From Nitrospinaceae bacterium (GTDB lineage Bacteria > Nitrospinota > Nitrospinia > Nitrospinales > VA-1), in the NCBI GenBank assembly GCA_029261475.1, contig JAJDBG010000018.1:1-63413 (forward strand): a stretch of DNA of 63,413 nt, in the 5' to 3' direction. Positions 1 to 63,413 of this stretch are shown here, piece by piece. The notes under the pieces were generated by a model. That model had not been told where the DNA came from and made no database searches. It saw nothing but the letters and a program-made list of their open reading frames with translations. The position numbers and the translations under genes were made by a program. Position 1 is the stretch's first letter; each line of letters begins with the position of its first letter.

Positions 1-1034
1 GTGGTAATCATATCTGACGTCCACTCGCCGGGAGAGGCTACACCATCCATCGTCGGGGTACCAAAGCCTGCGGTTATCGCTGTAACCGAACCAGCCGTCT
101 CTGGAAAATTCATGGTAAATACTGTCGCATCGAATCCATCATTAAAGTGGGTAGCACCTTCGTTGTCGAAAACCTCCGTAGTAAATTCCACTGAACCACC
201 CGGAACAACCTCAAAATCATCCGCGTCGCTAACCATTGGTCGACTGAACTCAACGATCCATGTGCCATTGTCGTACTTACCAGCCGAACGTACGGAAGCC
301 CGATTGCCGGTCGGCAAGCTCAAAATTCTACCAGGAATGACAGCGCCTGCTGCAAATATCGCCGCACTATCAAAGGCCGTCGATAAACCCATTGCACCAC
401 TTAGAGCGCCGAATGGATTAAAGGCATCCAGCGCAGCTTGATCACCGGCCAGAAAGCCTACATTGGCACCGGGATCTCCGGCTGCCATAAAGCTCGGAAA
501 GCCTGAACCCACAGGCGAATTCTTTGAATCTATGCCACTACCGGCATCGCCATGGCGACCGTCGGTCAGCCAATGCTTATCATCGGTAAATCCAAGTGGA
601 TTGGTACGCGCTGATTTCCAGTGCCATACATCCACTTTGCCGGTTTCAGTTTTCATGTCAGGGACGTGGCACATGGTGGCACAATTAGCGCCTTCTGTCC
701 CGTTCTGTCCCATGTCCCAGATGATGCCGACACGATCTTCGTCGCCGGATTGACTCCAGGTGCTGCCGTCAAAGCTCCACTGGTTTTTAGCGACATTCTT
801 AGTAGACGTCGCATCGTCCCAAGTGGCCAGCACATAGAGATTGTTATCATCTATCATGGACTTTATGGTTAAACCCTTTGACGTGGTAATCATATCTGAT
901 GTCCATTCGCCGGGAGATGCCACCCCATCCATCGTCGGGGTGCCATTAGATGCAGTAAGAGAAGTCTGAGCAAAAGCATTAAGACCACTCATTAGAAATG
1001 CACTAACTATGAACATTTGTAAAAATTTCCTCAT
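1..1034 (-). CDS. Secreted protein with tandem DOMON/EB_dh-like (ethylbenzene-dehydrogenase-type haem-binding) domains; partial, C-terminus lies beyond the left edge
   Basis: Absent from the ORF track because no stop lies in the window. Manual minus-strand translation from ATG 1034-1032 stays open to position 1: MRKFLQMFIVSAFLMSGLNAFAQTSLTASNGTPTMDGVASPGEWTSDMITTSKGL...GANCATMCHVPDMKTETGKVDVWHWKSARTNPLGFTDDKHWLTDGRHGD. It has a signal peptide. The block GTPTMDGVASPGEWTSDMITT recurs about 295 aa later (DNA 885-942 vs 1-58). The family call is motif-level only. Confidence 0.6.
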   Translation of the reverse strand, partial: MRKFLQMFIVSAFLMSGLNAFAQTSLTASNGTPTMDGVASPGEWTSDMITTSKGLTIKSMIDDNNLYVLATWDDATSTKNVAKNQWSFDGSTWSQSGDEDRVGIIWDMGQNGTEGANCATMCHVPDMKTETGKVDVWHWKSARTNPLGFTDDKHWLTDGRHGDAGSGIDSKNSPVGSGFPSFMAAGDPGANVGFLAGDQAALDAFNPFGALSGAMGLSTAFDSAAIFAAGAVIPGRILSLPTGNRASVRSAGKYDNGTWIVEFSRPMVSDADDFEVVPGGSVEFTTEVFDNEGATHFNDGFDATVFTMNFPETAGSVTAITAGFGTPTMDGVASPGEWTSDMIT

Positions 1035-1067
1035 TCTGTTATCTCCTTATAAAAATGTGATTAGAGT

Positions 1068-1457
1068 TTAATTATTTAGTTCTGATTGGGTATTATTTAA
1101 AGATGATAATATAACCTCATTGATTACCTCTAATTGCACCGGTTTTCCCGTAAAGTATGCTACATTCTCCTCCAAAATTTTTCCACCTAGTTCTAATGAA
1201 AGTTCTTTCACAATAACAACCAGTGGGAATTTCGGCCTTATCCGTCTTAATAATTTAACCATCTTCAGGCAATCAATATTTGAGAAATCCGAATCATAAA
1301 TAATAACGTCATAGTCTTTTTCCAAGACCTCTAATAAAAAATCAGCAGATTCCCGGATACATTTAACATATATATCGAGTTGCGATAAAAAATTAAATAA
1401 AGTGTCGAGCAATTGCTTATCGTGGCAAGCAATCAGGATTTTTCTTTTGAGTTTCAA
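1068..1457 (-). CDS. Stand-alone CheY-like receiver domain protein with atypical acidic pocket
   Basis: 129-aa ORF with a receiver-type beta/alpha pattern: KILIACHD ... VIIYDSDF (candidate phospho-Asp) ... PLVVIV ... TGKPV (conserved Lys). The N-terminal DD pair is replaced by CHD. It ends 33 nt upstream of the haem-domain gene. Confidence 0.65.
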   Translation of the reverse strand: MKLKRKILIACHDKQLLDTLFNFLSQLDIYVKCIRESADFLLEVLEKDYDVIIYDSDFSNIDCLKMVKLLRRIRPKFPLVVIVKELSLELGGKILEENVAYFTGKPVQLEVINEVILSSLNNTQSELNN

Positions 1458-1518
1458 ATTAACCTTGCTGAACTGATTAAATTAGATCTCATGGTCAATT
1501 AGACAGGTGTAGATAACA

Positions 1519-1537
1519 TGTCAATTTTTGTACCAGA
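1519..1537 (-). promoter_or_regulatory. Candidate sigma-54 (-24/-12) promoter
   Basis: Minus strand reads CTGGTACAAAAATTGACA. It aligns without gaps to TGGCACG-N4-TTGCW, with TGG and TTG at the correct spacing, but the -12 GC is GA. It lies about 60 nt upstream of the receiver gene start, directly downstream of an NtrC-family activator gene. Confidence 0.4.
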
Positions 1538-1612
1538 GGGATAAATTATAAATAAAGGACTATAAATAAAGGATTTATGACAGGAAGAAATTGAGACTGA
1601 AAATCAACACTT

Positions 1613-1708
1613 TGACGAAAAACCGTCAATAAAATGTAGGAGACTCAGGACAAATCTTATATAAGTTATTAATTAAAAGTAATTTATATCTGTGACGTAA
1701 AACCGTCA
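1613..1708. promoter_or_regulatory. Two copies of the 16-nt palindrome TGACG-N6-CGTCA, candidate enhancer (UAS) sites for the adjacent NtrC-family activator
   Basis: TGACGAAAAACCGTCA at 1613-1628 and TGACGTAAAACCGTCA at 1693-1708 (15/16 identical, 80 bp apart). A further half-site CGTCA lies at 1724-1728. The sites sit about 90-190 bp upstream of the sigma-54-like promoter. Confidence 0.45.
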
Positions 1709-1725
1709 GAAAAATAGCATTTTCG

Positions 1726-3120
1726 TCACATGTTTGAATGGTTCTCGCTCTCACCTTTTGTACGAGCAAGTTTATCACGTAATGTAGTACGGGGAATGTT
1801 CAAAAGCTCGGCAGCCTTTACCTGGTTACCCTGCGCCTCTTTCAAGGCCCAACAGATTAGCCTGTTTTCGAGATCGGAAATTGCCTGTGACAAGTTAATT
1901 GGTTTTTCTCCGCGAGCGTCAAGAGCAAACAATCCCTCCGGAGTCGATACCTCTTGCAGGTAATCGGGCATGTCATCCACATCAATGTGGTCCGATTTAC
2001 AAAGCGTCACAGCATGTTCAACAACATTTTCCAATTCTCTTACATTACCCGGCCAATTGTGTGTCAGCAGAACCTTTTGTGATTCAGGAGAAAAATGCTT
2101 TGCAGATTTATTCTTTACTTTTGAAAATTTTTCCAGGAAATGTTTGACCAACAATGGAATGTCTTCATGCCGCTCTCTTAAAGGCGGCAACTCAATTTTT
2201 ACCACGTTAAGGCGATAATAGAGATCTTCACGAAATTTACCCTCAGAGACCATCTGCTTCAAATCTTTTTTAGTCGCGCAGATCACGCGCACATCCACAT
2301 TAAATGACTCCTCACCGCCAACTCGTTCGAAAATTCTCTCCTGAATTACTCGCAGGAGTTTAACCTGCAGATCAAGCGGAATGTCATCGACCTCATCCAA
2401 AAAAATTGTGCCCTTGTCAGCAAGTTCAAACCGCCCGCTCTTACGCCGTAACGCCCCGGTAAATGCACCTCTTTCATGCCCGAAAAGCTCGCTTTCAAGA
2501 AGTTCACGATTTAATATAGCGCAACTGAGTTTGATGAAAGGGCGTGCCTTTCTGTGACTGTTGTAGTGCAGTGCATTTGCCATAACTTCCTTCCCCGTAC
2601 CCGTTTCCCCTTGTATTAGGATGGTGGTGTCACTATCTGCCACAATGTCTGCCTTATCAAAGATGGTTTGCATCGCTTTGGAGCGACCGATAAGATTCTG
2701 ATAGCGGTATTGTGATTGGATTTTTTTCTGCAAAGCCTTAATCTCAACTTTGCCCTTCTGGTGCTGCATTAAGCGATTCAGTTTAATGGACAATTCATCA
2801 TAGGCGAAGGGTTTGGTAATGTAATCGTAAGCGCCTTCTTTCATCGCTTCAACTGCATTCTCGACAGTACCGTAAGCGGTCATCATAATCACCTCCGTCT
2901 CCGACGAAAGTTTTTTGATCTCCTTCAAAAATGTTAATCCATCCATTGACGGCATGCGGAGATCTGTAATTACCACGTCAAAAGTACTTTTATTGAGATG
3001 CTTGAGACCCACAAATGCATTTTCTCCAATATTTACATCGTAGCCGTCATCTTCAAGCTGGCTTTTAAGCGTTAAACGTTTTAGCTTTTCATCGTCAATG
3101 ACAAGAATTTTACCTTTCAT
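1726..3120 (-). CDS. Sigma-54-dependent response regulator (NtrC family: receiver + AAA+ + Fis-type HTH)
   Basis: 464 aa. Receiver (KILVIDDE ... [13 protein letters not shown]), Walker [15 protein letters not shown] loop, [15 protein letters not shown], Walker B FLDEVD, and C-terminal [23 protein letters not shown]. Confidence 0.95.
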
Positions 3121-5005
3121 TTTCTACCTCACTTGCTGGTAATAAAACGCTAAGAGTCGTGCCCTTTTTTAACTTACTTTTAATGGTGATTTTACCCCCA
3201 TGCTCTTCAATGATTTTCTTGCTTATAGAAAGACCGAGCCCCGTACCTTTCTCTGTATCCTTTGTGGTAAAAAATGGACTAAATATTCTTTCCAGATTTT
3301 CCTCAGGTATACCGCAGCCATTATCTAAAATCTTCACTCGGACTGAAGGATTTAATTTCTGCTTGAGTCTTTCTATCACAATTCCAATATGTCCGTCAGA
3401 TTGACCATCTAGTGCGTCAGAAGCGTTTATGAACATATTTATGAGAACTTGTGAAAGATTGTAGGGATCGCCAACCACAAAAGGCATATCTTTGCATAGA
3501 TGGATATCCAATTCGATATTCTGTTCCTCAATTTTATGTTTTACCAACAACAGGGATTCCTGCACGACGTCATTCAGGTCTACCTTTTCCATCTTAAGTT
3601 TGTGGTACCTGGAAAAGACGAGAAGCCGTCTTACAATAAAGCCAATCCTCGTTATCCCTTCTGAAATTAATTCCAGCATAGTATTGCTTTTGGTCACATC
3701 TTTAGGATGCTTTTTGATGATGTCCAGACAATTTTGTATACCGTCTAACGGATTGTTTATCTCATGCGCTACACTGGCGGACAAACGTCCGATGGACGTC
3801 AGCTTTTCAGTGTGAATGAGTTGTTCCTCCAGAAATTTGCGTTCGGTAATATCTCTTCTCAATTCAATTACTTGAAAAACTTCACCTTTTTCATTCTGAA
3901 GCGGCGAGCAGTAAATCTCGAGGTATTTCTCTTTTCCATTTCTATCCAGGAAAGTATGTAAAGTTTTTTGCAATGTTCCTTCCGTAAAAGTTAACCTGAC
4001 CGGGCAGCCGTTAGAAAAGTCCTGACCACATGGGCCTTCCGATTTCCCCAACCCCAGTGAACAGCTTGTTCCAATAACCTCATTCCTGGAGCCGTTGTAT
4101 CGGTTCAGGTATGCATCATTTGCAGTAACAATGTTTAAATCACGGTCAACAACAACAATCTCATCATTAATGCCATTGATGACATTCTCAAGGTAATCTT
4201 TGTGTCTCTCTACTTCGTTCAAAGTGTCCTTCAAATTAGCAGTCATATGGTTAAAACTCATGGCGAGATTGCTAATTTCATCACTTCCTTTGAAGTCTAC
4301 AACTTGATCCAAATTACCTTCGCTTATTCGCAGCGTTGTATCGGTAAATTTTCTAATTCTCCGAAGAATAAGTTTGTTGATAAGTAATCCCAGTGCGACA
4401 CAAGTAATCACTAGCATAATAGCCGCCATGCCAAATATGATTTTATTGTTTGACGCTAACCGCCGTCGGCTATCAGCCATAGATAAATCCATCACCAAGA
4501 CACCATTTATTTCTTCCCTGGGATCATGACAACCATAACACCTTGGTTTATTGGTAATAAGGCTCATATTTCGGAATACTTCTGTGTTTTTTTTATCTTT
4601 TACAATCGTGGTATTATTTCGGGCGACCGGAGAGTATTGGTGGCACACGACACAAACCGGATCAACATTGTTTTTATAGACTTTACCCAACATTTCCGGC
4701 TCAGAAGATACCTTTGGTTCACCCATCTTATTCAAGATTATTATTCGCTCAATGCCGGATTGCTCAGATAACCTGTGTACCTCTTCATTAAGTATGTGGG
4801 GATCATTTTTTAACATGGCCGTTTCCAATGTACCGACAACCAATCTGCTCAAATTTGTAGTGGTTACCTGCAAACCGTCAATAAGCTGTTCTTTGTGAAA
4901 ATTATAAAAGAAAATAAAAAAAGGTAAGCCAACGGCCAATAATGATAAAATTAGCCCTAAAACTATCTTAAAGTCTAACCTTTGATAAAATGGGATAACC
5001 TTCAT
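3110..5005 (-). CDS. Sensor histidine kinase with periplasmic double-CXXCH domain, HAMP, PAS, HisKA and HATPase domains
   Basis: 631 aa, overlapping the regulator start by 11 nt. Order of parts: TM1, a ~150-aa periplasmic region with CVVCH (res 118-122) and CYGCH (res 156-160), TM2, HAMP (DEISNLAMSFNHM), PAS, H-box SASVAHEINNPL, then N/G boxes NMFINASDAL, DNGCGIP, GTGLGLSISKKIIEEHGG. Confidence 0.9.
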   Translation of the reverse strand: MKVIPFYQRLDFKIVLGLILSLLAVGLPFFIFFYNFHKEQLIDGLQVTTTNLSRLVVGTLETAMLKNDPHILNEEVHRLSEQSGIERIIILNKMGEPKVSSEPEMLGKVYKNNVDPVCVVCHQYSPVARNNTTIVKDKKNTEVFRNMSLITNKPRCYGCHDPREEINGVLVMDLSMADSRRRLASNNKIIFGMAAIMLVITCVALGLLINKLILRRIRKFTDTTLRISEGNLDQVVDFKGSDEISNLAMSFNHMTANLKDTLNEVERHKDYLENVINGINDEIVVVDRDLNIVTANDAYLNRYNGSRNEVIGTSCSLGLGKSEGPCGQDFSNGCPVRLTFTEGTLQKTLHTFLDRNGKEKYLEIYCSPLQNEKGEVFQVIELRRDITERKFLEEQLIHTEKLTSIGRLSASVAHEINNPLDGIQNCLDIIKKHPKDVTKSNTMLELISEGITRIGFIVRRLLVFSRYHKLKMEKVDLNDVVQESLLLVKHKIEEQNIELDIHLCKDMPFVVGDPYNLSQVLINMFINASDALDGQSDGHIGIVIERLKQKLNPSVRVKILDNGCGIPEENLERIFSPFFTTKDTEKGTGLGLSISKKIIEEHGGKITIKSKLKKGTTLSVLLPASEVENER

Positions 5006-5362
5006 TTTTACTTATTTATATGAATAAATTCGAATATCCATAAAACTGATTGAGACACTTAAAAATTAAAAGAATGAAAGGCGTAAAATGCCAGCAATTT
5101 ATTTATCAAAAAAATAATAGTAGTATTAAAGCCTGAAATAATTTATGCAACAATCATACCTTAAAGTAAATACCTTAAGTTGTAAAAAACAAGTTTTAAC
5201 TGAGCAGATGTGGCGTTTCAGAACAAGTGGACCGATTTGGTGGCAACAATAAGTGACACTATTTACTTTGGGAAAAAAACATGTCAAGATTTTCTACCAT
5301 TGATAATAATTTACAAAATGAATAGAAAAATCTGTTATAAAATGAAGACCGGAAAACAACAG

Positions 5363-5508
5363 GCTATATCCCTTTAAAACAAATAGTTAATTTACAACTT
5401 GATTTTGGAGCAGGAGAAGCTCAAAACACCTGCGCTCTTACCTCGGAGTCAAGTGCTCTACTGTAAAATAAAAAAGGGACATAGCAACTGCTATATCCCT
5501 TTAAAACA
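5363..5508 (+). repeat. Perfect 19-nt direct repeat GCTATATCCCTTTAAAACA (5363-5381 and 5490-5508) heading two ~125-bp tandem units
   Basis: Read directly from the sequence. Each unit ends in AGTCAAGTG (5448-5456, 5572-5580). Confidence 0.85.
5406..5461 (-). other. Degenerate tRNA-like fragment
   Basis: Minus strand reads GTAGAGCACTTGACTCCGAGGTAAGAGCGCAGGTGTTTTGAGCTTCTCCTGCTCCA. It has a D-arm-like GTAGAGCA, a CU-CCG-AG anticodon-loop-like heptamer and a terminal CCA. The anticodon stem and T arm do not pair canonically and there is no 5-prime acceptor strand. Confidence 0.3.
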
Positions 5509-5531
5509 GCTATTTAGCTGTAATTACTCAG

Positions 5532-5580
5532 TCGGGGCGAAAGGATTTGAACCTTCGACCCCTTGACCCCCAGTCAAGTG
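5532..5580 (-). pseudogene. 3-prime half of tRNA-Pro (anticodon GGG), truncated; likely att-site remnant
   Basis: Minus strand reads CA-CTTGA-CTGGGGG-TCAAG-GGGTC-GAAGG-TTCAAAT-CCTTT-CGCCCCG-A. That is an anticodon arm, variable loop, T arm and 3-prime acceptor strand plus discriminator (49 nt). Upstream (5581 onward) is unrelated AT-rich DNA with no D arm or 5-prime acceptor strand. Confidence 0.7.
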
Positions 5581-5625
5581 TATAGGCTATAATAAACAAT
5601 AACTTACAAAGGCACGATTCAACAT

Positions 5626-5686
5626 TTGCTACTATTTGCGTAAGAATTTGAGTAAGTGACTGTAAAATTTTATACTTAAGTTGTAT
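5626..5686 (+). repeat. ~60-nt intergenic module, copy 1 (partner at 14323-14381)
   Basis: TTGCTACTATTTGCGTAAGAATTTGAGTAAGTGACTGTAAAATTTTATACTTAAGTTGTAT versus TTGCTACCATTTGTGTAAAAGTTGAGTAAGTGTTTGAGAAATTTACGCTTAAGCTGTAC. Roughly three quarters identical by eye, same orientation. Confidence 0.7.
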
Positions 5687-5853
5687 TTTGATGTTGATTT
5701 CACGCTTCGATTAATTTTAGATGTTATACTGAATTAACTCCTTAGCTATGCCGGTGAGAATTGCAAAGGCTTTGCCTTAGTATTTGAAAAAAGAAACTCC
5801 TGATGTTAGCTTGGAAGAGTCAGGTTTCCAAGTAAAACAAAAGGAGTTTCGAA

Positions 5854-6291
5854 ATGCGAAATAAGTTAGCACATACAGTTTGGGAATGCAAGTATCATGT
5901 TGTTTGGATACCAAAATATCGTCGCGCAGTAGTTTATGGAAAGCTTCGTCAGGATATTGGAATAATTCTCCGTCGTCTTTGTGATTACAAAGGCATCGAG
6001 ATTGTTGAGGCCACTGCCTGCTGTAATCATATCCACATGTGCTTATCAATACCTCCGAAGTACAGCGTGTCAAGTATTGTGGGTTATCTGAAAGGCAAGA
6101 GTGCGATAGAGATTTTCGAGCGTCATAGTCAGCTTCGACAGAATTTTCGAGGTCACCATTTCTGGGCTCGCGGTTACTATGTGAGTACAGTTGGACTTGA
6201 TGAGGCGAAGGTGCGCAATTATATAAAGAATCAGGAAGAAGGGGATCGCTTGGGTGATTCCGGTCAATCAAGTGGCGACCCATTTCAGTAA
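5854..6291 (+). CDS. tnpA: IS200/IS605-family Y1 (HUH) transposase TnpA
   Basis: 145 aa. YHVVWIPKYRR N-terminus, HUH motif in CNHIHMCLSIPPK, catalytic-Tyr region WARGYYVSTVG. AAGGAG lies 7 nt upstream of the ATG. Confidence 0.95.
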   Translation: MRNKLAHTVWECKYHVVWIPKYRRAVVYGKLRQDIGIILRRLCDYKGIEIVEATACCNHIHMCLSIPPKYSVSSIVGYLKGKSAIEIFERHSQLRQNFRGHHFWARGYYVSTVGLDEAKVRNYIKNQEEGDRLGDSGQSSGDPFQ

Positions 6292-6298
6292 CAGAGTA

Positions 6299-6437
6299 GC
6301 CCCATTTTGGGGCAGCCAGTAACAGCAGCAAATAAACTATTATAATCCGGAAGCCTGATACATTAGAAGTATCTCCTTTTAGGAGAGCTAGTAGTAGCCC
6401 CTTTCAGGGGTAACCAAGCCACCGGCTAAGCCGGTGG
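6299..6437. repeat. Four consecutive short GC-rich hairpins (REP-like / IS200 right-end structures)
   Basis: GCCCCATTTTGGGGC (6299-6313), TCTCCTTTTAGGAGA (6372-6386), CCCCTTTCAGGGG (6398-6410), CCACCGGCTAAGCCGGTGG (6419-6437). Confidence 0.6.
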
Positions 6438-6452
6438 TGGTTGACTTAGCAA

Positions 6453-9400
6453 TTATTTTAATAATACCATCTTGTGATTTGCAATAAATCCTTGTCGCGA
6501 CGTAATACGATAGATATAAACACCTGAGGCTACTGAATGGTTATTATGATCTTTTCCGTTCCAGTTAAAACTATATTTTCCATGTTCTATAATTCCAGAG
6601 AATAAAATATTAATTCGTTTGCCAAGTATGTTAAATATCTCAAGTGAAATGTCAGATTTTTTAGGAATTTCAATCGGAATAGTAGTATTCAGATTAAAGG
6701 GATTGGGATAGTTATTTCCTAACATAAATTGTTCAGGTAATAATTGACTCAATTTTTCTTGCACGGCTGTTTCTGTTCCTGCTACTATTGTAAATTGGTA
6801 TTTACTTGTTAATGGAATGAAATTGTAATTTGCTTGTTGCCTCAAATTAATCGAATCCCCACCTGATTCCACAAAAAGATATATTTCAAGAGACTGTGGT
6901 ATATTTTCTATTCCCAAGAATGAAAGTTGCGATGAAATTCCAGTTTGTGTTTTTGTACCGATTTCCCAGGTTTCGGACTGTTCAAACTGAGGGCGTATAT
7001 CAGTCGCGAAGGCTGAATAACTTCCATTTTGATTCTGATGGTAGAAATATACTGAAGGATAATCAATTGCAGCTCGTGGCTTACGAAAATCGAACTGATC
7101 GATTCCCTTTTGAGAATCTAAAGCAATCCCAAACGAAACTGTTTCGTCTACTAAACTTCCTGAACTATAACGAACATGAATGCGCCAAATTGCAGGATCA
7201 ACTACTTGTGCATTTCCATTTTCTTCAAAAAGCAATCTGTATGGTATTTTCAGAGAATCCAGATTAGTGGAATTTTCAAAATAATATCCTTTAAAGGGTT
7301 CAAAATTATTCGTTGTATCAAAGCTTTTATCAAAAGTCCAGAGAGGTATCAGTGAATTTGAATTCATTTCAACAATTTTTGACCAAGCTATTTTTTTATT
7401 GAAAGGATTTGAAATCAAATTCCATCCAGATTGAAGTGGTATACTTACTTCTTCATCAGCATTTAATGGTGCAGTATTCACTATCTCATTTTCAATAATA
7501 AAGTTGCCTTTATGTATCAGCCAAAAAGCTTTGCCAACAAAGAACTTATAATCCTTATTTCTTTCATAAGCGACAAGGTGATCATCACTAAAATTACCAT
7601 TGTCCCCATATAACTGCCAATCTTCTCCATGAATGCCTGAAATTAATTCATTAACAGGTTGATTACTTGCACCGGGTAAACCAATAATTTGATATTCTAT
7701 TGGATCATAATCAGAGGTTTTATTCTTCTCTGGATAAGAATAAGTATGAACTAATGTGTATGTTGAATCATAGGGTTCTAAAGTTTTAAAAGTTTGAGCA
7801 TTGCCTCGAATAGTATCGTTGTTTAATATAGCTAACATACGAAAATAATAATATGTATCTGGGATGAGTTTATGTAATTTAGCATTAACAGATACATCTT
7901 CTATCCCACTTGCAGTACTTTGATTTGCCTGGATTTCATTTCCATAACTTAATGTGTTTCCATATTCAAACAGTATACCTAGAGTATTGCCACCTGGATT
8001 CATTGTTCCATGGAGAGTGGCAATTTTTTGTCCTTTATTAGAAATACTATCCGTAGAAATAAATAATGATGACCCCATTAATGAAACATTAAATTCTTCT
8101 TTAACTGGATCGTTGCTAAAAATTCTAAAAGTCGCATCAATATTATCTACTGTTGATACTGCCAAATGAATACCCATTAAATGAGCTTCATCCGGGAGAA
8201 TAATTATAGGAAGTTGTCCATTGGATATTGAAAACAGTGTTGAACCCTGACCCAAAAATTCCGCTCTATCGATATTCAAAGCCTCGGCGCCTTCATTAGA
8301 AATAGTTAAACTGATAGTAGTATCAAAGGGAACTGCAAAAATGCCAAAGTCAATACTATCCGGTTCAACCGAGATAACTGGCGGTGCAATAATTCCTATC
8401 GCAATTAGCTCAACATCAGTCTGGCTTTCATCAAAATCGTTGCTAAAAATATTTAAACTAGCAGATTTTTCTCCAATCGATTGAGGTAAGAACTTTATTT
8501 CAATAATATGCGGATTTCCACCCCGTGCAATTGAAAACGGTTCCCCGCCTTTATCGATGCTGAATTGATCTGAGTTTTCGCCTGCAATTCTAACGCTATC
8601 AACGCTCAGAATATCTTCACCAACATTGCTGATTGTCACGATTTTTATAGAACTATCTTCCAAAAAAACATATCCAAAATTGAGTGTATCCGGATTGATG
8701 GCGATTTCCGGTCTCGCTTCTCTCACCGTTACATTAACAGGTCGACTGATGAGAGTTAATTTTGTGGCAACAGTATTAGTAATTTTACAAAAATAAGTTC
8801 CCATGTTAGAAAAATCAGCATTCTTAATTGTAAATGAACTTTTGGTAGAATCTATAATTTTTTGGTCATTTTTATACCATTGATACTGGTTATTTTCACC
8901 ACCTACCAAAACTAACAAACCTATGCGTTCCCCAACAATTACCGTCGTATCTAGACGTGTCCCAACACTATCTTGAGGCCAGTATATAACAGAATCCGGA
9001 AGATTAATATTGGGTTCTATATCCTCAAATGTAAACTCATTGTTTTGCATCTCAAGAATGTGTAATGTCGTAAGTAATTCCAATTCAGGTATGTCTTTGA
9101 ATTGGTTATTAGAAATATTTAGTGTGGATAAATTGATCAAGTCTTTAATCTGTGTCGGAATTACTCCCGCCAATTGATTTTTACTTAGATCCAAAATAAA
9201 CAAATCATCCAAACTTCCGATTGTTTCTGGCAATGCTCCTGATAACAAGTTGTTACTAAGTTTCAAAAATTCTAAATCAGTTAAACTGCCAATCTCGCCA
9301 GGCACGACTCCTACTATTCGATTTCCGCTAATATCCAACCATTCTAAATTATTGAGATTGCCAATTGATTCAGGTATCGCACCTGAAAGGTTATTACTCT

Positions 9401-11147
9401 GAAGCTCTAGTTTTTCCAAATATTGCAGATTGCCTATTGAAGATGGAATCGAGCCTTCGAATTCATTTAACCACAGTTGCAGTATTCTTAAATTTGTCAG
9501 ACCCTCAATTTTAGAAGGAATTTCGCCGATAAACTGATTACTTTCCAAATATATCTTTTCCAATTCTATTAATTTACAGATATACGAAAGGATTGGCCCA
9601 GAGAGTTGATTATTATTTAGGTTCAAAATTTGTAACTTAATAAGTGAAACAATTCTATCCGGAATTACGCCAGTTAGATTATTTTGACCTAACTCTAACC
9701 TTATTAATTCGGACAGATTTCCAATTTCAGGCGGTATTGGTCCAACTAGGTTGTTGTCGGATAATTTAATTTCCGTAATCCGTTCACCGGAGACGGTAAT
9801 TCCGTACCAGGTTGCTATTGAATCCTCAGATAACCAATTTCCGCTGCTATCCCAATCTGCACCATTGGTACTATTATACAAAGCTACTAAAGCAAGAGAG
9901 TCTTGCTGAAACGCTGGAAGCTCAACTGTTACATGAATAGGTCGGCTGAAAAGTACTAAGTCGGTTGCTATGGTGTTAGAAATTTGACATATATAAGTGC
10001 CGATATCAGAATAATCCACATGTTCTTTGGAATATATGTCTTTTGTTGCTCCGGGAATTTGATTTCCATCATGATACCATTGATATTGATTATTTATACC
10101 CCCAACAGTGACTAAAATTGTTAAACTTGAATCGGTTTTCACGACTATATCTTGTTCGGTTCCAACTCTGTCCTGAGGAGCGTAGACAAAAGCAGGTATA
10201 TTAATATTAGGCTCTATATCTTCAAAAGTGAACTTGTTCTCTTGGATATACAAAGAAACTAATCTTGGTAAAGAGAAACCAGGTAATTCTGTAAATTGAT
10301 TTGAGTGAATATCGAATGACCCCAAATTGTTGAGATTACCGATTTCTGGGGGAATAGAACCAAGAAAAATATTATCGCCTAAATCCAAAATATTTAGATT
10401 GCTAAGATTTCCGATTTCTGGGGGAATAGAACCAGAGAGATTATTAGAGCTTAAATCCAACCATGCTAATCTATTCAGATTATAGAATTCGGGGGGAATT
10501 GATCCAGTAAGTTGATTATTGTTAATGGTTAACACTTGTAATTTCAGTAAACTGCCAATCGCTGGTGAAATTACTCCTGAAAATTGATTGGAACCAAGAA
10601 GTAAATTAGTCAATTGAGCTAGAAAAGCAATTTCAAATGGAATCGAAGCAGAAAGATTATTAGACGATAGATCTAAATGAGTTAAATTGCTTAGATTACC
10701 AATTTCTGAGGGAATAGAACCAGAAAGATTATTAGACTCTAAATCCAACCCCTCTAAGTTACTTAGATTTCCGATTTCTGGAGGAATAGAACCAACTAAT
10801 ACGTTTTCATATAATACTATTTCAATAACACGTTCATCAAAAATAGTAATTCCATACCATGTTTCAAGAGGTTCATTAGTCAGCCAGTTAGTTTTGATTT
10901 TCCAAGTTGGACCATTAGTACTATCATACAAAGCAACCAGCGCCAAAGAATCTGTTTGGCGAGATAAGTCTGCGTTTGTTTCCCCTATTGTCAAAAAAAC
11001 ATTAGTATTCACATTTCCAGAATCAGCCTCTGTAAAGGTTGTTTGAGCTTGAAGGAGGGCATTAAAAAGAAAACAAACCCCAAAAAGTACAAACAACTTC
11101 TTAGTACTTTTTTTTATAAGAACACCTTTCATTTCGTAACCCTTCAA
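6453..11147 (-). CDS. Giant secreted leucine-rich-repeat / Ig-like surface protein with T9SS-type C-terminal sorting domain
   Basis: 1564 aa with a signal peptide. A supermodule is duplicated: cap DSLALVALY(D/N)STNG...TWYGIT, then 24-residue LRRs of plant type (LxxLxLxxNxLSGxIPxEIGNLxNL), then FTFEDIEPNIN, then an Ig-like NQYQWY...GTY(I/F)C. Beta-rich domains follow, and the C-terminus reads NYPNPFNLNTTIPIEIP...GVYIYRI...MVLLK. Confidence 0.9.
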   Translation of the reverse strand: MKGYEMKGVLIKKSTKKLFVLFGVCFLFNALLQAQTTFTEADSGNVNTNVFLTIGETNADLSRQTDSLALVALYDSTNGPTWKIKTNWLTNEPLETWYGITIFDERVIEIVLYENVLVGSIPPEIGNLSNLEGLDLESNNLSGSIPSEIGNLSNLTHLDLSSNNLSASIPFEIAFLAQLTNLLLGSNQFSGVISPAIGSLLKLQVLTINNNQLTGSIPPEFYNLNRLAWLDLSSNNLSGSIPPEIGNLSNLNILDLGDNIFLGSIPPEIGNLNNLGSFDIHSNQFTELPGFSLPRLVSLYIQENKFTFEDIEPNINIPAFVYAPQDRVGTEQDIVVKTDSSLTILVTVGGINNQYQWYHDGNQIPGATKDIYSKEHVDYSDIGTYICQISNTIATDLVLFSRPIHVTVELPAFQQDSLALVALYNSTNGADWDSSGNWLSEDSIATWYGITVSGERITEIKLSDNNLVGPIPPEIGNLSELIRLELGQNNLTGVIPDRIVSLIKLQILNLNNNQLSGPILSYICKLIELEKIYLESNQFIGEIPSKIEGLTNLRILQLWLNEFEGSIPSSIGNLQYLEKLELQSNNLSGAIPESIGNLNNLEWLDISGNRIVGVVPGEIGSLTDLEFLKLSNNLLSGALPETIGSLDDLFILDLSKNQLAGVIPTQIKDLINLSTLNISNNQFKDIPELELLTTLHILEMQNNEFTFEDIEPNINLPDSVIYWPQDSVGTRLDTTVIVGERIGLLVLVGGENNQYQWYKNDQKIIDSTKSSFTIKNADFSNMGTYFCKITNTVATKLTLISRPVNVTVREARPEIAINPDTLNFGYVFLEDSSIKIVTISNVGEDILSVDSVRIAGENSDQFSIDKGGEPFSIARGGNPHIIEIKFLPQSIGEKSASLNIFSNDFDESQTDVELIAIGIIAPPVISVEPDSIDFGIFAVPFDTTISLTISNEGAEALNIDRAEFLGQGSTLFSISNGQLPIIILPDEAHLMGIHLAVSTVDNIDATFRIFSNDPVKEEFNVSLMGSSLFISTDSISNKGQKIATLHGTMNPGGNTLGILFEYGNTLSYGNEIQANQSTASGIEDVSVNAKLHKLIPDTYYYFRMLAILNNDTIRGNAQTFKTLEPYDSTYTLVHTYSYPEKNKTSDYDPIEYQIIGLPGASNQPVNELISGIHGEDWQLYGDNGNFSDDHLVAYERNKDYKFFVGKAFWLIHKGNFIIENEIVNTAPLNADEEVSIPLQSGWNLISNPFNKKIAWSKIVEMNSNSLIPLWTFDKSFDTTNNFEPFKGYYFENSTNLDSLKIPYRLLFEENGNAQVVDPAIWRIHVRYSSGSLVDETVSFGIALDSQKGIDQFDFRKPRAAIDYPSVYFYHQNQNGSYSAFATDIRPQFEQSETWEIGTKTQTGISSQLSFLGIENIPQSLEIYLFVESGGDSINLRQQANYNFIPLTSKYQFTIVAGTETAVQEKLSQLLPEQFMLGNNYPNPFNLNTTIPIEIPKKSDISLEIFNILGKRINILFSGIIEHGKYSFNWNGKDHNNHSVASGVYIYRITSRQGFIANHKMVLLK

Positions 11148-11178
11148 GAATAGTTTCTCAAATTAATCAAACTACTTT

Positions 11179-12249
11179 TTATTGTGGTGGTGGAGGATAA
11201 GTGTCTGCAGTAGATGGTTCAAGTAAAATCGTCATGATAATCCCAGTTGCTAAACCAGCGGCTATATAGACTCTCCCATCCTTATAGAATTTATACTTTT
11301 TTTCCCTAAGCTCAATTTCAAGTTTTTGTAAATCATCACTGTTTATCTCTACTCTTTTTTTGTATTTCTCGTATCCATCTTTTTCAATTTCAATCAAATA
11401 CTCGCCTGGTTTAACATAAATATGTAAGTTACTAAAACCTATCTTTACACCATCTAATTTTACAATTGCATTTTCTGGTTGAGTTTCAACAGTTAAGCGG
11501 GCAAAACCATACCCGAATGGCAAGTTTTTTTCATCAAACCATTTCTTTATCTTATTAAGAGATATTCCGATACCGCCATTTAAACCACTGCCCTCAACTA
11601 TAACACCTACAATTTCATGTGGTGTAATTAAAGGTGCCCCTGACAAACCTTCTGTAATTCGCAGTGTTTCAACATCGATTGTTTCCTCAAATTCATTTAT
11701 TGAAATACCACCCGAGGAAGCATCAAGAGTTACGTCCCAGTTCTTATGAGGATTAACAGTCCATACTTTTTCGTTGTCATACGACGATTTTTCCACATTT
11801 TCAACCAACTGATTTTTTTTCCAATATAGCTTATTTGGTTTTTTAGCAGTTATAATAGCCCAATCCGAATTTCTAGTCTTTCCATCATAAGCTGAATGTT
11901 CTATTGAAATACAATCAGTTACTTCTATGATGTTATAAAAAGAGATTTTTATACAATCATTAAACTTAATATCTGGTTTGTTACATGCCTCTATCACATG
12001 CCCTGCTGTTGCAATATATAAAATACTATCTTTCTCACCAATTATTAGTCCAGAACCTTCTTTGTTACTCTCAGTATTTTTTATTTTTACAACATTGTCA
12101 CGGAGAGCTTTGGCAAGTTCTCTACCATCTAACTCTCGCGCTGCCGGGGCATTTAAACTAGCTGCACAACTAAATATACTAATAGAGAGTATCATAGTTA
12201 TCCATGCAAGAAGAATATGTGTTAAACTAGCCACTTGTAATGCTTTCAT
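11179..12249 (-). CDS. Trypsin-like serine protease fused to a PEGA domain and C-terminal TM anchor
   Basis: Catalytic triad context: ATAGHVI (His), DWAIITA (Asp), GLSGAPLI (Ser). PEGA-like VETQPENAIVKLDGVKIG...GEYLIEIEKDGYEKY. Lipoprotein-like ISIFSC. I prefer the ATG at 12249, which forms an ATGA overlap with the upstream stop, over the track start at 12294. Confidence 0.75.
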   Translation of the reverse strand: MKALQVASLTHILLAWITMILSISIFSCAASLNAPAARELDGRELAKALRDNVVKIKNTESNKEGSGLIIGEKDSILYIATAGHVIEACNKPDIKFNDCIKISFYNIIEVTDCISIEHSAYDGKTRNSDWAIITAKKPNKLYWKKNQLVENVEKSSYDNEKVWTVNPHKNWDVTLDASSGGISINEFEETIDVETLRITEGLSGAPLITPHEIVGVIVEGSGLNGGIGISLNKIKKWFDEKNLPFGYGFARLTVETQPENAIVKLDGVKIGFSNLHIYVKPGEYLIEIEKDGYEKYKKRVEINSDDLQKLEIELREKKYKFYKDGRVYIAAGLATGIIMTILLEPSTADTYPPPPQ

Positions 12250-13181
12250 TGCTTCTCTGTCATAAGCTTTTTCAGCCCCCAAAAGAAAGGCCATAATGCA
12301 ATAATTATAGTTAATAAAAGCTTTAAAGTCTCGTTATAGTAAAAATATTGAAGAAGAGATGGACGCAGATCTTTCTCAAAATTCTCTGGGCCTACCATTA
12401 GCTTTCCTACAGTTCCAACAAAAAGGAAACGAAGCTTATAATTTCCATCCTGATAAATTGCTACTTTTTCACTCTTCACCTTTCCAAGTAATAAATGATC
12501 TTTGTCATATAACTGAATAATTAAAGGGATATTATGTAATCTTATTGTACCGTTCTGAATTGTAGATTTAAATATTGATGATTTCTTTTCTTCAAAAAAG
12601 CTTACGGTGTTAATGGATAAACCTTGTAACTGAAAGTCATTGACGCCTTCAAATTTTATATAAGAAGGCACCATTCTCAAATCGTCCGCCCTAAAATAAA
12701 TATCTTCAGGAATTGTGAAGTGTTTGTAAACAGAATTTCTATTTACCATGTAGGTTGAACTATCTGCCAATGAAATAACGCTATTGAAATTACTGCCTTT
12801 AACAAAAAATTCAACTCTATTTTTATTTAAACGAACACTTAATTCCCCTTTATTATTCATGGAGATTTTTTTTAGAGAGATCCTCTTGCTTGCTGCTTCA
12901 AATTGTGAACTTTTATCTTGACTTGAATCTAAAACCCCTGAAAATGGAGACCTTACTTCATCGAGATATTTAATCGCTATTCTTTTTGCAGACAATATAT
13001 CATTGCTAGTAAAATCTTGCTCCAAGTTCAATGTCAGGTAATCACATGTAAGGTCTATAGTAACGCCAGTACTGTTAAGTCTGATAAATAAGAGTACACA
13101 TGCTATCATTACGCAGATTAATCCAAAGATCAATCTTACTTTTAAATCAAGAATATTTTTATATAACGTTTTTATTGTCAT
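12246..13181 (-). CDS. Hypothetical membrane protein (N- and C-terminal TM helices)
   Basis: 311-aa ORF with ATGA-type 4-nt overlaps to both neighbours. No recognisable motif. Confidence 0.6.
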   Translation of the reverse strand: MTIKTLYKNILDLKVRLIFGLICVMIACVLLFIRLNSTGVTIDLTCDYLTLNLEQDFTSNDILSAKRIAIKYLDEVRSPFSGVLDSSQDKSSQFEAASKRISLKKISMNNKGELSVRLNKNRVEFFVKGSNFNSVISLADSSTYMVNRNSVYKHFTIPEDIYFRADDLRMVPSYIKFEGVNDFQLQGLSINTVSFFEEKKSSIFKSTIQNGTIRLHNIPLIIQLYDKDHLLLGKVKSEKVAIYQDGNYKLRFLFVGTVGKLMVGPENFEKDLRPSLLQYFYYNETLKLLLTIIIALWPFFWGLKKLMTEKQ

Positions 13182-13975
13182 CGTTCTAAATTGGGCACCA
13201 ATAGTGTCAGTATTAGATTAGACCAGTCATTTGCATTTTGATTTATAACTTGTGTGGCAATTTCTATTCTTATTTCCCCTGAATAAACGTTGGGTATGAT
13301 AATCTTAATTGCGTCTCCTGCATATGCAAAATTTATGTCTGCCCTTCGCCAATCTTGCTGTAAGTCTACTAAGCGATTATTTAGATAATATGATAATATG
13401 CGCCAATTAATATTTGTTACATCTGTAACAGAACGTATGGTAAGAATAATCTTTGTTGAATCTTCTAACATTTGATTGTTACTGTTCAATGTGTTACGAA
13501 TTCTTAGAGGAATATAGGTTTTATCTGCCCCAGATTTAATCCATCCAAAAACTCCAATCAATCTTGCATACAATCCTGCTGGAACAATTACGTCTTTTAG
13601 TGGCCAAAGAAGGGACGAGGATTTACCTAACTCCGCACCCATGCGATAAAAAACCCCTAGAGGAATGGCCATTGCTGTAATATTCATATTCAAATGCATT
13701 GGAGAAGAAACTTCCAGGATGACATCGTAATTAAGATTATAATTAAGTTCTCCAACTAAAAAAGATACTACTTCTAAATTACCAGAAACAGGACTTCTAT
13801 AAAAACCTTCACATCGCACTGAATTACCATATTTGCGTATCTGATACGAGAATTCATCATCGTCAATCGGTGATAATATTGGTCTACATTGATTATCTTG
13901 TGCGAATGAGGCATTCATTAGGGAAAGAAAACATAGTAGAAAAAGTATAGTTCGACGAAGAATCAAATTGTTCAT
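13178..13975 (-). CDS. Hypothetical secreted protein
   Basis: 265-aa ORF with signal peptide MNNLILRRTILFLLCFLSLMNASFAQ. First gene of the coupled three-gene operon. Confidence 0.6.
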   Translation of the reverse strand: MNNLILRRTILFLLCFLSLMNASFAQDNQCRPILSPIDDDEFSYQIRKYGNSVRCEGFYRSPVSGNLEVVSFLVGELNYNLNYDVILEVSSPMHLNMNITAMAIPLGVFYRMGAELGKSSSLLWPLKDVIVPAGLYARLIGVFGWIKSGADKTYIPLRIRNTLNSNNQMLEDSTKIILTIRSVTDVTNINWRILSYYLNNRLVDLQQDWRRADINFAYAGDAIKIIIPNVYSGEIRIEIATQVINQNANDWSNLILTLLVPNLER

Positions 13976-14120
13976 ATCTTACCCTTTATTGAAAACTTTC
14001 ATAAAAAGGCCGAATTCTTTTAGTAATGATATTTTTGAGCTTTCAATTGACCTCAATGAACTGATAAATATTTAAACCGGTCAAAATTCAAATTTTTGTA
14101 ACATTAATAAGAATATCCAT

Positions 14121-14238
14121 AATTGGTATACATTTGTATGGCTATAAGGGACGATTCAAATGATGTTAGGAGAAATGTCCTATATCTCCCATTTCAATAT
14201 AAATTCATGGATAATTACATGCAACGAAAAAATGGAGG
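14121..14238 (+). repeat. Intergenic module, copy 1 (partner at 22025-22176)
   Basis: Blocks shared in the same order and orientation: AATTGGTATACAT, GATGATG(T/C)TAGG, AGAAATGTC(C/T)TAT(A/G)TCTCCCATTTCA, TATAAATTC, AATTACATGCAAC(G/T)AAAAAATG. Confidence 0.7.
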
Positions 14239-14322
14239 ATGTCGGGTGTTGAACTCTAAACTCTAAAGAAATAGTCGCATAGTGCTGAAGCAGGACAGTA
14301 GGCTAATTTGCGGGGTCAAAAA

Positions 14323-14381
14323 TTGCTACCATTTGTGTAAAAGTTGAGTAAGTGTTTGAGAAATTTACGCTTAAGCTGTAC
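14323..14381 (+). repeat. ~60-nt intergenic module, copy 2 (partner at 5626-5686)
   Basis: See the feature at 5626-5686. Confidence 0.7.
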
Positions 14382-14489
14382 TATATATTAATTTTTTTCC
14401 TCATGAAAAATGGCCTTTAATGATTGAACTATGCAGCGTTTATTCGCGTCCGTACTACCGGTGATTGTCTAGCATTTAACCAATATTCA

Positions 14490-15047
14490 TCAATTAAATT
14501 GGATAGCGATATATATCACCAATAATGCAATTAGTGGAAAAAATGATATTACAAAAAGCTTCAGAGCTTTTCTCATGTATTCATACATCTTTCGGTACAA
14601 ATTATACGTTCCCCACATCTCCATAATAGCAAAGGATAGTTCAGATTCTTTTTCAATAGAATTGATAGAATCAAGTAACTGATTTGGTGTTTTAAATGTT
14701 CTTATTGTATCTCTGGCATTGTAATAAAGCCTTTCTGAGCCATCTTGGGATAAACTTATCTCTTCTCCAATCGGCCTCCAAATGCTGGCAATTGCATTAA
14801 GGCACCATACTATTGATATTAAGAGGAAAACAATTGTCATAGAAACGAAAAGAATATAGAGAAGCATCTCTATCAAAGTCAATTGATTGAGTTTATTAAG
14901 TGATTTGTCCAAAATGAATAGAACTAAAGTTATAATAACTGCATCAGCGCTCAAAATAATTGCCGCTCTGTTTGATGTTGAACCACGAAGAGTATCATGA
15001 CGTATTATTAGCCATCGACAAAGATCAATTTTTTCATCAATATTCAT
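14490..15047 (-). CDS. Hypothetical small integral membrane protein (three predicted TM helices)
   Basis: 185-aa ORF. Hydrophobic stretches AAIILSADAVIITLVLFIL, LLYILFVSMTIVFLLISIVWCL, LFVISFFPLIALLVIYIAIQF. No catalytic motif. Confidence 0.55.
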   Translation of the reverse strand: MNIDEKIDLCRWLIIRHDTLRGSTSNRAAIILSADAVIITLVLFILDKSLNKLNQLTLIEMLLYILFVSMTIVFLLISIVWCLNAIASIWRPIGEEISLSQDGSERLYYNARDTIRTFKTPNQLLDSINSIEKESELSFAIMEMWGTYNLYRKMYEYMRKALKLFVISFFPLIALLVIYIAIQFN

Positions 15048-15334
15048 AAATTTAATCCCATGCTAACTTAATATTTGAGCGGTGAACGTTTTATAATCAC
15101 CTGACATACTATGTGATATTTTGAGAATCGCTTCCTTCGGTAAATCAGAGAATAGTACGCCCATTTGAGGATTATAGCAATGCAAACATCACCAGAGAAA
15201 TCTTTTCTGTATTCTTAAATTTTTAAAAACTTTTCAGCTTTAACCCCGAAATCATTCTCCAATCCACCCGTAAGATAATATTAAATGGACTAAATCGACG
15301 GGCTTTTGAGGAAAACGTGTAAGATTGGGTTCAC

Positions 15335-16222
15335 TTACTTTACAAAAAGCTGAAAAATAGCCACAAACTCTGAAATGGCACCATCCCGGATGATGATATT
15401 GGGTTGAAATTTAATAGATCTGTCGGCGAAGAGTTGAGCTCCTAAAGTCAATTCTAGTCCACTGTCCTGCTTCAATTGGTGAACACGTGCGGTGAACTGG
15501 AGGGTTTGGCTAAAATCATATAGACCAGAGAGAAACCATCCATTTTCATTGAGATCTTCTCTTCTGAAGTAGAGTACCTGTAGGTTCAGCTTTTTTAATG
15601 GCGACCAGATTATATGACCGAAACCGCCACTCCTGTTGCCGCTCGGTTGCTTACCGGCCTGCCAGCACAAGTTTAACGAAAATGATCGCTTGGGCTGAAA
15701 CGATAGATAGCCAACAAAGTCTTTAGCGGCGTTATTATCTGACTTGTTTGGCCCAGCGCCATTAATTATGCATGTGTAGTAAGATAAGGTACCAATCTTT
15801 CCTAAAACCGCTACACCGACATCATTAAAGGTAGGAGTATAATGTGGCAGTAGAGCATAATAGACGAAATTCTTATGCTCTAGTGCCGGTTCACCAAACT
15901 TCATCGGATTTGAAAACTGCCCTACTCTAAATTTAAGAAAGTCTTCCAAAGAATAATCCATATATAGCCGTATTATCGGATTACCAGAAGTCGCTGCCAG
16001 TTCAGCACTAAAGCTTGTTTGTTCAGTGTACATCCCCTTCACAAAAGCCCTTGCAAGTGGCATATCAAAACTTTCGTTAATGCTACTGTACATCACTTGA
16101 AAATACCCTTGTGTGTTAATAACCCAGTTCTGGTTAATCTGGGTATTTGTCGAATCACCTGCATACAAAGAGTTATATAGTATTAATGCAGTAACTATCA
16201 GTGGCAACTGTTTTCGGTGCAC
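15335..16222 (-). CDS. Outer-membrane beta-barrel, porin-like protein
   Basis: 295 aa with a signal peptide and alternating hydrophobic beta-strand pattern throughout. General resemblance to phosphate-selective porin O/P-type barrels (weak). Confidence 0.5.
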   Translation of the reverse strand: MHRKQLPLIVTALILYNSLYAGDSTNTQINQNWVINTQGYFQVMYSSINESFDMPLARAFVKGMYTEQTSFSAELAATSGNPIIRLYMDYSLEDFLKFRVGQFSNPMKFGEPALEHKNFVYYALLPHYTPTFNDVGVAVLGKIGTLSYYTCIINGAGPNKSDNNAAKDFVGYLSFQPKRSFSLNLCWQAGKQPSGNRSGGFGHIIWSPLKKLNLQVLYFRREDLNENGWFLSGLYDFSQTLQFTARVHQLKQDSGLELTLGAQLFADRSIKFQPNIIIRDGAISEFVAIFQLFVK

Positions 16223-16539
16223 ATCTACGCTCCGTTTCTGTGTATGAAATTACATTACTTGCACATTGCGGATTCTCTCAAAAAGTCAGAGTTTTGATTA
16301 TGTAGACTTTTTGATCATTCTATGGAAAATGTGGCTCGCTTCGGCCAAAATATTAGACGTTCTTTGCAAGTGTTAGTGATTAAGCAAGTATGGGTGTGTC
16401 CTTAGAGGTTTTCTTTGTTTGCCACTGGTAGCCCACAAAGAAGCGATGTATTATTGAGTTCAAAAGCATCTGTTCTATATTATTTAATTGAGCCAATACC
16501 TTTATTGTAATTATCAGAGCTATTGAAGCCAAACTGGCT

Positions 16540-18666
16540 TTACTCTGTTGCATTAAAAATGTCTGAAGTGAATAGAGTAAGTAAACGTTCAATTGACAAC
16601 TCATCCTCCAATCCATTAAGCAAAATCTCGCTAATCGTGTTAACTCCGCGGCTAACAAATCGCATACTCAACAAGTACATCGTAATTGCGCGCTCAACGT
16701 TTTTAGGGAATAGAATTTCACAAATTGAAAAAGCGTGCCGAACTGTAATAAGCCATAGCTGAATCAATCCTACAGTAGTATTTTTTACGTCATTTCCAAC
16801 AAACTTGGATAAAACATCACTGTAGTCACGAAGGCTAACTTCTGCTGCTACAAAAAGGTAACGCCATGCCTCATTTGTTACTGGCGCATCTATGGTAACG
16901 ATTTGAGAACCACTTATTCCACCCAGATCGCTCAACTTGTTGACAACATCTGACCTAACTTGTTTCAGTCGTAATATCCGGCCTGAAGTTGCACTAGCTT
17001 GGAACGCGTATCTATATGCTAGTCCATACGCACATGAACAAGAAAGCATAAGCTTAGCAACATCATACGCGGGATCATAAGCTACGTTCTTTATAGCCAA
17101 TTCGAATTCATTCTTTGAGCAAATCTCTCCTATGGGCTCATGCAGTTTCAGTATATATTCTGGATCAAAGGCGATTTCTTTAGGATCTATCGAGATAACG
17201 AGAGGATCCTCGGGAACGCTAGCGTCGATTAGAAAATTTCCAAAATGAGCGTCTCCATGTGATCGACCACGAATGAAGGGGGATTCTATTTTGTCTTTTT
17301 CGTCGAGTTTAGCGAGAGCTTTACTAATTTTAGTGAGTTCCTTTGTTACATTACTACAATTGGTTTTACTTTTATACTTACCCCACAAAAGATTTATTTC
17401 AAAATCGGTTTCATGGTTCTGATCCATGCTATTGAAAATCCATCTCATGCCCTGTACACTATCAGTCACTTCTTTGGGATCAAACACATCAATTCCACGC
17501 TCAAGCTTGATCGGAATTCCAGCTTTGATTCTTTCAATTTTACTCAGAATGTTTTCACAAGCCGAACCGCTATGATAAATTGCTAGTGCTAAACCTGCAG
17601 ATAAGTATGCTCTTGTCTTAGTCGAACTCATCGGTTCCAAACTGGGCCCCCAATAAATGCTTTTCATGTGAGCAAAGCTCGATCGTACAAGTGAAGAAAC
17701 TTCGTAATCTCTAAGACCGCTAGTGAAACTAAGCACATCGAGCAATGAAGACAAGGTAAATCTGGGCATTCTATACCAAGCAAAAGCAACATCTCTGTCA
17801 GCTTCACTTGGAGAATTAGTCAAGTCCGGGTCTTCTCTTTCGATACGAGGAACGCTATGGCCGTTAGTTTTATTCAGCTCGCGCAAAATCTCTAATTGTT
17901 GTTGTATGTCCCTGATCTCTCCATATTTGATAATGCTCCCTTTGACAGCCTGACGCAGTGCTTTTTGATAATAACGTTCCTTTTCATAGAACAGAGTCAA
18001 TGTCGCGAAACTACTCGTTCTGGCGGCCTGAAAAAGTGCGTCCGCAATGACCTCTATTTTTTCCTCAGTAAGAAAAAACCCCACCTGTAATAGTTCCAAT
18101 CCTCTCACTCCAGAGTTTTCTTTTTCTGTGACACGATAATCGGGCTTCAAAAAAAAATATTTTTGACCAGAGATTTGAGTCTCACTTCTTAATTCATCTA
18201 TCAAGCGATTAATGTTCGGATCGAGGCCAGGATGAGTATTGATAACAGCGTTTGTTGATTGCTTCACCGATTTAAGGGTTCCGTTGGAATATAGTCGTTG
18301 TGCTTTGACGACTTTCCCTGCATCGTCGATATGGAGCACCAGAAAGTAGTCATTCGTCTTTGATTCTTCAAGTGTTCCGTAAATTGTGGCAACAAAGCCC
18401 GCCTTGCTTAGACTAATCGGGAATTTATCACGTATTAAATCCAATAGAGATCCAGCATCCTGCAAAATTACACTTTGAAGACTTTTTAAGTCTAGGGTTG
18501 AAACAGGAGCATAGAAAAGATCCGAATGAAGGTCAACTGTTGTAAGAAACATCGTTCCACTTGGAAAGGTAACTGAATCTCGAATGACGTCAAACAATCT
18601 AATTTCAATTTCTCTACCCCACACAGATGAAATTTGGGGTAGCGATTCACGAGTGTTTCTATCCAT
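16540..18666 (-). CDS. Large protein with C-terminal APH/choline-kinase-fold phosphotransferase domain and an uncharacterised ~430-aa N-terminal region
   Basis: 708 aa. HGDAHFGNFLID (catalytic loop), ISIDPK (metal-binding Asp), AYDPAYDVAKL (compare the GDPxxDLA motif of APH-family kinases). Confidence 0.55.
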   Translation of the reverse strand: MDRNTRESLPQISSVWGREIEIRLFDVIRDSVTFPSGTMFLTTVDLHSDLFYAPVSTLDLKSLQSVILQDAGSLLDLIRDKFPISLSKAGFVATIYGTLEESKTNDYFLVLHIDDAGKVVKAQRLYSNGTLKSVKQSTNAVINTHPGLDPNINRLIDELRSETQISGQKYFFLKPDYRVTEKENSGVRGLELLQVGFFLTEEKIEVIADALFQAARTSSFATLTLFYEKERYYQKALRQAVKGSIIKYGEIRDIQQQLEILRELNKTNGHSVPRIEREDPDLTNSPSEADRDVAFAWYRMPRFTLSSLLDVLSFTSGLRDYEVSSLVRSSFAHMKSIYWGPSLEPMSSTKTRAYLSAGLALAIYHSGSACENILSKIERIKAGIPIKLERGIDVFDPKEVTDSVQGMRWIFNSMDQNHETDFEINLLWGKYKSKTNCSNVTKELTKISKALAKLDEKDKIESPFIRGRSHGDAHFGNFLIDASVPEDPLVISIDPKEIAFDPEYILKLHEPIGEICSKNEFELAIKNVAYDPAYDVAKLMLSCSCAYGLAYRYAFQASATSGRILRLKQVRSDVVNKLSDLGGISGSQIVTIDAPVTNEAWRYLFVAAEVSLRDYSDVLSKFVGNDVKNTTVGLIQLWLITVRHAFSICEILFPKNVERAITMYLLSMRFVSRGVNTISEILLNGLEDELSIERLLTLFTSDIFNATE

Positions 18667-18682
18667 TGACAGTACCTGTAGG

Positions 18683-19705
18683 TTAGCTGATTATATTTTC
18701 AAGCACAGATTTAGTTGCAAACTTATGGATTAACTCAGCCGATATGTTAACCTGATTCGGTTCTCCAATATTTTGTCTCATATTTGAAGTATATACAAAA
18801 CCATTCTCGGGACAAGGGACTTTGAAGCCCTTAGGCAGATTTTCCCCGAAGAGATTTTTTACATAGTCTGCTCCAGCACGATTTGATGGAAATCCCAAGA
18901 ACTCTCTAACTTTTTTTGCCCAGTCGCTAATCGGCAACTCTGGTTCACCGAAGTCTTCTAGTTCTTGAGCCATAACGTCGATAAGAATTTCAGCACAGAA
19001 TTTTAGCAATTTTTTATCATCACAAAAATGTTGCACAGGCTTGGAACGAGCGTATGCCCAGCTAAATAGATTTGAATTTATCTTAGTCTGGAGATCGTGA
19101 TGAACATCTGCGTAATCATCTGCAAGCTGTAAAAGGAATAATGCACGAATTGCTAGAAGTTCCCTAGCATACATTTCGTTCTCATTAAACTGAGTCTTTA
19201 GGCAATCAAAAGGCAATGAGAGTAGTGCACATTTCCCATAAGCAGTCTTGAAAGAAGGTTGTACACCAGATTGCAAGAGATCGTACGTGTAGGAGATTGC
19301 AGACAACCGTCTTTTCAGCATTGAAACCGCCACTTCATGATCATTGGTTAAATCGCATAAAAGTTCTAAACAAAAGTCCGAGAGGATTTCTCGAATTTCT
19401 CGTAGTGTCGATGGACTCAACCCGATATCATCGTGATCCCTGATTGCGTCATCAACTACAATGAAGCCTCGAGCAACTATGACCAATCGAGACAACATAG
19501 TCTCAACTACCGATGTCAATTCACCTCTTTTAAAAAAAAAGAAGCTGAGAAAAGTACCCAAACAGCGATCAACACCTATCAAATGATCTAGACATTTACC
19601 GTTTATTTGGAGATTCTCACATTTCCGGCCTAAGGCGGCGTTGAACCAGTTTTTAAGATCGGATTGATGTGCATGCATCATGGTCAGTTTGGGCAAATCT
19701 CTCAT
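18683..19705 (-). CDS. All-alpha protein resembling class I isoprenoid synthases (squalene/phytoene-synthase-like)
   Basis: 340 aa. Two Asp-rich motifs about 115 residues apart: IVVDDAIRDHDD and LQLADDYADVHHDL. 4-nt ATGA overlap with the DedA-like gene. Confidence 0.4.
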   Translation of the reverse strand: MRDLPKLTMMHAHQSDLKNWFNAALGRKCENLQINGKCLDHLIGVDRCLGTFLSFFFFKRGELTSVVETMLSRLVIVARGFIVVDDAIRDHDDIGLSPSTLREIREILSDFCLELLCDLTNDHEVAVSMLKRRLSAISYTYDLLQSGVQPSFKTAYGKCALLSLPFDCLKTQFNENEMYARELLAIRALFLLQLADDYADVHHDLQTKINSNLFSWAYARSKPVQHFCDDKKLLKFCAEILIDVMAQELEDFGEPELPISDWAKKVREFLGFPSNRAGADYVKNLFGENLPKGFKVPCPENGFVYTSNMRQNIGEPNQVNISAELIHKFATKSVLENIIS

Positions 19706-20391
19706 TGTTTTTTTTCGTTAGTGGTTGCAACCGGCTTACGGCGCGCTAAATAAAATAAAATTGGAAACCCGGCAAGAGTTGAAATAAATAGTACCCAGAA
19801 ATAGGGATCTTTGGTATCAATACCGCTGCCCATATAAGAAAGAGATAAGCTACCTCCGACATGTCCCAAGAGATTTGCAATTAAGAACCAGTTAAAACGC
19901 ATTTTCGAAAGTCCGACCAAATAACTAATTTCGTCGTCTGGAAATAGTGGCAAAAAGTACACGAGAAACAAGACATCCGCTCGGTTTGAAACAAACTTAT
20001 CGTACTTGGCGATAGTTTGTGAGGGGACAAACTTACGAACAATTGGTGAGCCAATAGATCTACTCAAGCCAAAAGCAATCAAGTGACCAATAACCCTACC
20101 TATATAATTGTAAATTCCACCCAGAATTGGACCATAAAGAAAACCGCCCATGTACCCTACGCTATAGTGTGAAAGAGGCGCTACAACAACTTGGAGAATC
20201 TGAAGAGCAATGAAAAGAATAGGTGCCCAGTTATCGTATTTACTCGAAAATTCGCGAATTTGTTCTTGCGTTGAGAAAAAGCTGATCGGGTCGATTAGAC
20301 TCAATATGATGCCAATTATTGGTATTACGGTTATCAAAACCCAAAATATGAGACCGATATATCTGCTTGAATTTTTGATTGTTTCATTCAT
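19702..20391 (-). CDS. DedA / TVP38-TMEM64 family membrane protein
   Basis: 229 aa, polytopic. Core VAPLSHYSVGYMGGFLYGPILGGIYNYIGRVIGHLIAFGLSRSIG is typical of SNARE-associated/DedA-superfamily proteins. Confidence 0.75.
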   Translation of the reverse strand: MNETIKNSSRYIGLIFWVLITVIPIIGIILSLIDPISFFSTQEQIREFSSKYDNWAPILFIALQILQVVVAPLSHYSVGYMGGFLYGPILGGIYNYIGRVIGHLIAFGLSRSIGSPIVRKFVPSQTIAKYDKFVSNRADVLFLVYFLPLFPDDEISYLVGLSKMRFNWFLIANLLGHVGGSLSLSYMGSGIDTKDPYFWVLFISTLAGFPILFYLARRKPVATTNEKKQ

Positions 20392-20415
20392 AAGTTTGTC
20401 CCTTTAAGTACTATA

Positions 20416-21324
20416 TTAAACTGAAGATAATTCTAAAAAGCGCAAAACTGTGGCGGTGGTAAATATTCTCTTAACGTCAGCGTATAACGGACCTGTGGAT
20501 ATCCTTTTCTTTACCCACTGTTCTGTACTATCCGGCTCTACATATTTTAATATGGGCCGCGCTTTCCAGGAGCCATCAGGTTTTTGGCTAGAAATAAGAT
20601 AACTGAGCACGTGCATTTTTGCGTCATTATCGCCTATATATATTGCCGCGAGTCCTGATAATGCGGCTTCAAAGGGTCCCCTGTACGAGAGGGTATCTCT
20701 TATCCAATTTATTATCAAAAGTTCCTTCGGGTGTTTGAACTTACCATATTGGAGTGCCCATGAGCAAACAAAGTTTGAGTAATGGTGGGTTCTCCACCAA
20801 AATGATGGACAGGTACCAAATTTCAAAGTTTCATCGGAAAGAAAGTCAAGAAACGATGTGAAACGAGCTGGATCTTCCAACGCAATGTTAGTAACTGCAC
20901 TAACCTCGTGATGAATTTGTGACCAGGAGTGTGAGTCGGATTTATCGTTGAAAGTCTTGAATAGACCGGGTTTAACTTCAAAGCAGATTAGCCGTTCATA
21001 ACAATCAGCGGGTACCTGGATATGATTTGAGGTAAGGGCGAGGATCGCCAGGGCGGTCGAATCGCAGTCATCAGATACAATTTCATTGTAACCCCATCCA
21101 CCATTCTTTCGCTTTGCAGACAAAAGAAAGTCGATTGCCTTTTGTATAGCAATTGATAGATTCTTGTCTTTATACTTTAACGAGCCTAGAGTTAAGAGAA
21201 CATAAGCTGTTACCCACGATGTAGATTCACCAACATCAAGCCTGAAATCACGCCACGCTCCATCACCTGATTGAAGTTTTGATAAGAACCTGATAGCATC
21301 GTTGACTGCCTTGTTCGTGTCCAT
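20416..21324 (-). CDS. Prenyltransferase / squalene-oxidase (QW) repeat protein, terpene-cyclase-like alpha-alpha barrel
   Basis: 302 aa. QW-type repeats QSGDGAWRDF, RKNGGWGYN, QKPDGSWKA. The Asp-rich SDDCDSTALAILAL recalls the DxDDTA motif of class II cyclases. Confidence 0.7.
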   Translation of the reverse strand: MDTNKAVNDAIRFLSKLQSGDGAWRDFRLDVGESTSWVTAYVLLTLGSLKYKDKNLSIAIQKAIDFLLSAKRKNGGWGYNEIVSDDCDSTALAILALTSNHIQVPADCYERLICFEVKPGLFKTFNDKSDSHSWSQIHHEVSAVTNIALEDPARFTSFLDFLSDETLKFGTCPSFWWRTHHYSNFVCSWALQYGKFKHPKELLIINWIRDTLSYRGPFEAALSGLAAIYIGDNDAKMHVLSYLISSQKPDGSWKARPILKYVEPDSTEQWVKKRISTGPLYADVKRIFTTATVLRFLELSSV

Positions 21325-22024
21325 GTAATCCTTATATTATCGACTATTGTTAAAAAAAATAATAAAGCGTTATGTTTTCCCCTAGTGGTTGTTGTGCAAC
21401 TACTACCTCAACGGTAAATAGTATTTAATAATAATCTGATTCTAAGTAAATCGTCAGGAAGTGTGAATTATAACCATTGTGTAACATTAACGCAAGTCAA
21501 AAAATGCTCAGTTTGTTTTGGACTTTGCATATTAGCCACTATCGTTAAACTTTCCCACTTTACCCATGTCCACATTGCCTAATCTGTTGGGCGAAGCCAC
21601 GGCCTCATGCATTGTCCTAGACGTTTCTGATTAGACTTGTTTCTTAACGTAACTATTCCCAAGTGTTAAAGCTCATAAAATCTCTATGGATATTTAATAA
21701 GGGTTTCACTTGATGTTAACTCCCATTTCTTCAACTATATAACCTGATCAGCTTTTAACCTTTTTCATTCCAGAAATACCTAATCATGAAAAAACTATCG
21801 CGGAGCGGTTTCGTTCAACATAGTATTGAATGGAACAAATTCTGCATTTCATGAAGAATTTTATTGTATGAAAAACCAAACCTCACGTAATGAATATTGG
21901 GCTAATATAGTCATATTTTTGTTTATCAAACAAACACGAGGTTTACATAAAAAGGAAATCTTAACGGACTTTATCGAAATTTGATTCTCTCTTAAAATGA
22001 TTTTCTTCGCTCAGAAACTGAATA

Positions 22025-22176
22025 AATTGGTATACATATGCTTGTCATTCGGGAGCCCCATGAGGGAGGGTTCAGATGATGCTAGGTATCTTATCCCAAG
22101 AGAAATGTCTTATGTCTCCCATTTCATTATGTTAATATAAATTCTTGCCCAATTACATGCAACTAAAAAATGAATG
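22025..22176 (+). repeat. Intergenic module, copy 2 (partner at 14121-14238)
   Basis: See the feature at 14121-14238. This copy has two extra internal insertions. Confidence 0.7.
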
Positions 22177-22223
22177 TGAGGACTATGACTAGAGTTACAA
22201 AATTACGAGTCAGAAATTGCAGC

Positions 22224-22259
22224 TCAATAACAAACCCCGAGTCTTTAGGCTTCGGGGTT
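22224..22259 (-). terminator. Rho-independent terminator after the integrase gene
   Basis: Hairpin ACCCCGAGTCTTTAGGCTTCGGGGT (22234-22258). On the minus strand it is followed by TTTGTTATT. Confidence 0.7.
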
Positions 22260-22296
22260 GATATAGATGTTATTTAGCGGAGAGTTCGTTGCGATT

Positions 22297-23301
22297 TTAA
22301 TAAGGCAATCTTGAAACGCCGGCAGCCAGATGATCAGGAGCAAGATGCGCATACATTTCAGTAATCCTCATTTCAGAATGACCCAAAAGCTCCTTAACCG
22401 TGTACAAATCAACGCCATTCATAACCAAATGGCTGGCAAACGTATGACGAAGGGTATGCACGGAAAAATTCAAATTTAGTCCGGCTCTCTTGATGTAGTT
22501 CTTGAACTTATGTGTCACGAAGTGACGCTTATGATTGAAAGGTTTTTCGCAGCTAGCTTCTTTGCTATTAAGGACTTCCAAAAGTCGGTCGTTGATAGGT
22601 ATCTCTCTGTCCTTTCTGCCTTTTGTTTTGGTTATTTTAATTACCCTTCTAACCAGATCAATATTAGCCCAGGTTAAACTGAGTGCTTCCCCCCTTCGGC
22701 ACCCTGTATGCAAGTAGAAAAGTACCAAGTCTTTAAAATTAGAATTATCTATGACCGCCATAAGTTTCTCGACATCTTCAAGCGTTAGATATTCTGGAAG
22801 ATTGTTGCCATCTAACTTGTACTGCTTGACGTTACTGAAAGGGCTTTCCTTAAGATATCCGTAAACCTGTACTCCGAAATTGAATGCTGATTTTAGATGG
22901 CGGATTTCCATATTAACCGACGTCTTGCTAACTCTTTCCTGCCGGTGAATTTTGTAGTCCTCAATGTTTTTTCTAGTTATCTTTTTTAGCGGCATATCAC
23001 CGAGGAAGTCCAACAGGTAATTAAGGAATCGCTCATTGAGAGCATAAGTTGCTTTACCATGTTCGGCCTGAGAATATTTAAGGTAGGCCTCTATGAGTTT
23101 GCTTAGGCGAACAGCTTTTTTCTTATGAGATAAATCCAGCTTTCCGAGGTTTAGGTCGACTTCAATTTTTGCTTTCATCTGCTCGGCGACCCGGCGACTT
23201 CCCGTTTTGGTATTGAACCAATGGCGTTGGCCTTCGTTATCGTAGTAATCGATAATCCAGACTAAATCACCTTGCCTTTTTCGTTTACGTAAACACGCCA
23301 A
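22297..23301 (-). CDS. Tyrosine recombinase / phage-type integrase
   Basis: 334 aa. C-terminal catalytic region HTLRHTFASHLVMNGVDLYTVKELLGHSEMRITEMYAHL, with R in GCRRGEAL. Confidence 0.95.
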   Translation of the reverse strand: MACLRKRKRQGDLVWIIDYYDNEGQRHWFNTKTGSRRVAEQMKAKIEVDLNLGKLDLSHKKKAVRLSKLIEAYLKYSQAEHGKATYALNERFLNYLLDFLGDMPLKKITRKNIEDYKIHRQERVSKTSVNMEIRHLKSAFNFGVQVYGYLKESPFSNVKQYKLDGNNLPEYLTLEDVEKLMAVIDNSNFKDLVLFYLHTGCRRGEALSLTWANIDLVRRVIKITKTKGRKDREIPINDRLLEVLNSKEASCEKPFNHKRHFVTHKFKNYIKRAGLNLNFSVHTLRHTFASHLVMNGVDLYTVKELLGHSEMRITEMYAHLAPDHLAAGVSRLPY

Positions 23302-23382
23302 TTTTATACCTCCTGTTTTGGGTTGAATAATGCATTGCCTTCAACCCAAATTGTAGCGCGAATCAGGATTTGACGCCAGTGG

Positions 23383-23751
23383 TCACCCATCACGGCTATC
23401 CAGGATTTCATTGGCAGTTGGGAATAGAACAGGAAATTTCTTAAGGTCACTTCGGTGAATACGCACCAAGCCTCCGACTTTGTAGTAGCGCAGCCGTCTT
23501 TCGTACAGCCATTTCCTTACTGTTTTTGACGAGGTCTGGAAATGCACCGCTGCATCATCGACCGTGAGCCATTCCGTTTTCCCCACCTGGCTGTTTAGGT
23601 CATTCTGTTTTCTACTTGGACTATTCATTTCATTGCCAATACGCCATAGGTTGTGCACATCAGAACCCTTACCTCGACTTGATTTCTTGAGATTCATGAG
23701 TGTGATGCCTCGTTCGCTCGAACATTTCAGTTGTTCTACTTTACTGCTCAC
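23383..23751 (-). CDS. Excisionase-family (MerR-like) HTH DNA-binding protein; true start probably internal
   Basis: WLTVDDAAVHFQTSSKTVRKWLYERRLRYYKVGGLVRIHRSDL. The long form overlaps the relaxase 3-prime end by 11 nt. Internal Met codons (MNLKK, MNSPS) are alternative starts. Confidence 0.75.
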   Translation of the reverse strand: MSSKVEQLKCSSERGITLMNLKKSSRGKGSDVHNLWRIGNEMNSPSRKQNDLNSQVGKTEWLTVDDAAVHFQTSSKTVRKWLYERRLRYYKVGGLVRIHRSDLKKFPVLFPTANEILDSRDG

Positions 23752-26431
23752 CCATCTGGCGCCTCTGTAAACTCAATTCAAGGGCCATTTCTTTTTGAGG
23801 GGTTAATGTTTTCGGGGCATAATCCAACGTCGACGTCTTCTGCTGTTCAACCTGTGCCTGTTCAGTAAACTGTGCTTTATCATTTGTGTAAATATGCAAG
23901 TCTTCCCGCGCTCGGCTGGCTGCAACATAGAGCGAGTTATAATTGACACCCTTTCTGGTGTCGGCTTGATAGATGACAGCCTGTGCTTCCTGGCTTTGTG
24001 CTTTGAAGTTTGTCACCGCATAGCCATGGTCAATGTAGGCGTAGTCCTTAGTCTTAATATTCACGACTTTCTTGCCGTCGGTTAAGACCGACATAGTACC
24101 GTCTCTGTTAGCCAACACCTTTCCCATGCGGCCGTTTTCAACACCGACTTTCTTGTCCGACTTCAGAAAAATGACTTTGTCTCCTTTCGAGAACTCCTGC
24201 TTTTGGCGGGTATAAGCGCTAAGATGATGCCCTTGCTTGCTTAAATCAATTTCGACTTTCTTCCGTATTTTTTTGGAAGTGATGCGGGCGGTTGCTCTGT
24301 TCTTGGCATGATTGACTGACAAAATTTCTCCGTAACTGCCTTTTCCGAAATCCTTTATAGGTTGCGATAAGAAAAACCCATCCCCTTTCTCATAGCTGAA
24401 GCTCATGTTGCGTTCACCAAGGGTTATATTCTTGGGATGGTTGGTGTAGACATCATGACCTCTCCTGCTCAAACGGCGGCCGGCCTTCAGGCTTTCTCTG
24501 ATATCTTGATTGAGTTGATGCCGTTCTTCGTTGGACTCAGTGATTACCAACGTATCCTGCTTTTTGGACAGGTCGTGATATTTGTCAACCACGGCTTTAA
24601 ATCTCGCCTCCGAATCCGGGATTTCAAGAAATTGTCCATCGCTATCAAATGAATTCAGCGCCTGATCGACATCCTTATCAGCTATAGACCGAATAGCCTT
24701 TTTAAGGAATGGGTCTTTTTGCCGGATATTCTCCTGCATGCGCACCATTTTCGTAAGCTGTTTTTCCTGAACTTTATTGAAAATCGCTCCGGCAGCGATA
24801 GACAATTTTTGTTTGTTGTCACCTATTAATAAAATAGAGTCTTTGCTTTTAGTGCGTTGTAAAAGTTCTTGGAATTTCCGTGAACCCAGAAGTGAGGCTT
24901 CGTCGACCACCAATAGCTGGCGGCGGGTATTTTTTTGATTCTTAATGAGAAAGGCGTCCAGAGTGCTGGCATTTACCAGGCCTTTGGCGCGTAGTGCCTC
25001 AGCAGCCAGGGATGTTGGAGATACCGGTACCACGTCGTAACCGGCGCGGCTATAGTTTCGGGCAACGATTTCCAACATGGTGGTCTTGCCGGTACCAGCA
25101 TCGCCCTGCACCAGACTAACCTGGTCACGGCTTCCTAATATATGCCGGATGCTTTTCTGCTGGTCAGATGTCAGTCTCTTTTTTCCCGGCATGAGCATAA
25201 ACCCCTGACGTGCAAGCAGGGATTTCTGTGCGGATTCGCCTTTGGCAAGATGATTGACGATAGCAGTTTCAATCTTCTGTATTTCCTCGGTTGTAAATGA
25301 TTGTCCGTTGTCCAGATTGATTATATTTTTTGACACCACCATATCCTTTTCAATGTCGGCAACGGTTTTATCGCCAATAGAGTATTTCAATCCGAGGGTA
25401 AGAATATCCTCCTTTGATAGCACGGACTCTTCTTGCGTCAAGACATCCGCGGCCAAATCAGCATGATTGGTTTGCTTTTGGGAAATGTTTTTTTGCCGCA
25501 GGACTTTTTTGAGCAATTTATTTTTGTCATAGCCCAGCTTTTGCCACTTGGCCTGCCAGTGCGATTGTAATTCTTTCGCAGTCAGGTTTACTTTGCTCTG
25601 GCGCGAGCGTTCAGCAGCTAAGCCCTTAAGCACGCTTTCGCGGGCTGCCGGAAATAGCTTGCGCAACTCCGGTAGCGTTTTGCGTATTTGTTCGGAGCGG
25701 GTTGAATAGGCATCGATGAGCTCCTGTGGCACACCTTTTATCTCGAATAAACCTTTTGGTTTTGGCGCAATCGCCAAGCCTAAGTTTTTTAGTTTGGCGG
25801 CAAGTTGATTTCGATAAATCTGGCCAACAAACATTTTTTGAAAATGAAAGTTCTCGTTGGAATAGGCACGCCACTCGCCATCGGGACGTTTGGTTATATT
25901 GGGACAGACGGCATGACAATGTAATTGTGGGTCTAGCGCTCTGGAAGTGTTTTCGGTAAAGATGGCAAAAGCCAGGTTACCGGTATTAAACGTTTGTGTT
26001 TCATGATTGATAGTAATACGTGCCTGAGCATAGTTTTTTTCGAAGTAACTAAGTGCTTCCTGTACAGCTGTTTGATGCGCGTTATAGATATTTTCTTTAA
26101 GATTAGGTGCGATGAGTTCAGCTAATAAACTTACGGACTTTGGAGCAGAGAAAGTGTAATCGATACCGGCACGACGCTCCTTATTAACACCCGGCTCAAT
26201 TAACTGTTTTCTACCTTTTGGTGACCAGCCGTTAAGGAGATTCTCAAACTCTCGTTTGCCCACAGCTTCACCTTCAAGATGAAGATGCTTACTTGCTTTG
26301 CCAAACCAGACACCAGGTTTTTCCAGGTAGTAATCCGTTTGTTCCTGATTCTTTGCAGAAACAGATTGCTCATTCAGCACTTGGTAATAGGCTGAGGCAC
26401 CACTGGCAGTGATATAATTAAGGCTAAGCAT
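23741..26431 (-). CDS. TrwC/TraI-type (MOBF-like) conjugative relaxase fused to RecD/TraA-like helicase
   Basis: 896 aa. N-terminus MLSLNYI...SAYY...DYY, FSAPKSVS, histidine triad DPQLHCHAVCPN, AAA_30-type Walker A GDAGTGKTTM, Walker B LLVVDEASL. Confidence 0.95.
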   Translation of the reverse strand: MLSLNYITASGASAYYQVLNEQSVSAKNQEQTDYYLEKPGVWFGKASKHLHLEGEAVGKREFENLLNGWSPKGRKQLIEPGVNKERRAGIDYTFSAPKSVSLLAELIAPNLKENIYNAHQTAVQEALSYFEKNYAQARITINHETQTFNTGNLAFAIFTENTSRALDPQLHCHAVCPNITKRPDGEWRAYSNENFHFQKMFVGQIYRNQLAAKLKNLGLAIAPKPKGLFEIKGVPQELIDAYSTRSEQIRKTLPELRKLFPAARESVLKGLAAERSRQSKVNLTAKELQSHWQAKWQKLGYDKNKLLKKVLRQKNISQKQTNHADLAADVLTQEESVLSKEDILTLGLKYSIGDKTVADIEKDMVVSKNIINLDNGQSFTTEEIQKIETAIVNHLAKGESAQKSLLARQGFMLMPGKKRLTSDQQKSIRHILGSRDQVSLVQGDAGTGKTTMLEIVARNYSRAGYDVVPVSPTSLAAEALRAKGLVNASTLDAFLIKNQKNTRRQLLVVDEASLLGSRKFQELLQRTKSKDSILLIGDNKQKLSIAAGAIFNKVQEKQLTKMVRMQENIRQKDPFLKKAIRSIADKDVDQALNSFDSDGQFLEIPDSEARFKAVVDKYHDLSKKQDTLVITESNEERHQLNQDIRESLKAGRRLSRRGHDVYTNHPKNITLGERNMSFSYEKGDGFFLSQPIKDFGKGSYGEILSVNHAKNRATARITSKKIRKKVEIDLSKQGHHLSAYTRQKQEFSKGDKVIFLKSDKKVGVENGRMGKVLANRDGTMSVLTDGKKVVNIKTKDYAYIDHGYAVTNFKAQSQEAQAVIYQADTRKGVNYNSLYVAASRAREDLHIYTNDKAQFTEQAQVEQQKTSTLDYAPKTLTPQKEMALELSLQRRQMGEQ

Positions 26432-26617
26432 TGTTTTGGATGTCTATTTTTAATATTAAGGATGTAGGACTAATACCGTAAGCTCGTGGAAGTACACACC
26501 TGACGCAACTTTGTTGCCATAAACTATTGTTTTTGTGTAGACATTTGGTGTGACAGAAAGCCCCTAAACACTTGTTTTGCATTAGCTTGCCAGGTGTGAC
26601 AATTAGTTGTACTAAAA

Positions 26618-27523
26618 TCATACCTCTACCTCCTCTTGACACCCTGCGTCACTGGACTGCCCAAGTGCAAATACCAGAATCGCAGTCAACATACAAAGCT
26701 CCGGCAATACCAACCAGGCCAACAGAATATGCCAACCCAATTGCGGTTTAACACTTACCAGTTGTTCTTCAAGTCTCATGATGTGCTGGTTTAGCCGGTT
26801 GATTTCATCATAAGCAGACTTGACTGTTGCCGTAATCTCCGGCTTCCAGACCACAGGATTGCCATGCTTGTTGACTGGTGGGTAAAGTTCAATTATCTGC
26901 TGATAATCAGCTTTCATTTCCTGTAGCTTGCTGACTTGGCTAACATGTTTCTGTTCAGATTGCTTCTGGCTTGCGAGCAGTAGGCGTTTCTTAACACCGC
27001 TTAGATTGACGATTAGATTGAGTGATTGCAACACGCTGAATATCAGCATTAAGAGTATGGCTGCTTTCACCCTCCTGTTTCGGTACACTTTGGCCGACCA
27101 GGAGGCTGATATAGCTGTCCCAAGCGTCAATACACTGGCAGCAAGCACAGCAACTACTTGGAAATGCCCAGACGATAATATCTGGGCAATATCCAGAAAG
27201 GCAAAACTACCGTTCATTGTAGACCAGGAGAATCCACCAATAAACAGAATGGACAGACAGCCGCTATTGGCAAACGCCAACAGTCTGGTTTTGGCGTTTA
27301 TTGGCGTAGGTTTGGCTCCGCGATATGTGATTTGGCGAACTCTTGGCATTTGGCTATTATCTGGCATTAGGCTGGCGTAACGCTGTTCCTTGCGGCAGGT
27401 TTTACAGACCGAACGATGGCCGTCTTTGCTATGGCTGTTTTTGTCAAAACAATCCAGTACCTGCAGACCTCGCTTATGGCCACAGATACTACAGAGTTTT
27501 TGAGGGGTATTTATTTCTATCAT
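26618..27523 (-). CDS. Membrane protein with N-terminal zinc-ribbon
   Basis: 301 aa. CSICGH...CKTCRKE, several TM helices and a coiled-coil segment. Confidence 0.55.
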   Translation of the reverse strand: MIEINTPQKLCSICGHKRGLQVLDCFDKNSHSKDGHRSVCKTCRKEQRYASLMPDNSQMPRVRQITYRGAKPTPINAKTRLLAFANSGCLSILFIGGFSWSTMNGSFAFLDIAQILSSGHFQVVAVLAASVLTLGTAISASWSAKVYRNRRVKAAILLMLIFSVLQSLNLIVNLSGVKKRLLLASQKQSEQKHVSQVSKLQEMKADYQQIIELYPPVNKHGNPVVWKPEITATVKSAYDEINRLNQHIMRLEEQLVSVKPQLGWHILLAWLVLPELCMLTAILVFALGQSSDAGCQEEVEV

Positions 27524-27557
27524 TTTGATTTACTCATAATCGTTAAAACTTGTTTGA

Positions 27558-29183
27558 CTAGAAGTCGAAGTCCGTGATAACGGTATCACCAGGGGTTGAA
27601 GCTGTTATGTCCTCTGGTGCTTTTTGTGTTGCTTTCGTCGAAGCTTCTGGTTGTTCATTCACAATTGTATTAGTCCGCATGACAAATCTTTTATCCGCAA
27701 CAAATGGTTTGGCGCGGTCGGGATAATGTTTGTACGGCACGCGGGACTCAGTCAGTGGATAACTCGACAATTTTATGTAGCATGAAAGATTTGGCAATGA
27801 CTGGATTTGGGAAGGCAGTAACAGTTTGTCAGTGATGCGCTGGTTGCGGTATGATTCCGTATCACGATAATCTCTGGTACCACTTGAGAACGTGCTCTCC
27901 ATGACTTCGGCTTCTTTCTCACCAAAAAGACGGCTAAAATATTCCGCGCTATCCGAATCGTTCATGCGAAAAATGATATAATTGTTGCACTGATTGATAA
28001 TGGAGTTTGACATGTCTTTGCCATAGATAGTATCAATCCTAGCTTTGTCCTGAATCCCTATCCAGATGGAACAACCTTTTGACCTGCCCAGGGTTAATAT
28101 ATCTGTGATTGCGTTTAAGGGGTGCAGTGACCCGAACTCATCGAGCATGATAAAAATTCTACGGTCGGGATTATCGCGCAGGGATAGTATCTCTTCAGCA
28201 AAGGCGTTAATGAAAAGGGTAAAAATGCCTCGCAAAGTCTCGCGCTGTTTTGCCACAGAATTGAGAAAAATAAAGCCGCCTTTGCTGTCGTCCCGCAACC
28301 ATTCGCGTAACGACAAGCTCTGCTTGTTCTCGCCTTTGACCATGTAGCGAAATATTTTAGCGTTCTGCATCAATGTTGATATAACACCTTGGGTCTGTAC
28401 GCTATCGTGATTCTCAATGGTTGCGGCGGCATTGCTGCCAACTTCTTTCAGCATCTTGTGTAAAGTTGGAATGGATTGAGTCAGAGATTTCCACAATGCA
28501 TCATTGTTGGCAATTTTATGCACAAAACAATAACGCAGGATACCCGATAAAACATCGCGTGCTGCCTGGCAGAAGAACTTCTCTTGTCCCCTGCCGCCAG
28601 GTATTACACTAGCAGCTACCGTATCAAAATCCGGCTCGCTATCGATAACGTCAAACACGTCAAAATACAAAGACCGCTCATCGAAAGGATTAAAGATAAA
28701 ATCCGTGTCGGGATTATAGAAGCGAGCAACGATTTCCCCTTGTTTGCCCCCATGAAACAGACATTTCGCTTTTCTTGCTCTGAGTTGGGTAATAGTGCCA
28801 CAGATAGCCTGGCTTTTACCGGTGCCGGTCGCACCGCCGATGAAGACGTGTGTGGTCTCGGATTTATAAGGCAGTATGATAGTTTCTGAAAGCGGTAGAC
28901 TGCCTGGCGGCAGTTTCTCAGCCAGTTCTTCTTCGGCAATCATGACTGAGCCCCGGCGGGTGCGCTCGGTAAACTGGCGTTTGCTGAGTTTGTGAAAAAA
29001 GAAAATGATTGCCGGCCAAAGCAAATAAACGGCAAAACTCAATTTGAAAATACTGCCGTGACGGAAAAGCAAGATAATTATCGCCACTTGTGCAATACAT
29101 AAACCTTTTAGAATGGCCAGGTGCATCTTGATATTTTTGCGTACCATATTAAAAGTTAGTTCAAAGGATTTATGGGTACTCAT
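27558..29183 (-). CDS. Type IV secretion coupling protein (TraD/VirD4-like ATPase)
   Basis: 541 aa. N-terminal TM helices, Walker A GGATGTGKSQAI, Walker B IFIMLDEFGSL. Confidence 0.8.
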   Translation of the reverse strand: MSTHKSFELTFNMVRKNIKMHLAILKGLCIAQVAIIILLFRHGSIFKLSFAVYLLWPAIIFFFHKLSKRQFTERTRRGSVMIAEEELAEKLPPGSLPLSETIILPYKSETTHVFIGGATGTGKSQAICGTITQLRARKAKCLFHGGKQGEIVARFYNPDTDFIFNPFDERSLYFDVFDVIDSEPDFDTVAASVIPGGRGQEKFFCQAARDVLSGILRYCFVHKIANNDALWKSLTQSIPTLHKMLKEVGSNAAATIENHDSVQTQGVISTLMQNAKIFRYMVKGENKQSLSLREWLRDDSKGGFIFLNSVAKQRETLRGIFTLFINAFAEEILSLRDNPDRRIFIMLDEFGSLHPLNAITDILTLGRSKGCSIWIGIQDKARIDTIYGKDMSNSIINQCNNYIIFRMNDSDSAEYFSRLFGEKEAEVMESTFSSGTRDYRDTESYRNQRITDKLLLPSQIQSLPNLSCYIKLSSYPLTESRVPYKHYPDRAKPFVADKRFVMRTNTIVNEQPEASTKATQKAPEDITASTPGDTVITDFDF

Positions 29184-29503
29184 TTGAGTTTCTCCAATTG
29201 GGTTTCGAGTTGTTTTCTTATATTAGTTAGGTATGCTTGTCCCGTTGCATCAAGGGGTTCAGCCTCGCCACGATGAAGCTTGGTCAGCTCTACTAATAGA
29301 TAGCGCAGCATGAGATTGTTCTTTTTTAACAGTGTAAGTGAACCATCTTTTCTCATTTCCGATTGCCCAGAACACAATTCCGTATAGCAAAAATCTATAC
29401 AGAACCGAATCGCTTCACTTAGAGTGGCGTGTTCCTGTAACTCCTGGACATTCTTCAGTTTCCAGGTATCTTCGGTGGTCAGATGAAAGCTGCGTCGTTT
29501 CAT
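29180..29503 (-). CDS. Hypothetical protein (transfer operon)
   Basis: 107-aa ORF with a 4-nt overlap with the coupling-protein gene. Confidence 0.5.
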   Translation of the reverse strand: MKRRSFHLTTEDTWKLKNVQELQEHATLSEAIRFCIDFCYTELCSGQSEMRKDGSLTLLKKNNLMLRYLLVELTKLHRGEAEPLDATGQAYLTNIRKQLETQLEKLK

Positions 29504-29515
29504 GATTTCCGTGAC

Positions 29516-29908
29516 TCATCGAATGAAGTATAACATGGAATCTATTTCTGCTGCGATGCACTCCTGTCTGAGGTAATCCCGCAGCCAATGACAAACTGCG
29601 AATAATTCCTCTGCGATGTTGTCATCTTGATGAAAGTAAGCTGAAATCAATACGACGGGCTCTCTGACCACACCATTATTCCCGATATAGGAGCCCACAG
29701 CCTGCCACTCTGTTGTTCCACCGCAAAGGTTTTCAATGGTCGAGCGGCATCGCCGTAGCGCTTTGATACGAATTTTATCCGGAATTGGGCGGCCATTCGC
29801 ATTGAAAGAAGGCACGTATATTCTAAAACGATGTGCCAGCTTGAATTCGTAGGTCGCTGGAACCAAGAGTCGGGGTTCTTTTAATTCAGTGAAATTATTA
29901 CTAATCAT
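29516..29908 (-). CDS. Hypothetical protein (transfer operon)
   Basis: 130-aa ORF with an 8-nt overlap with the upstream gene. Confidence 0.5.
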   Translation of the reverse strand: MISNNFTELKEPRLLVPATYEFKLAHRFRIYVPSFNANGRPIPDKIRIKALRRCRSTIENLCGGTTEWQAVGSYIGNNGVVREPVVLISAYFHQDDNIAEELFAVCHWLRDYLRQECIAAEIDSMLYFIR

Positions 29909-30845
29909 CTAAATTCTCCTTTCCGCTTTCCAGGTTTGGTTCTTGTATTTGATGCACGTTGTTCATACCATTCTCGTTCTCGATAAGGCGTTGCAGATAC
30001 TTGTTGGCTGGTATAGGCACTGCCTCGGGTTGGTCGTTCTGCCGCATATAAATATTATAATCTTGCATGGCCGCTTCGTATCGGTACCAGCAATCAAGTG
30101 CAGATTCAACCAGCCGGGTGATTTCTATTTCGCCTTTTGTAAGCTGTCTTTGGTATTTCCGTTTTTTTGATTTTATGTAGAGACGCTCTAAGGTGAAATA
30201 GAAGGGAATGCCGAAAATGATTTCGATTACGAAGAGAAGACATGGGAACAAAAGGTCGTTTGCAGCTTGGACATCCATGGTTTGATGATAGGCCACACGC
30301 TTGAACGACAAATATAAAATGAGCGCCTGGACTATTAAAAAGACGGCCAAACCGTTCAAAGGATGTAGAAAACGCCATTGTATTGAATGCTTCTCATCAG
30401 ACTCGGGATACAGGTCAGGATGCAACTCCCCCTTCCCGGCATGGTGCCGAGACGACTTGAATCGATACTCAGGTGTGAGCTGTGCAAAGCAAGCCGAGCA
30501 ATAAATACCGGTCAGAACAATACCGGTAAACAACAAGAATCCAAAACTTGTTTCCGATAAGTAAATCCCTTTGGAAAACTGCCATTCGACAAAAAGCCCG
30601 GTCACAAACAATACCGCACCGACTTTACTTAAAAAAGCCAGGCGTTCTGAACCTCGGTCAATTTCCTTATAATCGTTATGGTTTAGTATACGTTCAATTT
30701 TATTTCGCATTACTTGCCAAGATTGATGGCTTCGAAAAGATACTTTTGCATCCTGGTTAGCCTTCTTTATTAAGTGAGCGGGTGGCCGCAACCTGTGGTC
30801 AATGGGATCTTTGTCAAAGAAATCATAATCGTATGCTTTCATCAT
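29901..30845 (-). CDS. Hypothetical polytopic membrane protein
   Basis: 314-aa ORF with at least four hydrophobic helices. ATGA overlap with the vWA-like gene. Confidence 0.55.
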   Translation of the reverse strand: MMKAYDYDFFDKDPIDHRLRPPAHLIKKANQDAKVSFRSHQSWQVMRNKIERILNHNDYKEIDRGSERLAFLSKVGAVLFVTGLFVEWQFSKGIYLSETSFGFLLFTGIVLTGIYCSACFAQLTPEYRFKSSRHHAGKGELHPDLYPESDEKHSIQWRFLHPLNGLAVFLIVQALILYLSFKRVAYHQTMDVQAANDLLFPCLLFVIEIIFGIPFYFTLERLYIKSKKRKYQRQLTKGEIEITRLVESALDCWYRYEAAMQDYNIYMRQNDQPEAVPIPANKYLQRLIENENGMNNVHQIQEPNLESGKENLDD

Positions 30846-31522
30846 GCACCCCCGACCTCTTTATTGTTCTGTGTAAGATAGCGGAGATGCCGCAACGCCG
30901 GTGTGATGTTTTCAAAAATCATAATGTGTGGGCTCATCGATACGGCGTCACTTTTGTTGGACAATCCAACTGCCAAGACTGAGACGTCTTCCGGCAGTTC
31001 GATTGGTGGCCAGGCTTTTATATCATCAAGGCAATCCGAAACCAGCAACAGGTATTTGCGTCTTGCAACACCTGCAGTCGCTTCCTGAAACAGCAGATTG
31101 CAACGGTGAATTGCGCCCCAGAAATCGGTTCTGGTTGCTTGGCGGCCATTTGAAACCACATCTAACACTCGCTTCTTGTAATCCGCAATCTTAGTTTTTT
31201 GATGCTGAGACAAAATTGCTTTTTCCCGCAATGTTGACTTAGCCATAGATTCGAGTTCAAGCCGGTCTATCTCTATAAATGAGGCTTTCGAGATTGGCAG
31301 AAAAGCCAGTGTTCCGCCATACCGTTGGCTTAAGGCGATTAGACTGTCAAGATGGTTAGCCGTTATAGACGGAACCTGGTTTTGGGGTGCACTCTGACTA
31401 CAATCGTAGATGACTCCGATTGTAACCGGATGTGGTACTTCTGTTGAACATGATATATTGAGAAACAGCAAAATAATAAAAAAAATCGTGCAACTTATTG
31501 AATTCATGATGATAACCTCCAC
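30842..31522 (-). CDS. Lipoprotein with vWA-like (MIDAS) domain
   Basis: 226 aa. Lipobox-like LNISC. DxSxS motif in VIYDCSQSA, later Thr (ATRTDFWGAI) and LLLVSDCLDD. Confidence 0.5.
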   Translation of the reverse strand: MEVIIMNSISCTIFFIILLFLNISCSTEVPHPVTIGVIYDCSQSAPQNQVPSITANHLDSLIALSQRYGGTLAFLPISKASFIEIDRLELESMAKSTLREKAILSQHQKTKIADYKKRVLDVVSNGRQATRTDFWGAIHRCNLLFQEATAGVARRKYLLLVSDCLDDIKAWPPIELPEDVSVLAVGLSNKSDAVSMSPHIMIFENITPALRHLRYLTQNNKEVGGA

Positions 31523-31791
31523 CCATGCAACCGCCGAAAACGTTGCATCAGGCTATTAGAATGTTTATATTAGTTTTCCTAAACAGAAAAGGTCTGCTTA
31601 GTGCCCGGGTTTCTATTCAATGTCTTTGATTTTACCTCCTTTCAGATTTTGAGTAAGTTTATTTTGAGATTTAACAGGCTTAACCATAGATTTGTCCTGT
31701 ACCGCACAAGCATATAGATTAATTTCATACACAAAAATATAAAAAAACAACATAAAGTCAATTAAAATAATACTTTATGTCGATTTTATAG

Positions 31792-31887
31792 ATACTAGTT
31801 AATGCAATATGCGGTACCAGCTTTTCATATTAAGAGTTTTAAAAACAACAACTTAAACAAAACACAATTTTATACTAGTTAACGCAA
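31792..31887 (+). repeat. 16-nt direct repeat ATACTAGTTAA(T/C)GCAA, two copies 80 bp apart
   Basis: Copies at 31792-31807 and 31872-31887, 15/16 identical. The second ends 15 nt before the ATG at 31903. Confidence 0.7.
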
Positions 31888-31902
31888 AGCAAAGGTAAAA
31901 CA

Positions 31903-32478
31903 ATGTCCTTTAAACGTCTGGATTATGGGCAAAGGAAGAAAATTCGGAAATTACGGCACCATCGAAAATTTTCACTTACGCAAATTGCGGAGAAGGTCGG
32001 TGTATCCGTATCAACGGTGAGTCGTGAGTTACGTAGGAACACGAGGCTGCTAGTGAAAAATAACAGCAGAAAAATCGTCACCTATGATGAAAAAACAGCT
32101 CAGGCCAAAGCGGTAGCTCGCCGAAGTCTTGCTAGCCATCGTCTGTTTAAAATAGAAAGTAACGAACAGCTATGTCAGTATGTAGTGAAAAAACTGAACT
32201 CAGGCTGGTCAGTTCCACTGATTGTGAAGCATGTTGAAAACGACACTGGAACTTCTCTTACAGCAAGAACATTATATAGCTTCCTTAAGCGACATCGAAT
32301 AAAAGCTAGTCCAGGGCGAAAGAAGCGCATCTCCCTTCAAGCTATTACAGACTTTACCGCCCCATCGCAGTGGGACAATCGGCAATTTAAACGGGTCTAT
32401 CAGCAATCTCTAGAGACTATACGAAAGGTAGACAACAGCAACATTACAAAAACAAATGAACAGAAGAAACCGCAATGA
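31903..32478 (+). CDS. IS30-family transposase N-terminal HTH region only (no DDE domain): truncated transposase or domesticated regulator
   Basis: 191 aa. LTQIAEKVGVSVSTVSRELRRNT is typical of the IS30 N-terminal HTH. The ORF stops before any DDE catalytic region. Confidence 0.6.
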   Translation: MSFKRLDYGQRKKIRKLRHHRKFSLTQIAEKVGVSVSTVSRELRRNTRLLVKNNSRKIVTYDEKTAQAKAVARRSLASHRLFKIESNEQLCQYVVKKLNSGWSVPLIVKHVENDTGTSLTARTLYSFLKRHRIKASPGRKKRISLQAITDFTAPSQWDNRQFKRVYQQSLETIRKVDNSNITKTNEQKKPQ

Positions 32479-32530
32479 AGCCGTTATTTTTTTTATGTAG
32501 AGTAGATATAAGATTGATTTCCTTATTTGT

Positions 32531-33517
32531 TTAATAAATGACCTTGAAAGTCGGTGAGTCCTCCGGTCGCATTTTTCTTTTATCATATAGCCTAGTCGTG
32601 GCAATGCTGGCATGACCGAGCCACTCTTGCACTTTCGCTATATCGGCCTCATGGTCAAGAGCATTTGTCGCGGCAGTCGCACGAAGGGAGTGTACCGCTA
32701 AATTTTCAATCTCACCTATTCCATTTTTTTTTACATAATACCGAACCACTTTATAAATCCCATCAGTCGTCATCGATTGATTAATTTTCCGATTAACATT
32801 ATTACGCACCGCTCGGAATAACGGAACTGACAGCTCATTTTCTTGTCCCGATGCTTCTAGGTAGTCAGCAATCAATTCTGCTGTACCTGGATGCAAAGGC
32901 AGGAAACGTATTTTGCCGCCTTTCCCATGCACCCGTAGGTGTAATACTCCCCTGCGCTGTGTAACATCACGAATTTTCAAAGTGCACAACTCTTCACGAC
33001 GCAAGCCGTGGTACAAAAACACTGACAATAATGCCCGATCACGTTTGCCTTTAATACTAGTTGGATTTGGCGCTTCTAGGAGTTGCCGTGCCTGGTCATC
33101 GCTAAGTGCTGGTGTTTTACCTTCATAGGTTTCAACCTTCGGTCGTTTCACACCCTTTACGGAATTGGTTGCAACAGCATTGCTTTCACACAAATATTCA
33201 AACAAGGACGATAAGGCCGCCAGCTTACGCCTGATGGTAGCACCTGATAAGTTTCGAGACTCCAAAAACTTCCGCCAAGCAATGATATGTGCCCGCGTTA
33301 CCATGCGGAATTCCTCCACCCGTTGCATTCCCACAAAAGACATGAAATCCTGCAAATCGATTTTATACGCCCGGCGAGTTTTTTCATTATCTATATTGGC
33401 AAACCATTCGGCTTCTGCTGGCACCTCAGCCAGTTTTTGAAACTCTGCCCGTGAAAGCAAACCTTTGGAATCCCCTACCGACACAATTTTAGTAGTCCGA
33501 ATTTTAGTTTTCCCCAT
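32531..33517 (-). CDS. Tyrosine recombinase (XerC/D-like integrase)
   Basis: 328 aa. SAM-like N-domain, R in GLRREEL, HSLRATAATNALDHEADIAKVQEWLGHASIATTRLY. Confidence 0.95.
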   Translation of the reverse strand: MGKTKIRTTKIVSVGDSKGLLSRAEFQKLAEVPAEAEWFANIDNEKTRRAYKIDLQDFMSFVGMQRVEEFRMVTRAHIIAWRKFLESRNLSGATIRRKLAALSSLFEYLCESNAVATNSVKGVKRPKVETYEGKTPALSDDQARQLLEAPNPTSIKGKRDRALLSVFLYHGLRREELCTLKIRDVTQRRGVLHLRVHGKGGKIRFLPLHPGTAELIADYLEASGQENELSVPLFRAVRNNVNRKINQSMTTDGIYKVVRYYVKKNGIGEIENLAVHSLRATAATNALDHEADIAKVQEWLGHASIATTRLYDKRKMRPEDSPTFKVIY

Positions 33518-33527
33518 ACTTTCATTT

Positions 33528-33557
33528 TACTATTGATAACATATTTTATCAATAGTA
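33528..33557. promoter_or_regulatory. Perfect 12-bp inverted repeat with 6-bp spacer immediately upstream of the integrase gene
   Basis: TACTATTGATAA-CATATT-TTATCAATAGTA, 11 nt from the integrase start codon. Confidence 0.6.
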
Positions 33558-33914
33558 GCTAACGAATAAAAGACCTTGCTATAGTTGGACATTCACATGA
33601 TGTGATGGAAGCGAGTTCTATCAAAAATCTAAGTTATGTTGTCAGCCATTCCTATTGCCAGTATTTTATGTAGTTTGGTTCTAAAACCAGGTCTTCTTAA
33701 AAAATCATCTTGATTTTAAATTACAAATTAAAGATATTAGTGCAAGTTAACTTTTGAAAGGAGCGTTTTACCAGTTTAATAGAAACTGGCTTTTAAAAAT
33801 TCATTTTCGTTGGTATTTCATACCGCGGACGTGACATCTACTGATAGGCTTTGAAATCTTTTTAAATGTACCTAACCCATTTAAGCAAACAACTTAAGTG
33901 GTATGGTACTAAAA

Positions 33915-34015
33915 ACGCAGGTATACAGAGAGCCCATCATTAGGGATACGTATACCTGCGTCATGCCGGGAAACTGGCATGGGGTCGCAAGACTCACCTT
34001 AGTGATGGGTTTTTT
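33915..34015 (+). promoter_or_regulatory. Candidate structured leader RNA (crossing helices plus U-tract) upstream of the BNR-repeat lipoprotein gene
   Basis: Helix A: 33915-33926 with 33950-33961 (12 bp, perfect). Helix B: 33933-33944 with 33997-34009 (12 pairs including two G-U), followed by TTTTTT at 34010-34015. Hairpin C: 33962-33967 with 33976-33981. A and B cross, so they form either a pseudoknot or mutually exclusive folds. Confidence 0.4.
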
Positions 34016-34077
34016 GGTGCCCGCTGGCAGCAAAGAATCCTCCGGTTTTGGACATCTAATTAACCAGGAGGTGTATT

Positions 34078-35283
34078 ATGCAACACAAATCATTTTTTCC
34101 ACTCATTTTATTTTTACTTTTTTCCCTACTTTTCAATTGTGGTGATAGCAGTATAGATAAGCTGCTTAACAGCACCATAGGCCTCACCCCTTCAAATGTT
34201 ACTGCCGTTATTAATCAAAAAGTAACATTTGACCACGAGGGTATGCTAGCTGATTGGGTCTCAAGCAATCCTGCAGTAGCAACACATGACGGCTCTCTAA
34301 ACGGCAACTTCATCTGCAAAACACCAAGTACTACTAATATCAGCGTCAGTACTATAGACGGCAAAAGAGCACAGACCAAACTTGAAGTTATTCGCAGCGG
34401 GACATGGGAATTTATAAATTTACTCAATGCTAATCTTGGTATTCGAGCCCCTTTTTCCGTGGTTGACGGGCAGTTTGTCAACTCTTCAAGAGGGTGGGTA
34501 GTTGGTGGCGCTGACAATGGTTCTGTGGCTGCGTTGACAGTAGACGGAGGACAAACCTGGCAGATGAAATCGCCTCAGGCCCGGGGTTTTGTGAATGCGG
34601 TCTTTTTCCTAAATGCAAATGAGGGTTGGCTTGCTGGTAATGCTTTATATCATACCACAGATGGTGGTAATGATTGGACAGCGATTAATTCATTGGGAAT
34701 CCGTCAGATGCATTTTTTGAATCGCACAACTGGTTTTGCAATCTCCAACAGGGCATTGTATCGGACAACTGATGGCGGCAGCAATTGGGACAAAATTAAT
34801 GAAGTCACCGGCCTTGTTTCAGAATTATTTTTTGTTGATAACCAATACGGTTGGTCGGCTGGTCAAAACCTTGCCCGGACTACTAATGGCGGACAAACCT
34901 GGCAGATTTTACGCCAATTGGGGGGTAACCAAGCGATTAGCCTGCTATATTTCATTGACCAAAACCGAGGTTGGATATTGCCGCACATATCAACAAACGA
35001 TGGCGGATTAACTTCTAAAGGAGTGGGGTTCAATTATTTTGGCGTAAACGGCAGCACATGGCGGCCCGGCACATTCACCGGTTCACTAGTCGGCATGCAC
35101 TTATTTAAGGACGGTTCTGGCTGGTCAACTTTTGCGGGTGGGGAATTCTTCCAGACCGCAGATGGTAGTAATTTTGCCCTGCAGACAGAAGGTCAAGGTT
35201 CACAAGTACGTGGCTTACGGTTTGTTGGTGATTTTGGCTATGCTATTAGTGAAGTGGGGCTCTATTTATTCCGGGGGCTTTAA
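34078..35283 (+). CDS. Lipoprotein with BNR/Ycf48-like beta-propeller repeats
   Basis: 401 aa. AGGAGG RBS and lipobox LLFNCG. Repeats TVDGGQTWQ, TTDGGNDWT, TTDGGSNWD, TTNGGQTWQ, TADGSNF. Confidence 0.75.
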   Translation: MQHKSFFPLILFLLFSLLFNCGDSSIDKLLNSTIGLTPSNVTAVINQKVTFDHEGMLADWVSSNPAVATHDGSLNGNFICKTPSTTNISVSTIDGKRAQTKLEVIRSGTWEFINLLNANLGIRAPFSVVDGQFVNSSRGWVVGGADNGSVAALTVDGGQTWQMKSPQARGFVNAVFFLNANEGWLAGNALYHTTDGGNDWTAINSLGIRQMHFLNRTTGFAISNRALYRTTDGGSNWDKINEVTGLVSELFFVDNQYGWSAGQNLARTTNGGQTWQILRQLGGNQAISLLYFIDQNRGWILPHISTNDGGLTSKGVGFNYFGVNGSTWRPGTFTGSLVGMHLFKDGSGWSTFAGGEFFQTADGSNFALQTEGQGSQVRGLRFVGDFGYAISEVGLYLFRGL

Positions 35284-35448
35284 TGCCTATAGATCACGAT
35301 TAATTCTAACAACTCATAAATTCATACAGAATTGTAGTTGCTTCTGCCAAAGGCTGAAAAATCAATATCGGTGGAAGCATCTACAGGGTTGTTAATATGA
35401 ACCCAAAGTCAAGCCCAGAGCGCATCGTCACCCCTCACTTTGCCGCTC

Positions 35449-35835
35449 TCAGGGTTGCTTCGCAAGCCTTGACTTTGTATTGGAAAACTGAGTTAATTTC
35501 TTCTGTCCCCTACTATGAAGAATCGGCCACTCAGAAGGGTCAAAAGCATAACCAAATTTTTGCTGGATTTTTTTTGCCCGTGGAATGGTCTCCAACTTCC
35601 ATTTTATCTTCTGATGGGGCTTCTTTTTGAGTGAACGTTCATAATGAAAGGCTGCCTCAGCCGTCGCAAACTTTCGAACATCAAGGAGATGCCAACCCCG
35701 GCCACGTGTCCAACCATCATTTTCGGGTGAATTATGCCAACGTAGCCTTTTCCGCAGCGCTGTTGTCGCTCCGAGGTAAACCTCACCCCGTTCACTCAAA
35801 ATTAAATAAGTCCAACCCGGCATTTTACTATACAC
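35449..35835 (-). CDS. GIY-YIG nuclease-family protein
   Basis: 128 aa. WTYLILSERGEVYLGATTALRKRLRWHN ... FHYERSLKK fits the GIY...YIG...R...E pattern. Confidence 0.55.
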   Translation of the reverse strand: MYSKMPGWTYLILSERGEVYLGATTALRKRLRWHNSPENDGWTRGRGWHLLDVRKFATAEAAFHYERSLKKKPHQKIKWKLETIPRAKKIQQKFGYAFDPSEWPILHSRGQKKLTQFSNTKSRLAKQP

Positions 35836-36264
35836 TTAAATTATTAGTTAAATTCGACTTTATTCTTCCGGCGCCATAAGTTATGACTAAAAAAGATGTT
35901 AAAAAATAAAAAGAAAGTCAACTTCTATTCTGTTTTGTAATGCTTTTCTTCACAACCGGCTGATGACACCTCTCGCTACCAAGACAGCCTCTCGGCCGTC
36001 TTTTCCCCATTTAAAACCTTTTCCCATCAAGTTCAAGATACTGCGGCTAAGGCAAGCGCGTGGCAAAGCTTGGTAAATTCCATATGTTTAAGAACGCGCA
36101 GGCCGTTAGTCTCGCAACATGAACTTGATGATTATTGTTGAATGAAATGAAAGCCATCTCTCGATAGTAAAGAGTCCTCCCGGTCAGTTGAAGTTTCCTC
36201 CATCCCTGATATACTAATTCTGAAACACAAAATACTTTCATTTACAACAAAATTAGGAGGGAAA

Positions 36265-36723
36265 ATGAATGCTGAACAAGCAAAACAAGTGCTAGATAAA
36301 ATGCTGACCACATCCCTGAACGGATGCAAAAAGGCAATGCTCGCCTACGGCAGGATTGACCACGTAATTTTATGTGTGTGTGGCACTCCAGCAGCACCGG
36401 AAATGATTGACTTTCGCAATATAGAATTCAACGGTCAGGAAGGCAAATCAGCCTTTGTAGTGCATTTAAAAGAGCGCTTTAAAGCAGAGCAAGCATGGGG
36501 TTACCTGTTGGCGCTTGAAACGTGGTTAACTGAGGGCGATGACCATAATCAAAAACGCCATGAGGCGATTATAGTAGCGGTTATCATGCCAGGTTATCAT
36601 TGCGGCGTTGCAGCGATTTTTGAGCGCGAGCCCGGATTGACTGAAAAAGTTATATTTACTGAAGAAATTCCTATCGAGCCAAGCGCAGAGCTACTCGGTT
36701 CATTTTCAACATTACTTGATTAA
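36265..36723 (+). CDS. Hypothetical protein
   Basis: 152-aa ORF with GGAGGG RBS, co-directional with the DUF2958 gene. Confidence 0.6.
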   Translation: MNAEQAKQVLDKMLTTSLNGCKKAMLAYGRIDHVILCVCGTPAAPEMIDFRNIEFNGQEGKSAFVVHLKERFKAEQAWGYLLALETWLTEGDDHNQKRHEAIIVAVIMPGYHCGVAAIFEREPGLTEKVIFTEEIPIEPSAELLGSFSTLLD

Positions 36724-36739
36724 CCGGAGGAGATGATAA

Positions 36740-37045
36740 ATGTGGAATAAACCGACAAAGGGAATATTGGATGACTTGCCGAGGCTGTACGAAACCGACG
36801 GCGTGGTTGACTGCCCGGATAAAATTGTCCGTTTGCATTTTTTCATTGGTGGCTGTGATTGGTATGCAGTAGAATTTGACGGCAAGGACACCTTCTTTGG
36901 TTTTGTTAATCTCAATGACCCAGAAATGGCTGAATGGGGTTATTTTACCCTTAGCGAACTAGATAACATAAACATCAACGGTGTAGAGGTTGATTGCGAC
37001 TTGTTCTGGTCGCCAAAAAAATTCTCAGAAATAGAGATAACATAA
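36740..37045 (+). CDS. DUF2958-family protein (common on plasmids/ICEs)
   Basis: 101 aa. LPRLYETDG...VRLHFFIGGCDWYAVEFDGKDTFFGFVNLNDPEMAEWGYFTLSEL matches the family pattern. Confidence 0.7.
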   Translation: MWNKPTKGILDDLPRLYETDGVVDCPDKIVRLHFFIGGCDWYAVEFDGKDTFFGFVNLNDPEMAEWGYFTLSELDNININGVEVDCDLFWSPKKFSEIEIT

Positions 37046-37058
37046 GGCCGCAAGCCAG

Positions 37059-37087
37059 CCCCGATAAATAAAGTCGGGGTTTTTTTA
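37059..37087 (+). terminator. Rho-independent terminator
   Basis: CCCCGATAAATAAAGTCGGGG followed by TTTTTTTT. Confidence 0.8.
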
Positions 37088-37113
37088 TTGGTTACTACAA
37101 AAATTTTAGTTTA

Positions 37114-38112
37114 TTAAGACCTGAAAATGCCAACCTGTGAATCCCCCACCACCGGCGTTTGCCAAATTGATTCAATTATTCTTTGCACCGGATTTTGCCC
37201 TAAATCCTCGTATCTAATAAACAAAAACATCCGCAGCCCGATTTTTTTCTCATCAACATCACGAGCCAATGCGATTAGATTTGCATGCTCTTTCAGGCTC
37301 ATCCCTTCAGTCACAAACAATACCCGCAGGTTTTGCGGTTCCTTGATGGCAGCATACTTGCGCTTTTTTACTTCAGCCCAGGCTGTCCATCTTTGTTGCT
37401 TATAAAAATAGTAATAGGCTTCCAGGCGATGCCGCAGACTTTTGTAGCGTGAGCGCAGACGTTTCGGGTCTTTGACAGCGCCTTTGCTGCGCTGTAATTC
37501 CAGGAAAAAATTCCGGGGTTGTAAGAAAGTATCGTGTTGGTCATCCGTTCCGGCAAGGGCAAATACCCAATCTGGGACAAGGTGGTACATGGTGTCGCGC
37601 AATGCTTCACCGCTATCGATGCTGATTTGCCTTTGCGCTCTGAAGCGGTCAACAAATTCTCTATCCTGAAATTCATACGGTACTATCAAACCTTGCTCTG
37701 TTGCAGCCCGTTTGATGATTGCCCGTATTTCGTTGAGCAGCACGGTATGCATCAGAAACGGGTGATAACCAGCCGCCAGGCGTTTGGCTTTCACTCGTTT
37801 TTTGGTGTGTTTTCGTAGTTCGGCAGCGGCTAATTCATCAAGGTAGTAGATGCAGGGTTGGCTGCCGCCGGTGTAGGTGTGTGGCGGATGCCAACGAGCC
37901 AGATAACCATGATGATAGAGCTTCTGTAAGCGATGCTGCAATGAATTTAGAGAACGGCCAAGTTGCCAGGAAATGCCCCTGGCGGTCAAATATTCGAACC
38001 GGTGTTGCGGTCCGAAAAGCTCAAGAATGGCAATATCTCGTTTTTCAAAACGTATTGGTGTGAGCTCATCCACAGGTGGTTTTTTATAGCGGGATTGTTT
38101 ATTGGCGGGCAT
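37114..38112 (-). CDS. Replication-relaxation family protein
   Basis: 332 aa. N-terminal winged-helix-like KRDIAILELFGPQHRFEYLTARGISWQLGRSLNSLQHRLQKLYHHGYLARW. Confidence 0.6.
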   Translation of the reverse strand: MPANKQSRYKKPPVDELTPIRFEKRDIAILELFGPQHRFEYLTARGISWQLGRSLNSLQHRLQKLYHHGYLARWHPPHTYTGGSQPCIYYLDELAAAELRKHTKKRVKAKRLAAGYHPFLMHTVLLNEIRAIIKRAATEQGLIVPYEFQDREFVDRFRAQRQISIDSGEALRDTMYHLVPDWVFALAGTDDQHDTFLQPRNFFLELQRSKGAVKDPKRLRSRYKSLRHRLEAYYYFYKQQRWTAWAEVKKRKYAAIKEPQNLRVLFVTEGMSLKEHANLIALARDVDEKKIGLRMFLFIRYEDLGQNPVQRIIESIWQTPVVGDSQVGIFRS

Positions 38113-38303
38113 AGGGCTTGACAGTTATTGTCATTTTAGCAATAAACGGTGATGCCGGCAACGATTTCTGATTCAATCCCGCGATACATCTCTAAGAGAT
38201 GTTGAAAAAATGATGCTCATCTCCACTCTATTCGAAGCAAATTTGTTATTATAAAAGTATACCATTCAGTAATTTTATTGCTTCTCTTCCGTGGCGACGA
38301 GCT

Positions 38304-38596
38304 GCGCGCGCGTCGATGGCCAAGGCCCTCGACTACCCCAAAATCCATCCGAGAACCACGCTCAGTAACTCAACAATCTGCAAAATCTACCACCTGTGTA
38401 TAACTTCGCTTGCGTGTGTTTCCCGGACTTGGTACTGAAGCTGGTAAAGCGCTCAGTACCTGCGGGTTTCGCTTTGCTCAACCTGGATTTTGGGGTAGTC
38501 GAGGCCCCGCAGAATGGTGGGCTATTCTAAATCTGATGACTGGAAAAGGAGAGACTTATTCGGAAACTTTCGGAAAGACGGCCTCGACGCGCGCGC
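38304..38596. other. ~290-nt region of nested, partly alternative inverted repeats upstream of the RadC-like gene
   Basis: 38304-38321 pairs with 38580-38596 (GCGCGCGCGTCGA..GGCC). 38324-38347 pairs with 38484-38508 (GGCCCTCGACTACCCCAAAATCCA / TGGATTTTGGGGTAGTCGAGGCCCC). Central hairpin at 38431-38460. Four GTCGA(N)GGCC / GGCC(N)TCGAC units. Confidence 0.6.
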
Positions 38597-38672
38597 TAAA
38601 AAATGATACCAGTTGTGCGTGACTACTGAACAATAATAGCCATGACTTTCCAAAATATGATATAATTAACAT

Positions 38673-39116
38673 ATGGATTATCTGAAACAGCTAAAAATCG
38701 AATATATTAAAACTGACATTCCGAACCCAATCCGCGGTCAGGTCGAAAAACCTGAAGACATTTACGTATTATTTAAGGATATGGAACGGTCCGATAAGGA
38801 GAAGGTCGTTGGTGTTTATTTGGATGCCCGCATGCTTATCAACAGCTTTGAGGTCGTTAGCATTGGTTCCAACAACCTTGCTTTAGTTGCGCCTAAAGAG
38901 GTCTGCAAAGGCGCTATCCTCACCAACTCTCCGAATTTCATAGTGCTGCATAACCATCCGTCCGGCGACCCGGAGCCAAGTCCCAGAGATAGGAGGGTCA
39001 TAATTCAGTTGCAATCCGCTGCAAAAGCATTGGATTTGCGCTTGATAGACTTCATCATCATTGGTGATGGTCGTTATTGGAGTTACAAAATCGGTGAGTA
39101 TTTTGCGAAAGATTGA
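38673..39116 (+). CDS. RadC-like JAB/MPN-domain protein
   Basis: 147 aa. JAMM motif context IVLHNHPSGDPEPSPRDRRV. Confidence 0.85.
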   Translation: MDYLKQLKIEYIKTDIPNPIRGQVEKPEDIYVLFKDMERSDKEKVVGVYLDARMLINSFEVVSIGSNNLALVAPKEVCKGAILTNSPNFIVLHNHPSGDPEPSPRDRRVIIQLQSAAKALDLRLIDFIIIGDGRYWSYKIGEYFAKD

Positions 39117-39174
39117 GTTGAGAAGATAGTCGTATCCGCTATGCAACTGCTAAGAGGAAACCATAATTCGGAAA

Positions 39175-41247
39175 TCACATCCGTAAATCATCCAGAAATT
39201 CCGATGCCGGTTGTACGCCGGAAACCAGCAAACGATCACGTGCTCTAGTACAGGCGACATAAAGCAGATGACGCTCGGTGCTATAGACCTCCTCAAGATC
39301 AGCATCGTCGGCCACGGTTTCGATGCGTGATTGCAGTGGGATGACTTCATCATCACAGGCTATGACGGCGACTGCGCGAAATTCCAGGCCTTTGGCTAAG
39401 TGCATGGTGCTGAGGGATACATGACCGTGTGTCGTCTCAACACTGTTATCAAGCTGTTTATAATGTACACCTGCCGCTTTTAGTGCGGAGATAGCACGCG
39501 GAAACTCTGCCTCCGAACGAACAAAAATAGCCACTTCTTCTGGTTGGATACCATCAGCGATAATTTCTGTAAGCCATTTACTGACGGCTTCAATTTCTTT
39601 TTGTGCAGACTCCCACACAATTATGTTTGGTTGCGGGCCGTTAAATACTGAAATCGCACCGCGTCGATCTTCGGTGTTGCCATCTACATCGGAAATCTCC
39701 GGCCCCAACAACTTGTCGGCTTTCTTTCTAATTTGGTGTGACGTTCTGTAGTTAATTCGCAAAATCCTTGAACGCCCACGAACGTCTACACCGAGAGCTT
39801 TCCAGGAAAAAGGCTGTTGAAAGATACGTTGCCCCAAGTCGCCTGAAAAGAAAAGACTGTCCGGATGTTCTCCGTCCATTACCGCCAGAAACCGCAATTG
39901 CGCCACACTAATATCTTGAGCCTCATCTATAACAACAAAGTCGAAAGGTCTGTTTTGGAAATCCGTAAACTTACTTCCCAATTGACCAAATATTTGCGCA
40001 TGGGTAAGAAGATTACGGCCTGAGAGTTCAGAACGCAACCTTTCAAAGATAATCCAAAGCGTCTTGCGTTGATTTTCCGGTAGTCGTGTTTTTCTTCCTA
40101 ACCTTAAAACATCCCGGTACGCTTCCCAACTATCCAGTTGCCAGGCATCGACAACTTGTTGCCACTCCGTCATCAGGAAGTTCAGCGAGAACTTGTTATC
40201 CTCGACTGTTCCTGCAATTTCATGGAGAATCTGCTTGGTGCTTTCTTCAGTGGCAATATTCGGACGACCAAAATGTAATTCGTAAAGTCTGCGGCCAATA
40301 CCGTTTATTGTATACACCTCGATTCGTTCAGCCAGGCGGGGTGTGTTGCTTATTAATCGTCGCAATTTTGTGTGTAGCACATTGGTCAATGTGTCCGAAA
40401 AAGTAGTTAGCAATATTCTGGCGTCGAGATGTTTGCGGGCAAGAAAAACCGAGCGGTGTAGGGCCACGATGGTTTTGCCAGTTCCAGCTGAACCGGCTAC
40501 ACGCGCCGCACCATTGTAATCCTGTTCAACCAATTCCCGTTGTGCGGGATGCAAAAACACGGTCCATTTTTCCCATGGAAATTCCAGGGCACGTTCGAGT
40601 TCTTCGATGTCTTTCATAACCCGGAATCGGCGCTGTGCATCGGGGTGCTCGAACGGATCTTCGGTATCCACCAGTGGTGCTGCAATTGATGGCGTCGTGC
40701 CAGTAGCTAAATCGAGTAGTGCTTCTGCGGCCTCGGCCGGGAGATGTTCTGCTAACTCGAGGACAGTATCTTCATTTGCTTTTCGGACATCTTCCAGCCA
40801 CTCGATTGGTACACCGTAACTCAGGAGTTCACTGTCTGACAGGTCGGCAAATAACAGAGGCTTTTCAGGAACGATTTCTTCTGCTTCAATATATTTTGGT
40901 GTAATTATTTCTTTGAAGGTTTCGCGGATTTGTACCAATTGAGCGGCGCCGGTTTTTGGATGTATTTCCAGCTTACGACGTTCAGCCCACTGATAAGCCT
41001 GGTCATGATGGTCGACATAACACAGAAGCAGACTCGAATCAGTTTTGTGCACAATCAGGCGGATGTCACGGCTCACTCGTACCGACCAGAAGTTAGTGTC
41101 CCTGGCTTTATCCAACTTATGAAACTGCATGCCTGGATTAGCAGGATTCATTTGTAAATCAAACGCAGTTGTTTTGACCGCTTTCTGCTCATCATTGGTG
41201 AGTTTGGCGAGGCTATCGGTAAAGGTATCTGAAATTCTAAATTCCAT
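39175..41247 (-). CDS. UvrD/PcrA-like SF1 helicase with N-terminal RelE/ParE/HigB-fold domain
   Basis: 690 aa. N-terminus QFHKLDKARDTNFWSVRVSRDIRLIVHKTDSSLLLCYVDHHDQAY. Helicase motifs GSAGTGKT, VVIDEAQD, YVACTRARDRLLVSG. Confidence 0.8.
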   Translation of the reverse strand: MEFRISDTFTDSLAKLTNDEQKAVKTTAFDLQMNPANPGMQFHKLDKARDTNFWSVRVSRDIRLIVHKTDSSLLLCYVDHHDQAYQWAERRKLEIHPKTGAAQLVQIRETFKEIITPKYIEAEEIVPEKPLLFADLSDSELLSYGVPIEWLEDVRKANEDTVLELAEHLPAEAAEALLDLATGTTPSIAAPLVDTEDPFEHPDAQRRFRVMKDIEELERALEFPWEKWTVFLHPAQRELVEQDYNGAARVAGSAGTGKTIVALHRSVFLARKHLDARILLTTFSDTLTNVLHTKLRRLISNTPRLAERIEVYTINGIGRRLYELHFGRPNIATEESTKQILHEIAGTVEDNKFSLNFLMTEWQQVVDAWQLDSWEAYRDVLRLGRKTRLPENQRKTLWIIFERLRSELSGRNLLTHAQIFGQLGSKFTDFQNRPFDFVVIDEAQDISVAQLRFLAVMDGEHPDSLFFSGDLGQRIFQQPFSWKALGVDVRGRSRILRINYRTSHQIRKKADKLLGPEISDVDGNTEDRRGAISVFNGPQPNIIVWESAQKEIEAVSKWLTEIIADGIQPEEVAIFVRSEAEFPRAISALKAAGVHYKQLDNSVETTHGHVSLSTMHLAKGLEFRAVAVIACDDEVIPLQSRIETVADDADLEEVYSTERHLLYVACTRARDRLLVSGVQPASEFLDDLRM

Positions 41248-41652
41248 AATTTAATCCTGGTCTTATAAACTAATAGGAATCAACTAAACACCATCTTTGT
41301 AGGATTCCCTAAAAAACAAAAATAAGATAGTTGCCTTACATTGATTCATTATGTTTGACATGAAACAGTAGTTTTATTTTTAGAGTTTCCTAAATACTGT
41401 AATTATATTGACTTATGCTTAACAACCGAATTATTGCACCACGCCCACCCAACTTGGCATGATAGTTGTATAGCAATTCCTAAAAAAATATTTCTTCGTA
41501 ACTTACCACTTAAAATGCAATATTTATAGCATAATTTGTTTACTTGTATTTTTAATCTTTACCTTGAATTCGTACTAAATATAGGACAAATCAAGAACCG
41601 GTTTTAATCGAAAAAGTAATAATTCGAAGCACTACATCAAAGGACTGACATC

Positions 41653-42057
41653 ATGACGGGGGATTCAACTGGATTCTGGTATTTCTTCCTTGCACTTATC
41701 GGGTGTGCAGTGATAATCGTAGTAGGTTTTCTCGTAGTAAACCAAAACACAGCAGAATCCAATCAAAAAGCTCTTATGCAGGACATTTCGCAAATTACTG
41801 GTCTTGCCCAAGTATGGCGCCGTAAAGCCGCAATCCTTGACGGAGGTGGCGGTAGTTTTCAAAGTTTAAATTTCGGCAAAATCGGTTTTAATCCTACAAA
41901 TGCCAATGGCAACTATAGTATTTCTGTACTCGCAGGTAACAAGCGTGTCAAAATAGAGGCTATTGGTAAAGCTAAAAATGGCGATTATTTTGTAAGGGTT
42001 GTTGCAATCATTGACCAAAACGGTCCACCAACATGGGATTATCTTGAGTTCGAATAG
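41653..42057 (+). CDS. Hypothetical small protein with N-terminal hydrophobic helix (pilin-like topology)
   Basis: 134-aa ORF. FWYFFLALIGCAVIIVVGFLVV followed by a soluble beta-rich part. No class III signal-peptide motif. Confidence 0.5.
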   Translation: MTGDSTGFWYFFLALIGCAVIIVVGFLVVNQNTAESNQKALMQDISQITGLAQVWRRKAAILDGGGGSFQSLNFGKIGFNPTNANGNYSISVLAGNKRVKIEAIGKAKNGDYFVRVVAIIDQNGPPTWDYLEFE

Positions 42058-42103
42058 CTGTTCAAAGCCTTTGTTAAAGGCCTTCGCATACCGCTTATTT
42101 AGT

Positions 42104-43123
42104 TTAGTAAGCATGAATATGGAAATCCATAAGCTTATTATCATCTATTATCAGAAATATATCAGGCCATGATTGTTTCATGACTAAGAAAGGCACCGGC
42201 ACATAGTCCCATCTCTCTGCATTTTCACCTTTGCCAATCTTTGGTTTCGAAACAATCCGTGGTTCTCCTAAAATATCCATGATTTCAGACACCGACATTC
42301 CTACTCGTAGAGATTTTTCTTCAATACATTTATCAATGGCTTTGTGCATTTTGTAATGCTCTGCATATCTTCTCCCAGTCTTGATTAGGACGTAGATTAT
42401 AAATGAGAAATATAAGCAACAAAGAGCTATGAATGATGCAAGCTGAAAATTAATAATCGGTTTCCCGATCTCCATTGACTGTAAAAAAGATAGACCTTGT
42501 ATAATAACTCTTGCCTCATTCGAATCTTCAATCGACGAGGGCTCAAGTGCCCACCAATTATTCAAGCCTGGAAATAGTGTATTTGATGATGAATTGTCTG
42601 CAATAAATTCTTTCCCAGAATCAGCAATCAGATTGTAAGTTATGGAGGAAGGCTCTTTGGTAAAAATGAGCATTTGGAAAACGCTAGTAGGTCTCATCTT
42701 TTCAAGAGAGACAGTTATACTTCTGTCAGAAGATTTTTCAACTACGTGCGGTTCAGAATCTTTAATAACTTCGGATGAAATGATGGACGCTGTAGTTTGT
42801 ACTAACAAACTTATATCAGTTGCAGAGCCACCATATATATGTTCGATTTTAATGCCAATCGGGTACTTATTCAGCCCTTCAAACGCAAAGAGGGGAAGGT
42901 CAATCTCGTCCAAAGATATCGACGTCACTCGTAAATTTGGTATTGACCTCAACTCTTTCTCACGCTCTTGAAAAACTCTAATTTTCTCATTCAGTCTTTC
43001 AATTTTCGTATCCACTCTGCTTTGATAAGCATAATATGCACTTGCAAAACCAATAATAAGCGACAGGAATGAAATCACAATCGTTAGTATGCGACTAACT
43101 CTCGGCTTAGATCGATTACTCAC
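42104..43123 (-). CDS. Hypothetical bitopic membrane protein with BamE/SmpA-OmlA-like C-terminal segment
   Basis: 339 aa. N-terminal TM, coiled coil, second TM FIALCCLYFSFIIYVLI, then LRVGMSVSEIMDILGEP. Confidence 0.55.
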   Translation of the reverse strand: MSNRSKPRVSRILTIVISFLSLIIGFASAYYAYQSRVDTKIERLNEKIRVFQEREKELRSIPNLRVTSISLDEIDLPLFAFEGLNKYPIGIKIEHIYGGSATDISLLVQTTASIISSEVIKDSEPHVVEKSSDRSITVSLEKMRPTSVFQMLIFTKEPSSITYNLIADSGKEFIADNSSSNTLFPGLNNWWALEPSSIEDSNEARVIIQGLSFLQSMEIGKPIINFQLASFIALCCLYFSFIIYVLIKTGRRYAEHYKMHKAIDKCIEEKSLRVGMSVSEIMDILGEPRIVSKPKIGKGENAERWDYVPVPFLVMKQSWPDIFLIIDDNKLMDFHIHAY

Positions 43124-43247
43124 AATATCACCTCTTAAATTTGAAACTAATTCGGGACTGTAAGCGCTAAGGAGTAAAATACAATTGTTATTTTGCCAAT
43201 ATTTCTATAAACCAAATACAGATTACAACTAATGTGTAGATTGCTCT

Positions 43248-46127
43248 TTACACCTTAAACACCTTCATCACCTCATCACCAAGATGATTAATTACCTTTA
43301 CCGCAATTCGCCCGGACTCCGGTTTATCGAACGGACGCGAGGTGTCGCTGTGCAGGGTTTCCCAGGCTTCCTGGTTGATTTCAGCTTTGAGGGTGGTTTT
43401 GAGGGATTTGTACGGGTCGCCAGCACCGAGGAAATAAGCGTGGCGCACGAAAAAACTTTCCTCATTATAATCGGTATCGATGAACCAGCAGGCGATGCCA
43501 TCCGCGTCGTCGCTGCGGACTTCGCCGGTTTGGGGATGGAAAACATCCACACCGTTGACCTTCACCTGAATCTGACCATCTTCGGCATCAAGGATGTCAA
43601 TGTCCGGTTCACCGAAGATGACGAACAGGTTGCCTTTGCCGGTGTTTTTGAGGTCATCGGCCATGTGTAGGTCGGCGTTCATGCGCGCTTTCAAAACCGG
43701 GATGCGGCCGAGTTTCTCGAATTCCGACGAGTGCGCATCGTAGTTGAAAGCGCAGGCAATCAAGGCATCGAAGCCAGCGTCCCCAGCCTCGCGGGCAGCA
43801 GCAACCAGATCGGGACGCGATACTGTGCCGAACTCCGGGCCAATGAAAATACCGAGGCGTTTCTCTTTACCGCTTCCCTCCTCGCTCTCGTCGTAGCGGC
43901 CTTCGGCGCAGACGTAATGTCCAGGCCATGGCGTGATGGACGTGAACTGAATTCGGTCTTCCTTGTGCGCTTGCTGTACGCCGGAGGTCTTGAGGTTTTC
44001 CAGGATGATTTCAGCAAAATCGCGTGTTTTGGCGAAACCGTCCTGATGGTCTGAGATTTTGTCGATGGGTTCATCATTTTCGTTTACAGTCAGCACACGA
44101 TGAGGCGACAGGCTCTCCACCGTGAACGGGCCGGCGACGTGAACTTTTTTGTTATCGGTGTACGGTTTGTCATACAGGTATTCGTAATCTGCTTTGGCGG
44201 CAATGGAAGCATCGATTTCTTTTTGGCGGGCAATTCGGGCTTCCCAGAACGTATCGAACGGCTCGAGGGCAGTCTGCGGCCAGTCATCCGGGAAATCTCT
44301 TGGTACTTCCCAATCCAGCAAAGCGCCTACCGATACTTCTTCGCCGGAGAGCAGTTCAACCGTAGCATTTTCCGGTGCGGTGAAATCAACTTTTTTACCC
44401 TGGCGACCACCGGTAGCCACTTTGAAGGGTTTACCATGCCCACACAGTGCTGCGTTCAGCTCGGTGAGTGCGCCTTGTATTTTGGGCTGCCACTTTTCCC
44501 AAACGACATCAATTTCAGCGTTATTAGCGATGGACTTGAGGGTGATATGCGGTACGCGCTCATACACAAAACCTTGCCGAATGTTACCATAAGTTGGCGC
44601 TGTGGATGGCGCAGTCAGGGTAATTTCAGCTTCTTTTTGCTGGCCTTCCTTGCTATCGGCTAAGATATAATATGGGTAGCGTGCGCCCATAATCCGTGCG
44701 CGGGCAAGAGCCAAAGCGACCCGTGAAGTGTCAATGGTGATCCAACGCCGACCCCATTGCTCGCAAACATAGCCCGTTGTGCCGGAGCCGCAAGTGGGAT
44801 CGAGAATGAGGTCGCCCGGATCGGTGGTCATGAGAACGCAGCGTTTCACAAGTTCAGTGGCTGATTGTACTACATACACTTTTGGGTCAGTGCGACTTTG
44901 AATACCACCAATATCTGTCCAAATATTGGAAGCCGGAATTACTCGGAAATCATCAAGTTTTCTTATATAACGCGGTCGCGTTTTTGATGGAACTATTCGC
45001 CCAGCCATATCAACTCGATACAGTTCTTCGACTCTTACCGTCCAATGCCTGGTTGGGGGGGGAGAGTATTTTCTGCCCTGAAAGGTAAACGGTCGAACGC
45101 TATTATCAGCTTGTGCACCCTCAGAAGTGATTTCGCTATCAACGACGTATACATCAGGCAAAATACAATACCCTTTTAGAGAAGAATATGATGAGGCAGG
45201 TTTGTACTTTGTCCCACCTGATTCTCCAACGGTTTTTTCAGAGTACAACTGTCTATATTTAATCTGATTGGGGTTCTTGGCATACCACAAAATAAAATCA
45301 TTTATATTAGAAAGCAGTGAGCTTGTAAAACCAGATGTCTTACTTATTGAAATCTCACTTACAAAGTTATCTTCTCCAAACACTTCATCCATCAACGCAC
45401 GGACTCGATGCACATTCTCATCTCCAATCTGCACAAAAATAGAGCCGGACTCGGTCAACAAATCACGCGCCACGGTCAGGCGGTCGCGTAGGTAAGTAAG
45501 GTAGGAATGAATACCATCACGCCAAGTATCGCGGAAAGCCTTCACCTGCTCCGGTTCGCGTGTGATATGATCGGCCTTGCCGTCCGTCACATCACGGCTG
45601 GTAGTAGACCACTGAAAATTGGAGTTGAATTTAATGCCATAAGGAGGGTCAAGATAAATGCACTGCACTTTGCCGCGCAAGCCTTCACGTTCAGCCAGCG
45701 AAGCCATTACTTGCAGGCTGTCGCCCAGAATCATGCGGTTGCTCCAATTCGCGTCGTGCTGGTAAAACTCGGTTTTGGCAGCTTCGTTGGGCAGGCCATT
45801 AAAATCCCCAAATAAGTCGGCTTGTTGCATCTGACTTTCTTCTTGCTCGCGAGTTTGCTGTAGTAGATCATCAATCAGCACTTTCGGGTGAACCTTCTCC
45901 TGGATATAGAGCGGCGGTGCCGGTACAACCAGGTCAGACCAGTCCTGCTCATCCTTACCCCGCCAAACAAGCTGCGGATCGAGGTCACGGTTACGGCGTT
46001 CATACGCCACCTGGACTGGGCTTTTTTCCTCATCCCGCATAACCGACTCGAATTCAGCCGTAGGGATATTTTTGCGCTTAGATTCCTCGTGCTTTATAGA
46101 TACGATGGTTTTCTTTTGTTTCGCCAT
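43248..46127 (-). CDS. mod: Type III-like R-M DNA methyltransferase (Mod; N6_N4 beta-class)
   Basis: 959 aa. Motif IV IYLDPPYG precedes motif I DPTCGSGTTG, with a ~250-aa variable region between them. Long C-terminal extension. Confidence 0.85.
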   Translation of the reverse strand: MAKQKKTIVSIKHEESKRKNIPTAEFESVMRDEEKSPVQVAYERRNRDLDPQLVWRGKDEQDWSDLVVPAPPLYIQEKVHPKVLIDDLLQQTREQEESQMQQADLFGDFNGLPNEAAKTEFYQHDANWSNRMILGDSLQVMASLAEREGLRGKVQCIYLDPPYGIKFNSNFQWSTTSRDVTDGKADHITREPEQVKAFRDTWRDGIHSYLTYLRDRLTVARDLLTESGSIFVQIGDENVHRVRALMDEVFGEDNFVSEISISKTSGFTSSLLSNINDFILWYAKNPNQIKYRQLYSEKTVGESGGTKYKPASSYSSLKGYCILPDVYVVDSEITSEGAQADNSVRPFTFQGRKYSPPPTRHWTVRVEELYRVDMAGRIVPSKTRPRYIRKLDDFRVIPASNIWTDIGGIQSRTDPKVYVVQSATELVKRCVLMTTDPGDLILDPTCGSGTTGYVCEQWGRRWITIDTSRVALALARARIMGARYPYYILADSKEGQQKEAEITLTAPSTAPTYGNIRQGFVYERVPHITLKSIANNAEIDVVWEKWQPKIQGALTELNAALCGHGKPFKVATGGRQGKKVDFTAPENATVELLSGEEVSVGALLDWEVPRDFPDDWPQTALEPFDTFWEARIARQKEIDASIAAKADYEYLYDKPYTDNKKVHVAGPFTVESLSPHRVLTVNENDEPIDKISDHQDGFAKTRDFAEIILENLKTSGVQQAHKEDRIQFTSITPWPGHYVCAEGRYDESEEGSGKEKRLGIFIGPEFGTVSRPDLVAAAREAGDAGFDALIACAFNYDAHSSEFEKLGRIPVLKARMNADLHMADDLKNTGKGNLFVIFGEPDIDILDAEDGQIQVKVNGVDVFHPQTGEVRSDDADGIACWFIDTDYNEESFFVRHAYFLGAGDPYKSLKTTLKAEINQEAWETLHSDTSRPFDKPESGRIAVKVINHLGDEVMKVFKV

Positions 46128-46146
46128 TTTATGCTTTAATTTGTTT

Positions 46147-47391
46147 TTATTTATTTTGCGACTTAACAGTTAAATTTTGTTTCTTCCTGCTCATTTGCTT
46201 TTCAAATTTCTTCTTGAGAGCGTCCATTATTGCGACCTTTGCTTCACCTGCCCATTCAGCAAAATCTCCCTGATATAAGAAAACATTGCTATGCTTAAAA
46301 GTATCATGCTCCAAATAAGGAAAAACCTTACTCAACTGTATTTTCTGTTTTTCCAAGTCCATTTGGTCTATGTAGAATACAAACTTATATGCAGCATCAC
46401 CGAGATCCTCAGCATACTGTTTAATAAGAAACCTTAACATGGCATCTTCTTCTGGCATACTATATCCTACAATAACAAGCAAATCGCTTTCTCGTAGTAA
46501 CCTCACTGCTTTGGGAAAAATGGATGAAAAATAAGGTTCATTATACTCCTGTTCCCTTGTGGGTAAAATGATCTTAGGCGGGTTTTTACTTATTGTATTT
46601 GATTCCTTGGCCAAATAATCCAATTCATACCCTCCATTAACAGGGTATATCTCAAATCCACCATTAATTTTGATTAAATTTCGAACTATGAAATGATCAT
46701 GTATTGACTCTTGAAAGTCAAGACCATGTATCTTAAGAGGAGTAAAGCCTCTATATATATAATTGAAAATGCTATCATCATTATAAATAGCATTATCAAG
46801 AATCGTTTCTAAGGTAAAATCATAGTTCGTCGTAACAAAGTGAAATCTCACACCTGAAGGTATTCCAGTGCTTGCATCTTCATGTTCTGACAATGACTGA
46901 AAAAAATTCAAAATATTACTTTGTAATTGGGATACGTCTTGTCCTATTGCAAATTTCTGTTCGTTTGGATCAAAATAGTTAATAGGCATCAAATCGCTAA
47001 ATCGTTTGTAGATTATTGAAATCAAATCATTCAAAATAATCGAAATATTGTTGACATCAATATAGCGGGTTCTTAAAACCGGGTAGCGTTTCTGCACAGA
47101 TAAATTGTAAACCAAGTCCTTTAAATGAGAATCATCTAATTGCATTCCTATTGGGTAACCATGAGAAGATAGAAAAGTATCGATTTTTTCATTGTAGGTT
47201 CTTATATCTCTTTTTTCAATCTGGAATAATTCGCTTCCTTTAGGATACCTTTGATCCCAAGATTTTGAAAAACCTGCCCCAGCCAAAAAAACTACATTGA
47301 AGAGTGGTGCCATCTGAGTACCCTGGGAACTCTTGGCCGCGATTATTTTAGCGAAACTATCTACTGACTGATCTTTTGATACATTAATCAT
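46147..47391 (-). CDS. SIR2-family (SIR2_2-type) protein, putative NAD+-consuming effector
   Basis: 414 aa. Ordered signature FLAGAGFS, FVTTNYD, LKIHG, LLVIVGYSMPEED. The ATG overlaps the last 8 nt of res. Visibly AT-rich relative to both neighbours. Confidence 0.8.
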   Translation of the reverse strand: MINVSKDQSVDSFAKIIAAKSSQGTQMAPLFNVVFLAGAGFSKSWDQRYPKGSELFQIEKRDIRTYNEKIDTFLSSHGYPIGMQLDDSHLKDLVYNLSVQKRYPVLRTRYIDVNNISIILNDLISIIYKRFSDLMPINYFDPNEQKFAIGQDVSQLQSNILNFFQSLSEHEDASTGIPSGVRFHFVTTNYDFTLETILDNAIYNDDSIFNYIYRGFTPLKIHGLDFQESIHDHFIVRNLIKINGGFEIYPVNGGYELDYLAKESNTISKNPPKIILPTREQEYNEPYFSSIFPKAVRLLRESDLLVIVGYSMPEEDAMLRFLIKQYAEDLGDAAYKFVFYIDQMDLEKQKIQLSKVFPYLEHDTFKHSNVFLYQGDFAEWAGEAKVAIMDALKKKFEKQMSRKKQNLTVKSQNK

Positions 47392-50300
47392 TTTCTAATT
47401 TACTGCAAAACTCTATGAATTCTTGCTCAATTTCAAATACTTTGGTGAACTCAGCAAACGCCCAACGGCCATATTTGCCAAGATTGTTGATGCCGGGTAT
47501 CCAGTAGGTTTCCATAGTCGTCTTTTTGTCTTTGGCATCTTCACGTCGGTAGCCTTTGATTTCAACAATCAAATGCAGCGGGTCGTCGCGGCCGTCATCA
47601 ACCAACACAATGAAGTCGGGAATGTAGGTTCGGGTTTCCGAACCGTAACGGTAAGGTACTTCCAGGCCGAGGTTATGATTTTTGACATAGGCTTTAACCT
47701 GCGGATGGGATTCCACCACGCGGCAGAATTCGGCCTCCCAGTCACTATCCAGGATAACCCAATTGATATGGCATTTGCGCGCATCGGCCTGCCAGCGGTT
47801 GGTTTTGGATGTGGTGAAGTTAACGTGCATTGTGGAACTAACCGGATTGTATGAATCGAGAACCGCCTTGATGGTGTGTTCATCCGCCATCGAGCTTGTT
47901 ATGCCAGCGGTAATTCGCTCGCAGGCCATGTCGGCGAGCATCTTGTATTTTAGCTGTGCCGGATACGTGCCGCCTTTGCAGACCAGATAATTTTCCAGCC
48001 AGTTCCTGGCAATGCGTTTGAGCTGGCCAAAAAGCTGCAAGCGCGGGTCGCCATCCGGATCGCGCCACTTGGTTAAAACCAGATGCGAGGTCAGTTCATA
48101 AAGCACTTGCGACGGTCTGACATCGCCGGTGTGTACGAGATTAAGGTCAACTTTCTCGCCAATAATACCAGCATTTTGTGTTTCGGTAGCGCCCACCAAA
48201 TCAGGCGTAAGTTCCAGAACAGAGTCATCCGTAAAGTTTGCGGTCAGGCGGTCTTCCGCCAGTTCGACCCGGTAACCCGCAACACGCGGGAACCTGATTT
48301 CGAGGTGGTCGCGTTCAGGGCGCACCGCCTTAACCTGAACGGTCACACGCGGCGGCTGTGGACCAACCACCACCGGCTTGGCCGTAAAATCGAATGGAAT
48401 ACCTAGAACATCGGCGTATTCAACATTAAATAAATTTTCTTCATTGAGGGCATAAGATTGGCGGCGCAAGGCACGACCAATCACCTGTTCGCACAGAAGC
48501 TGTGTGCCAAAGGCGCGAATACCCAAAATGTGCGTTACAGTATTGGCATCCCAACCTTCGGTCAACATTGAAACCGATACCACACAGCGAATCGAATCGC
48601 CCAACCTGCCAGGCTTACCGACTGTATTCATAACCTCGCGCAGTAAATCCTGGTCGGTGATATTCTCGGCTTGTCGCTGGTCGCCGGTACGTTCAACAAT
48701 TTCGCGGCGAAAGCGTTCAATCTCGTCGCTGGCCATTGTGCGAAAATTCTTGTCTAGGGCGTCACCTGATTCAAGTTGAACACTGTCAATCAGTAGTGTA
48801 CGTGGACGCCCCAGTGGGTCACCGTGTTCATTGAAATTCCTGAACAATGGCAAGCGGCCTTGCTCAAGCTGACTGGAGCCGTCCTTGCTCACCCTCCGGA
48901 AGCCAGAGATATAGTCATAAACCAACTTAGAAGTGGAGGTGTTATTACAAACCACAATGAAGCATGGCGAAACCGGTATATCCGCTTGCGCCCAGCATTC
49001 GTAGGTTTTTTCATAATGGCCGTAAAGCGCATCTAGTGCAGTTTGCAGTTGCGGCGGTAGGTCAAACGGATTGAGTTCAGTGTCTTTTCCGCGTTTCTTC
49101 TTGGGCATTTTGTCGCGGATATGCTTCCAGAGATCCCGATACATTGGCACTTCAGCACCTGGGATATTATCAGCAACCGGGACACGCGGTAGTTTGACTA
49201 TGCCGCATTCGATAGCATCCATCAAAGAGAAGTCACTCATTGTCCATGGGAACAGCGTGCCTTCGGCATAACCGGAACCGCTCAAAAAGAAAGGAGTTGC
49301 GGAAAGGTCAATTACGCGTGCAACACCAAGCTTGCGTTTAACTATTTCGAGTCCGGAAATCCAGAGACGCGCAGCCTCGCGGTTTTTTTCGGCTTCTTTT
49401 TTATCGTCGCCTTTCAGGTCGCCCTCTTCATCTTCACCAGGCTTTTCACGATAGCAGTGATGCGCTTCATCGTTGATGACCAGAATGTTCTTCATGCCCA
49501 TGAGTTCTTTCATAGAGCGTTGCAACATTTGGCCTTCGGTTTCGAGTGTATTCAATGGATCGCCACGACCTTGGAGGAGTGAACGTCCGCCCTTTGAAAG
49601 CTCCATTTTCTCGCGCAGCTTAAAGGCGTGGAAATTGGTGATGACGATTTTCGTGCGTTCCAAATCGGGCAGCATATCGTTTGGCACGAGTTCGCGGCTT
49701 TGGTAATAGCTATCGGGATCGTTCGGTTGTAGCACCCGCAAGCGGTCTTTGATGGTCAAGCCCGGCGTTACCACCAGAAAGCCACGCGTGAATCGGCTGC
49801 TTGTAGGGCGACGTACAGCATTGATGGTCTGCCAGGCAATTAACATAGCCATGACTGTGGTTTTGCCAGCACCGGTGGCTAACTTAAGCGCCAGCCGCAT
49901 GAGTTCGGGATTGGCTGAATTGTTGGCATCTTTCAGATAATCAAGAAACGCCTGTCCGATTTTTCCTGCTCTAGGCGCGACTTCAGTGAGCCAGATAGCG
50001 GTCTCTACGGCTTCCACCTGACAGAAGAATGGCCGGATGTCATTGAATTGATGGTGCCGCCAGTGTTGCAGCAGACGGGCTGTCTCCGGTGTCACTTGCC
50101 AATCACCAGAATTAGGTAGGCTGCGCCATTGGTCAATTTGCTTACGCAGTTCGTTGATCACGGGTGCAGTATCGTACTGTTGTTTTTCTGAGGAAAGGCC
50201 TTTACCTTCGTCCAGGACTATTTCTTGTTGTTGTGCTGAACCTTTGCGTTTTCTCGGTTTTGGAATAGGTGTGATGAACTCGACCCAACGCCTCCGGTTT

Positions 50301-50404
50301 ACGATCTCCTGAGTAGGTTGGCCTTCTTCATCAAGTTCCCAGTGGCTTGCGGGATACTCGTAGGGTGAGTTAAGAATTGGTTTTTCGAAAAAGTTACTTT
50401 CCAA
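47384..50404 (-). CDS. res: Type III-like restriction enzyme Res subunit (SF2 helicase + C-terminal PD-(D/E)xK-like nuclease)
   Basis: 1006 aa. N-terminus FFEKPILNSPYEYPASHWELDEEGQPT, Walker A LATGAGKTTVMA, DEAH box VINDEAHHC, C-terminal YIPDFIVLVDD...IVEIKG. Confidence 0.85.
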   Translation of the reverse strand: MESNFFEKPILNSPYEYPASHWELDEEGQPTQEIVNRRRWVEFITPIPKPRKRKGSAQQQEIVLDEGKGLSSEKQQYDTAPVINELRKQIDQWRSLPNSGDWQVTPETARLLQHWRHHQFNDIRPFFCQVEAVETAIWLTEVAPRAGKIGQAFLDYLKDANNSANPELMRLALKLATGAGKTTVMAMLIAWQTINAVRRPTSSRFTRGFLVVTPGLTIKDRLRVLQPNDPDSYYQSRELVPNDMLPDLERTKIVITNFHAFKLREKMELSKGGRSLLQGRGDPLNTLETEGQMLQRSMKELMGMKNILVINDEAHHCYREKPGEDEEGDLKGDDKKEAEKNREAARLWISGLEIVKRKLGVARVIDLSATPFFLSGSGYAEGTLFPWTMSDFSLMDAIECGIVKLPRVPVADNIPGAEVPMYRDLWKHIRDKMPKKKRGKDTELNPFDLPPQLQTALDALYGHYEKTYECWAQADIPVSPCFIVVCNNTSTSKLVYDYISGFRRVSKDGSSQLEQGRLPLFRNFNEHGDPLGRPRTLLIDSVQLESGDALDKNFRTMASDEIERFRREIVERTGDQRQAENITDQDLLREVMNTVGKPGRLGDSIRCVVSVSMLTEGWDANTVTHILGIRAFGTQLLCEQVIGRALRRQSYALNEENLFNVEYADVLGIPFDFTAKPVVVGPQPPRVTVQVKAVRPERDHLEIRFPRVAGYRVELAEDRLTANFTDDSVLELTPDLVGATETQNAGIIGEKVDLNLVHTGDVRPSQVLYELTSHLVLTKWRDPDGDPRLQLFGQLKRIARNWLENYLVCKGGTYPAQLKYKMLADMACERITAGITSSMADEHTIKAVLDSYNPVSSTMHVNFTTSKTNRWQADARKCHINWVILDSDWEAEFCRVVESHPQVKAYVKNHNLGLEVPYRYGSETRTYIPDFIVLVDDGRDDPLHLIVEIKGYRREDAKDKKTTMETYWIPGINNLGKYGRWAFAEFTKVFEIEQEFIEFCSKLEND

Positions 50405-50794
50405 TTGTCAGCTTTCGTTTTGTGGTTATCGTTCGACTCACACTTCCAATCTTGGTGGACTGTAAAACAAAATGCAAAAATTCTAACAGGTTTAGCAGTA
50501 GTCCATGATGCTGAGTATTTTTAGTAAACTGAATATCAAATTAGGAAACACCGCTTTAACCCTGCCCCAATCCAAATTAGGAAAAGAAAATTAAAAGTCA
50601 AATTATATTGTAGGGGGTAAATTAACATTCTGGCTCAATTACATTAGGTCGTGTACACTTGAATAAGGCCATTCGCCAATGGGTATCTTATATCTTAATA
50701 ACAAATACTTTATAATGATAGGCCAGTTTACCCTGTTACATTATCGTACTTCACATTCTTTTTAAAAATTCCCTTATTAGCTCTGTCTGTCTTT

Positions 50795-51079
50795 TCATAA
50801 TCTGTTCCTAATCAACTGTAATCTTAACTCTCCAAGTACTTCATCCAGCCTTCTTAGTTTCACTTCAATTAATTCAAGCTTTTGATTATTGGTTTTGTCA
50901 GAATTAATAAGTTCAAGTATTTCAGATTGTAGTTGTGATAATCTTCGTTCAGTGGCGTCAATTCGGTTCTCCAGAATATAAAGTATTTCATTAATTTTTC
51001 CAGTAGTTTCGTTAAAACTACCTGTGGTTACACAGCCACTCGTAAAAATAAACAAACTAACTATAAAGAAGTATCTCAT
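50795..51079 (-). CDS. Small coiled-coil lipoprotein
   Basis: 94 aa. Lipobox FTSGC followed by heptad-rich sequence. ATGA overlap with the upstream gene. Confidence 0.5.
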   Translation of the reverse strand: MRYFFIVSLFIFTSGCVTTGSFNETTGKINEILYILENRIDATERRLSQLQSEILELINSDKTNNQKLELIEVKLRRLDEVLGELRLQLIRNRL

Positions 51080-51750
51080 TTTTTGTATAACGTTCGATAA
51101 TAATTAATGAAAGCCGTTTGTTCTTCGGTGTTAAAAGACTCTGCTACTAACCTAATTATTTCTATTTCGTTTTCAACTAAATATGCATTTCCGTATGTAC
51201 AACTTTTCACGGAATACTTAATCTCAAGAGGTGAATTCTGTAACAAATAGAAAGAATGATGACCATCGCTAGTGCTTCTAATCCCGTTCTCTGTTAGATA
51301 GTACTCACATCCACTTATCTCTATAACAGGCCCCCTCTGGGAAACTCTTTTAACTTTTATTAATAAAGGAGATGATATGGTGCCAAACTCCAAGATATCA
51401 TTTGTTCTAAGCTGTCTTTTATAAGATTTTTGAAAATCAAAACTACTCTGCCGATATTTTGCATTATCACTCGAAACACATTTTTGATATTTTTGTTTGA
51501 GCACATTGTGTTCTCCTTCAAGTCTTGAATGTTGCTCATATAAACTCTTATGTTCAGTTTGAAGTTTGCTATACCGTGTTTCTAGTCCATTGATCATACT
51601 TAACCTATTTTGACTTTCACGGGTTACTCGTTCAACATTTTGTGACATTTGCTCTACATCACTATTTTTGATTGCTAATGTTGTTACGGAACCAATAATT
51701 GCCGTTAGCAATGCAGGGACGAGTCTTTTTAACCATTCTTCGTGTATCAT
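51076..51750 (-). CDS. Hypothetical membrane-anchored coiled-coil protein
   Basis: 224 aa. N-terminal TM LVPALLTAIIGSVTTLAI, coiled coil, C-terminal beta-rich domain. Confidence 0.5.
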   Translation of the reverse strand: MIHEEWLKRLVPALLTAIIGSVTTLAIKNSDVEQMSQNVERVTRESQNRLSMINGLETRYSKLQTEHKSLYEQHSRLEGEHNVLKQKYQKCVSSDNAKYRQSSFDFQKSYKRQLRTNDILEFGTISSPLLIKVKRVSQRGPVIEISGCEYYLTENGIRSTSDGHHSFYLLQNSPLEIKYSVKSCTYGNAYLVENEIEIIRLVAESFNTEEQTAFINYYRTLYKK

Positions 51751-52078
51751 GATAAAGTAGTTTGCTTTTTAAAATCAATACTAGTTTGTGTCAAGAAGAC
51801 TATATTTAAGGAAGCATTTTCTATTCAAATAAGCAATTTTTATGCCAATAGAATATGTATTTTTTGCCTTGCTTTTCGCATATTGTTGTCTCACAATTCA
51901 TATAATTCTGGTTACTTGTTTCAAATTGGTACATTTCTTATAGTATGAAAACGTCACACCCATGATAGACCACCCTCCGCGTCGTCTATCCCCCACCCGA
52001 ATTTTGAAACGTCACTGCACAGATCCTTGCTGCACTCGGAACAGCTTGTGCCGTTGCTAATAAAAAAGCCAACTTAGA

Positions 52079-52867
52079 TCAGTTGGCTTGGTTTGTTTGG
52101 GCAGGCTTTTCAAAGACCGGCAAGTATTCATGGGCGATGAGCAAGAAATTGAGTTTCTGACTTGTGTTTTGCCATTTCTCGGTCATCTTGCAGTTATGTT
52201 GCTCTTTGATGATGATTTCTTTCAGAATGAACCCGGCACGCAGGTAGACGCGCATCAGCATAAAGCCCAATGGCACGACGCGTTTGTTTTTGCGGGTGTC
52301 GCCAATCAGGAAGGCACAACATCTTCCTGGTTTGAGCACCCGAAAATTCTCATTGGCGACGAAGTGCATTTCCTGCAAGAATTCATCAACCGCCAGGTGG
52401 GATAAGTCCCCTGCGGTGTCTTTCGAATACTGGATGATGTTAGCATACGGTGGATGCGTACAGATGAGGTCGATTGTGTTATCCTTAATTTTGGATAAAT
52501 CTCTGGCATCGCCTTGGGTGACTTGTGGTTCGTGGTAGCGGATTTCTTTGGGTAGTTTAAAGTTCAGATTTTGGCGGGTGAGTTTGATGGCGTTGTCATT
52601 GATGTCAATGGCGATGCTTTTCCTGCCCAGCAGTTTAGCTTCGATGGCGGTGGTACCGCTGCCGCAAAAACAATCCAAAATAGTTTCACCGCTTTTGGTG
52701 TATTTAAAAATGAGATTGCGCGGCACATACGGGCTCCAGTTGCCGCGATATTTGCCGGTTTGGTCATGGGTTGCCCAAATGCCTCTATCCGGAAAGCTCC
52801 AAACCGTTGTGGCTTCCGGTTGAAAGTCTTTCGGTTCCAGGGTTTCCGGTACTTCTCTTTTATTCAT
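52079..52867 (-). CDS. Orphan SAM-dependent (N6-adenine/N4-cytosine type) methyltransferase
   Basis: 262 aa. Motif I LDCFCGSGTTAIEA followed by the PPY motif LICTHPPYANI. No cognate nuclease is adjacent. Confidence 0.75.
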   Translation of the reverse strand: MNKREVPETLEPKDFQPEATTVWSFPDRGIWATHDQTGKYRGNWSPYVPRNLIFKYTKSGETILDCFCGSGTTAIEAKLLGRKSIAIDINDNAIKLTRQNLNFKLPKEIRYHEPQVTQGDARDLSKIKDNTIDLICTHPPYANIIQYSKDTAGDLSHLAVDEFLQEMHFVANENFRVLKPGRCCAFLIGDTRKNKRVVPLGFMLMRVYLRAGFILKEIIIKEQHNCKMTEKWQNTSQKLNFLLIAHEYLPVFEKPAQTNQAN

Positions 52868-52870
52868 GCC

Positions 52871-53074
52871 TTACCTCCTGTTGGTTTGATGTTCATTTTC
52901 AGTGACTACTACATCGATATTTTCTTCGTGTCCGCAGTCATGGCAGCGCTCATAGACAACTTCCACCAATCCTTGCGCCGGTTTATCAGGTTCTGTGGCG
53001 AAAACGTCGGTGATGGATACCAGTTGCTCCATATCGCCGCAACCATAGGGACATTCCATTTTTATACCCTCCAT
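52871..53074 (-). CDS. Small zinc-ribbon protein
   Basis: 67 aa. CPYGCG ... CHDCGH. It ends 3 nt before the methyltransferase start. Confidence 0.5.
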   Translation of the reverse strand: MEGIKMECPYGCGDMEQLVSITDVFATEPDKPAQGLVEVVYERCHDCGHEENIDVVVTENEHQTNRR

Positions 53075-53371
53075 ATTTTTAATTTTTATTCAGTTGCAGT
53101 ATAGCCCAAAACAGCATGTTTTAACAGGCCATCTGTTTTGGCGGTTTTATCAGGCATGGCATTGCCGGTGTTTTCAAATAAAAAAGGGAAGCGTTGTTTT
53201 TTTCTGCTTCCCTTGGTTTTCGGAGGCAGTGGCCACCGTTTAACGCGTCCGGCTATCCCTGGCAGGTTGCTCCGCAGCAGTGCCTGCATCCGTTTAACCG
53301 GGTATTTTTAGTATAGCTAAAAAACTGCTTTTGGTAAATTTTTCCTGCGTAATTGTTAGGTCGGTGTGCTC

Positions 53372-53399
53372 TTGTCAATCCGGACAGATGGGGTATAAT
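53372..53399 (+). promoter_or_regulatory. Sigma-70-type promoter (TTGTCA-N16-TATAAT)
   Basis: -35 at 53372-53377 and -10 at 53394-53399. The ATG at 53407 lies about 7 nt after the -10, which implies a leaderless or near-leaderless mRNA. Confidence 0.5.
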
Positions 53400-53406
53400 A
53401 GAGTAT

Positions 53407-53598
53407 ATGGAGATACTTCACCAAAACGAAACGGAGCTGGAATATGTGCCGGTGCATGAGGATTTGGATATCGTTACTGAGATGCTCAAATACATTAGCC
53501 CGTATACACCAATCCCCGATATCGAGATGGTGCGGCGCGGATTAGAGCGTCAACTGCAGACAGTTGGGGCACTACCACACGAGGTAAAGAACAAGTAG
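53407..53598 (+). CDS. Hypothetical small protein
   Basis: The track ORF 53353..53598 starts at TTG and would contain its own promoter, so I prefer the ATG at 53407 (63 aa, MEILHQNETELEY...). Confidence 0.4.
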   Translation: MEILHQNETELEYVPVHEDLDIVTEMLKYISPYTPIPDIEMVRRGLERQLQTVGALPHEVKNK

Positions 53599-53673
53599 TT
53601 GTTTGTAGCCGCTACTCGTTTTTTTTGTGTTCTGTTCAGTTAGCTGATTGATTATTTGGTTACATAAAAAAGT

Positions 53674-53708
53674 CCCGTTTACCTATGTCGTAAACGGGAA
53701 GTTTTTTT
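53674..53708. terminator. Bidirectional rho-independent terminator
   Basis: CCCGTTTACCTATGTCGTAAACGGG, flanked by AAAAAAGT on the left and AAGTTTTTTT on the right. It lies between convergent genes. Confidence 0.75.
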
Positions 53709-53723
53709 GAGCCTGTAACGACT

Positions 53724-54134
53724 TTAGTCATCGGTCTCCGGCGGCTCATTGTTTTCTTGCGGAACATCAGCGTCTGGTGCCGGTGCGTTCTCGGCAATAT
53801 CGTTTTTGGTTTCCAGCATGGTCAGTCTTTCCCCTATCACTTCGGTCACCATACGCTGGTTGCCATTGTTGTCTTGCCAGGTACGGGTGCGCAGGCTGCC
53901 TTCGACATAGATTTTGCTGCCTTTCTTGAGATGCTCAGCAGCTATCTCAGCCAGTCGACGCCAGAGTACTACTCGGTGCCATTCAGTATGTTGCTGCTTA
54001 TCTTTATGGATTTCATTGGTGGCAATAGCCAGGGTGAGCACGTTGATGCTGTTCGGCGTTTGTTTGAGTTGCGGGTCAGCGCCCAGATTCCCTATCAGGG
54101 TGACGCGGTTCACAGAACCTTTTCCTATAGCCAT
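53724..54134 (-). CDS. ssb: Single-stranded DNA-binding protein
   Basis: 136 aa. OB-fold N-terminus VNRVTLIGNLGADPQLKQTPNS...HTEWHRVVLWRRLAE, with an acidic Pro-rich tail. Confidence 0.9.
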   Translation of the reverse strand: MAIGKGSVNRVTLIGNLGADPQLKQTPNSINVLTLAIATNEIHKDKQQHTEWHRVVLWRRLAEIAAEHLKKGSKIYVEGSLRTRTWQDNNGNQRMVTEVIGERLTMLETKNDIAENAPAPDADVPQENNEPPETDD

Positions 54135-54423
54135 AAGTTTTACCTCCTAAGTTTGGTTAATGACCTTTACTGCAAGTTTACAATGAAGACAAAAGGACGT
54201 CAACTACATGACAAACAATATGTTGTTTGCACTTCCACGTCAGACCCTACTTATGCTATACTAAAATCTCAAAAAAGCAAGAGGCGCAGGTCTTGCTCTG
54301 ATGCAGGCTGACGGCAAGTAGTCTGCAGCTACTCCTCGGGTTGCCATCCAATCCCAGGGGCGGTATGAATCCTGGGATGGTCAGGCTCTTGATGCCGCCA
54401 AGGCGTGCCTCATAAAAAAGAAT

Positions 54424-54448
54424 CCCCACCGGTAAGGTGGGGGTTTTT
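54424..54448. terminator. Rho-independent terminator (hairpin with A/T runs on both sides)
   Basis: CCCCACCGGTAAGGTGGGG, preceded by AAAAAAG and followed by TTTTT. It lies just downstream of the DUF2335 gene stop. Confidence 0.7.
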
Positions 54449-54459
54449 GTTTTGTATCG

Positions 54460-54915
54460 TTATTCTTGTGGCGTTTTGTGAGTGAGGGTTTGCAGGCGGG
54501 CTTGCCGTTCGTGCCGTTGTTGTTGCGAGCCGTAGACAAAGACACCGACCAATGATGCCAGGCCGCTGACGCCGATGATACTACCGACCAAGGCACTACC
54601 ATTGAACGCTGCCAGCGTTGCGGCCGTCAGTGCGGCCAGGCCAATCACCAACCCGAAAATCAGGCCGAGCCTGGAGTTGATGGTACGGGCGTGTACGACC
54701 CGGGCTTCAATTAGCTGGCGGTGGTTGGCTTGCCTTTCGGCCATAGCGACAATCTTACCGGCTGTGCCCGGCAGGAGCTGGTCATATTCTTTGAGAACTT
54801 TAGGCGAGGGTAACGGGCCGGCGGAAATTTCAGCGATGCTGATGGTATGCCGTAATTGGTTCGGGCGATGGTTAGAGATTGCTGGATTATTGTTGCTTCG
54901 CTCTATCTGATTCAT
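54460..54915 (-). CDS. DUF2335-family membrane protein
   Basis: 151 aa. LPSPKVLKEYDQLLPGTAGKIVAMAERQANHRQ followed by two TM helices. Confidence 0.65.
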   Translation of the reverse strand: MNQIERSNNNPAISNHRPNQLRHTISIAEISAGPLPSPKVLKEYDQLLPGTAGKIVAMAERQANHRQLIEARVVHARTINSRLGLIFGLVIGLAALTAATLAAFNGSALVGSIIGVSGLASLVGVFVYGSQQQRHERQARLQTLTHKTPQE

Positions 54916-55105
54916 ATTGTTTAATTGCAGTTTTCAAATCGGCACCGACGGCAAACCAGTCGTTGCGCATGGCAATTGTATCGGCCTGCTCCGGGCTCGG
55001 GCTATCGTTATAGTCATCCAGGGTTGCGCCCAAATCCAGGGTTCTGGCCATACCCTCGGTAAAGGATGGCAAAGCTGATATATAGTATGTATAGTTGTGG
55101 TTCAT
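54887..55105 (-). CDS. Hypothetical small protein
   Basis: 72-aa ORF overlapping the DUF2335 gene start by 29 nt. Confidence 0.45.
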   Translation of the reverse strand: MNHNYTYYISALPSFTEGMARTLDLGATLDDYNDSPSPEQADTIAMRNDWFAVGADLKTAIKQYESDRAKQQ

Positions 55106-55187
55106 AGTTTTAGAATTTAGTTCTTTTAGGCTATCATGTTCCCGGGATATTGTCCACTTTCATTTGGGTGTTATTTTATCAGGCGTT

Positions 55188-56468
55188 TTATTGCAAAAAT
55201 TGGCTGATTTTGGCTTCGACCTGAGCACGCGGCCGACCATAGCGTTGACGTGACGCCTGTAACAGTTGCTCTTTAGTAATGGCTAAATCCAAAACAGGTG
55301 ATGTGGGCGGTGGTATCGTCACGCCTTGATAAGGTTTTTGCACGGTACCATTATGCATGAGTTTAGTGTAGATTTCGTAGGGATTGAGGTTGACCAGGTT
55401 GGTGATTGGCCAATCCTGGCCAAATTCTTTTCCGAAGGTTTCCGCATCTTCAGCGCCGAGCCGGAACAGCACCAGGGTACCAATGTTGGCCAGTACGGAA
55501 TTGCGAATATTGTCGGTGAGCTGGTCAAGATACTGATGCGCCAGGATAAAGCTTAAGCGATATTTCCTGATTTCCGAAAGAGCACCGGCAAAGGCGTCGG
55601 TGGTGAAATTTTGAAATTCATCAATATAGAGATAGAAGTCGCGGCGCTGGTGTTCGGGCTGGTTAGCTCTGGCCATGGCTGCTTGCTGCAGACCAGAGAC
55701 GATGAAACAGCCCAACAGGTTGGCGGCTTCTTCACCGAGCCTGCCTTTGGCCAGGTTGACGATGAGGATGCTTTTTTGGTTGATGATATTGTCAAAATGA
55801 ATGGTGCTCGAGCTTTGGCCGAGGATATTGCGCAACGGCCGGTTGCTCAGGTAAGCGCCGATTTTGTTTTGCACCGGCGAGATGACTTCCGTGCGCATGC
55901 GTTCGGGAAAGGCAGCAAACTCTTTTTCCCAGTAGTGCCGCACAAACGGGTCATTGATATTGTTTACCAGACGCAGCCGATATTTTTCGTCGGTCAGAAG
56001 TCTGGGGATGGTGAGCAAAGTGCTACCCGGATTTTCCAACAAAGCCAAGAGTGTATTGCGTAAGAGATAGGCCATGCGCGGTCCCCACGAATCGTGCCAG
56101 ATTTTTTGAAAAATCGATAGCAGATTTTCAGCCACCAGGTGGCGTTCGTTTTCTTTGACTTGTCCCAACAGATTCAAGGCCACTGGGTAGTCCAAATCCG
56201 TCGGATTGATATAAACCAGATGCTTGCGCCTGCTTTGCGGGATAAACGGCAGCACCGCCTCGGCCAGGTCGCCATGCGGGTCGATGAGACCGACACCGCG
56301 ACCGGCCTGGATGTCCTGCACCAACTTGTTGAGTAAGAGGCTCGATTTACCGGTACCGGTTCTGCCGGTAGTCAGGAAATGAAAACGCCGGTCGGATTGG
56401 GCGATTCCGATTTTCTGATTGTTATTCGCCCAGTCCTGGGCAAAGTAGGTGAATTCCTGCGCCGACAT
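55188..56468 (-). CDS. TraD/VirD4-like or HerA/FtsK-superfamily P-loop ATPase (no TM region)
   Basis: 426 aa. Walker A TGRTGTGKSSLL, Walker B FYLYIDEFQNF. Confidence 0.65.
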   Translation of the reverse strand: MSAQEFTYFAQDWANNNQKIGIAQSDRRFHFLTTGRTGTGKSSLLLNKLVQDIQAGRGVGLIDPHGDLAEAVLPFIPQSRRKHLVYINPTDLDYPVALNLLGQVKENERHLVAENLLSIFQKIWHDSWGPRMAYLLRNTLLALLENPGSTLLTIPRLLTDEKYRLRLVNNINDPFVRHYWEKEFAAFPERMRTEVISPVQNKIGAYLSNRPLRNILGQSSSTIHFDNIINQKSILIVNLAKGRLGEEAANLLGCFIVSGLQQAAMARANQPEHQRRDFYLYIDEFQNFTTDAFAGALSEIRKYRLSFILAHQYLDQLTDNIRNSVLANIGTLVLFRLGAEDAETFGKEFGQDWPITNLVNLNPYEIYTKLMHNGTVQKPYQGVTIPPPTSPVLDLAITKEQLLQASRQRYGRPRAQVEAKISQFLQ

Positions 56469-56480
56469 TTTTTATTCTAT

Positions 56481-57332
56481 TTAGTGGTTTGAGTATCTAG
56501 GTTCTTGCGGGTATTGCTCGCCATCTTCCTGTCGGTCAGATGTCTCCGGGTAAATAGGTGGTGTAGGTTGTTCAGCCTCGTCCTCGATAGGTCTGGATGA
56601 TAAATCCGCACTATTGTTTTCCGGCTGCACCATCTCGAACGGAACATCTTTTTCAAGCGAAGCTTCGGGTTTGTCCGCTTGTTGTTCCTCCACTGTCTCT
56701 TTCGGCGCTTGTAACAGGCGTAACTCGGTTTCCAATGACCCGATGCGGTGACTCTTGTTATTCAATTCTTCAATGAATTGATTTTGGGTTTCATGCATGC
56801 GCTCGATATAAACGTCCTTGTACTTGTTGGCTATTTCCAGGTCACGGTTATTGGCTTCCAACTGTTTGATTTTTTCTTTCACGTCCGGAGCATCCGGCTT
56901 TTCGGCTGGGTTCGGAACACTTCGGAAATCATTTGCTTCAGTTCCGAACCTTTCCGAATCGTTCCGGTTGTTTTCGGAAGCATTCTGAGGGGTTTCCGAA
57001 TAGGCAGTTTGCCCTTGTAATTTCAGCTTATTTAGCTCTTCACCAATGACCTGGTCGACGGAATTTTGGGTGATGTAATATTTATTGTCGTTGGTTTCAA
57101 AATAGCAGTCGAGGCGGGTGATGCCTTGCCGGTTGGCATGGCACCAGTTGATGATACTGCGTTCGGTGCGGGGAACCCCTGCATTTTCCAACAATTTTGC
57201 CACTTCACGCACGGTCAAAATATGTTCGGCTGTCTTTTCCGAAACGGTCGGAACGTTTCCGAAGTTTTCGGAAGTTGGGTTTTGTTGTTTCCGAACTTTG
57301 CGGAAGGGTTCGGAAGCTTGTTTCTTGGTCAT
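56481..57332 (-). CDS. Hypothetical HTH and coiled-coil protein; the 5-prime third carries phased heptamer arrays, so the start codon is uncertain
   Basis: 283-aa ORF. HTH-like ILTVREVAKLLENAGVPRTERSIINW, a central coiled coil and an acidic tail. TTG/GTG codons near 57222 are alternative starts. Confidence 0.55.
   Translation of the reverse strand: MTKKQASEPFRKVRKQQNPTSENFGNVPTVSEKTAEHILTVREVAKLLENAGVPRTERSIINWCHANRQGITRLDCYFETNDNKYYITQNSVDQVIGEELNKLKLQGQTAYSETPQNASENNRNDSERFGTEANDFRSVPNPAEKPDAPDVKEKIKQLEANNRDLEIANKYKDVYIERMHETQNQFIEELNNKSHRIGSLETELRLLQAPKETVEEQQADKPEASLEKDVPFEMVQPENNSADLSSRPIEDEAEQPTPPIYPETSDRQEDGEQYPQEPRYSNH
56910..57000. repeat. Array 1 of TTC(C/G)GAA heptamers, about 10.5-bp phased
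   Basis: Starts at 56910, 56920, 56941, 56951, 56961 (one mismatch), 56972 and 56993. Both orientations occur. Confidence 0.85.
57237..57316. repeat. Array 2 of TTC(C/G)GAA heptamers, about 10.5-bp phased
   Basis: Starts at 57237, 57247 (one mismatch), 57257, 57267, 57289, 57299 (one mismatch) and 57309. Confidence 0.85.
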
Positions 57333-57513
57333 GTTGATAATGTACCACCTCTGCTCAAAATGTCAAAACCGGCACCCTTAGTTGGGCTAGGACATCATGT
57401 TATTCGTGCGAGATTAAGCTGTATGCGGTTTTTCGTTGCTTTGGGTAGAAAGATGCCATTCCGCAAAATTGCGATGCAAATAAGGCTGGTTATTTCGGTT
57501 TGGATTTTTGGTT

Positions 57514-57542
57514 TTGGCGACCGGTTCCGGGTGTGTTATAAT
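57514..57542 (+). promoter_or_regulatory. Sigma-70-type promoter with extended -10 (TTGGCG-N17-TATAAT)
   Basis: -35 at 57514-57519, TGT immediately before the -10 at 57537-57542. It faces the HTH_36 gene. Confidence 0.5.
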
Positions 57543-57649
57543 GAAAAAGCCAGGTCGGAAAACCTGGCGGTCGATATTAAGCTCGAAAACGAGCGCTTCT
57601 TTTATTATTTACACTGTATCATGGCGGAAATTTCGCGTCAACCGGTGCG

Positions 57650-58060
57650 GTGCGAATAACAACACATGCTCTTATGTCACAAGAAACAGGATTTACTAAT
57701 CTCAAAGACGTACTGTCGCAGCGCACGATTATTTTCGAAGGCGCAGACCCGGTGTCTGCCGGTGGTTTTACGCAGGTGCCGAATTGTGTGTTGGAAAACA
57801 GCAAACTATCGGCCGGGGCGAAACTAGCTTATGCCATGCTGTTAAAATATGCCTGGCAGAATGATTACTGTTTTCCCGGCCAGGAAAGGCTGGCTAAGGA
57901 TATGGGCGCCGGTAAAAGAAGTGTGGTGCGGTTTATGGCGGAATTAGAGAAGCATGGGTTCGTAACTATCAAGCGCCGCGGCCAGGGTAAGACCAATGTT
58001 TATGAAGTACATTTTCAAACTAAAAAATCTGTGGATAAAAAAAGGCGTGACACATCTTGA
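57650..58060 (+). CDS. HTH_36-type (replication-initiator-like) winged-helix protein
   Basis: FTQVPNCVLENSKLSAGAKLAYAMLLKYAWQNDYCFPGQERLAKDMGAGKRSVVRFMAELEKHGFV. The track start is GTG; the ATG at 57674 (MSQETG) is the more likely start. Confidence 0.7.
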   Translation: MRITTHALMSQETGFTNLKDVLSQRTIIFEGADPVSAGGFTQVPNCVLENSKLSAGAKLAYAMLLKYAWQNDYCFPGQERLAKDMGAGKRSVVRFMAELEKHGFVTIKRRGQGKTNVYEVHFQTKKSVDKKRRDTS

Positions 58061-58062
58061 AG

Positions 58063-58122
58063 TGCCAGATTGGCATTTCTTAAGGTGCCAGATTGCGACT
58101 TCTAATAGTGCCGGTTTGGCAC
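58063..58122 (+). repeat. Three iteron-like repeats, about 22-bp period, next to an AT-rich tract
   Basis: GTGCCAGATTGGCA (58063-58076), GTGCCAGATTGCGA (58085-58098), GTGCCGGTTTGGCAC (58108-58122), then AATAATATATAGATAAATATATA. Confidence 0.65.
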
Positions 58123-58403
58123 GCTAATAATATATAGATAAATATATACAGTTAAGAATATTCAGTTTTAGGGATTTTAAAAAATAATTGAGGATAATTG
58201 CCTAAAATTGAATAAAATCGTCTTCACAATCATTTCAACTATGTAGGAAATATCCCATCCAAGCTTGGAATCCGTGCCCCTACAAATTAAAACGCTAAAA
58301 ATCCATGCTCCAATCCGCAAAATGTTGTTGAAAGTGGTATAATTCCTTTGTTCTATCGGTCACTGACTACATTTTGTTTATAAACACTATATTATGAGAA
58401 AAT

Positions 58404-59009
58404 ATGAACGATGCTAAACTACAGAAATGGGAAACTAATAATTCCAAATATCTTGTCAATAATCAGTGGTTAAAATTGCGAGCTGACTCCTGTACAACGC
58501 TGGATGGTAAAACTATTGAACCTTTTTACGTATTTGAATATCCAGACTGGGTAAACTGCCTAGTCGTTGATGATAATTACCACGTTATCATGGTTAAGCA
58601 TTACCGCCGCGGCTTAGACGAATACGTGCCAGAACTCATAAGCGGCGGGCTTGAAAAGGACGATGCTTCACCGAAAGAAGGTATGAAGCGAGAATTGGAA
58701 GAAGAGATAGGTTATATTGGCGGCGAAGTATTCCAAACCGGTGTAAGCTACCCCAACCCCGCCAGCCATACGAATAAAGTCTACTCATTCCTTGCGATTG
58801 GGGGCAGCTGTAAACAAGCACAGAAACTTGAAGCGGGTGAGAACTTACATGTGTTTAAATTCCACCTTCGTGATTTAGTACCGATTATCGAAGATAAAAA
58901 GTCAGGGGCAATTTATCAAAGTTTACATTTGGCTTCGATACTTTTTGCTCTAGCCTTTATAAAACACTCCACAATAACCGCAGTGCAAAAATTGAAACAG
59001 TTTGTGTAA
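58404..59009 (+). CDS. NUDIX hydrolase
   Basis: 201 aa. Nudix box GGLEKDDASPKEGMKRELEEEIGY. Confidence 0.85.
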   Translation: MNDAKLQKWETNNSKYLVNNQWLKLRADSCTTLDGKTIEPFYVFEYPDWVNCLVVDDNYHVIMVKHYRRGLDEYVPELISGGLEKDDASPKEGMKRELEEEIGYIGGEVFQTGVSYPNPASHTNKVYSFLAIGGSCKQAQKLEAGENLHVFKFHLRDLVPIIEDKKSGAIYQSLHLASILFALAFIKHSTITAVQKLKQFV

Positions 59010-59012
59010 AGT

Positions 59013-59804
59013 TTACACAACGAGGCTGATTAAAAAGTTAACTACCTCTTTACTGCCAACAGCCACAGCCCTTTTCTTGTTCCCTATATCCTCGGTCCGG
59101 ACTGTCGCCCCCGCTTCTTGGGCAATAATGAGCCCAGCCGCTATATCAGTATACTTATCCTGGGTAAGCCCCCAACTAAAATAAGCTCCAAAATGACCCT
59201 GGGTCAACCAAGCCAGAGAAAGCGACCCAACACCCAAAGCACGAACCCTGTAAAAAGAATTGAATAATTGAGCCAGCAACGCGTTTTGCTTTGACCTTTC
59301 TTGCTCTGTCGGCTGAGGCATAAAGAAATCAATAGCGAGTTGCAGATACTCAGTGTCCTGCGCATCAGTAGGAATAATAACAGGTTGCCCGTTCAGGTAG
59401 GCACCTCCACCGGCTTTAGCGATATACATTTGTTTTGTAACTGGATTATAGATTATTCCAAAAACGGGACTATCATTCCTCATTAAACTTGCTGTTACGC
59501 TCCATAGAGGAATTCCCTTGGCAAAGTTTTTAGTTCCATCAATGGGATCAATTTGCCATATATAGTGGCCTTGCCCCTCACTGGTCAGTTCTGGAAATTC
59601 CTCTCCCTTAAAACCAAATTTTGGAAAGTTAGTTTTGCAGAATTTATGGAATTGACCTTCTATCCGGAGATCAATATTAGTAGAAAGGTCTCTTCCTCGA
59701 TCTTTATATTTTATAATATTAAAGTCTTTCCAATGCTCCAGGGCGTCGTCACCGGCACTTTTCACAAATTGTTCAACTTTAGTAAAGTCAATTTTTTCAA
59801 ACAT
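59013..59804 (-). CDS. Inositol monophosphatase-family phosphatase
   Basis: 263 aa. WQIDPIDGTKNF, plus the C-terminal motif context ALGVGSLSLAWLTQGHFGAY. Confidence 0.8.
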   Translation of the reverse strand: MFEKIDFTKVEQFVKSAGDDALEHWKDFNIIKYKDRGRDLSTNIDLRIEGQFHKFCKTNFPKFGFKGEEFPELTSEGQGHYIWQIDPIDGTKNFAKGIPLWSVTASLMRNDSPVFGIIYNPVTKQMYIAKAGGGAYLNGQPVIIPTDAQDTEYLQLAIDFFMPQPTEQERSKQNALLAQLFNSFYRVRALGVGSLSLAWLTQGHFGAYFSWGLTQDKYTDIAAGLIIAQEAGATVRTEDIGNKKRAVAVGSKEVVNFLISLVV

Positions 59805-59823
59805 AACAAATGTTTAAGTACTC

Positions 59824-60990
59824 TTAGTTAAGACTATATTTTCCTTTACTTCGTTCTATTATCTCCAGGTGCTCATTTGCTCTAAGAATGAAACGCAGAA
59901 GCAAAGGAAGTGCTACATTTTTATTTATGGTGGGTATAAAAGTGTGAGCGCATGAAAAAGCATGTAAATTGGCCACGAAGGATGATCTTTCAATAAGCAA
60001 TGGATCCTTCGAGATATTAGCGGCAAAAACTTGGGACAGGACATCTTTTACAATAATCTGCAAAATACTTTGTACTCTTGCAACCCTATCTTTGTCTCCA
60101 GAATGCCACAAGTCACTAACCTGGATATACTCATTGTTCATTTCTACATGAGGCGAAGAAAGTTTTTTTTCGAGAAGCAGGTCTAAATAATCTAGGGAAA
60201 GAATAAACTTACCTAAGTCATATGCCATATCACCACCGGTCTGGAAGCCGTTTGGGTCAAAGAATAAAGGGAGAGAGTCAATATCCTTTATAAAAATATT
60301 ACCCAAGTGCGGATCCCCATGGATTAGGCACATTGAGTGTTCGGAAGGTAGTATCAAGTTACTAAGTTTGTGGTGGACAGACAACTTGCGCAAGATCTCC
60401 AGTGGGGTCAGCAGCTCTTTGCCATTGATATATATGATTGGTCGATGAACAACATTTGAAAAAAAATTTTCCAACTGTGCCCGTGTTAACGAATCAACAG
60501 TGCCGGAGATTGGTAAGTACTCATTATTTGCTCTAGCATATTTTGATAATCGTGAGGAAACTCGTTTGAAATAATATTTATCTTTAAAAAAATGAGGAGT
60601 TTCTAGTGACTTGGCGTTAAATAGGATTTCTTTTAATACTTTGAAAATATTTTCTATTTCATTAACCGCCGAGGTTACGCTGCCGCAATCATTGAATATT
60701 TTCCGCCTAAGTGACATACCGGGATAGTAGGGCATGTCATAATAATACGCATCGCCAGGTTTATAGTCATTCGTTTGGCCTATTATTTCTGGGAAGTACT
60801 TTCGCGCAGCTTGGGGCAAAATTTCACTTATAAATTTAACTTCTTGCCGAAGTTTTTGACTTCCTAAGTGGGGAGAGGTTTTTCTTACGAAAGACTTATT
60901 ACCGGGACCAAGATACAGGGTCAGTTCCGTGTATTCTCCTTTATGCAAGAGGGTGCGGTTCTCGGGAGTCATTTGGGTGGAGTTTAACAT
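59824..60990 (-). CDS. APH/choline-kinase-fold phosphotransferase
   Basis: 388 aa. LIHGDPHLGNIFI ... FFDPNG ... GGDMAYDLGKF. The start shares 1 nt with the DXS-like stop (TAATG). Confidence 0.7.
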   Translation of the reverse strand: MLNSTQMTPENRTLLHKGEYTELTLYLGPGNKSFVRKTSPHLGSQKLRQEVKFISEILPQAARKYFPEIIGQTNDYKPGDAYYYDMPYYPGMSLRRKIFNDCGSVTSAVNEIENIFKVLKEILFNAKSLETPHFFKDKYYFKRVSSRLSKYARANNEYLPISGTVDSLTRAQLENFFSNVVHRPIIYINGKELLTPLEILRKLSVHHKLSNLILPSEHSMCLIHGDPHLGNIFIKDIDSLPLFFDPNGFQTGGDMAYDLGKFILSLDYLDLLLEKKLSSPHVEMNNEYIQVSDLWHSGDKDRVARVQSILQIIVKDVLSQVFAANISKDPLLIERSSFVANLHAFSCAHTFIPTINKNVALPLLLRFILRANEHLEIIERSKGKYSLN

Positions 60991-62696
60991 TACTCCCCGA
61001 TTAATTTAATCGCTGCGCTTGTTATTGCCTTGTCGTCAAGACCAATATCTTCATATACTTCCTGTAATGTTCCAATCTGCGGGAAGCGGCCACCAATTCC
61101 CAAAACCTTGAAGCTGAATTGTCCCTTTTCGGAGAGCTGGGCAACGATATGTTGGCCGACACCGGAGTTTATTAGTCCATCCTCAAGAATCAGAACCCTT
61201 TTTGTCCTCCGTACGTAAGAGTAGAGCGTATTAATATCGATAGGAATAATTTTTCTGGCATGAAGCACCTGTATGTCACCAATCGTATTCGCCAACCTAA
61301 GCGACTGGACTAGGGTGTTACCAAGAGAAATAACAGAAAGTCTCTTCCCTTGGCGCATTTCTACCATATCACCGCTTGTTACTAACCTAACGTTTTCTCC
61401 AGGTTTTTGAATAAAAACAGGGCCTGCTTTCTCCAAAGTCATGTCGAGTAGCCTGTCGAACTCATCTAGACTTGACGGATTATATAATTTTACATTGGGG
61501 AGAATGTTAAGCAAAGGAAAGGTATAAACACCTTGATGAGTCGGACCAGTGGCGCCGATGCCGGGATTAAGGAGCACGAATACTACTGAAATTTTTAACA
61601 AACACACATCAATAATTTGATCCAAAGCCCGTGGCAAGAACGTGGCGGGAATAAAGCAGATCACTTTATTCTTGTTTAGTGCAATACTGGCGGAGAATGT
61701 TACGCAATGTTGCTCGCTCATCCCGGTATCAAAAACGTAATTTGGATAAATCTCCTTTAACTCATTCAGTCCAGAACTTCTGGCGCTTGCCGGTGATACC
61801 AAATACAGTTCACCGTATTTTTCAACAAGACGATGTGTTTTATTAATGATAAACTTTCCAAAGATGTTTTCCCGCACTGTTTTAAGCTGACCTGTAGATA
61901 AATTGAAAGGTTCAACCCAGTGGAAAGTCACGGGATCTTTTTCAGCCGGTCTGTACCCTTTGCCTTTTGTAGTTTTTATATGAAGAAATACTGGGCATTT
62001 CTTTTGTTTTATATCACTTAGAGTTGCGATGAGTACTTCGGTGGAATGACCGTCTACAGCGCCGATATACTCAAACCCCAAGCTTTGGCTAAATTCCTTG
62101 AGTCTTTTAGCAGAGTGCAGATAACCGGTGTTCTCTGTTACCGAGTAGTCGTTATCATTGTATATAACCAATATATTGGAATGAATATCGCCCGCCTGGT
62201 TGAGTGCCTCGAATGGCTGCCCCCCTGTTATAGAGCCGTCGCCGATAAGGGCGATTGATTTGTACTCAGAATGATTAATGGAGTATCCCAAAGCTGCAGA
62301 AATGGCGGTACCCGAATGACCGCCAGTGTAGAAGTCGAAAGGGCTCTCATGAATATTACCGTATTCCCCAATACCTCCCTTTAAATCCATTGTATGAAAA
62401 AGCCCTGCTCTATCAGTCAGTATTTTATAGGCATGCATCTGATGACCAACATCAAACACGATTTTGTCTTTTGTAAAATCAAATACATTTAAGAGCGCTT
62501 GAATAATCTCGATTGTGCCCAAAGGAGAGGATACATGCCCACCATCCTTGCTCATTTTTTTAAGGATTATTTGTCTCAGGTTTTGCGCCTCAGTCTTTAA
62601 AGCAATGATGGTTTCTAAATCTGTATCTGATTTTTTGTGGTTTTCCCTTATTGCTGGGGTTGGGCCGCTGTCAAGTTGTTTTTTACTTTTTGTCAT
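60990..62696 (-). CDS. 1-deoxy-D-xylulose-5-phosphate synthase (DXS)-family transketolase
   Basis: 568 aa. GGHVSSPLGTIEIIQAL, FDVGHQMHAYKILTDR, GHSGTAISAALG, IGDGSITGGQPFEALN. Confidence 0.8.
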   Translation of the reverse strand: MTKSKKQLDSGPTPAIRENHKKSDTDLETIIALKTEAQNLRQIILKKMSKDGGHVSSPLGTIEIIQALLNVFDFTKDKIVFDVGHQMHAYKILTDRAGLFHTMDLKGGIGEYGNIHESPFDFYTGGHSGTAISAALGYSINHSEYKSIALIGDGSITGGQPFEALNQAGDIHSNILVIYNDNDYSVTENTGYLHSAKRLKEFSQSLGFEYIGAVDGHSTEVLIATLSDIKQKKCPVFLHIKTTKGKGYRPAEKDPVTFHWVEPFNLSTGQLKTVRENIFGKFIINKTHRLVEKYGELYLVSPASARSSGLNELKEIYPNYVFDTGMSEQHCVTFSASIALNKNKVICFIPATFLPRALDQIIDVCLLKISVVFVLLNPGIGATGPTHQGVYTFPLLNILPNVKLYNPSSLDEFDRLLDMTLEKAGPVFIQKPGENVRLVTSGDMVEMRQGKRLSVISLGNTLVQSLRLANTIGDIQVLHARKIIPIDINTLYSYVRRTKRVLILEDGLINSGVGQHIVAQLSEKGQFSFKVLGIGGRFPQIGTLQEVYEDIGLDDKAITSAAIKLIGE

Positions 62697-62745
62697 ATAA
62701 GATAACTATTAAATTAATTAAACGAAATTCAATCTCTAAGCTTAG

Positions 62746-63413
62746 TTAGATAGTCATTACAATTTTGCCTAATACTTCGCGGTGGGACATTTCAGCTATA
62801 GCCCGCGGGACTTCTGATAGTCGTATTCTACGACTAATTAATTTTTCAACAGGAAAATCCTGAGGGGACTTTGTCAGTATCGATATTATAGTATTGAAGT
62901 CCTGTTTAGTTGCACCGTGCGTTCCGCAGAGCCTGACTGTTTTGGTTGTTGTGCGAACAGTTATATCCCCATGACCTCTACGAATTTCGTCAATATTAAT
63001 GTCGTCAGCGTCCGGGAAAACGTCGCCGGCTACGGTTCCGCCAAAAAGTAAAATGATGCTTTCGTTCCTGACAATTCGTCCACATAATTTGAGCACTTCT
63101 GGATACAAAAATGTCGTTGTTGGAATGACTACGTCAAATTCTTCCTTGACTTCATCTTTCGTACATAGTTTATGGGCATCAATAGCCAATCTTGACCTAA
63201 TAAAATTGAGTCTTTCTTGTCCCCGATTTATTATTGATATGTTCGCGCCATAATATTTACATAGAAGACTAATCAATATACCCATCATGCCCGCCCCGAC
63301 TATCGCGACCTTAAAACCATCCAATCGTTCTCTGTTCACATACCTAAACAAAGAGGATACACAATGGTATGCGCAAGACAAAGGCTCTACGAAAACTAAT
63401 TTATCTTTTGGAA
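62746..63413 (-). CDS. Medium-chain (zinc-type) dehydrogenase/reductase; N-terminus beyond the right edge
   Basis: The frame stays open upstream of the track start: ...PKDKLVFVEPLSCAYHCV. Rossmann motif VAIVGAGMMGIL. Confidence 0.75.
   Translation of the reverse strand, partial: PKDKLVFVEPLSCAYHCVSSLFRYVNRERLDGFKVAIVGAGMMGILISLLCKYYGANISIINRGQERLNFIRSRLAIDAHKLCTKDEVKEEFDVVIPTTTFLYPEVLKLCGRIVRNESIILLFGGTVAGDVFPDADDINIDEIRRGHGDITVRTTTKTVRLCGTHGATKQDFNTIISILTKSPQDFPVEKLISRRIRLSEVPRAIAEMSHREVLGKIVMTI

Follow-up and report, generated by a model that had tools for sequence, protein, structure and literature searches.

A proposed isoprenoid-lipid biosynthesis and translocation operon in a mobile cassette of a Nitrospinaceae bacterium

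A four-gene operon (A-B-C-D) present in a 63,413-nt contig of a Nitrospinaceae bacterium, the whole of which is referred to here as the window, is best read as an uncharacterised module for the biosynthesis and translocation of an isoprenoid lipid. With moderate confidence, the operon is proposed to encode a prenyl-lipid or terpenoid pathway in which C would ionise a prenyl diphosphate, A would cyclise it, D would phosphorylate and B would move the product. Two of the four protein families, C and D, are without annotation.

The operon and its mobile setting

The four co-directional genes occupy positions 16540-21324, all on the minus strand (Table 1). The four open reading frames and their tight spacing, described in a first-pass annotation of this DNA, agree with the coordinates, which give a 24-nt gap between A and B, a 4-nt overlap between the stop of B and the start of C, and a 16-nt gap between C and D; the strings quoted at that stage from C (VVDDAIRDHDD and LQLADDYADVHHDL) and from D (HGDAHFGN, IDP and DPAYDVAKL) are present in the translations. 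The sigma-70-like site upstream of A is a consensus match only, such sites being no more numerous in the region than shuffling would lead one to expect.

The earlier proposal of a horizontally carried module holds for the window, where the operon is found in a 7.9-kb cassette bracketed by two copies of an imperfect direct repeat of ~115-150 nt, beside the integrase of an ICE. These copies correspond to the "repeat modules" noticed previously, and the integrase, placed at about 1 kb, lies 972 nt from A. The "porin-like" label given to the gene at 15335-16222 is unsupported, family searches having returned no match.

Table 1. Positions of the operon genes and of surrounding features in the window
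Feature	Position	Strand	Description
Gene A	20416-21324	-	302 aa; MstE-type single-domain (beta-only) class II terpene cyclase, by sequence
Gene B	19702-20391	-	229 aa; VTT/DedA-superfamily (TVP38-like) multi-pass membrane protein
Gene C	18683-19705	-	340 aa; unannotated family, predicted trans-prenyltransferase / class I isoprenoid-synthase fold
Gene D	16540-18666	-	708 aa; unannotated family, APH/choline-kinase-type catalytic loop
Promoter consensus match	21428-21467	-	Weak, sigma-70-like; TTCACA-17-TAGAAT, 10/12, ~115 nt upstream of A
Direct repeat, distal copy	14121-14234		Imperfect; left boundary of the 7.9-kb cassette
Direct repeat, integrase-proximal copy	22025-22172		Imperfect, att-like; right boundary of the 7.9-kb cassette
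Tyrosine integrase	22297-23301	-	Phage_integrase 6.8e-31; lies at the end of the neighbouring conjugative element; context, outside the pathway
TrwC relaxase	23741-26431		Conjugative element adjoining the operon
TrwB coupling protein	27558-29183		Conjugative element adjoining the operon

Families and folds of the four proteins

A matches the Pfam model SQHop_cyclase_C (7.8e-9), and the profile of its family aligns over the full length of solved monodomain cyclases (8pak, 1.3e-25; 6ij1, 4.6e-25; MstE, ~5e-23), which, at the level of sequence, places it at its full length in the known family of MstE-type single-domain class II terpene cyclases. It is not a truncated squalene-hopene cyclase, nor the half-size oddity that it had been taken for, the MstE-like monodomain family being already known. 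MstE-like cyclases (PDB 6sbb-6sbg; 6ij1, "Prenylcyclase"; 8pak; 8paj) have 346-367 aa, A being somewhat shorter, and have in common with it a GGWGY...D-x-D-[ST]-T acid motif and QW repeats. The acid motif of A is D86-C-D88-S-T-A, with D86, C87, D88, T90 and A91 invariant in a three-sequence alignment; the A protein of locus L012 reads EDCDSTS, keeping D-C-D-S-T. A is a toroid of terpene-cyclase type, in line with its initial reading as cyclase-like, and the string SDDCDSTALAILAL recognised at that stage is present, although the acid motif is of the DxD type used by the MstE-like family and not of the DxDD type, and only two of the three QW repeats then counted are canonical (FLSKLQSGDGAW and YLISSQKPDGSW), the other being degenerate. 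A is predicted to be soluble, no transmembrane segments having been found in it. MstE is a merosterolic acid synthase, and its cluster reportedly uses a UbiA-type aromatic prenyltransferase; the present operon is without a UbiA gene and combines instead a DedA/VTT protein with the kinase-like D and the orphan family C. The MstE-like clade is beta-only, with DxD replacing DxDD; it extends over many phyla, Bacteroidota among them, and a single member has been characterised (PMC12414744).

B, the sole membrane protein among the four products, exceeds the gathering score of VTT_dom (PF09335, 4.7e-19), confirming its initial description as a DedA/TVP38 membrane protein, and has hydrophobic segments at residues 8-41, 54-76 and 197-216. 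The DedA family has been implicated in flipping the isoprenoid lipid Und-P, as in the case of UptA (PMC12826051). B is like UptA and the VTT/TVP38 scramblase superfamily in its VTT domain and multi-pass topology, but its score with the UptA equivalog model is far too low (E 0.018; 15 bits, where the cut-off is 250). Its identity between loci, 50-60%, is the highest of the four proteins, and at the loci surveyed it always adjoins C; B is a subfamily of its own, genetically locked to family C.

Sequence searches with C gave no match in Pfam, NCBIfam, PADLOC or PDB. C is the founding member of a family of ~97 cluster representatives, collected by exhaustive profile search, with R79, D86, D90, Q193, D196, D197, D200 and D204 invariant across 80 members. 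Its motifs are R79..D85-D86xxxD90, K158-C and Q193xxD196-D197xxD200xxxD204; the two Asp-rich motifs, already singled out in the first-pass annotation, form the invariant core of the family and are both kept in 45/45 members inspected. The class I isoprenoid-synthase-like character suggested at that time is backed by Foldseek, whose top 50 matches were all FPPS, GGPPS or MoeN5 (prob 0.99-1.0), obtained with a low-confidence model (pLDDT 55) and with E-values of 4e-3 to 3e-2. A trans-prenyltransferase / class I isoprenoid-synthase fold is thus supported for C by modelling. Pfam polyprenyl_synt touches just one of 80 family members, and profile-profile comparison with real polyprenyl synthases gave no significant match; in the non-significant HH alignment with these enzymes (49 columns, gap-free), K158 and QxxDDxxD of C fall on the KT lysine and FQxxNDxxD with identical spacing.

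As in trans-isoprenyl diphosphate synthases and MoeN5, the moenomycin prenyltransferase, the two acidic motifs of C are ~110 residues apart; unlike in the trans-isoprenyl diphosphate synthases, the first is a DDxxxD behind an invariant Arg and the second extends to D-D-x-x-D-x-x-x-D. An RRG-type IPP-binding signature was not evident by eye, making chain elongation with IPP doubtful. Non-canonical class I terpene synthases, comprising class IB (BalTS/YtpB type) and classes ID-IF (PMC11234867), resemble C as modelled in being class I-fold proteins invisible to sequence models, and the 1-5-9 acidic spacing of the class IB motif DY(F,L,W)IDXXED is that of D196-D-F-x-D200-x-E-E-D204 in C; no sequence relationship between C and solved structures, non-canonical class I synthases included, was detected.

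Family D is very rare, with 12 relatives among 5.8e9 proteins and no Pfam domains found in these 12. D contains the invariant loop H470-G-D472-x-H-x-x-N477...D494 plus DPxYDxAK, and the motifs HGDxHxxN...ID and PxYDxAK are kept in homologues of 29-30% identity. It is like APH, choline kinase and maltokinase in its HGDxHxxN loop, the downstream metal-binding Asp and DPxYDxA, but it is ~2-3 times larger, and no equivalents of the N-lobe Lys/Glu of APH-type kinases are assigned in it. Pfam APH weakly matches 4/13 D members, at the catalytic loop only; the best Foldseek matches are maltokinase 4o7o (E 0.024) and choline kinase, the HH comparison with NPTII gives a Prob of 1.4% with the correct register, and none of the curated kinase models reaches threshold. 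These motif-level and weak structural resemblances suggest a possible kinase fold. The N-terminal ~430 aa of this predicted soluble protein are strongly conserved (e.g., ERERYYxKALRQA and AWYRMPRFT), with no recognised fold or known counterpart. The description of D as an APH-fold kinase fusion is therefore backed by its catalytic-loop motif and the weak Foldseek matches, but not by the curated models, and the word "fusion" is unproven, given that no curated threshold is met and the N-terminal region is unassigned. Since ~60% of D is without a recognised fold, it may act beyond, or other than by, phosphoryl transfer.

Conservation of the genes at other loci

Taking into account that the same families are neighbours at more than 10 independent loci, according to HMM-verified synteny calls and with proteins 25-60% identical between loci, their adjacency is far beyond chance. 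The B-C-D core was found at 9 independent loci and A at 4. Gene order differs, being A-B-C-D in the window, A-C-B..D in L001 and B-C-A-D in L010 and L012, with B-C-D lacking A in L005, L011, L015 and L018/L019; start/stop overlaps of 1-11 nt recur at many loci. In L013, B-C lies directly downstream of ispD-ispF, with a second DedA gene adjoining. No prenyl-diphosphate supply gene was found within the type-1 operon, which speaks against the proposed pathway. The expectation that the quartet would co-localise elsewhere is partly borne out, the genes occurring together in other genomes, but the conserved unit is the trio B-C-D, with A optional, and this core replaces the quartet.

A second architecture, consisting of a polyprenyl synthase, an MFS transporter, a divergent cyclase-like protein X and D (L002, L003/L004, L008), fills the same four roles. 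Its polyprenyl synthase is a true trans-IPPS, and X, which contains DTDDTA in L008, is the top non-self match of the monodomain-cyclase profile, a link to A that weakens once the comparison goes beyond the small local database. Of the D-containing loci, 7/12 have a class II cyclase, either A or X, and at the loci surveyed D is always accompanied by B and C or by polyprenyl synthase, MFS and X. A match to a known hopanoid or carotenoid pathway, which the first-pass annotation had named as a refutation of its reading, was not found. Variable tailoring genes also occur beside the core: in L009 a methyltransferase gene overlaps D, and L001 has a BBE-type FAD oxidase.

Proposed pathway and alternative readings

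The substrates, order of steps, product and biological role that we infer are the following. C would be a soluble, Mg2+-dependent enzyme using its two invariant acidic motifs to bind and ionise the diphosphate of an allylic prenyl diphosphate, leading to prenyl transfer to an acceptor or to a synthase reaction. Through its D-x-D acid, A would protonate a prenyl-chain double bond and cyclise the chain, an optional tailoring step given that A is missing from about half of the related loci. D would use ATP to phosphorylate the substrate or product at a hydroxyl or phosphate group, and B would carry the amphipathic prenyl(-phosphate) compound to its place in the cytoplasmic membrane, through it or out of it. 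A role in envelope remodelling, receptor masking, signalling or defence is speculation. In letting a class II cyclase act after a class I-type enzyme, the proposed scheme has the logic of the Bacillus C35 pathway, which pairs such an enzyme with the SHC-type cyclase SqhC; we know of no DedA or kinase-like partner in that pathway or in the non-canonical class I synthase systems. SqhC is listed among the cyclases in PMC12414744.

The same proteins might instead serve salvage or remodelling of a carrier lipid (undecaprenyl- or polyprenyl-phosphate), with B flipping it in the manner of the DedA protein UptA, D phosphorylating polyprenol or polyprenyl phosphate, and C making or processing polyprenyl diphosphate. 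DedA-family proteins do flip Und-P (PMC12826051), B weakly matches the UptA model, is the best-conserved component and is always beside C, and L013 adds a second DedA and ispD/ispF. This explanation is nevertheless unlikely, given the equivalog score of B, a class II cyclase at 7/12 D-containing loci that has no place in recycling, and the accessory, rare and often mobile nature of the module. Und-PP synthases are, in addition, cis-prenyltransferases, with a fold different from that modelled for C. Anti-phage defence or phage exclusion through isoprenoid chemistry, in which a membrane lipid or small molecule made or modified on infection would, for instance, mask receptors, collapse the membrane or act as a chemical inhibitor, is suggested by the surroundings: the repeat-bounded cassette beside an ICE integrase in the window, the AAA_15, HamA and DEAD helicase genes (Hachiman-like) that immediately precede the operon in L005, and the neighbours in L001 (type I R-M, AAA_15/AAA_21, GIY-YIG, IS21 fragment), L012 (M78 peptidase and HTH pair) and L009 (DDE transposase). 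A defence or mobile-island setting is found at several loci, others being chromosomal, with L015 and L018/L019 (type 1) and L002 and L003 (type 2) among housekeeping or metabolic genes; defence islands gather unrelated cargo too. Moreover, no known defence system matching the operon was found, the four proteins have no PADLOC matches and no relatives on IMG/VR viral contigs, and their recognisable parts are all biosynthetic, with no sensor, nuclease or other typical effector, which makes a defence function distinctly unlikely.

Very improbable is lanthipeptide-like (RiPP) peptide modification, with D as a Ser/Thr kinase, possibly with a lyase, and A as a LanC-analogous alpha/alpha-toroid cyclase. 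LanC and terpene cyclases have the toroid architecture in common, and the catalytic loop of D is similar to the one in SalKC, a class III lanthipeptide synthetase (E 2.2, not significant), but A is a full-length MstE/SHC-type protein with QW repeats and a DxD acid, un-LanC-like, C has a predicted prenyltransferase fold, no LANC_like or lyase domain was found in the operon proteins nor a convincing precursor ORF in the leader, and the second architecture carries a genuine polyprenyl synthase; this reading is thus largely refuted. Two families without known function and a gene order that varies across loci could also reflect unrelated neighbours grouped by chance on mobile DNA, a scarcely credible option that the synteny survey refutes, the families being adjacent at all those independent loci despite their divergence, often with overlapping start and stop codons, and D always keeping one or the other set of partners.

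Gene layout and genomic setting

The four genes of the operon, named A to D as are their protein families, were recovered from the ORFs of the window on the minus strand, at the positions that the first-pass annotation had given and with the 24-nt gap, the 4-nt overlap and the 16-nt gap that it had described; every peptide string quoted there is present in the translations. Shine-Dalgarno-like purine runs precede A and B, and Shine-Dalgarno-like leaders are found at the operon genes and at the integrase gene. The T9SS sorting domain of the LRR/Ig-domain protein encoded to the left of the cassette points to a host of FCB-group/Bacteroidota type, whereas such leaders are uncommon in Bacteroidia. 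The integrase claimed to lie about 1 kb away is a tyrosine integrase encoded 972 nt upstream of A, and domain matches identify a TrwC relaxase and then a TrwB coupling protein after it. Thus, taking these three genes together, the neighbour of the operon is an integrative conjugative element (ICE), part of a mobile-element mosaic at positions 22297-58000.

The operon is contained in a 7.9-kb cassette, together with a gene for a 'porin-like' protein and a 185-aa membrane ORF, neither of which is kept beside the cluster at other loci. The cassette is flanked by an imperfect direct repeat of ~115-150 nt, consisting of two blocks with 87-93% identity and indels, one copy of which closely follows the ICE integrase gene on its 3' side; a third copy, which could have marked where the ICE ends on its far side, was looked for and is absent from the window. 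The cassette has a GC content of 38.8%, compared with 33.9% for the DNA on its left and 44.1% for the conjugative element. GC content and repeats agree with a putative att-flanked cassette, acquired separately and accreted beside the ICE, and the repeat pair resembles a duplicated att site or an accretion of CIME-like type. A search for Rfam RNAs in and around the cassette found none.

Coordinates of features in the window and at related loci (L numbers, loci fetched from other genomes)
Feature	Locus	Position	Strand	Remarks
LRR/Ig-domain protein	Window	6453-11147		1564 aa; T9SS C-terminal sorting domain
Trypsin-like/PEGA-domain protein	Window	11179-12294		Next after the LRR/Ig-domain protein
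Direct repeat, first copy	Window	14121-14234		Flanks cassette
Multi-pass membrane ORF	Window	14490-15047		185 aa; in cassette; matches no family
'Porin-like' protein	Window	15335-16222		295 aa; in cassette; signal-peptide-like N-terminus; matches no family
Gene D	Window	16540-18666	-	708 aa
Gene C	Window	18683-19705	-	340 aa
Gene B	Window	19702-20391	-	229 aa
Gene A	Window	20416-21324	-	302 aa
Direct repeat, second copy	Window	22025-22172		Flanks cassette
Tyrosine integrase	Window	22297-23301		Mosaic
TrwC relaxase	Window	23741-26431		Mosaic
TrwB coupling protein	Window	27558-29183		Mosaic
Second tyrosine integrase	Window	32531-33517		Mosaic
UvrD-like helicase	Window	39175-41247		Mosaic
N6/N4 DNA methylase	Window	43248-46127		Mosaic; paired with ResIII/endonuclease protein
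ResIII/endonuclease protein	Window	47384-50404		Mosaic; type III R-M-like with the methylase
Second TrwB-like gene	Window	55188-56468		Mosaic
DXP-synthase-like gene	Window	60990-62696		~40 kb from operon
BBE/FAD_binding_4 oxidase	L001	4539-5942		Adjoins cyclase gene
IS21 IstB fragment	L001	9033-9665		Between A-C-B and inverted D
AAA_15 ATPase, HamA-domain protein, DEAD-box helicase	L005	683-7009		Helicase of 1050 aa; immediately upstream of B-C-D
Class I SAM methyltransferase	L009	2744-3457		Overlaps D stop codon by 4 nt
ispD, ispF, DedA, B-like VTT, C-like, multi-pass membrane protein	L013	5031-9630		Black Sea MAG; last protein 246 aa, no family matched
Stand-alone C member	L016/L017	8001-9035		No B or D; archaeal ribosomal-protein neighbourhood

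Two known and two new protein families

A and B each add a member to a known family. A had been regarded as a squalene-hopene-cyclase (SHC)-like protein of half the usual size, and Pfam indeed gives one short SHC match (aa 2-80, 7.8e-9). The A-family profile, over positions 10-310 of 315, aligns to 6ij1, MstE and 8paj with E values of 4.6e-25 to 1.5e-21; by structure, the best values are 1.3e-25 for 8pak (361 aa, in three stretches), 4.6e-25 for 6ij1 ('Prenylcyclase', 346 aa), ~5e-23 for MstE (6sbb-6sbg, 367 aa) and 5e-22 for 8paj, and the classical didomain SHC (631 aa) is matched partially, at 6e-13. A is therefore similar over its full length to the single ~300-400-aa alpha/alpha-toroid of monodomain class II cyclases. 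Its motif GGWGY-x5-D-C-D-[ST]-T-A is aligned to GDADTT in MstE and to DADST in 6ij1 and 8pak, so that the D-x-D general acid of MstE-like cyclases follows a GGWGY-type turn. This acid motif is D86-C-D88-S-T-A in the window protein, whereas L001 and L010 have DCDTTA and L012 has DCDSTS; D86, C87, D88, T90 and A91 are invariant in a three-sequence alignment, and the L012 protein, with EDCDSTS, retains D-C-D-S-T. According to a phylogenetic study, the MstE-like clade comprises beta-only cyclases with DxD in place of DxDD, distributed across many phyla including Bacteroidota and with a single characterised member (PMC12414744). Taking into account the full-length match to solved single-domain cyclases and the DxD motif, A is a complete monodomain cyclase of this known family, not a truncated SHC.

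A scores far below the SHC equivalog TIGR01507 (27 bits, cut-off 431) and TIGR01787 (39.5 bits, cut-off 322.7), and no hpn or crt genes are present near the operon in the window; the cluster matches no known hopanoid or carotenoid pathway. A match to A on a Deinococcus plasmid was set aside for its unrelated gene context.

B, described previously as a DedA/TVP38 membrane protein, is indeed one: it passes the VTT model (PF09335, 4.7e-19, 69.5 bits against a gathering cut-off of 33.9) and has a multi-pass profile with three strongly hydrophobic stretches, which sets it apart as the one membrane protein of the operon. Its score against the UptA equivalog NF052604, 15.1 bits, does not reach the cut-off of 250.

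C and D are new families with probably known folds, their members being named 'hypothetical protein' throughout in public records. C, as a single sequence or as profiles, gave no usable match in Pfam, NCBIfam, PADLOC or PDB sequences, and a word-indexed search with C alone returned only the query; its homologues first came to light next to homologues of D, after which an exhaustive profile search gave 97 cluster representatives. The two Asp-rich motifs pointed out in the first-pass annotation are real and invariant: G44, R79, D86, D90, Q193, D196, D197, D200 and D204 are conserved across 80 aligned members, and both motifs, R-x3-V-x-D-D-x3-D and Q-x2-D-D-x2-D-x3-D, ~110 residues apart, are present in 45/45 members inspected. 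Read from the sequence, D85-D86...D90 resembles DDxxD with one residue extra, and the acidic residues D196, D200 and D204 are spaced 1-5-9, as they are in NSE/DTE and in DY(F,L,W)IDXXED, the class IB motif (PMC11234867).

C does not match PF00348, reached by 1/80 family members (E 2.9e-4), nor the Pfam terpene-synthase models. Profile-profile comparison (HH) with a genuine polyprenyl synthase (PPS) was not significant (Prob below 1%); this non-significant alignment is gap-free and sets, at identical spacing, both K158 on the 'KT' lysine and LQLxDDFxD of C on FQVSNDVVD of the PPS. A weak AlphaFold model built from 4 sequences (pLDDT 55) retrieved with Foldseek, among its best 50 matches, exclusively FPPS, GGPPS and MoeN5 (prob 0.99-1.0), at TM 0.36-0.64 and E of just 4e-3 to 3e-2. 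From this model and the motifs, we conclude that C probably forms a divergent branch, as yet without annotation, within the class I/trans-prenyltransferase fold.

D has 12 relatives among 5.8 billion proteins, 0 of them with a Pfam domain, and none in 185,579 GTDB representative genomes, IMG/VR or PLSDB plasmids; single sequences and profiles found nothing usable in Pfam, NCBIfam, PADLOC or PDB. Its invariant block, H470-G-D472-A-H-F-G-N477-x-L-x-D-A-S-x-P-E ... I-D494, plus D-P-x-Y-D-x-A-K, is by its motif a catalytic loop of APH/choline-kinase type: in the HxDxxxxN pattern with its downstream metal-binding Asp, 13 sequences show no variation at H470, G471, D472, H474, N477 and D494, and the motif is kept in four more distant homologues with 29-30% identity. 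The earlier proposal of an APH-fold kinase thus stands for the loop, whereas matches for the whole domain are weak. Pfam APH touches 4/13 members (E 0.034-0.78), covering the loop alone, and HH comparison with NPTII, using an approximate NPTII sequence, sets the loops in register at Prob 1.4%. The best PDB match of the D model (pLDDT 75) is maltokinase (MaK; E 0.024, prob 0.72-0.77), followed by choline kinase at E 0.5-1.1, and whole-chain Foldseek searches of PDB and BFVD gave nothing at E <= 0.001. The N-terminal ~430 aa, reported before as lacking a recognisable motif, are strongly conserved (e.g., ERERYYxKALRQA, AWYRMPRFT) and indeed match nothing.

Architectures at other loci

One HMM per family was applied to all fetched loci to assign architectures. 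Type 1 loci contain the B-C-D core, and type 2 loci a PPS, an MFS transporter, D and X, a ~334-aa divergent cyclase-like protein.

Gene architectures of the related loci
Architecture	Loci
A-B-C-D	Window
A-C-B, then IS21 fragment, then D	L001
B-C-A-D	L010, L012
B-C-D	L005, L011, L015, L018/L019
C-D (contig ends there)	L009
PPS, MFS, X, D	L002, L003/L004
PPS, MFS, D, X	L008
B, C, ~250-aa membrane protein	L013, L014
C alone (archaeal contig)	L016/L017

Co-localisation of the quartet elsewhere is borne out in part: the families adjoin at other loci, but A is absent from the B-C-D loci and the second architecture uses other families. Between loci, identity is 50-60% for B, 35-40% for A, 23-34% for C and 29-38% for D (full-length homologues), and start/stop codon overlaps are frequent.

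The type 2 PPS is a genuine trans-IPPS, matching a GGPP synthase at E 2e-16. X is the best non-self match of a monodomain-cyclase profile made from A, MstE, 6ij1 and 8pak; in L008 it reaches E 7.7e-6 in a set of 780 ORF segments, and its sequence contains DTDDTA and one QW repeat. Other profile comparisons gave weaker hints of cyclase likeness, and the X profile itself found nothing in PDB. X was also considered as a C homologue, and this was rejected in favour of its weak cyclase likeness. Thus, from the architecture survey and the PPS and X matches, D is always accompanied by a prenyl-synthase-fold enzyme and a membrane transporter, with a cyclase-like class II protein in 7/12 loci, each of the two architectures filling these partner roles with families of its own. 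The second Asp motif of the type 2 PPS (L002/L003/L008) is N-D-x-x-D (FQVSNDVVD), the canonical form being D-D-x-x-D; judging from this motif, these enzymes may be other than ordinary chain elongators.

In L013, the B-C pair is directly downstream of ispD and ispF. In L013 and L014, B and C are joined by a membrane protein, and this set may represent one more architecture of the wider C family, the third, in which D is lacking; the ~250-aa partner was tried as a short kinase half of D and rejected, as it is a multi-pass membrane protein without similarity to D.

The C family is scattered widely, with ~97 clusters in bacteria and one DPANN archaeon (Candidatus Diapherotrites/Iainarchaeum). A genome scan with a 16-sequence C alignment found one MAG locus, and no relatives appeared in plasmids or IMG/VR.

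Variable genes flanking the core are predicted tailoring functions: the L009 methyltransferase is likely a locus-specific tailoring enzyme, and L001 has a BBE-type FAD oxidase. The IstB fragment and the inverted D suggest a recent rearrangement of the L001 cluster.

Proposed function and its alternatives

The best-supported reading of the operon, in which we place moderate confidence, is an uncharacterised isoprenoid pathway. C would ionise or transfer a prenyl diphosphate, A would cyclise the prenyl chain as an optional step, D would phosphorylate substrate or product, and B would translocate the amphipathic compound. Synteny and the fold and family assignments are the observed part of this reading. 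Its substrates, step order and product are what we infer.

Salvage of a carrier lipid seems rather unlikely, since cyclases are present and the fold of C is not that of cis-prenyltransferases. A role against phage or in exclusion, somewhat less likely still, is favoured by the context of some loci. In L005, the HamA-domain protein and DEAD-box helicase upstream of B-C-D would form a Hachiman-like defence pair; type I R-M and AAA_15 genes adjoin L001, an M78-peptidase/HTH pair L012 and a transposase L009. However, L015, L018/L019, L002 and L003 are set among ordinary chromosomal genes, and PADLOC-DB 2.0 gave for the operon proteins one chance-level match alone (DrmA, E 0.07). Downstream of the L005 cluster, RNase_T and NYN-domain genes are found.

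A RiPP system is very improbable: LANC_like and lyase domains were sought and neither was found, the SalKC match to D has E 2.2, and no plausible precursor-like small ORF was detected. Chance adjacency of the genes is the least credible explanation of all.

A broader and speculative proposal, which we regard as doubtful, is that B-C-D, with or without the cyclase, constitutes a new horizontally mobile system, often in defence islands or ICE cargo, that makes an isoprenoid lipid, phosphorylated and in some cases cyclised, and inserts or flips it in the membrane, altering the surface or blocking phage. If true, this would represent an isoprenoid-based defence or envelope-remodelling mechanism, and the first DedA/VTT subfamily genetically tied to a dedicated isoprenoid substrate of its operon partner. 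If the mobile and defence-island association is meaningful, lipid chemistry would join the accessory envelope or defence functions.

The gene combination is new, its kind being that of the known terpenoid or prenyl-lipid gene clusters; a literature search for a system with this gene set found nothing relevant, in line with the first-pass annotation, which named no characterised system of this kind. Its main interest is a hidden, predicted prenyltransferase-fold family with an obligate DedA/VTT partner and the kinase-like D, and structure-based mining has recently shown such hidden enzymes to be productive to study (PMC11234867). The cluster predicts new terpenoid chemistry, joining a non-canonical class I-fold enzyme, a monodomain class II cyclase and phosphorylation. 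Furthermore, the strict coupling of DedA/VTT to an isoprenoid enzyme offers a testable handle on the long-standing question of the DedA-family transport substrate.

DXP synthase is the first enzyme of the MEP isoprenoid pathway, and the window holds a DXP-synthase-like gene (DXP_synthase_N, 6e-64), which is probably a housekeeping gene.

Follow-up and report, generated by a model that had tools for sequence, protein, structure and literature searches.

Classical Type III restriction–modification (R-M) enzymes need two asymmetric sites in inverse orientation for cleavage, and the genes of EcoP15I are ordered mod then res. In Sir2Tm, the catalytic His is H116 and the Asn/Asp motif is TQNID. SaSir2-HerA loses its NADase activity when H287 is mutated (PMC11514289). 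It is established that autonomous defence genes can be nested within Hma, BREX, DISARM and Type I R-M operons (bioRxiv 10.1101/2024.01.29.577857). TgvAB, located in the Type I R-M operon of Vibrio cholerae VPI-2, is autonomous and works when expressed alone (PMC11411939), and the PrrC embedded in the Type IC locus EcoprrI becomes active in response to T4 Stp (PMC12707154). The window analysed here is the whole stretch of 63,413 nucleotides, in which a gene for a SIR2-like protein lies between res and mod. This gene is likely a foreign, autonomous candidate defence gene with a SIR2 fold, lodged at the res–mod junction of an R-M operon of the BPTD_3080 family. The literature search found no res–SIR2–mod arrangement and no paper mentioning BPTD_3080.

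Layout of the locus and class of the host operon

Three co-directional genes on the minus strand, in the order res, SIR2-like gene and mod, were confirmed by ORF calls and direct reading, which bore out the ORFs, coordinates, overlap and spacer described in an earlier sequence-only reading. The features were as follows.

47384..50404, minus strand: res, 1006 aa, TTG start, BPTD_3080 family, GC 50.2%
47384..47391, minus strand: 8-nt overlap, in which res ends and the cargo start codon lies, ATGATTAA, from direct sequence reading
46147..47391, minus strand: SIR2-like cargo gene, 414 aa, stand-alone SIR2 fold, GC 34.1%
46128..46146, minus strand: spacer from the cargo stop to the mod ATG, 19 nt, from direct sequence reading
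43248..46127, minus strand: mod, 959 aa, beta-class N6-adenine DNA methyltransferase, GC 50.4%

The junction between res and the cargo reads ...GAAAATGATTAATG..., with the cargo ATG (47391-47389) within the final 8 nt of res and the res TAA at 47386-47384. The next in-frame Met of the SIR2-like protein is residue 26. The start was assigned to the ATG at 47391 because a start at Met26 would cost an N-terminal helix that is conserved in the alignment. The GC content of the cargo (34.1%) differs by 16 points from that of res (50.2%) and mod (50.4%). The splitting of the three genes by an internal terminator or promoter was rejected, as no minus-strand terminator-like site was found between the res start and the mod end and the promoter-like matches in the operon were at chance level (16 versus 13.6 expected). 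Moreover, the independent Logan assembly SRR15505515 was 100% identical over 3245 nt spanning both junctions; therefore, the arrangement was not a chimera of one assembly.

The families proposed by the sequence-only reading were all matched in profile searches, with ResIII for res, N6_N4_Mtase for mod and, marginally, SIR2_2 for the middle protein. Res matched NCBIfam NF046055 ('BPTD_3080 family restriction endonuclease') with 1369 bits, and its residues 6-997 aligned to profile positions 1-967 of 970 (i.e., full length). The Pfam matches of Res were ResIII (5.4e-9) and RE_endonuc (4.5e-6, residues 882-960). The protein is a Type III-like restriction subunit, in which an SF2 helicase/ATPase (LATGAGKT, NDEAHH) is followed by a C-terminal PD-(D/E)xK endonuclease. 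Mod matched Pfam N6_N4_Mtase (1.3e-33, residues 154-473) and PADLOC MTase_III PDLC03632 (1329 bits), and its DPPY (motif IV) precedes the FxGxG-type DPTCGSGTTG (motif I). A C-terminal extension of Mod of approximately 480 aa had no family match.

The domain content is that of a Type III R-M system, with an SF2 helicase plus PD-(D/E)xK Res and a beta-class Mod. EcoP1I and EcoP15I likewise consist of two subunits, a Res with an SF2 helicase and C-terminal PD-(D/E)xK domain and a beta-class N6_N4 Mod, whereas their genes are ordered mod to res and their Mod does not have the additional 480 aa or so at the C-terminus. The order here was res to mod, as it was in 67/67 related loci with both genes found, and not the mod to res order of Type III R-M; hence, the locus was named 'Type III-like'. 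Res was only weakly matched by PADLOC REase_III (29 bits) and NCBIfam PRK15483 (18.5 bits), and NCBIfam keeps the BPTD_3080 Res as a separate family, NF046055.

Fold and conserved motifs of the SIR2-like protein

SIR2_2 was the sole Pfam domain of the SIR2-like protein, with a score of 26.6 bits that marginally passed the gathering cut-off of 24.5, and the match to PADLOC SIR2 had a value of 2e-6. The family had no dedicated model in PADLOC, NCBIfam or PHROG, nor was a PDC or HEC model for it present in PADLOC-DB v2.0.0. The AlphaFold2 model (pLDDT 93) displayed a clear SIR2 fold, and its C-terminus was a single long helix (residues 377-413). The best PDB match in Foldseek was the SIR2 of E. 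coli SIR2-HerA (8uae_F, E 1.2e-8, TM 0.54-0.57), followed by Sir2Tm, ThsA and SIRT6, and the Foldseek probability was 1.0 for all four.

The motifs of the protein were GAGFS (38-42), TTNYD (187-191), KINGGFE (241-247) and VGYSMPEED (308-316), and GAGFS, TTNYD and VGYSxPEED were genuine conserved motifs of the family. GAGFS was invariant in the 120-sequence alignment and was preceded by a strand at residues 31-37 of the model, which gives a Rossmann-type NAD-binding fold with the GxGxS loop after strand 1, as in SIR2 proteins. T188, N189 and Y190 were invariant and D191 was at least 90% conserved in the family alignments, which corresponds to the Asn/Asp motif. An invariant or 90%-conserved His was found nowhere in the 120-sequence alignment, and the catalytic His that follows strand 3 in the SIR2 superfamily was missing from the family. 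The sequence-only reading had listed a SIR2_2 signature, of which GAGFS and TTNYD proved conserved; the His of its LKIHG motif (His222) did not, as it occurred only in the SIR2-like protein and its closest relative, P0002.

In the model, the invariant N243-G-G-F-E motif comes after a strand at residues 237-241, and this motif was retained in relatives at 28-32% identity. We infer that Asn243 occupies the position of the sirtuin catalytic His. No sequence-level match to solved structures was obtained with the 120-sequence profile, even at E <= 10, and hhalign against an approximate Sir2Tm sequence aligned the VGYS/LGSS strand alone with negligible probability. Therefore, the equivalence of Asn243 and His was drawn from model topology, spacing and family conservation and is not a residue-level superposition. 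The cleavage of NAD+ is uncertain because the His required by the closest solved relative is missing here, and the NADase activity of the protein is considered putative.

Homologues and the cargo of the res–mod junction

The neighbourhoods of the SIR2-like homologues were explored in 165 loci, and Res or Mod homologues were found near none of them (0/83 genome loci, 0/80 metagenome loci and 0/2 closest-relative loci); the closest relative, at 67% identity, was among those without Res/Mod linkage. The conserved three-component res–SIR2–mod architecture was rejected on this basis. The sequence-only reading had offered such a system as one of two explanations and had named the lack of recurrent linkage as the result that would speak against it. 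Clustering of the neighbours within +/-5 kb in 83 loci revealed no conserved partner (HerA, TIR, pAgo or other), and the conservation of neighbours never extended beyond the genus level, with none across phyla. The immediate neighbours were largely housekeeping genes (XdhC, MobA-like, SRP54, symporter). PADLOC models matched only a few of the 133 immediate neighbours of stand-alone homologues, among which no R-M model was recurrent. In approximately 12 Salinicola species the gene was syntenic and lay beside housekeeping genes, a setting that suggests a resident gene rather than a mobile defence gene.

The family was rare and patchy across phyla, with 109 confirmed matches among 185,579 species genomes (the number as described for the searched genome-contig collection), and its homologues elsewhere were a solitary gene in many phyla. 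A phage origin of the cargo was rejected, as the cargo had no PHROG match and the viral contigs of IMG/VR carried only distant relatives (28-32% identity) and one 77-residue fragment at 52%.

The junction itself was surveyed in 64 related operons with both genes and a Res identity of 67-79%. The gap between res and mod was <=120 nt in 24 operons (typically 2 nt), 121-400 nt in 5 and >400 nt in 35. In the bare form, res and mod were about 2 nt apart (TAAnnATG). In the operons with gaps >400 nt, the cargo was one to three unrelated genes, co-oriented and tightly packed. The cargo families were the following.

SoFic, 4 loci; PDC-S02/YhcG, 4; PDC-S13/Bro-N, 6; PDC-S05/ORF6N, 2; PDC-S68 helicase, 2
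DUF4062 + HATPase_c_4, 6 loci; PIN, 4
Further families: HEC-01 (AAA_21 + DUF4276), TIR_2, NYN, 23S_rRNA_IVP

PDC-S54 was a weak match among the cargo of the sister operons. The families were diverse, and the majority were known embedded defence candidates; a TIR-domain gene filled the same slot in L120, and non-defence cargo was also seen (an IS200-like Y1 transposase in L105). The res–mod junction of the BPTD_3080 family is a recurrent cargo hotspot. The second explanation of the sequence-only reading, a cassette parked in a permissive slot, gained support from the unrelated cargo at the junction in 35/64 related operons. That reading had also taken the overlap and the short spacer as a sign of res/SIR2 coupling; the same packing was found with unrelated cargo, which overlapped the res stop by 4 nt (ATGA type) in six loci (L089, L091, L095, L101, L111, L136) and was set off from the mod ATG by 2 nt in three (L084, L089, L095). 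Hence, the tight coupling belongs to the slot and not to SIR2. A near-identical operon with an empty slot, by which the insertion could be dated, was not found in the genome collection, where the best Res identity was 79%.

Interpretation and comparison with known systems

The observations are consistent with a two-gene Type III-like BPTD_3080 operon, res then mod, into which a foreign single-gene module would have been inserted at the res–mod junction. The operon would be carried by an integrated conjugative element, in a host of low GC that is probably one of the Bacteroidota. The downstream mod would have to stay transcribed and translated to protect the host from Res, which would favour co-oriented, terminator-free cargo. 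The SIR2-like protein is expected to act alone because the family is a solitary gene elsewhere in many phyla, and the sensing of the trigger may lie within the protein (e.g., the helical insert 52-168) or in its oligomeric state. Expressed together with the R-M operon, the protein could then provide layered, mechanistically independent protection. By analogy with other defence SIR2 proteins, it is most likely an NAD+-binding or NAD+-consuming abortive-infection effector; with the catalytic His of sirtuins replaced by an invariant Asn, its chemistry would depart from the canonical one.

A role outside defence is rather unlikely. The SIR2-like protein would then serve a housekeeping or regulatory function as a catalytically divergent, His-less NAD(P)-/ADP-ribose-binding or modifying protein, which landed in a recombination-prone slot and was tolerated as the expression of mod was unblocked. 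Most of the identifiable slot cargo is defence-associated, the family is rare and patchy (109 matches among 185,579 species genomes), distant relatives occur on IMG/VR viral contigs and the nearest structural relatives are defence SIR2 proteins, all of which argue against such a passenger. However, the family without an invariant His and without a dedicated PADLOC, NCBIfam or PHROG model, the stand-alone homologues among housekeeping genes with few defence neighbours, their synteny in Salinicola and the transposase in the slot of L105 point in its direction.

A PrrC-like guardian, or true three-component system, is improbable. The Res/Mod complex would keep the SIR2-like protein inactive until a phage anti-restriction protein inhibited the enzyme or a translocating Res stalled on foreign DNA, and the unleashed protein would deplete NAD+ or ADP-ribosylate a target. 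In its favour, PrrC provides the precedent, the SIR2-like gene lies inside the operon in the same orientation and across the res stop, and the TIR-domain gene in the slot of L120 encodes another NAD+-consuming effector type. PrrC is almost exclusively R-M-embedded (bioRxiv 10.1101/2024.01.29.577857), whereas the linkage of the SIR2-like family to Res/Mod was 0/165; furthermore, unrelated cargo is packed as tightly, and a GC content 16 points below that of res and mod speaks against joint evolution of the three genes. The local recruitment of the His-less protein as such a guardian, made stoichiometrically via termination-reinitiation at the res stop, held by Res/Mod and released when an anti-restriction factor disables the enzyme, is likewise improbable. 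If a guardian did operate here, it would act as a back-up in the manner of PrrC, with NAD+ chemistry as its basis, and the BPTD_3080 res–mod slot would more generally be a docking site for second-line effectors. A locus-specific contact of the SIR2-like protein with Res/Mod may exist despite the lack of linkage elsewhere.

The locus does not reveal a new three-component system of restriction and NAD+ depletion. As an autonomous candidate defence gene, the cargo extends defence-gene embedding from Hma, BREX, DISARM and Type I R-M operons to the Type III-like BPTD_3080 family. This family is widespread and highly conserved, and cargo occupies one precise junction in over half of the operons surveyed, which offers a small, well-defined place to look for new defence genes. 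An un-catalogued, broadly distributed SIR2-fold family is also flagged as a single-gene defence candidate. If the protein is active, it would be informative on SIR2 NADase chemistry with an Asn in place of the catalytic His.

Among the known SIR2 systems, the SIR2 of SIR2-HerA (Nezha) was the best structural match, with a similar size (383-398 aa), a Rossmann core plus helical cap and a conserved Asn that precedes the site of the second catalytic residue by about 54-61 residues. However, the identity was 14-16%, and H287 of SaSir2 (PMC11514289) is replaced by the invariant Asn243. No HerA partner was found in the window or the homologue loci, the neighbours of the SIR2-like gene being res and mod, and the sole DUF87 match in the window was a weak one in a T4CP-like gene 8 kb away. 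Thoeris ThsA, a significant structural match (8wc0_B), and DSR1/DSR2 share the SIR2_2-type domain. Unlike Thoeris, the SIR2-like protein is without a SLOG domain and the operon is without a ThsB/TIR gene. DSR proteins are >1000 aa, whereas the SIR2-like protein, at 414 aa, lacks their large C-terminal sensor domains and the His.

PrrC is likewise an abortive-infection-type effector gene inside an R-M operon; it differs in its chemistry (an anticodon nuclease) and in being nearly always R-M-embedded and gated by the R-M enzyme, whereas the SIR2-like family was stand-alone in 165/165 other loci. TgvAB resembles the arrangement predicted here, i.e., an autonomous defence module nested within an R-M operon, although TgvAB (GmrSD-like) comprises two genes of Type IV restriction within a Type I operon and the cargo here is a single SIR2-fold gene in a Type III-like one. 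The embedded genes of Payne et al. 2024 ('guilt-by-embedding', HEC and PDC candidates) share with this locus a foreign, co-oriented gene at a variable slot within an R-M operon, and several of their families (SoFic, HEC-01, PDC-S02, S05, S13, S68 and, weakly, S54) were also found in the cargo of the sister operons. The host operon here belongs to the Type III-like BPTD_3080 res–mod class, which lay outside that survey (bioRxiv 10.1101/2024.01.29.577857). As with embedded defence genes, the SIR2-like gene is nested in a known multi-gene defence system and has homologues that are not embedded, and the case is a further example of known defence-gene embedding rather than a new three-part system.

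Operon structure and gene families

Three minus-strand genes with the same direction were identified from the ORF list and translations.

50404..47384, minus strand: res, 1006 aa, TTG start
47391..46147, minus strand: SIR2-like middle gene, 414 aa
46127..43248, minus strand: mod, 959 aa

The TTG start of res corresponded to the MESNFFEK start of its homologues. At the res/middle-gene junction (GAAAATGATTAATG), the ATG of the middle gene lay 8 nt inside res, the TAA of which was located at 47386-47384, and the middle-gene stop was 19 nt from the mod ATG. The overlap with res was considered real because the next in-frame Met of the middle gene was residue 26, and a start there would remove a conserved N-terminal helix. 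An independent Logan assembly (SRR15505515) showed 100% identity over 3245 nt covering both junctions. No terminator-like sites were found on the minus strand within the operon, where promoter-like matches were at chance level. The three-gene observation of the sequence-only reading was borne out by the ORFs, the junctions, the families and this second assembly, with one motif corrected.

Res matched NCBIfam NF046055 (BPTD_3080 family restriction endonuclease) over its full length at 1369 bits; it also matched Pfam ResIII and, at its C-terminus, the RE_endonuc domain. Mod matched N6_N4_Mtase and PADLOC MTase_III PDLC03632 (1329 bits), and its DPPY motif preceded an FxGxG-type motif, in the beta-class order known from Type III Mods. 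The classical Type III Res models matched Res only weakly, and the gene order was res then mod; hence, "Type III-like" was the right label. The C-terminal half of Mod (residues about 480-959; window 43248-44700) had no Pfam match. It was kept in all related operons, with tblastn alignments extending to residue 959.

The res-mod junction in related operons

Eighty loci with Res homologues were recovered; both genes were found in 67, and the junction was measurable in 64. The homologues had 67-79% identity to the window Res across very distant phyla, and the GC of gene or host ranged from 0.42 to 0.66, which points to unusually strong protein conservation and extensive horizontal transfer. Nitrospirota, Acidobacteriota, Bacteroidota, Planctomycetota, Actinomycetota and Proteobacteria were represented (L084-L163, e.g., L093 8001-13864). 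The order was res then mod in 67/67 loci. The gap was at most 120 nt in 24/64 operons, typically as TAAnnATG, 121-400 nt in 5/64, and more than 400 nt in 35/64, where one to three co-oriented genes lay inside this slot.

Cargo genes in the res-mod slot of related operons
DUF4062 + HATPase_c_4: 6 loci
Bro-N, matching PDC-S13: 6 loci
Further separate Bro-N gene, not among the genes scanned against PADLOC: L111
SoFic: 4 loci
YhcG/DUF1016, matching PDC-S02: 4 loci
PIN: 4 loci
ORF6N, matching PDC-S05: 2 loci
SF1 helicase, 1265 aa, matching PDC-S68: 2 loci
AAA_21 + DUF4276, matching HEC-01
TIR_2 protein, 248 aa: L120 7065-7811, Deltaproteobacteria MAG
NYN; 23S_rRNA_IVP; IS200-like transposase
PDC-S54-like gene, weak match (E 9e-11)

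TIR_2 proteins are another NAD+-consuming effector family. The SIR2-like gene itself was not found among the cargo of the surveyed related operons. Unrelated cargo overlapped the res stop by 4 nt in L089, L091, L095, L101, L111 and L136, and was separated from the mod ATG by a 2-nt spacer in L084, L089 and L095. This cargo was packed just like the SIR2-like gene; therefore, the "translational coupling" of res and SIR2 belongs to the slot. The tight packing is plausibly explained by the need to express the protective downstream mod past any insert.

In two loci (L085 8001-11477 and L100 8001-11450), the res frame continued, uninterrupted by a stop codon, for about 150 aa more; this added segment had no Pfam match and was followed by a gene of 202-209 aa with a weak PDC-S54 match. 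Res may be fused C-terminally to a cargo domain in these loci.

Fold, motifs and distribution of the SIR2-like protein

The SIR2-like protein passed the Pfam SIR2_2 threshold marginally (26.6 bits against 24.5) and matched PADLOC "SIR2" at 2e-6, with no match in the NCBIfam or PHROG profile searches. The AlphaFold2 model built with 120 homologues was very confident (pLDDT 93.1, pTM 0.92). The PDB entry that matched it best was 8uae_F, the SIR2 subunit of E. coli SIR2-HerA (E 1.2e-8, TM 0.54-0.57); Sir2Tm, EcThsA, KomBC and SIRT6 ranked next, and the model indicates a genuine SIR2 fold. The earlier SIR2_2 assignment was thus upheld by the fold and, marginally, by the profile match, except for the His of "LKIHG". 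This residue, His222, was found only in the window protein and its closest relative (P0002, 67% identity), and no His was invariant or 90% conserved in the family alignments. GAGFSK, TNY(D), K-I/L-N-G-G-F-E and GYS..D were invariant or near-invariant; in relatives of 28-32% identity, the loop containing His222 was deleted and YKLNGGFEV was retained. The sirtuin catalytic His sits after strand 3. In the model, strand 237-241 was followed directly by Asn243, which would occupy the topological place of that His. Asn189 and Asn243 were 54 residues apart, resembling the N226...H287 dyad of S. aureus Sir2-HerA, which is spaced by 61 residues and in which mutation of H287 abolishes NADase activity (PMC11514289). 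Accordingly, NAD+ binding is likely and NAD+ hydrolysis is not assured.

No fewer than 343 proteins of 37-48% identity belonged to the family, in Cyanobacteria, Bacteroidota, Planctomycetota, Chloroflexota, Proteobacteria and other phyla. In tblastn searches with the window Res and Mod, homologues of either were found near the SIR2-like gene in 0/83 genome loci (flanks of 10 kb requested for 80 and 8 kb for 3), in none of 80 metagenome loci (flanks up to 6 kb) and on none of the short contigs of P0002. Clustering of all neighbours within 5 kb on each side gave no partner conserved beyond genus. The neighbours were mostly housekeeping genes (XdhC, MobA-like, SRP54, symporter), and PADLOC models matched very few of the 133 immediate neighbours. 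The SIR2-like gene is therefore a solitary gene with a patchy distribution. The proposal of a three-component system coupling restriction to NAD+ depletion fails on this lack of recurrent res/mod linkage.

In Salinicola (L058-L076, e.g., L060 10001-12338), the gene was syntenic in about a dozen species, with XdhC-family and MobA-like genes downstream in most of them; mobile defence genes seldom show such synteny. Distant, shorter relatives (28-32% identity, about 360 aa) occurred on IMG/VR contigs classed as viral (L247-L253, e.g., L247 5815-6981), and retained GAGFSK, TTNYD and YKLNGGFEV without the His222 loop.

Genomic setting and comparison with known systems

An integrated conjugative or mobilisable element (window 22000-58000) carries the R-M operon as cargo. 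No tRNA gene was found in the window.

23741-26431: TrwC relaxase
27558-29183: T4CP
37114-38112: Replic_Relax
38673-39116: RadC
52079-52867: orphan Type II-like methyltransferase
53724-54134: SSB
55188-56468: second T4CP-like gene

Closely downstream of mod lay a 690-aa UvrD-like helicase and a 339-aa protein without a family match (39175-41247 and 42104-43123), and these two genes may add to the element's defence cargo. The top PADLOC match of the helicase was the NERD+UvrD model (1.5e-29), and its N-terminal region of about 230 aa had no assignment. With a GC of 34.1% (GC3 31%) against 50.2% in res and 50.4% in mod, the SIR2-like gene showed the largest cargo GC drop among the surveyed operons; its GC was near that of the DNA directly flanking the operon (33-37%). 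A 1564-aa LRR and Ig-domain protein (window 6453-11147) carried a C-terminal Por_Secre_tail (T9SS sorting) domain, which points to a Bacteroidota host, with a GC of about 34-36%. This value fits the SIR2-like gene, unlike res and mod.

The best-supported interpretation is an autonomous single-gene module that sits in a permissive, repeatedly used slot within a Type III-like R-M operon and would be expressed together with this operon. The sequence-only reading had offered such a parked cassette as its second possibility, and the cargo at the same slot in related operons and the unlinked homologues support it. By the logic of "guilt-by-embedding", the SIR2-like family is a defence candidate, and from this analogy we infer a putative defence function; real reservations are the absent His and the fact that many homologues lie in housekeeping-like contexts. 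PADLOC v2 holds no dedicated model for the family. Two by-products were the most useful: the finding that BPTD_3080 operons have a cargo hotspot, and a SIR2 family lacking the His, as a candidate for experiments.

Among known embedded genes, PrrC is a rare case that is functionally gated (PMC12707154), and a PrrC-like guardian model is improbable, though conceivable, at this one locus and has no comparative support. TgvAB is an independent embedded module (PMC11411939). Hma, BREX, DISARM and Type I R-M are systems in which embedding of defence genes has been described (bioRxiv 10.1101/2024.01.29.577857); this locus would represent the same phenomenon, and both its class of host operon and its cargo family would be new to it.
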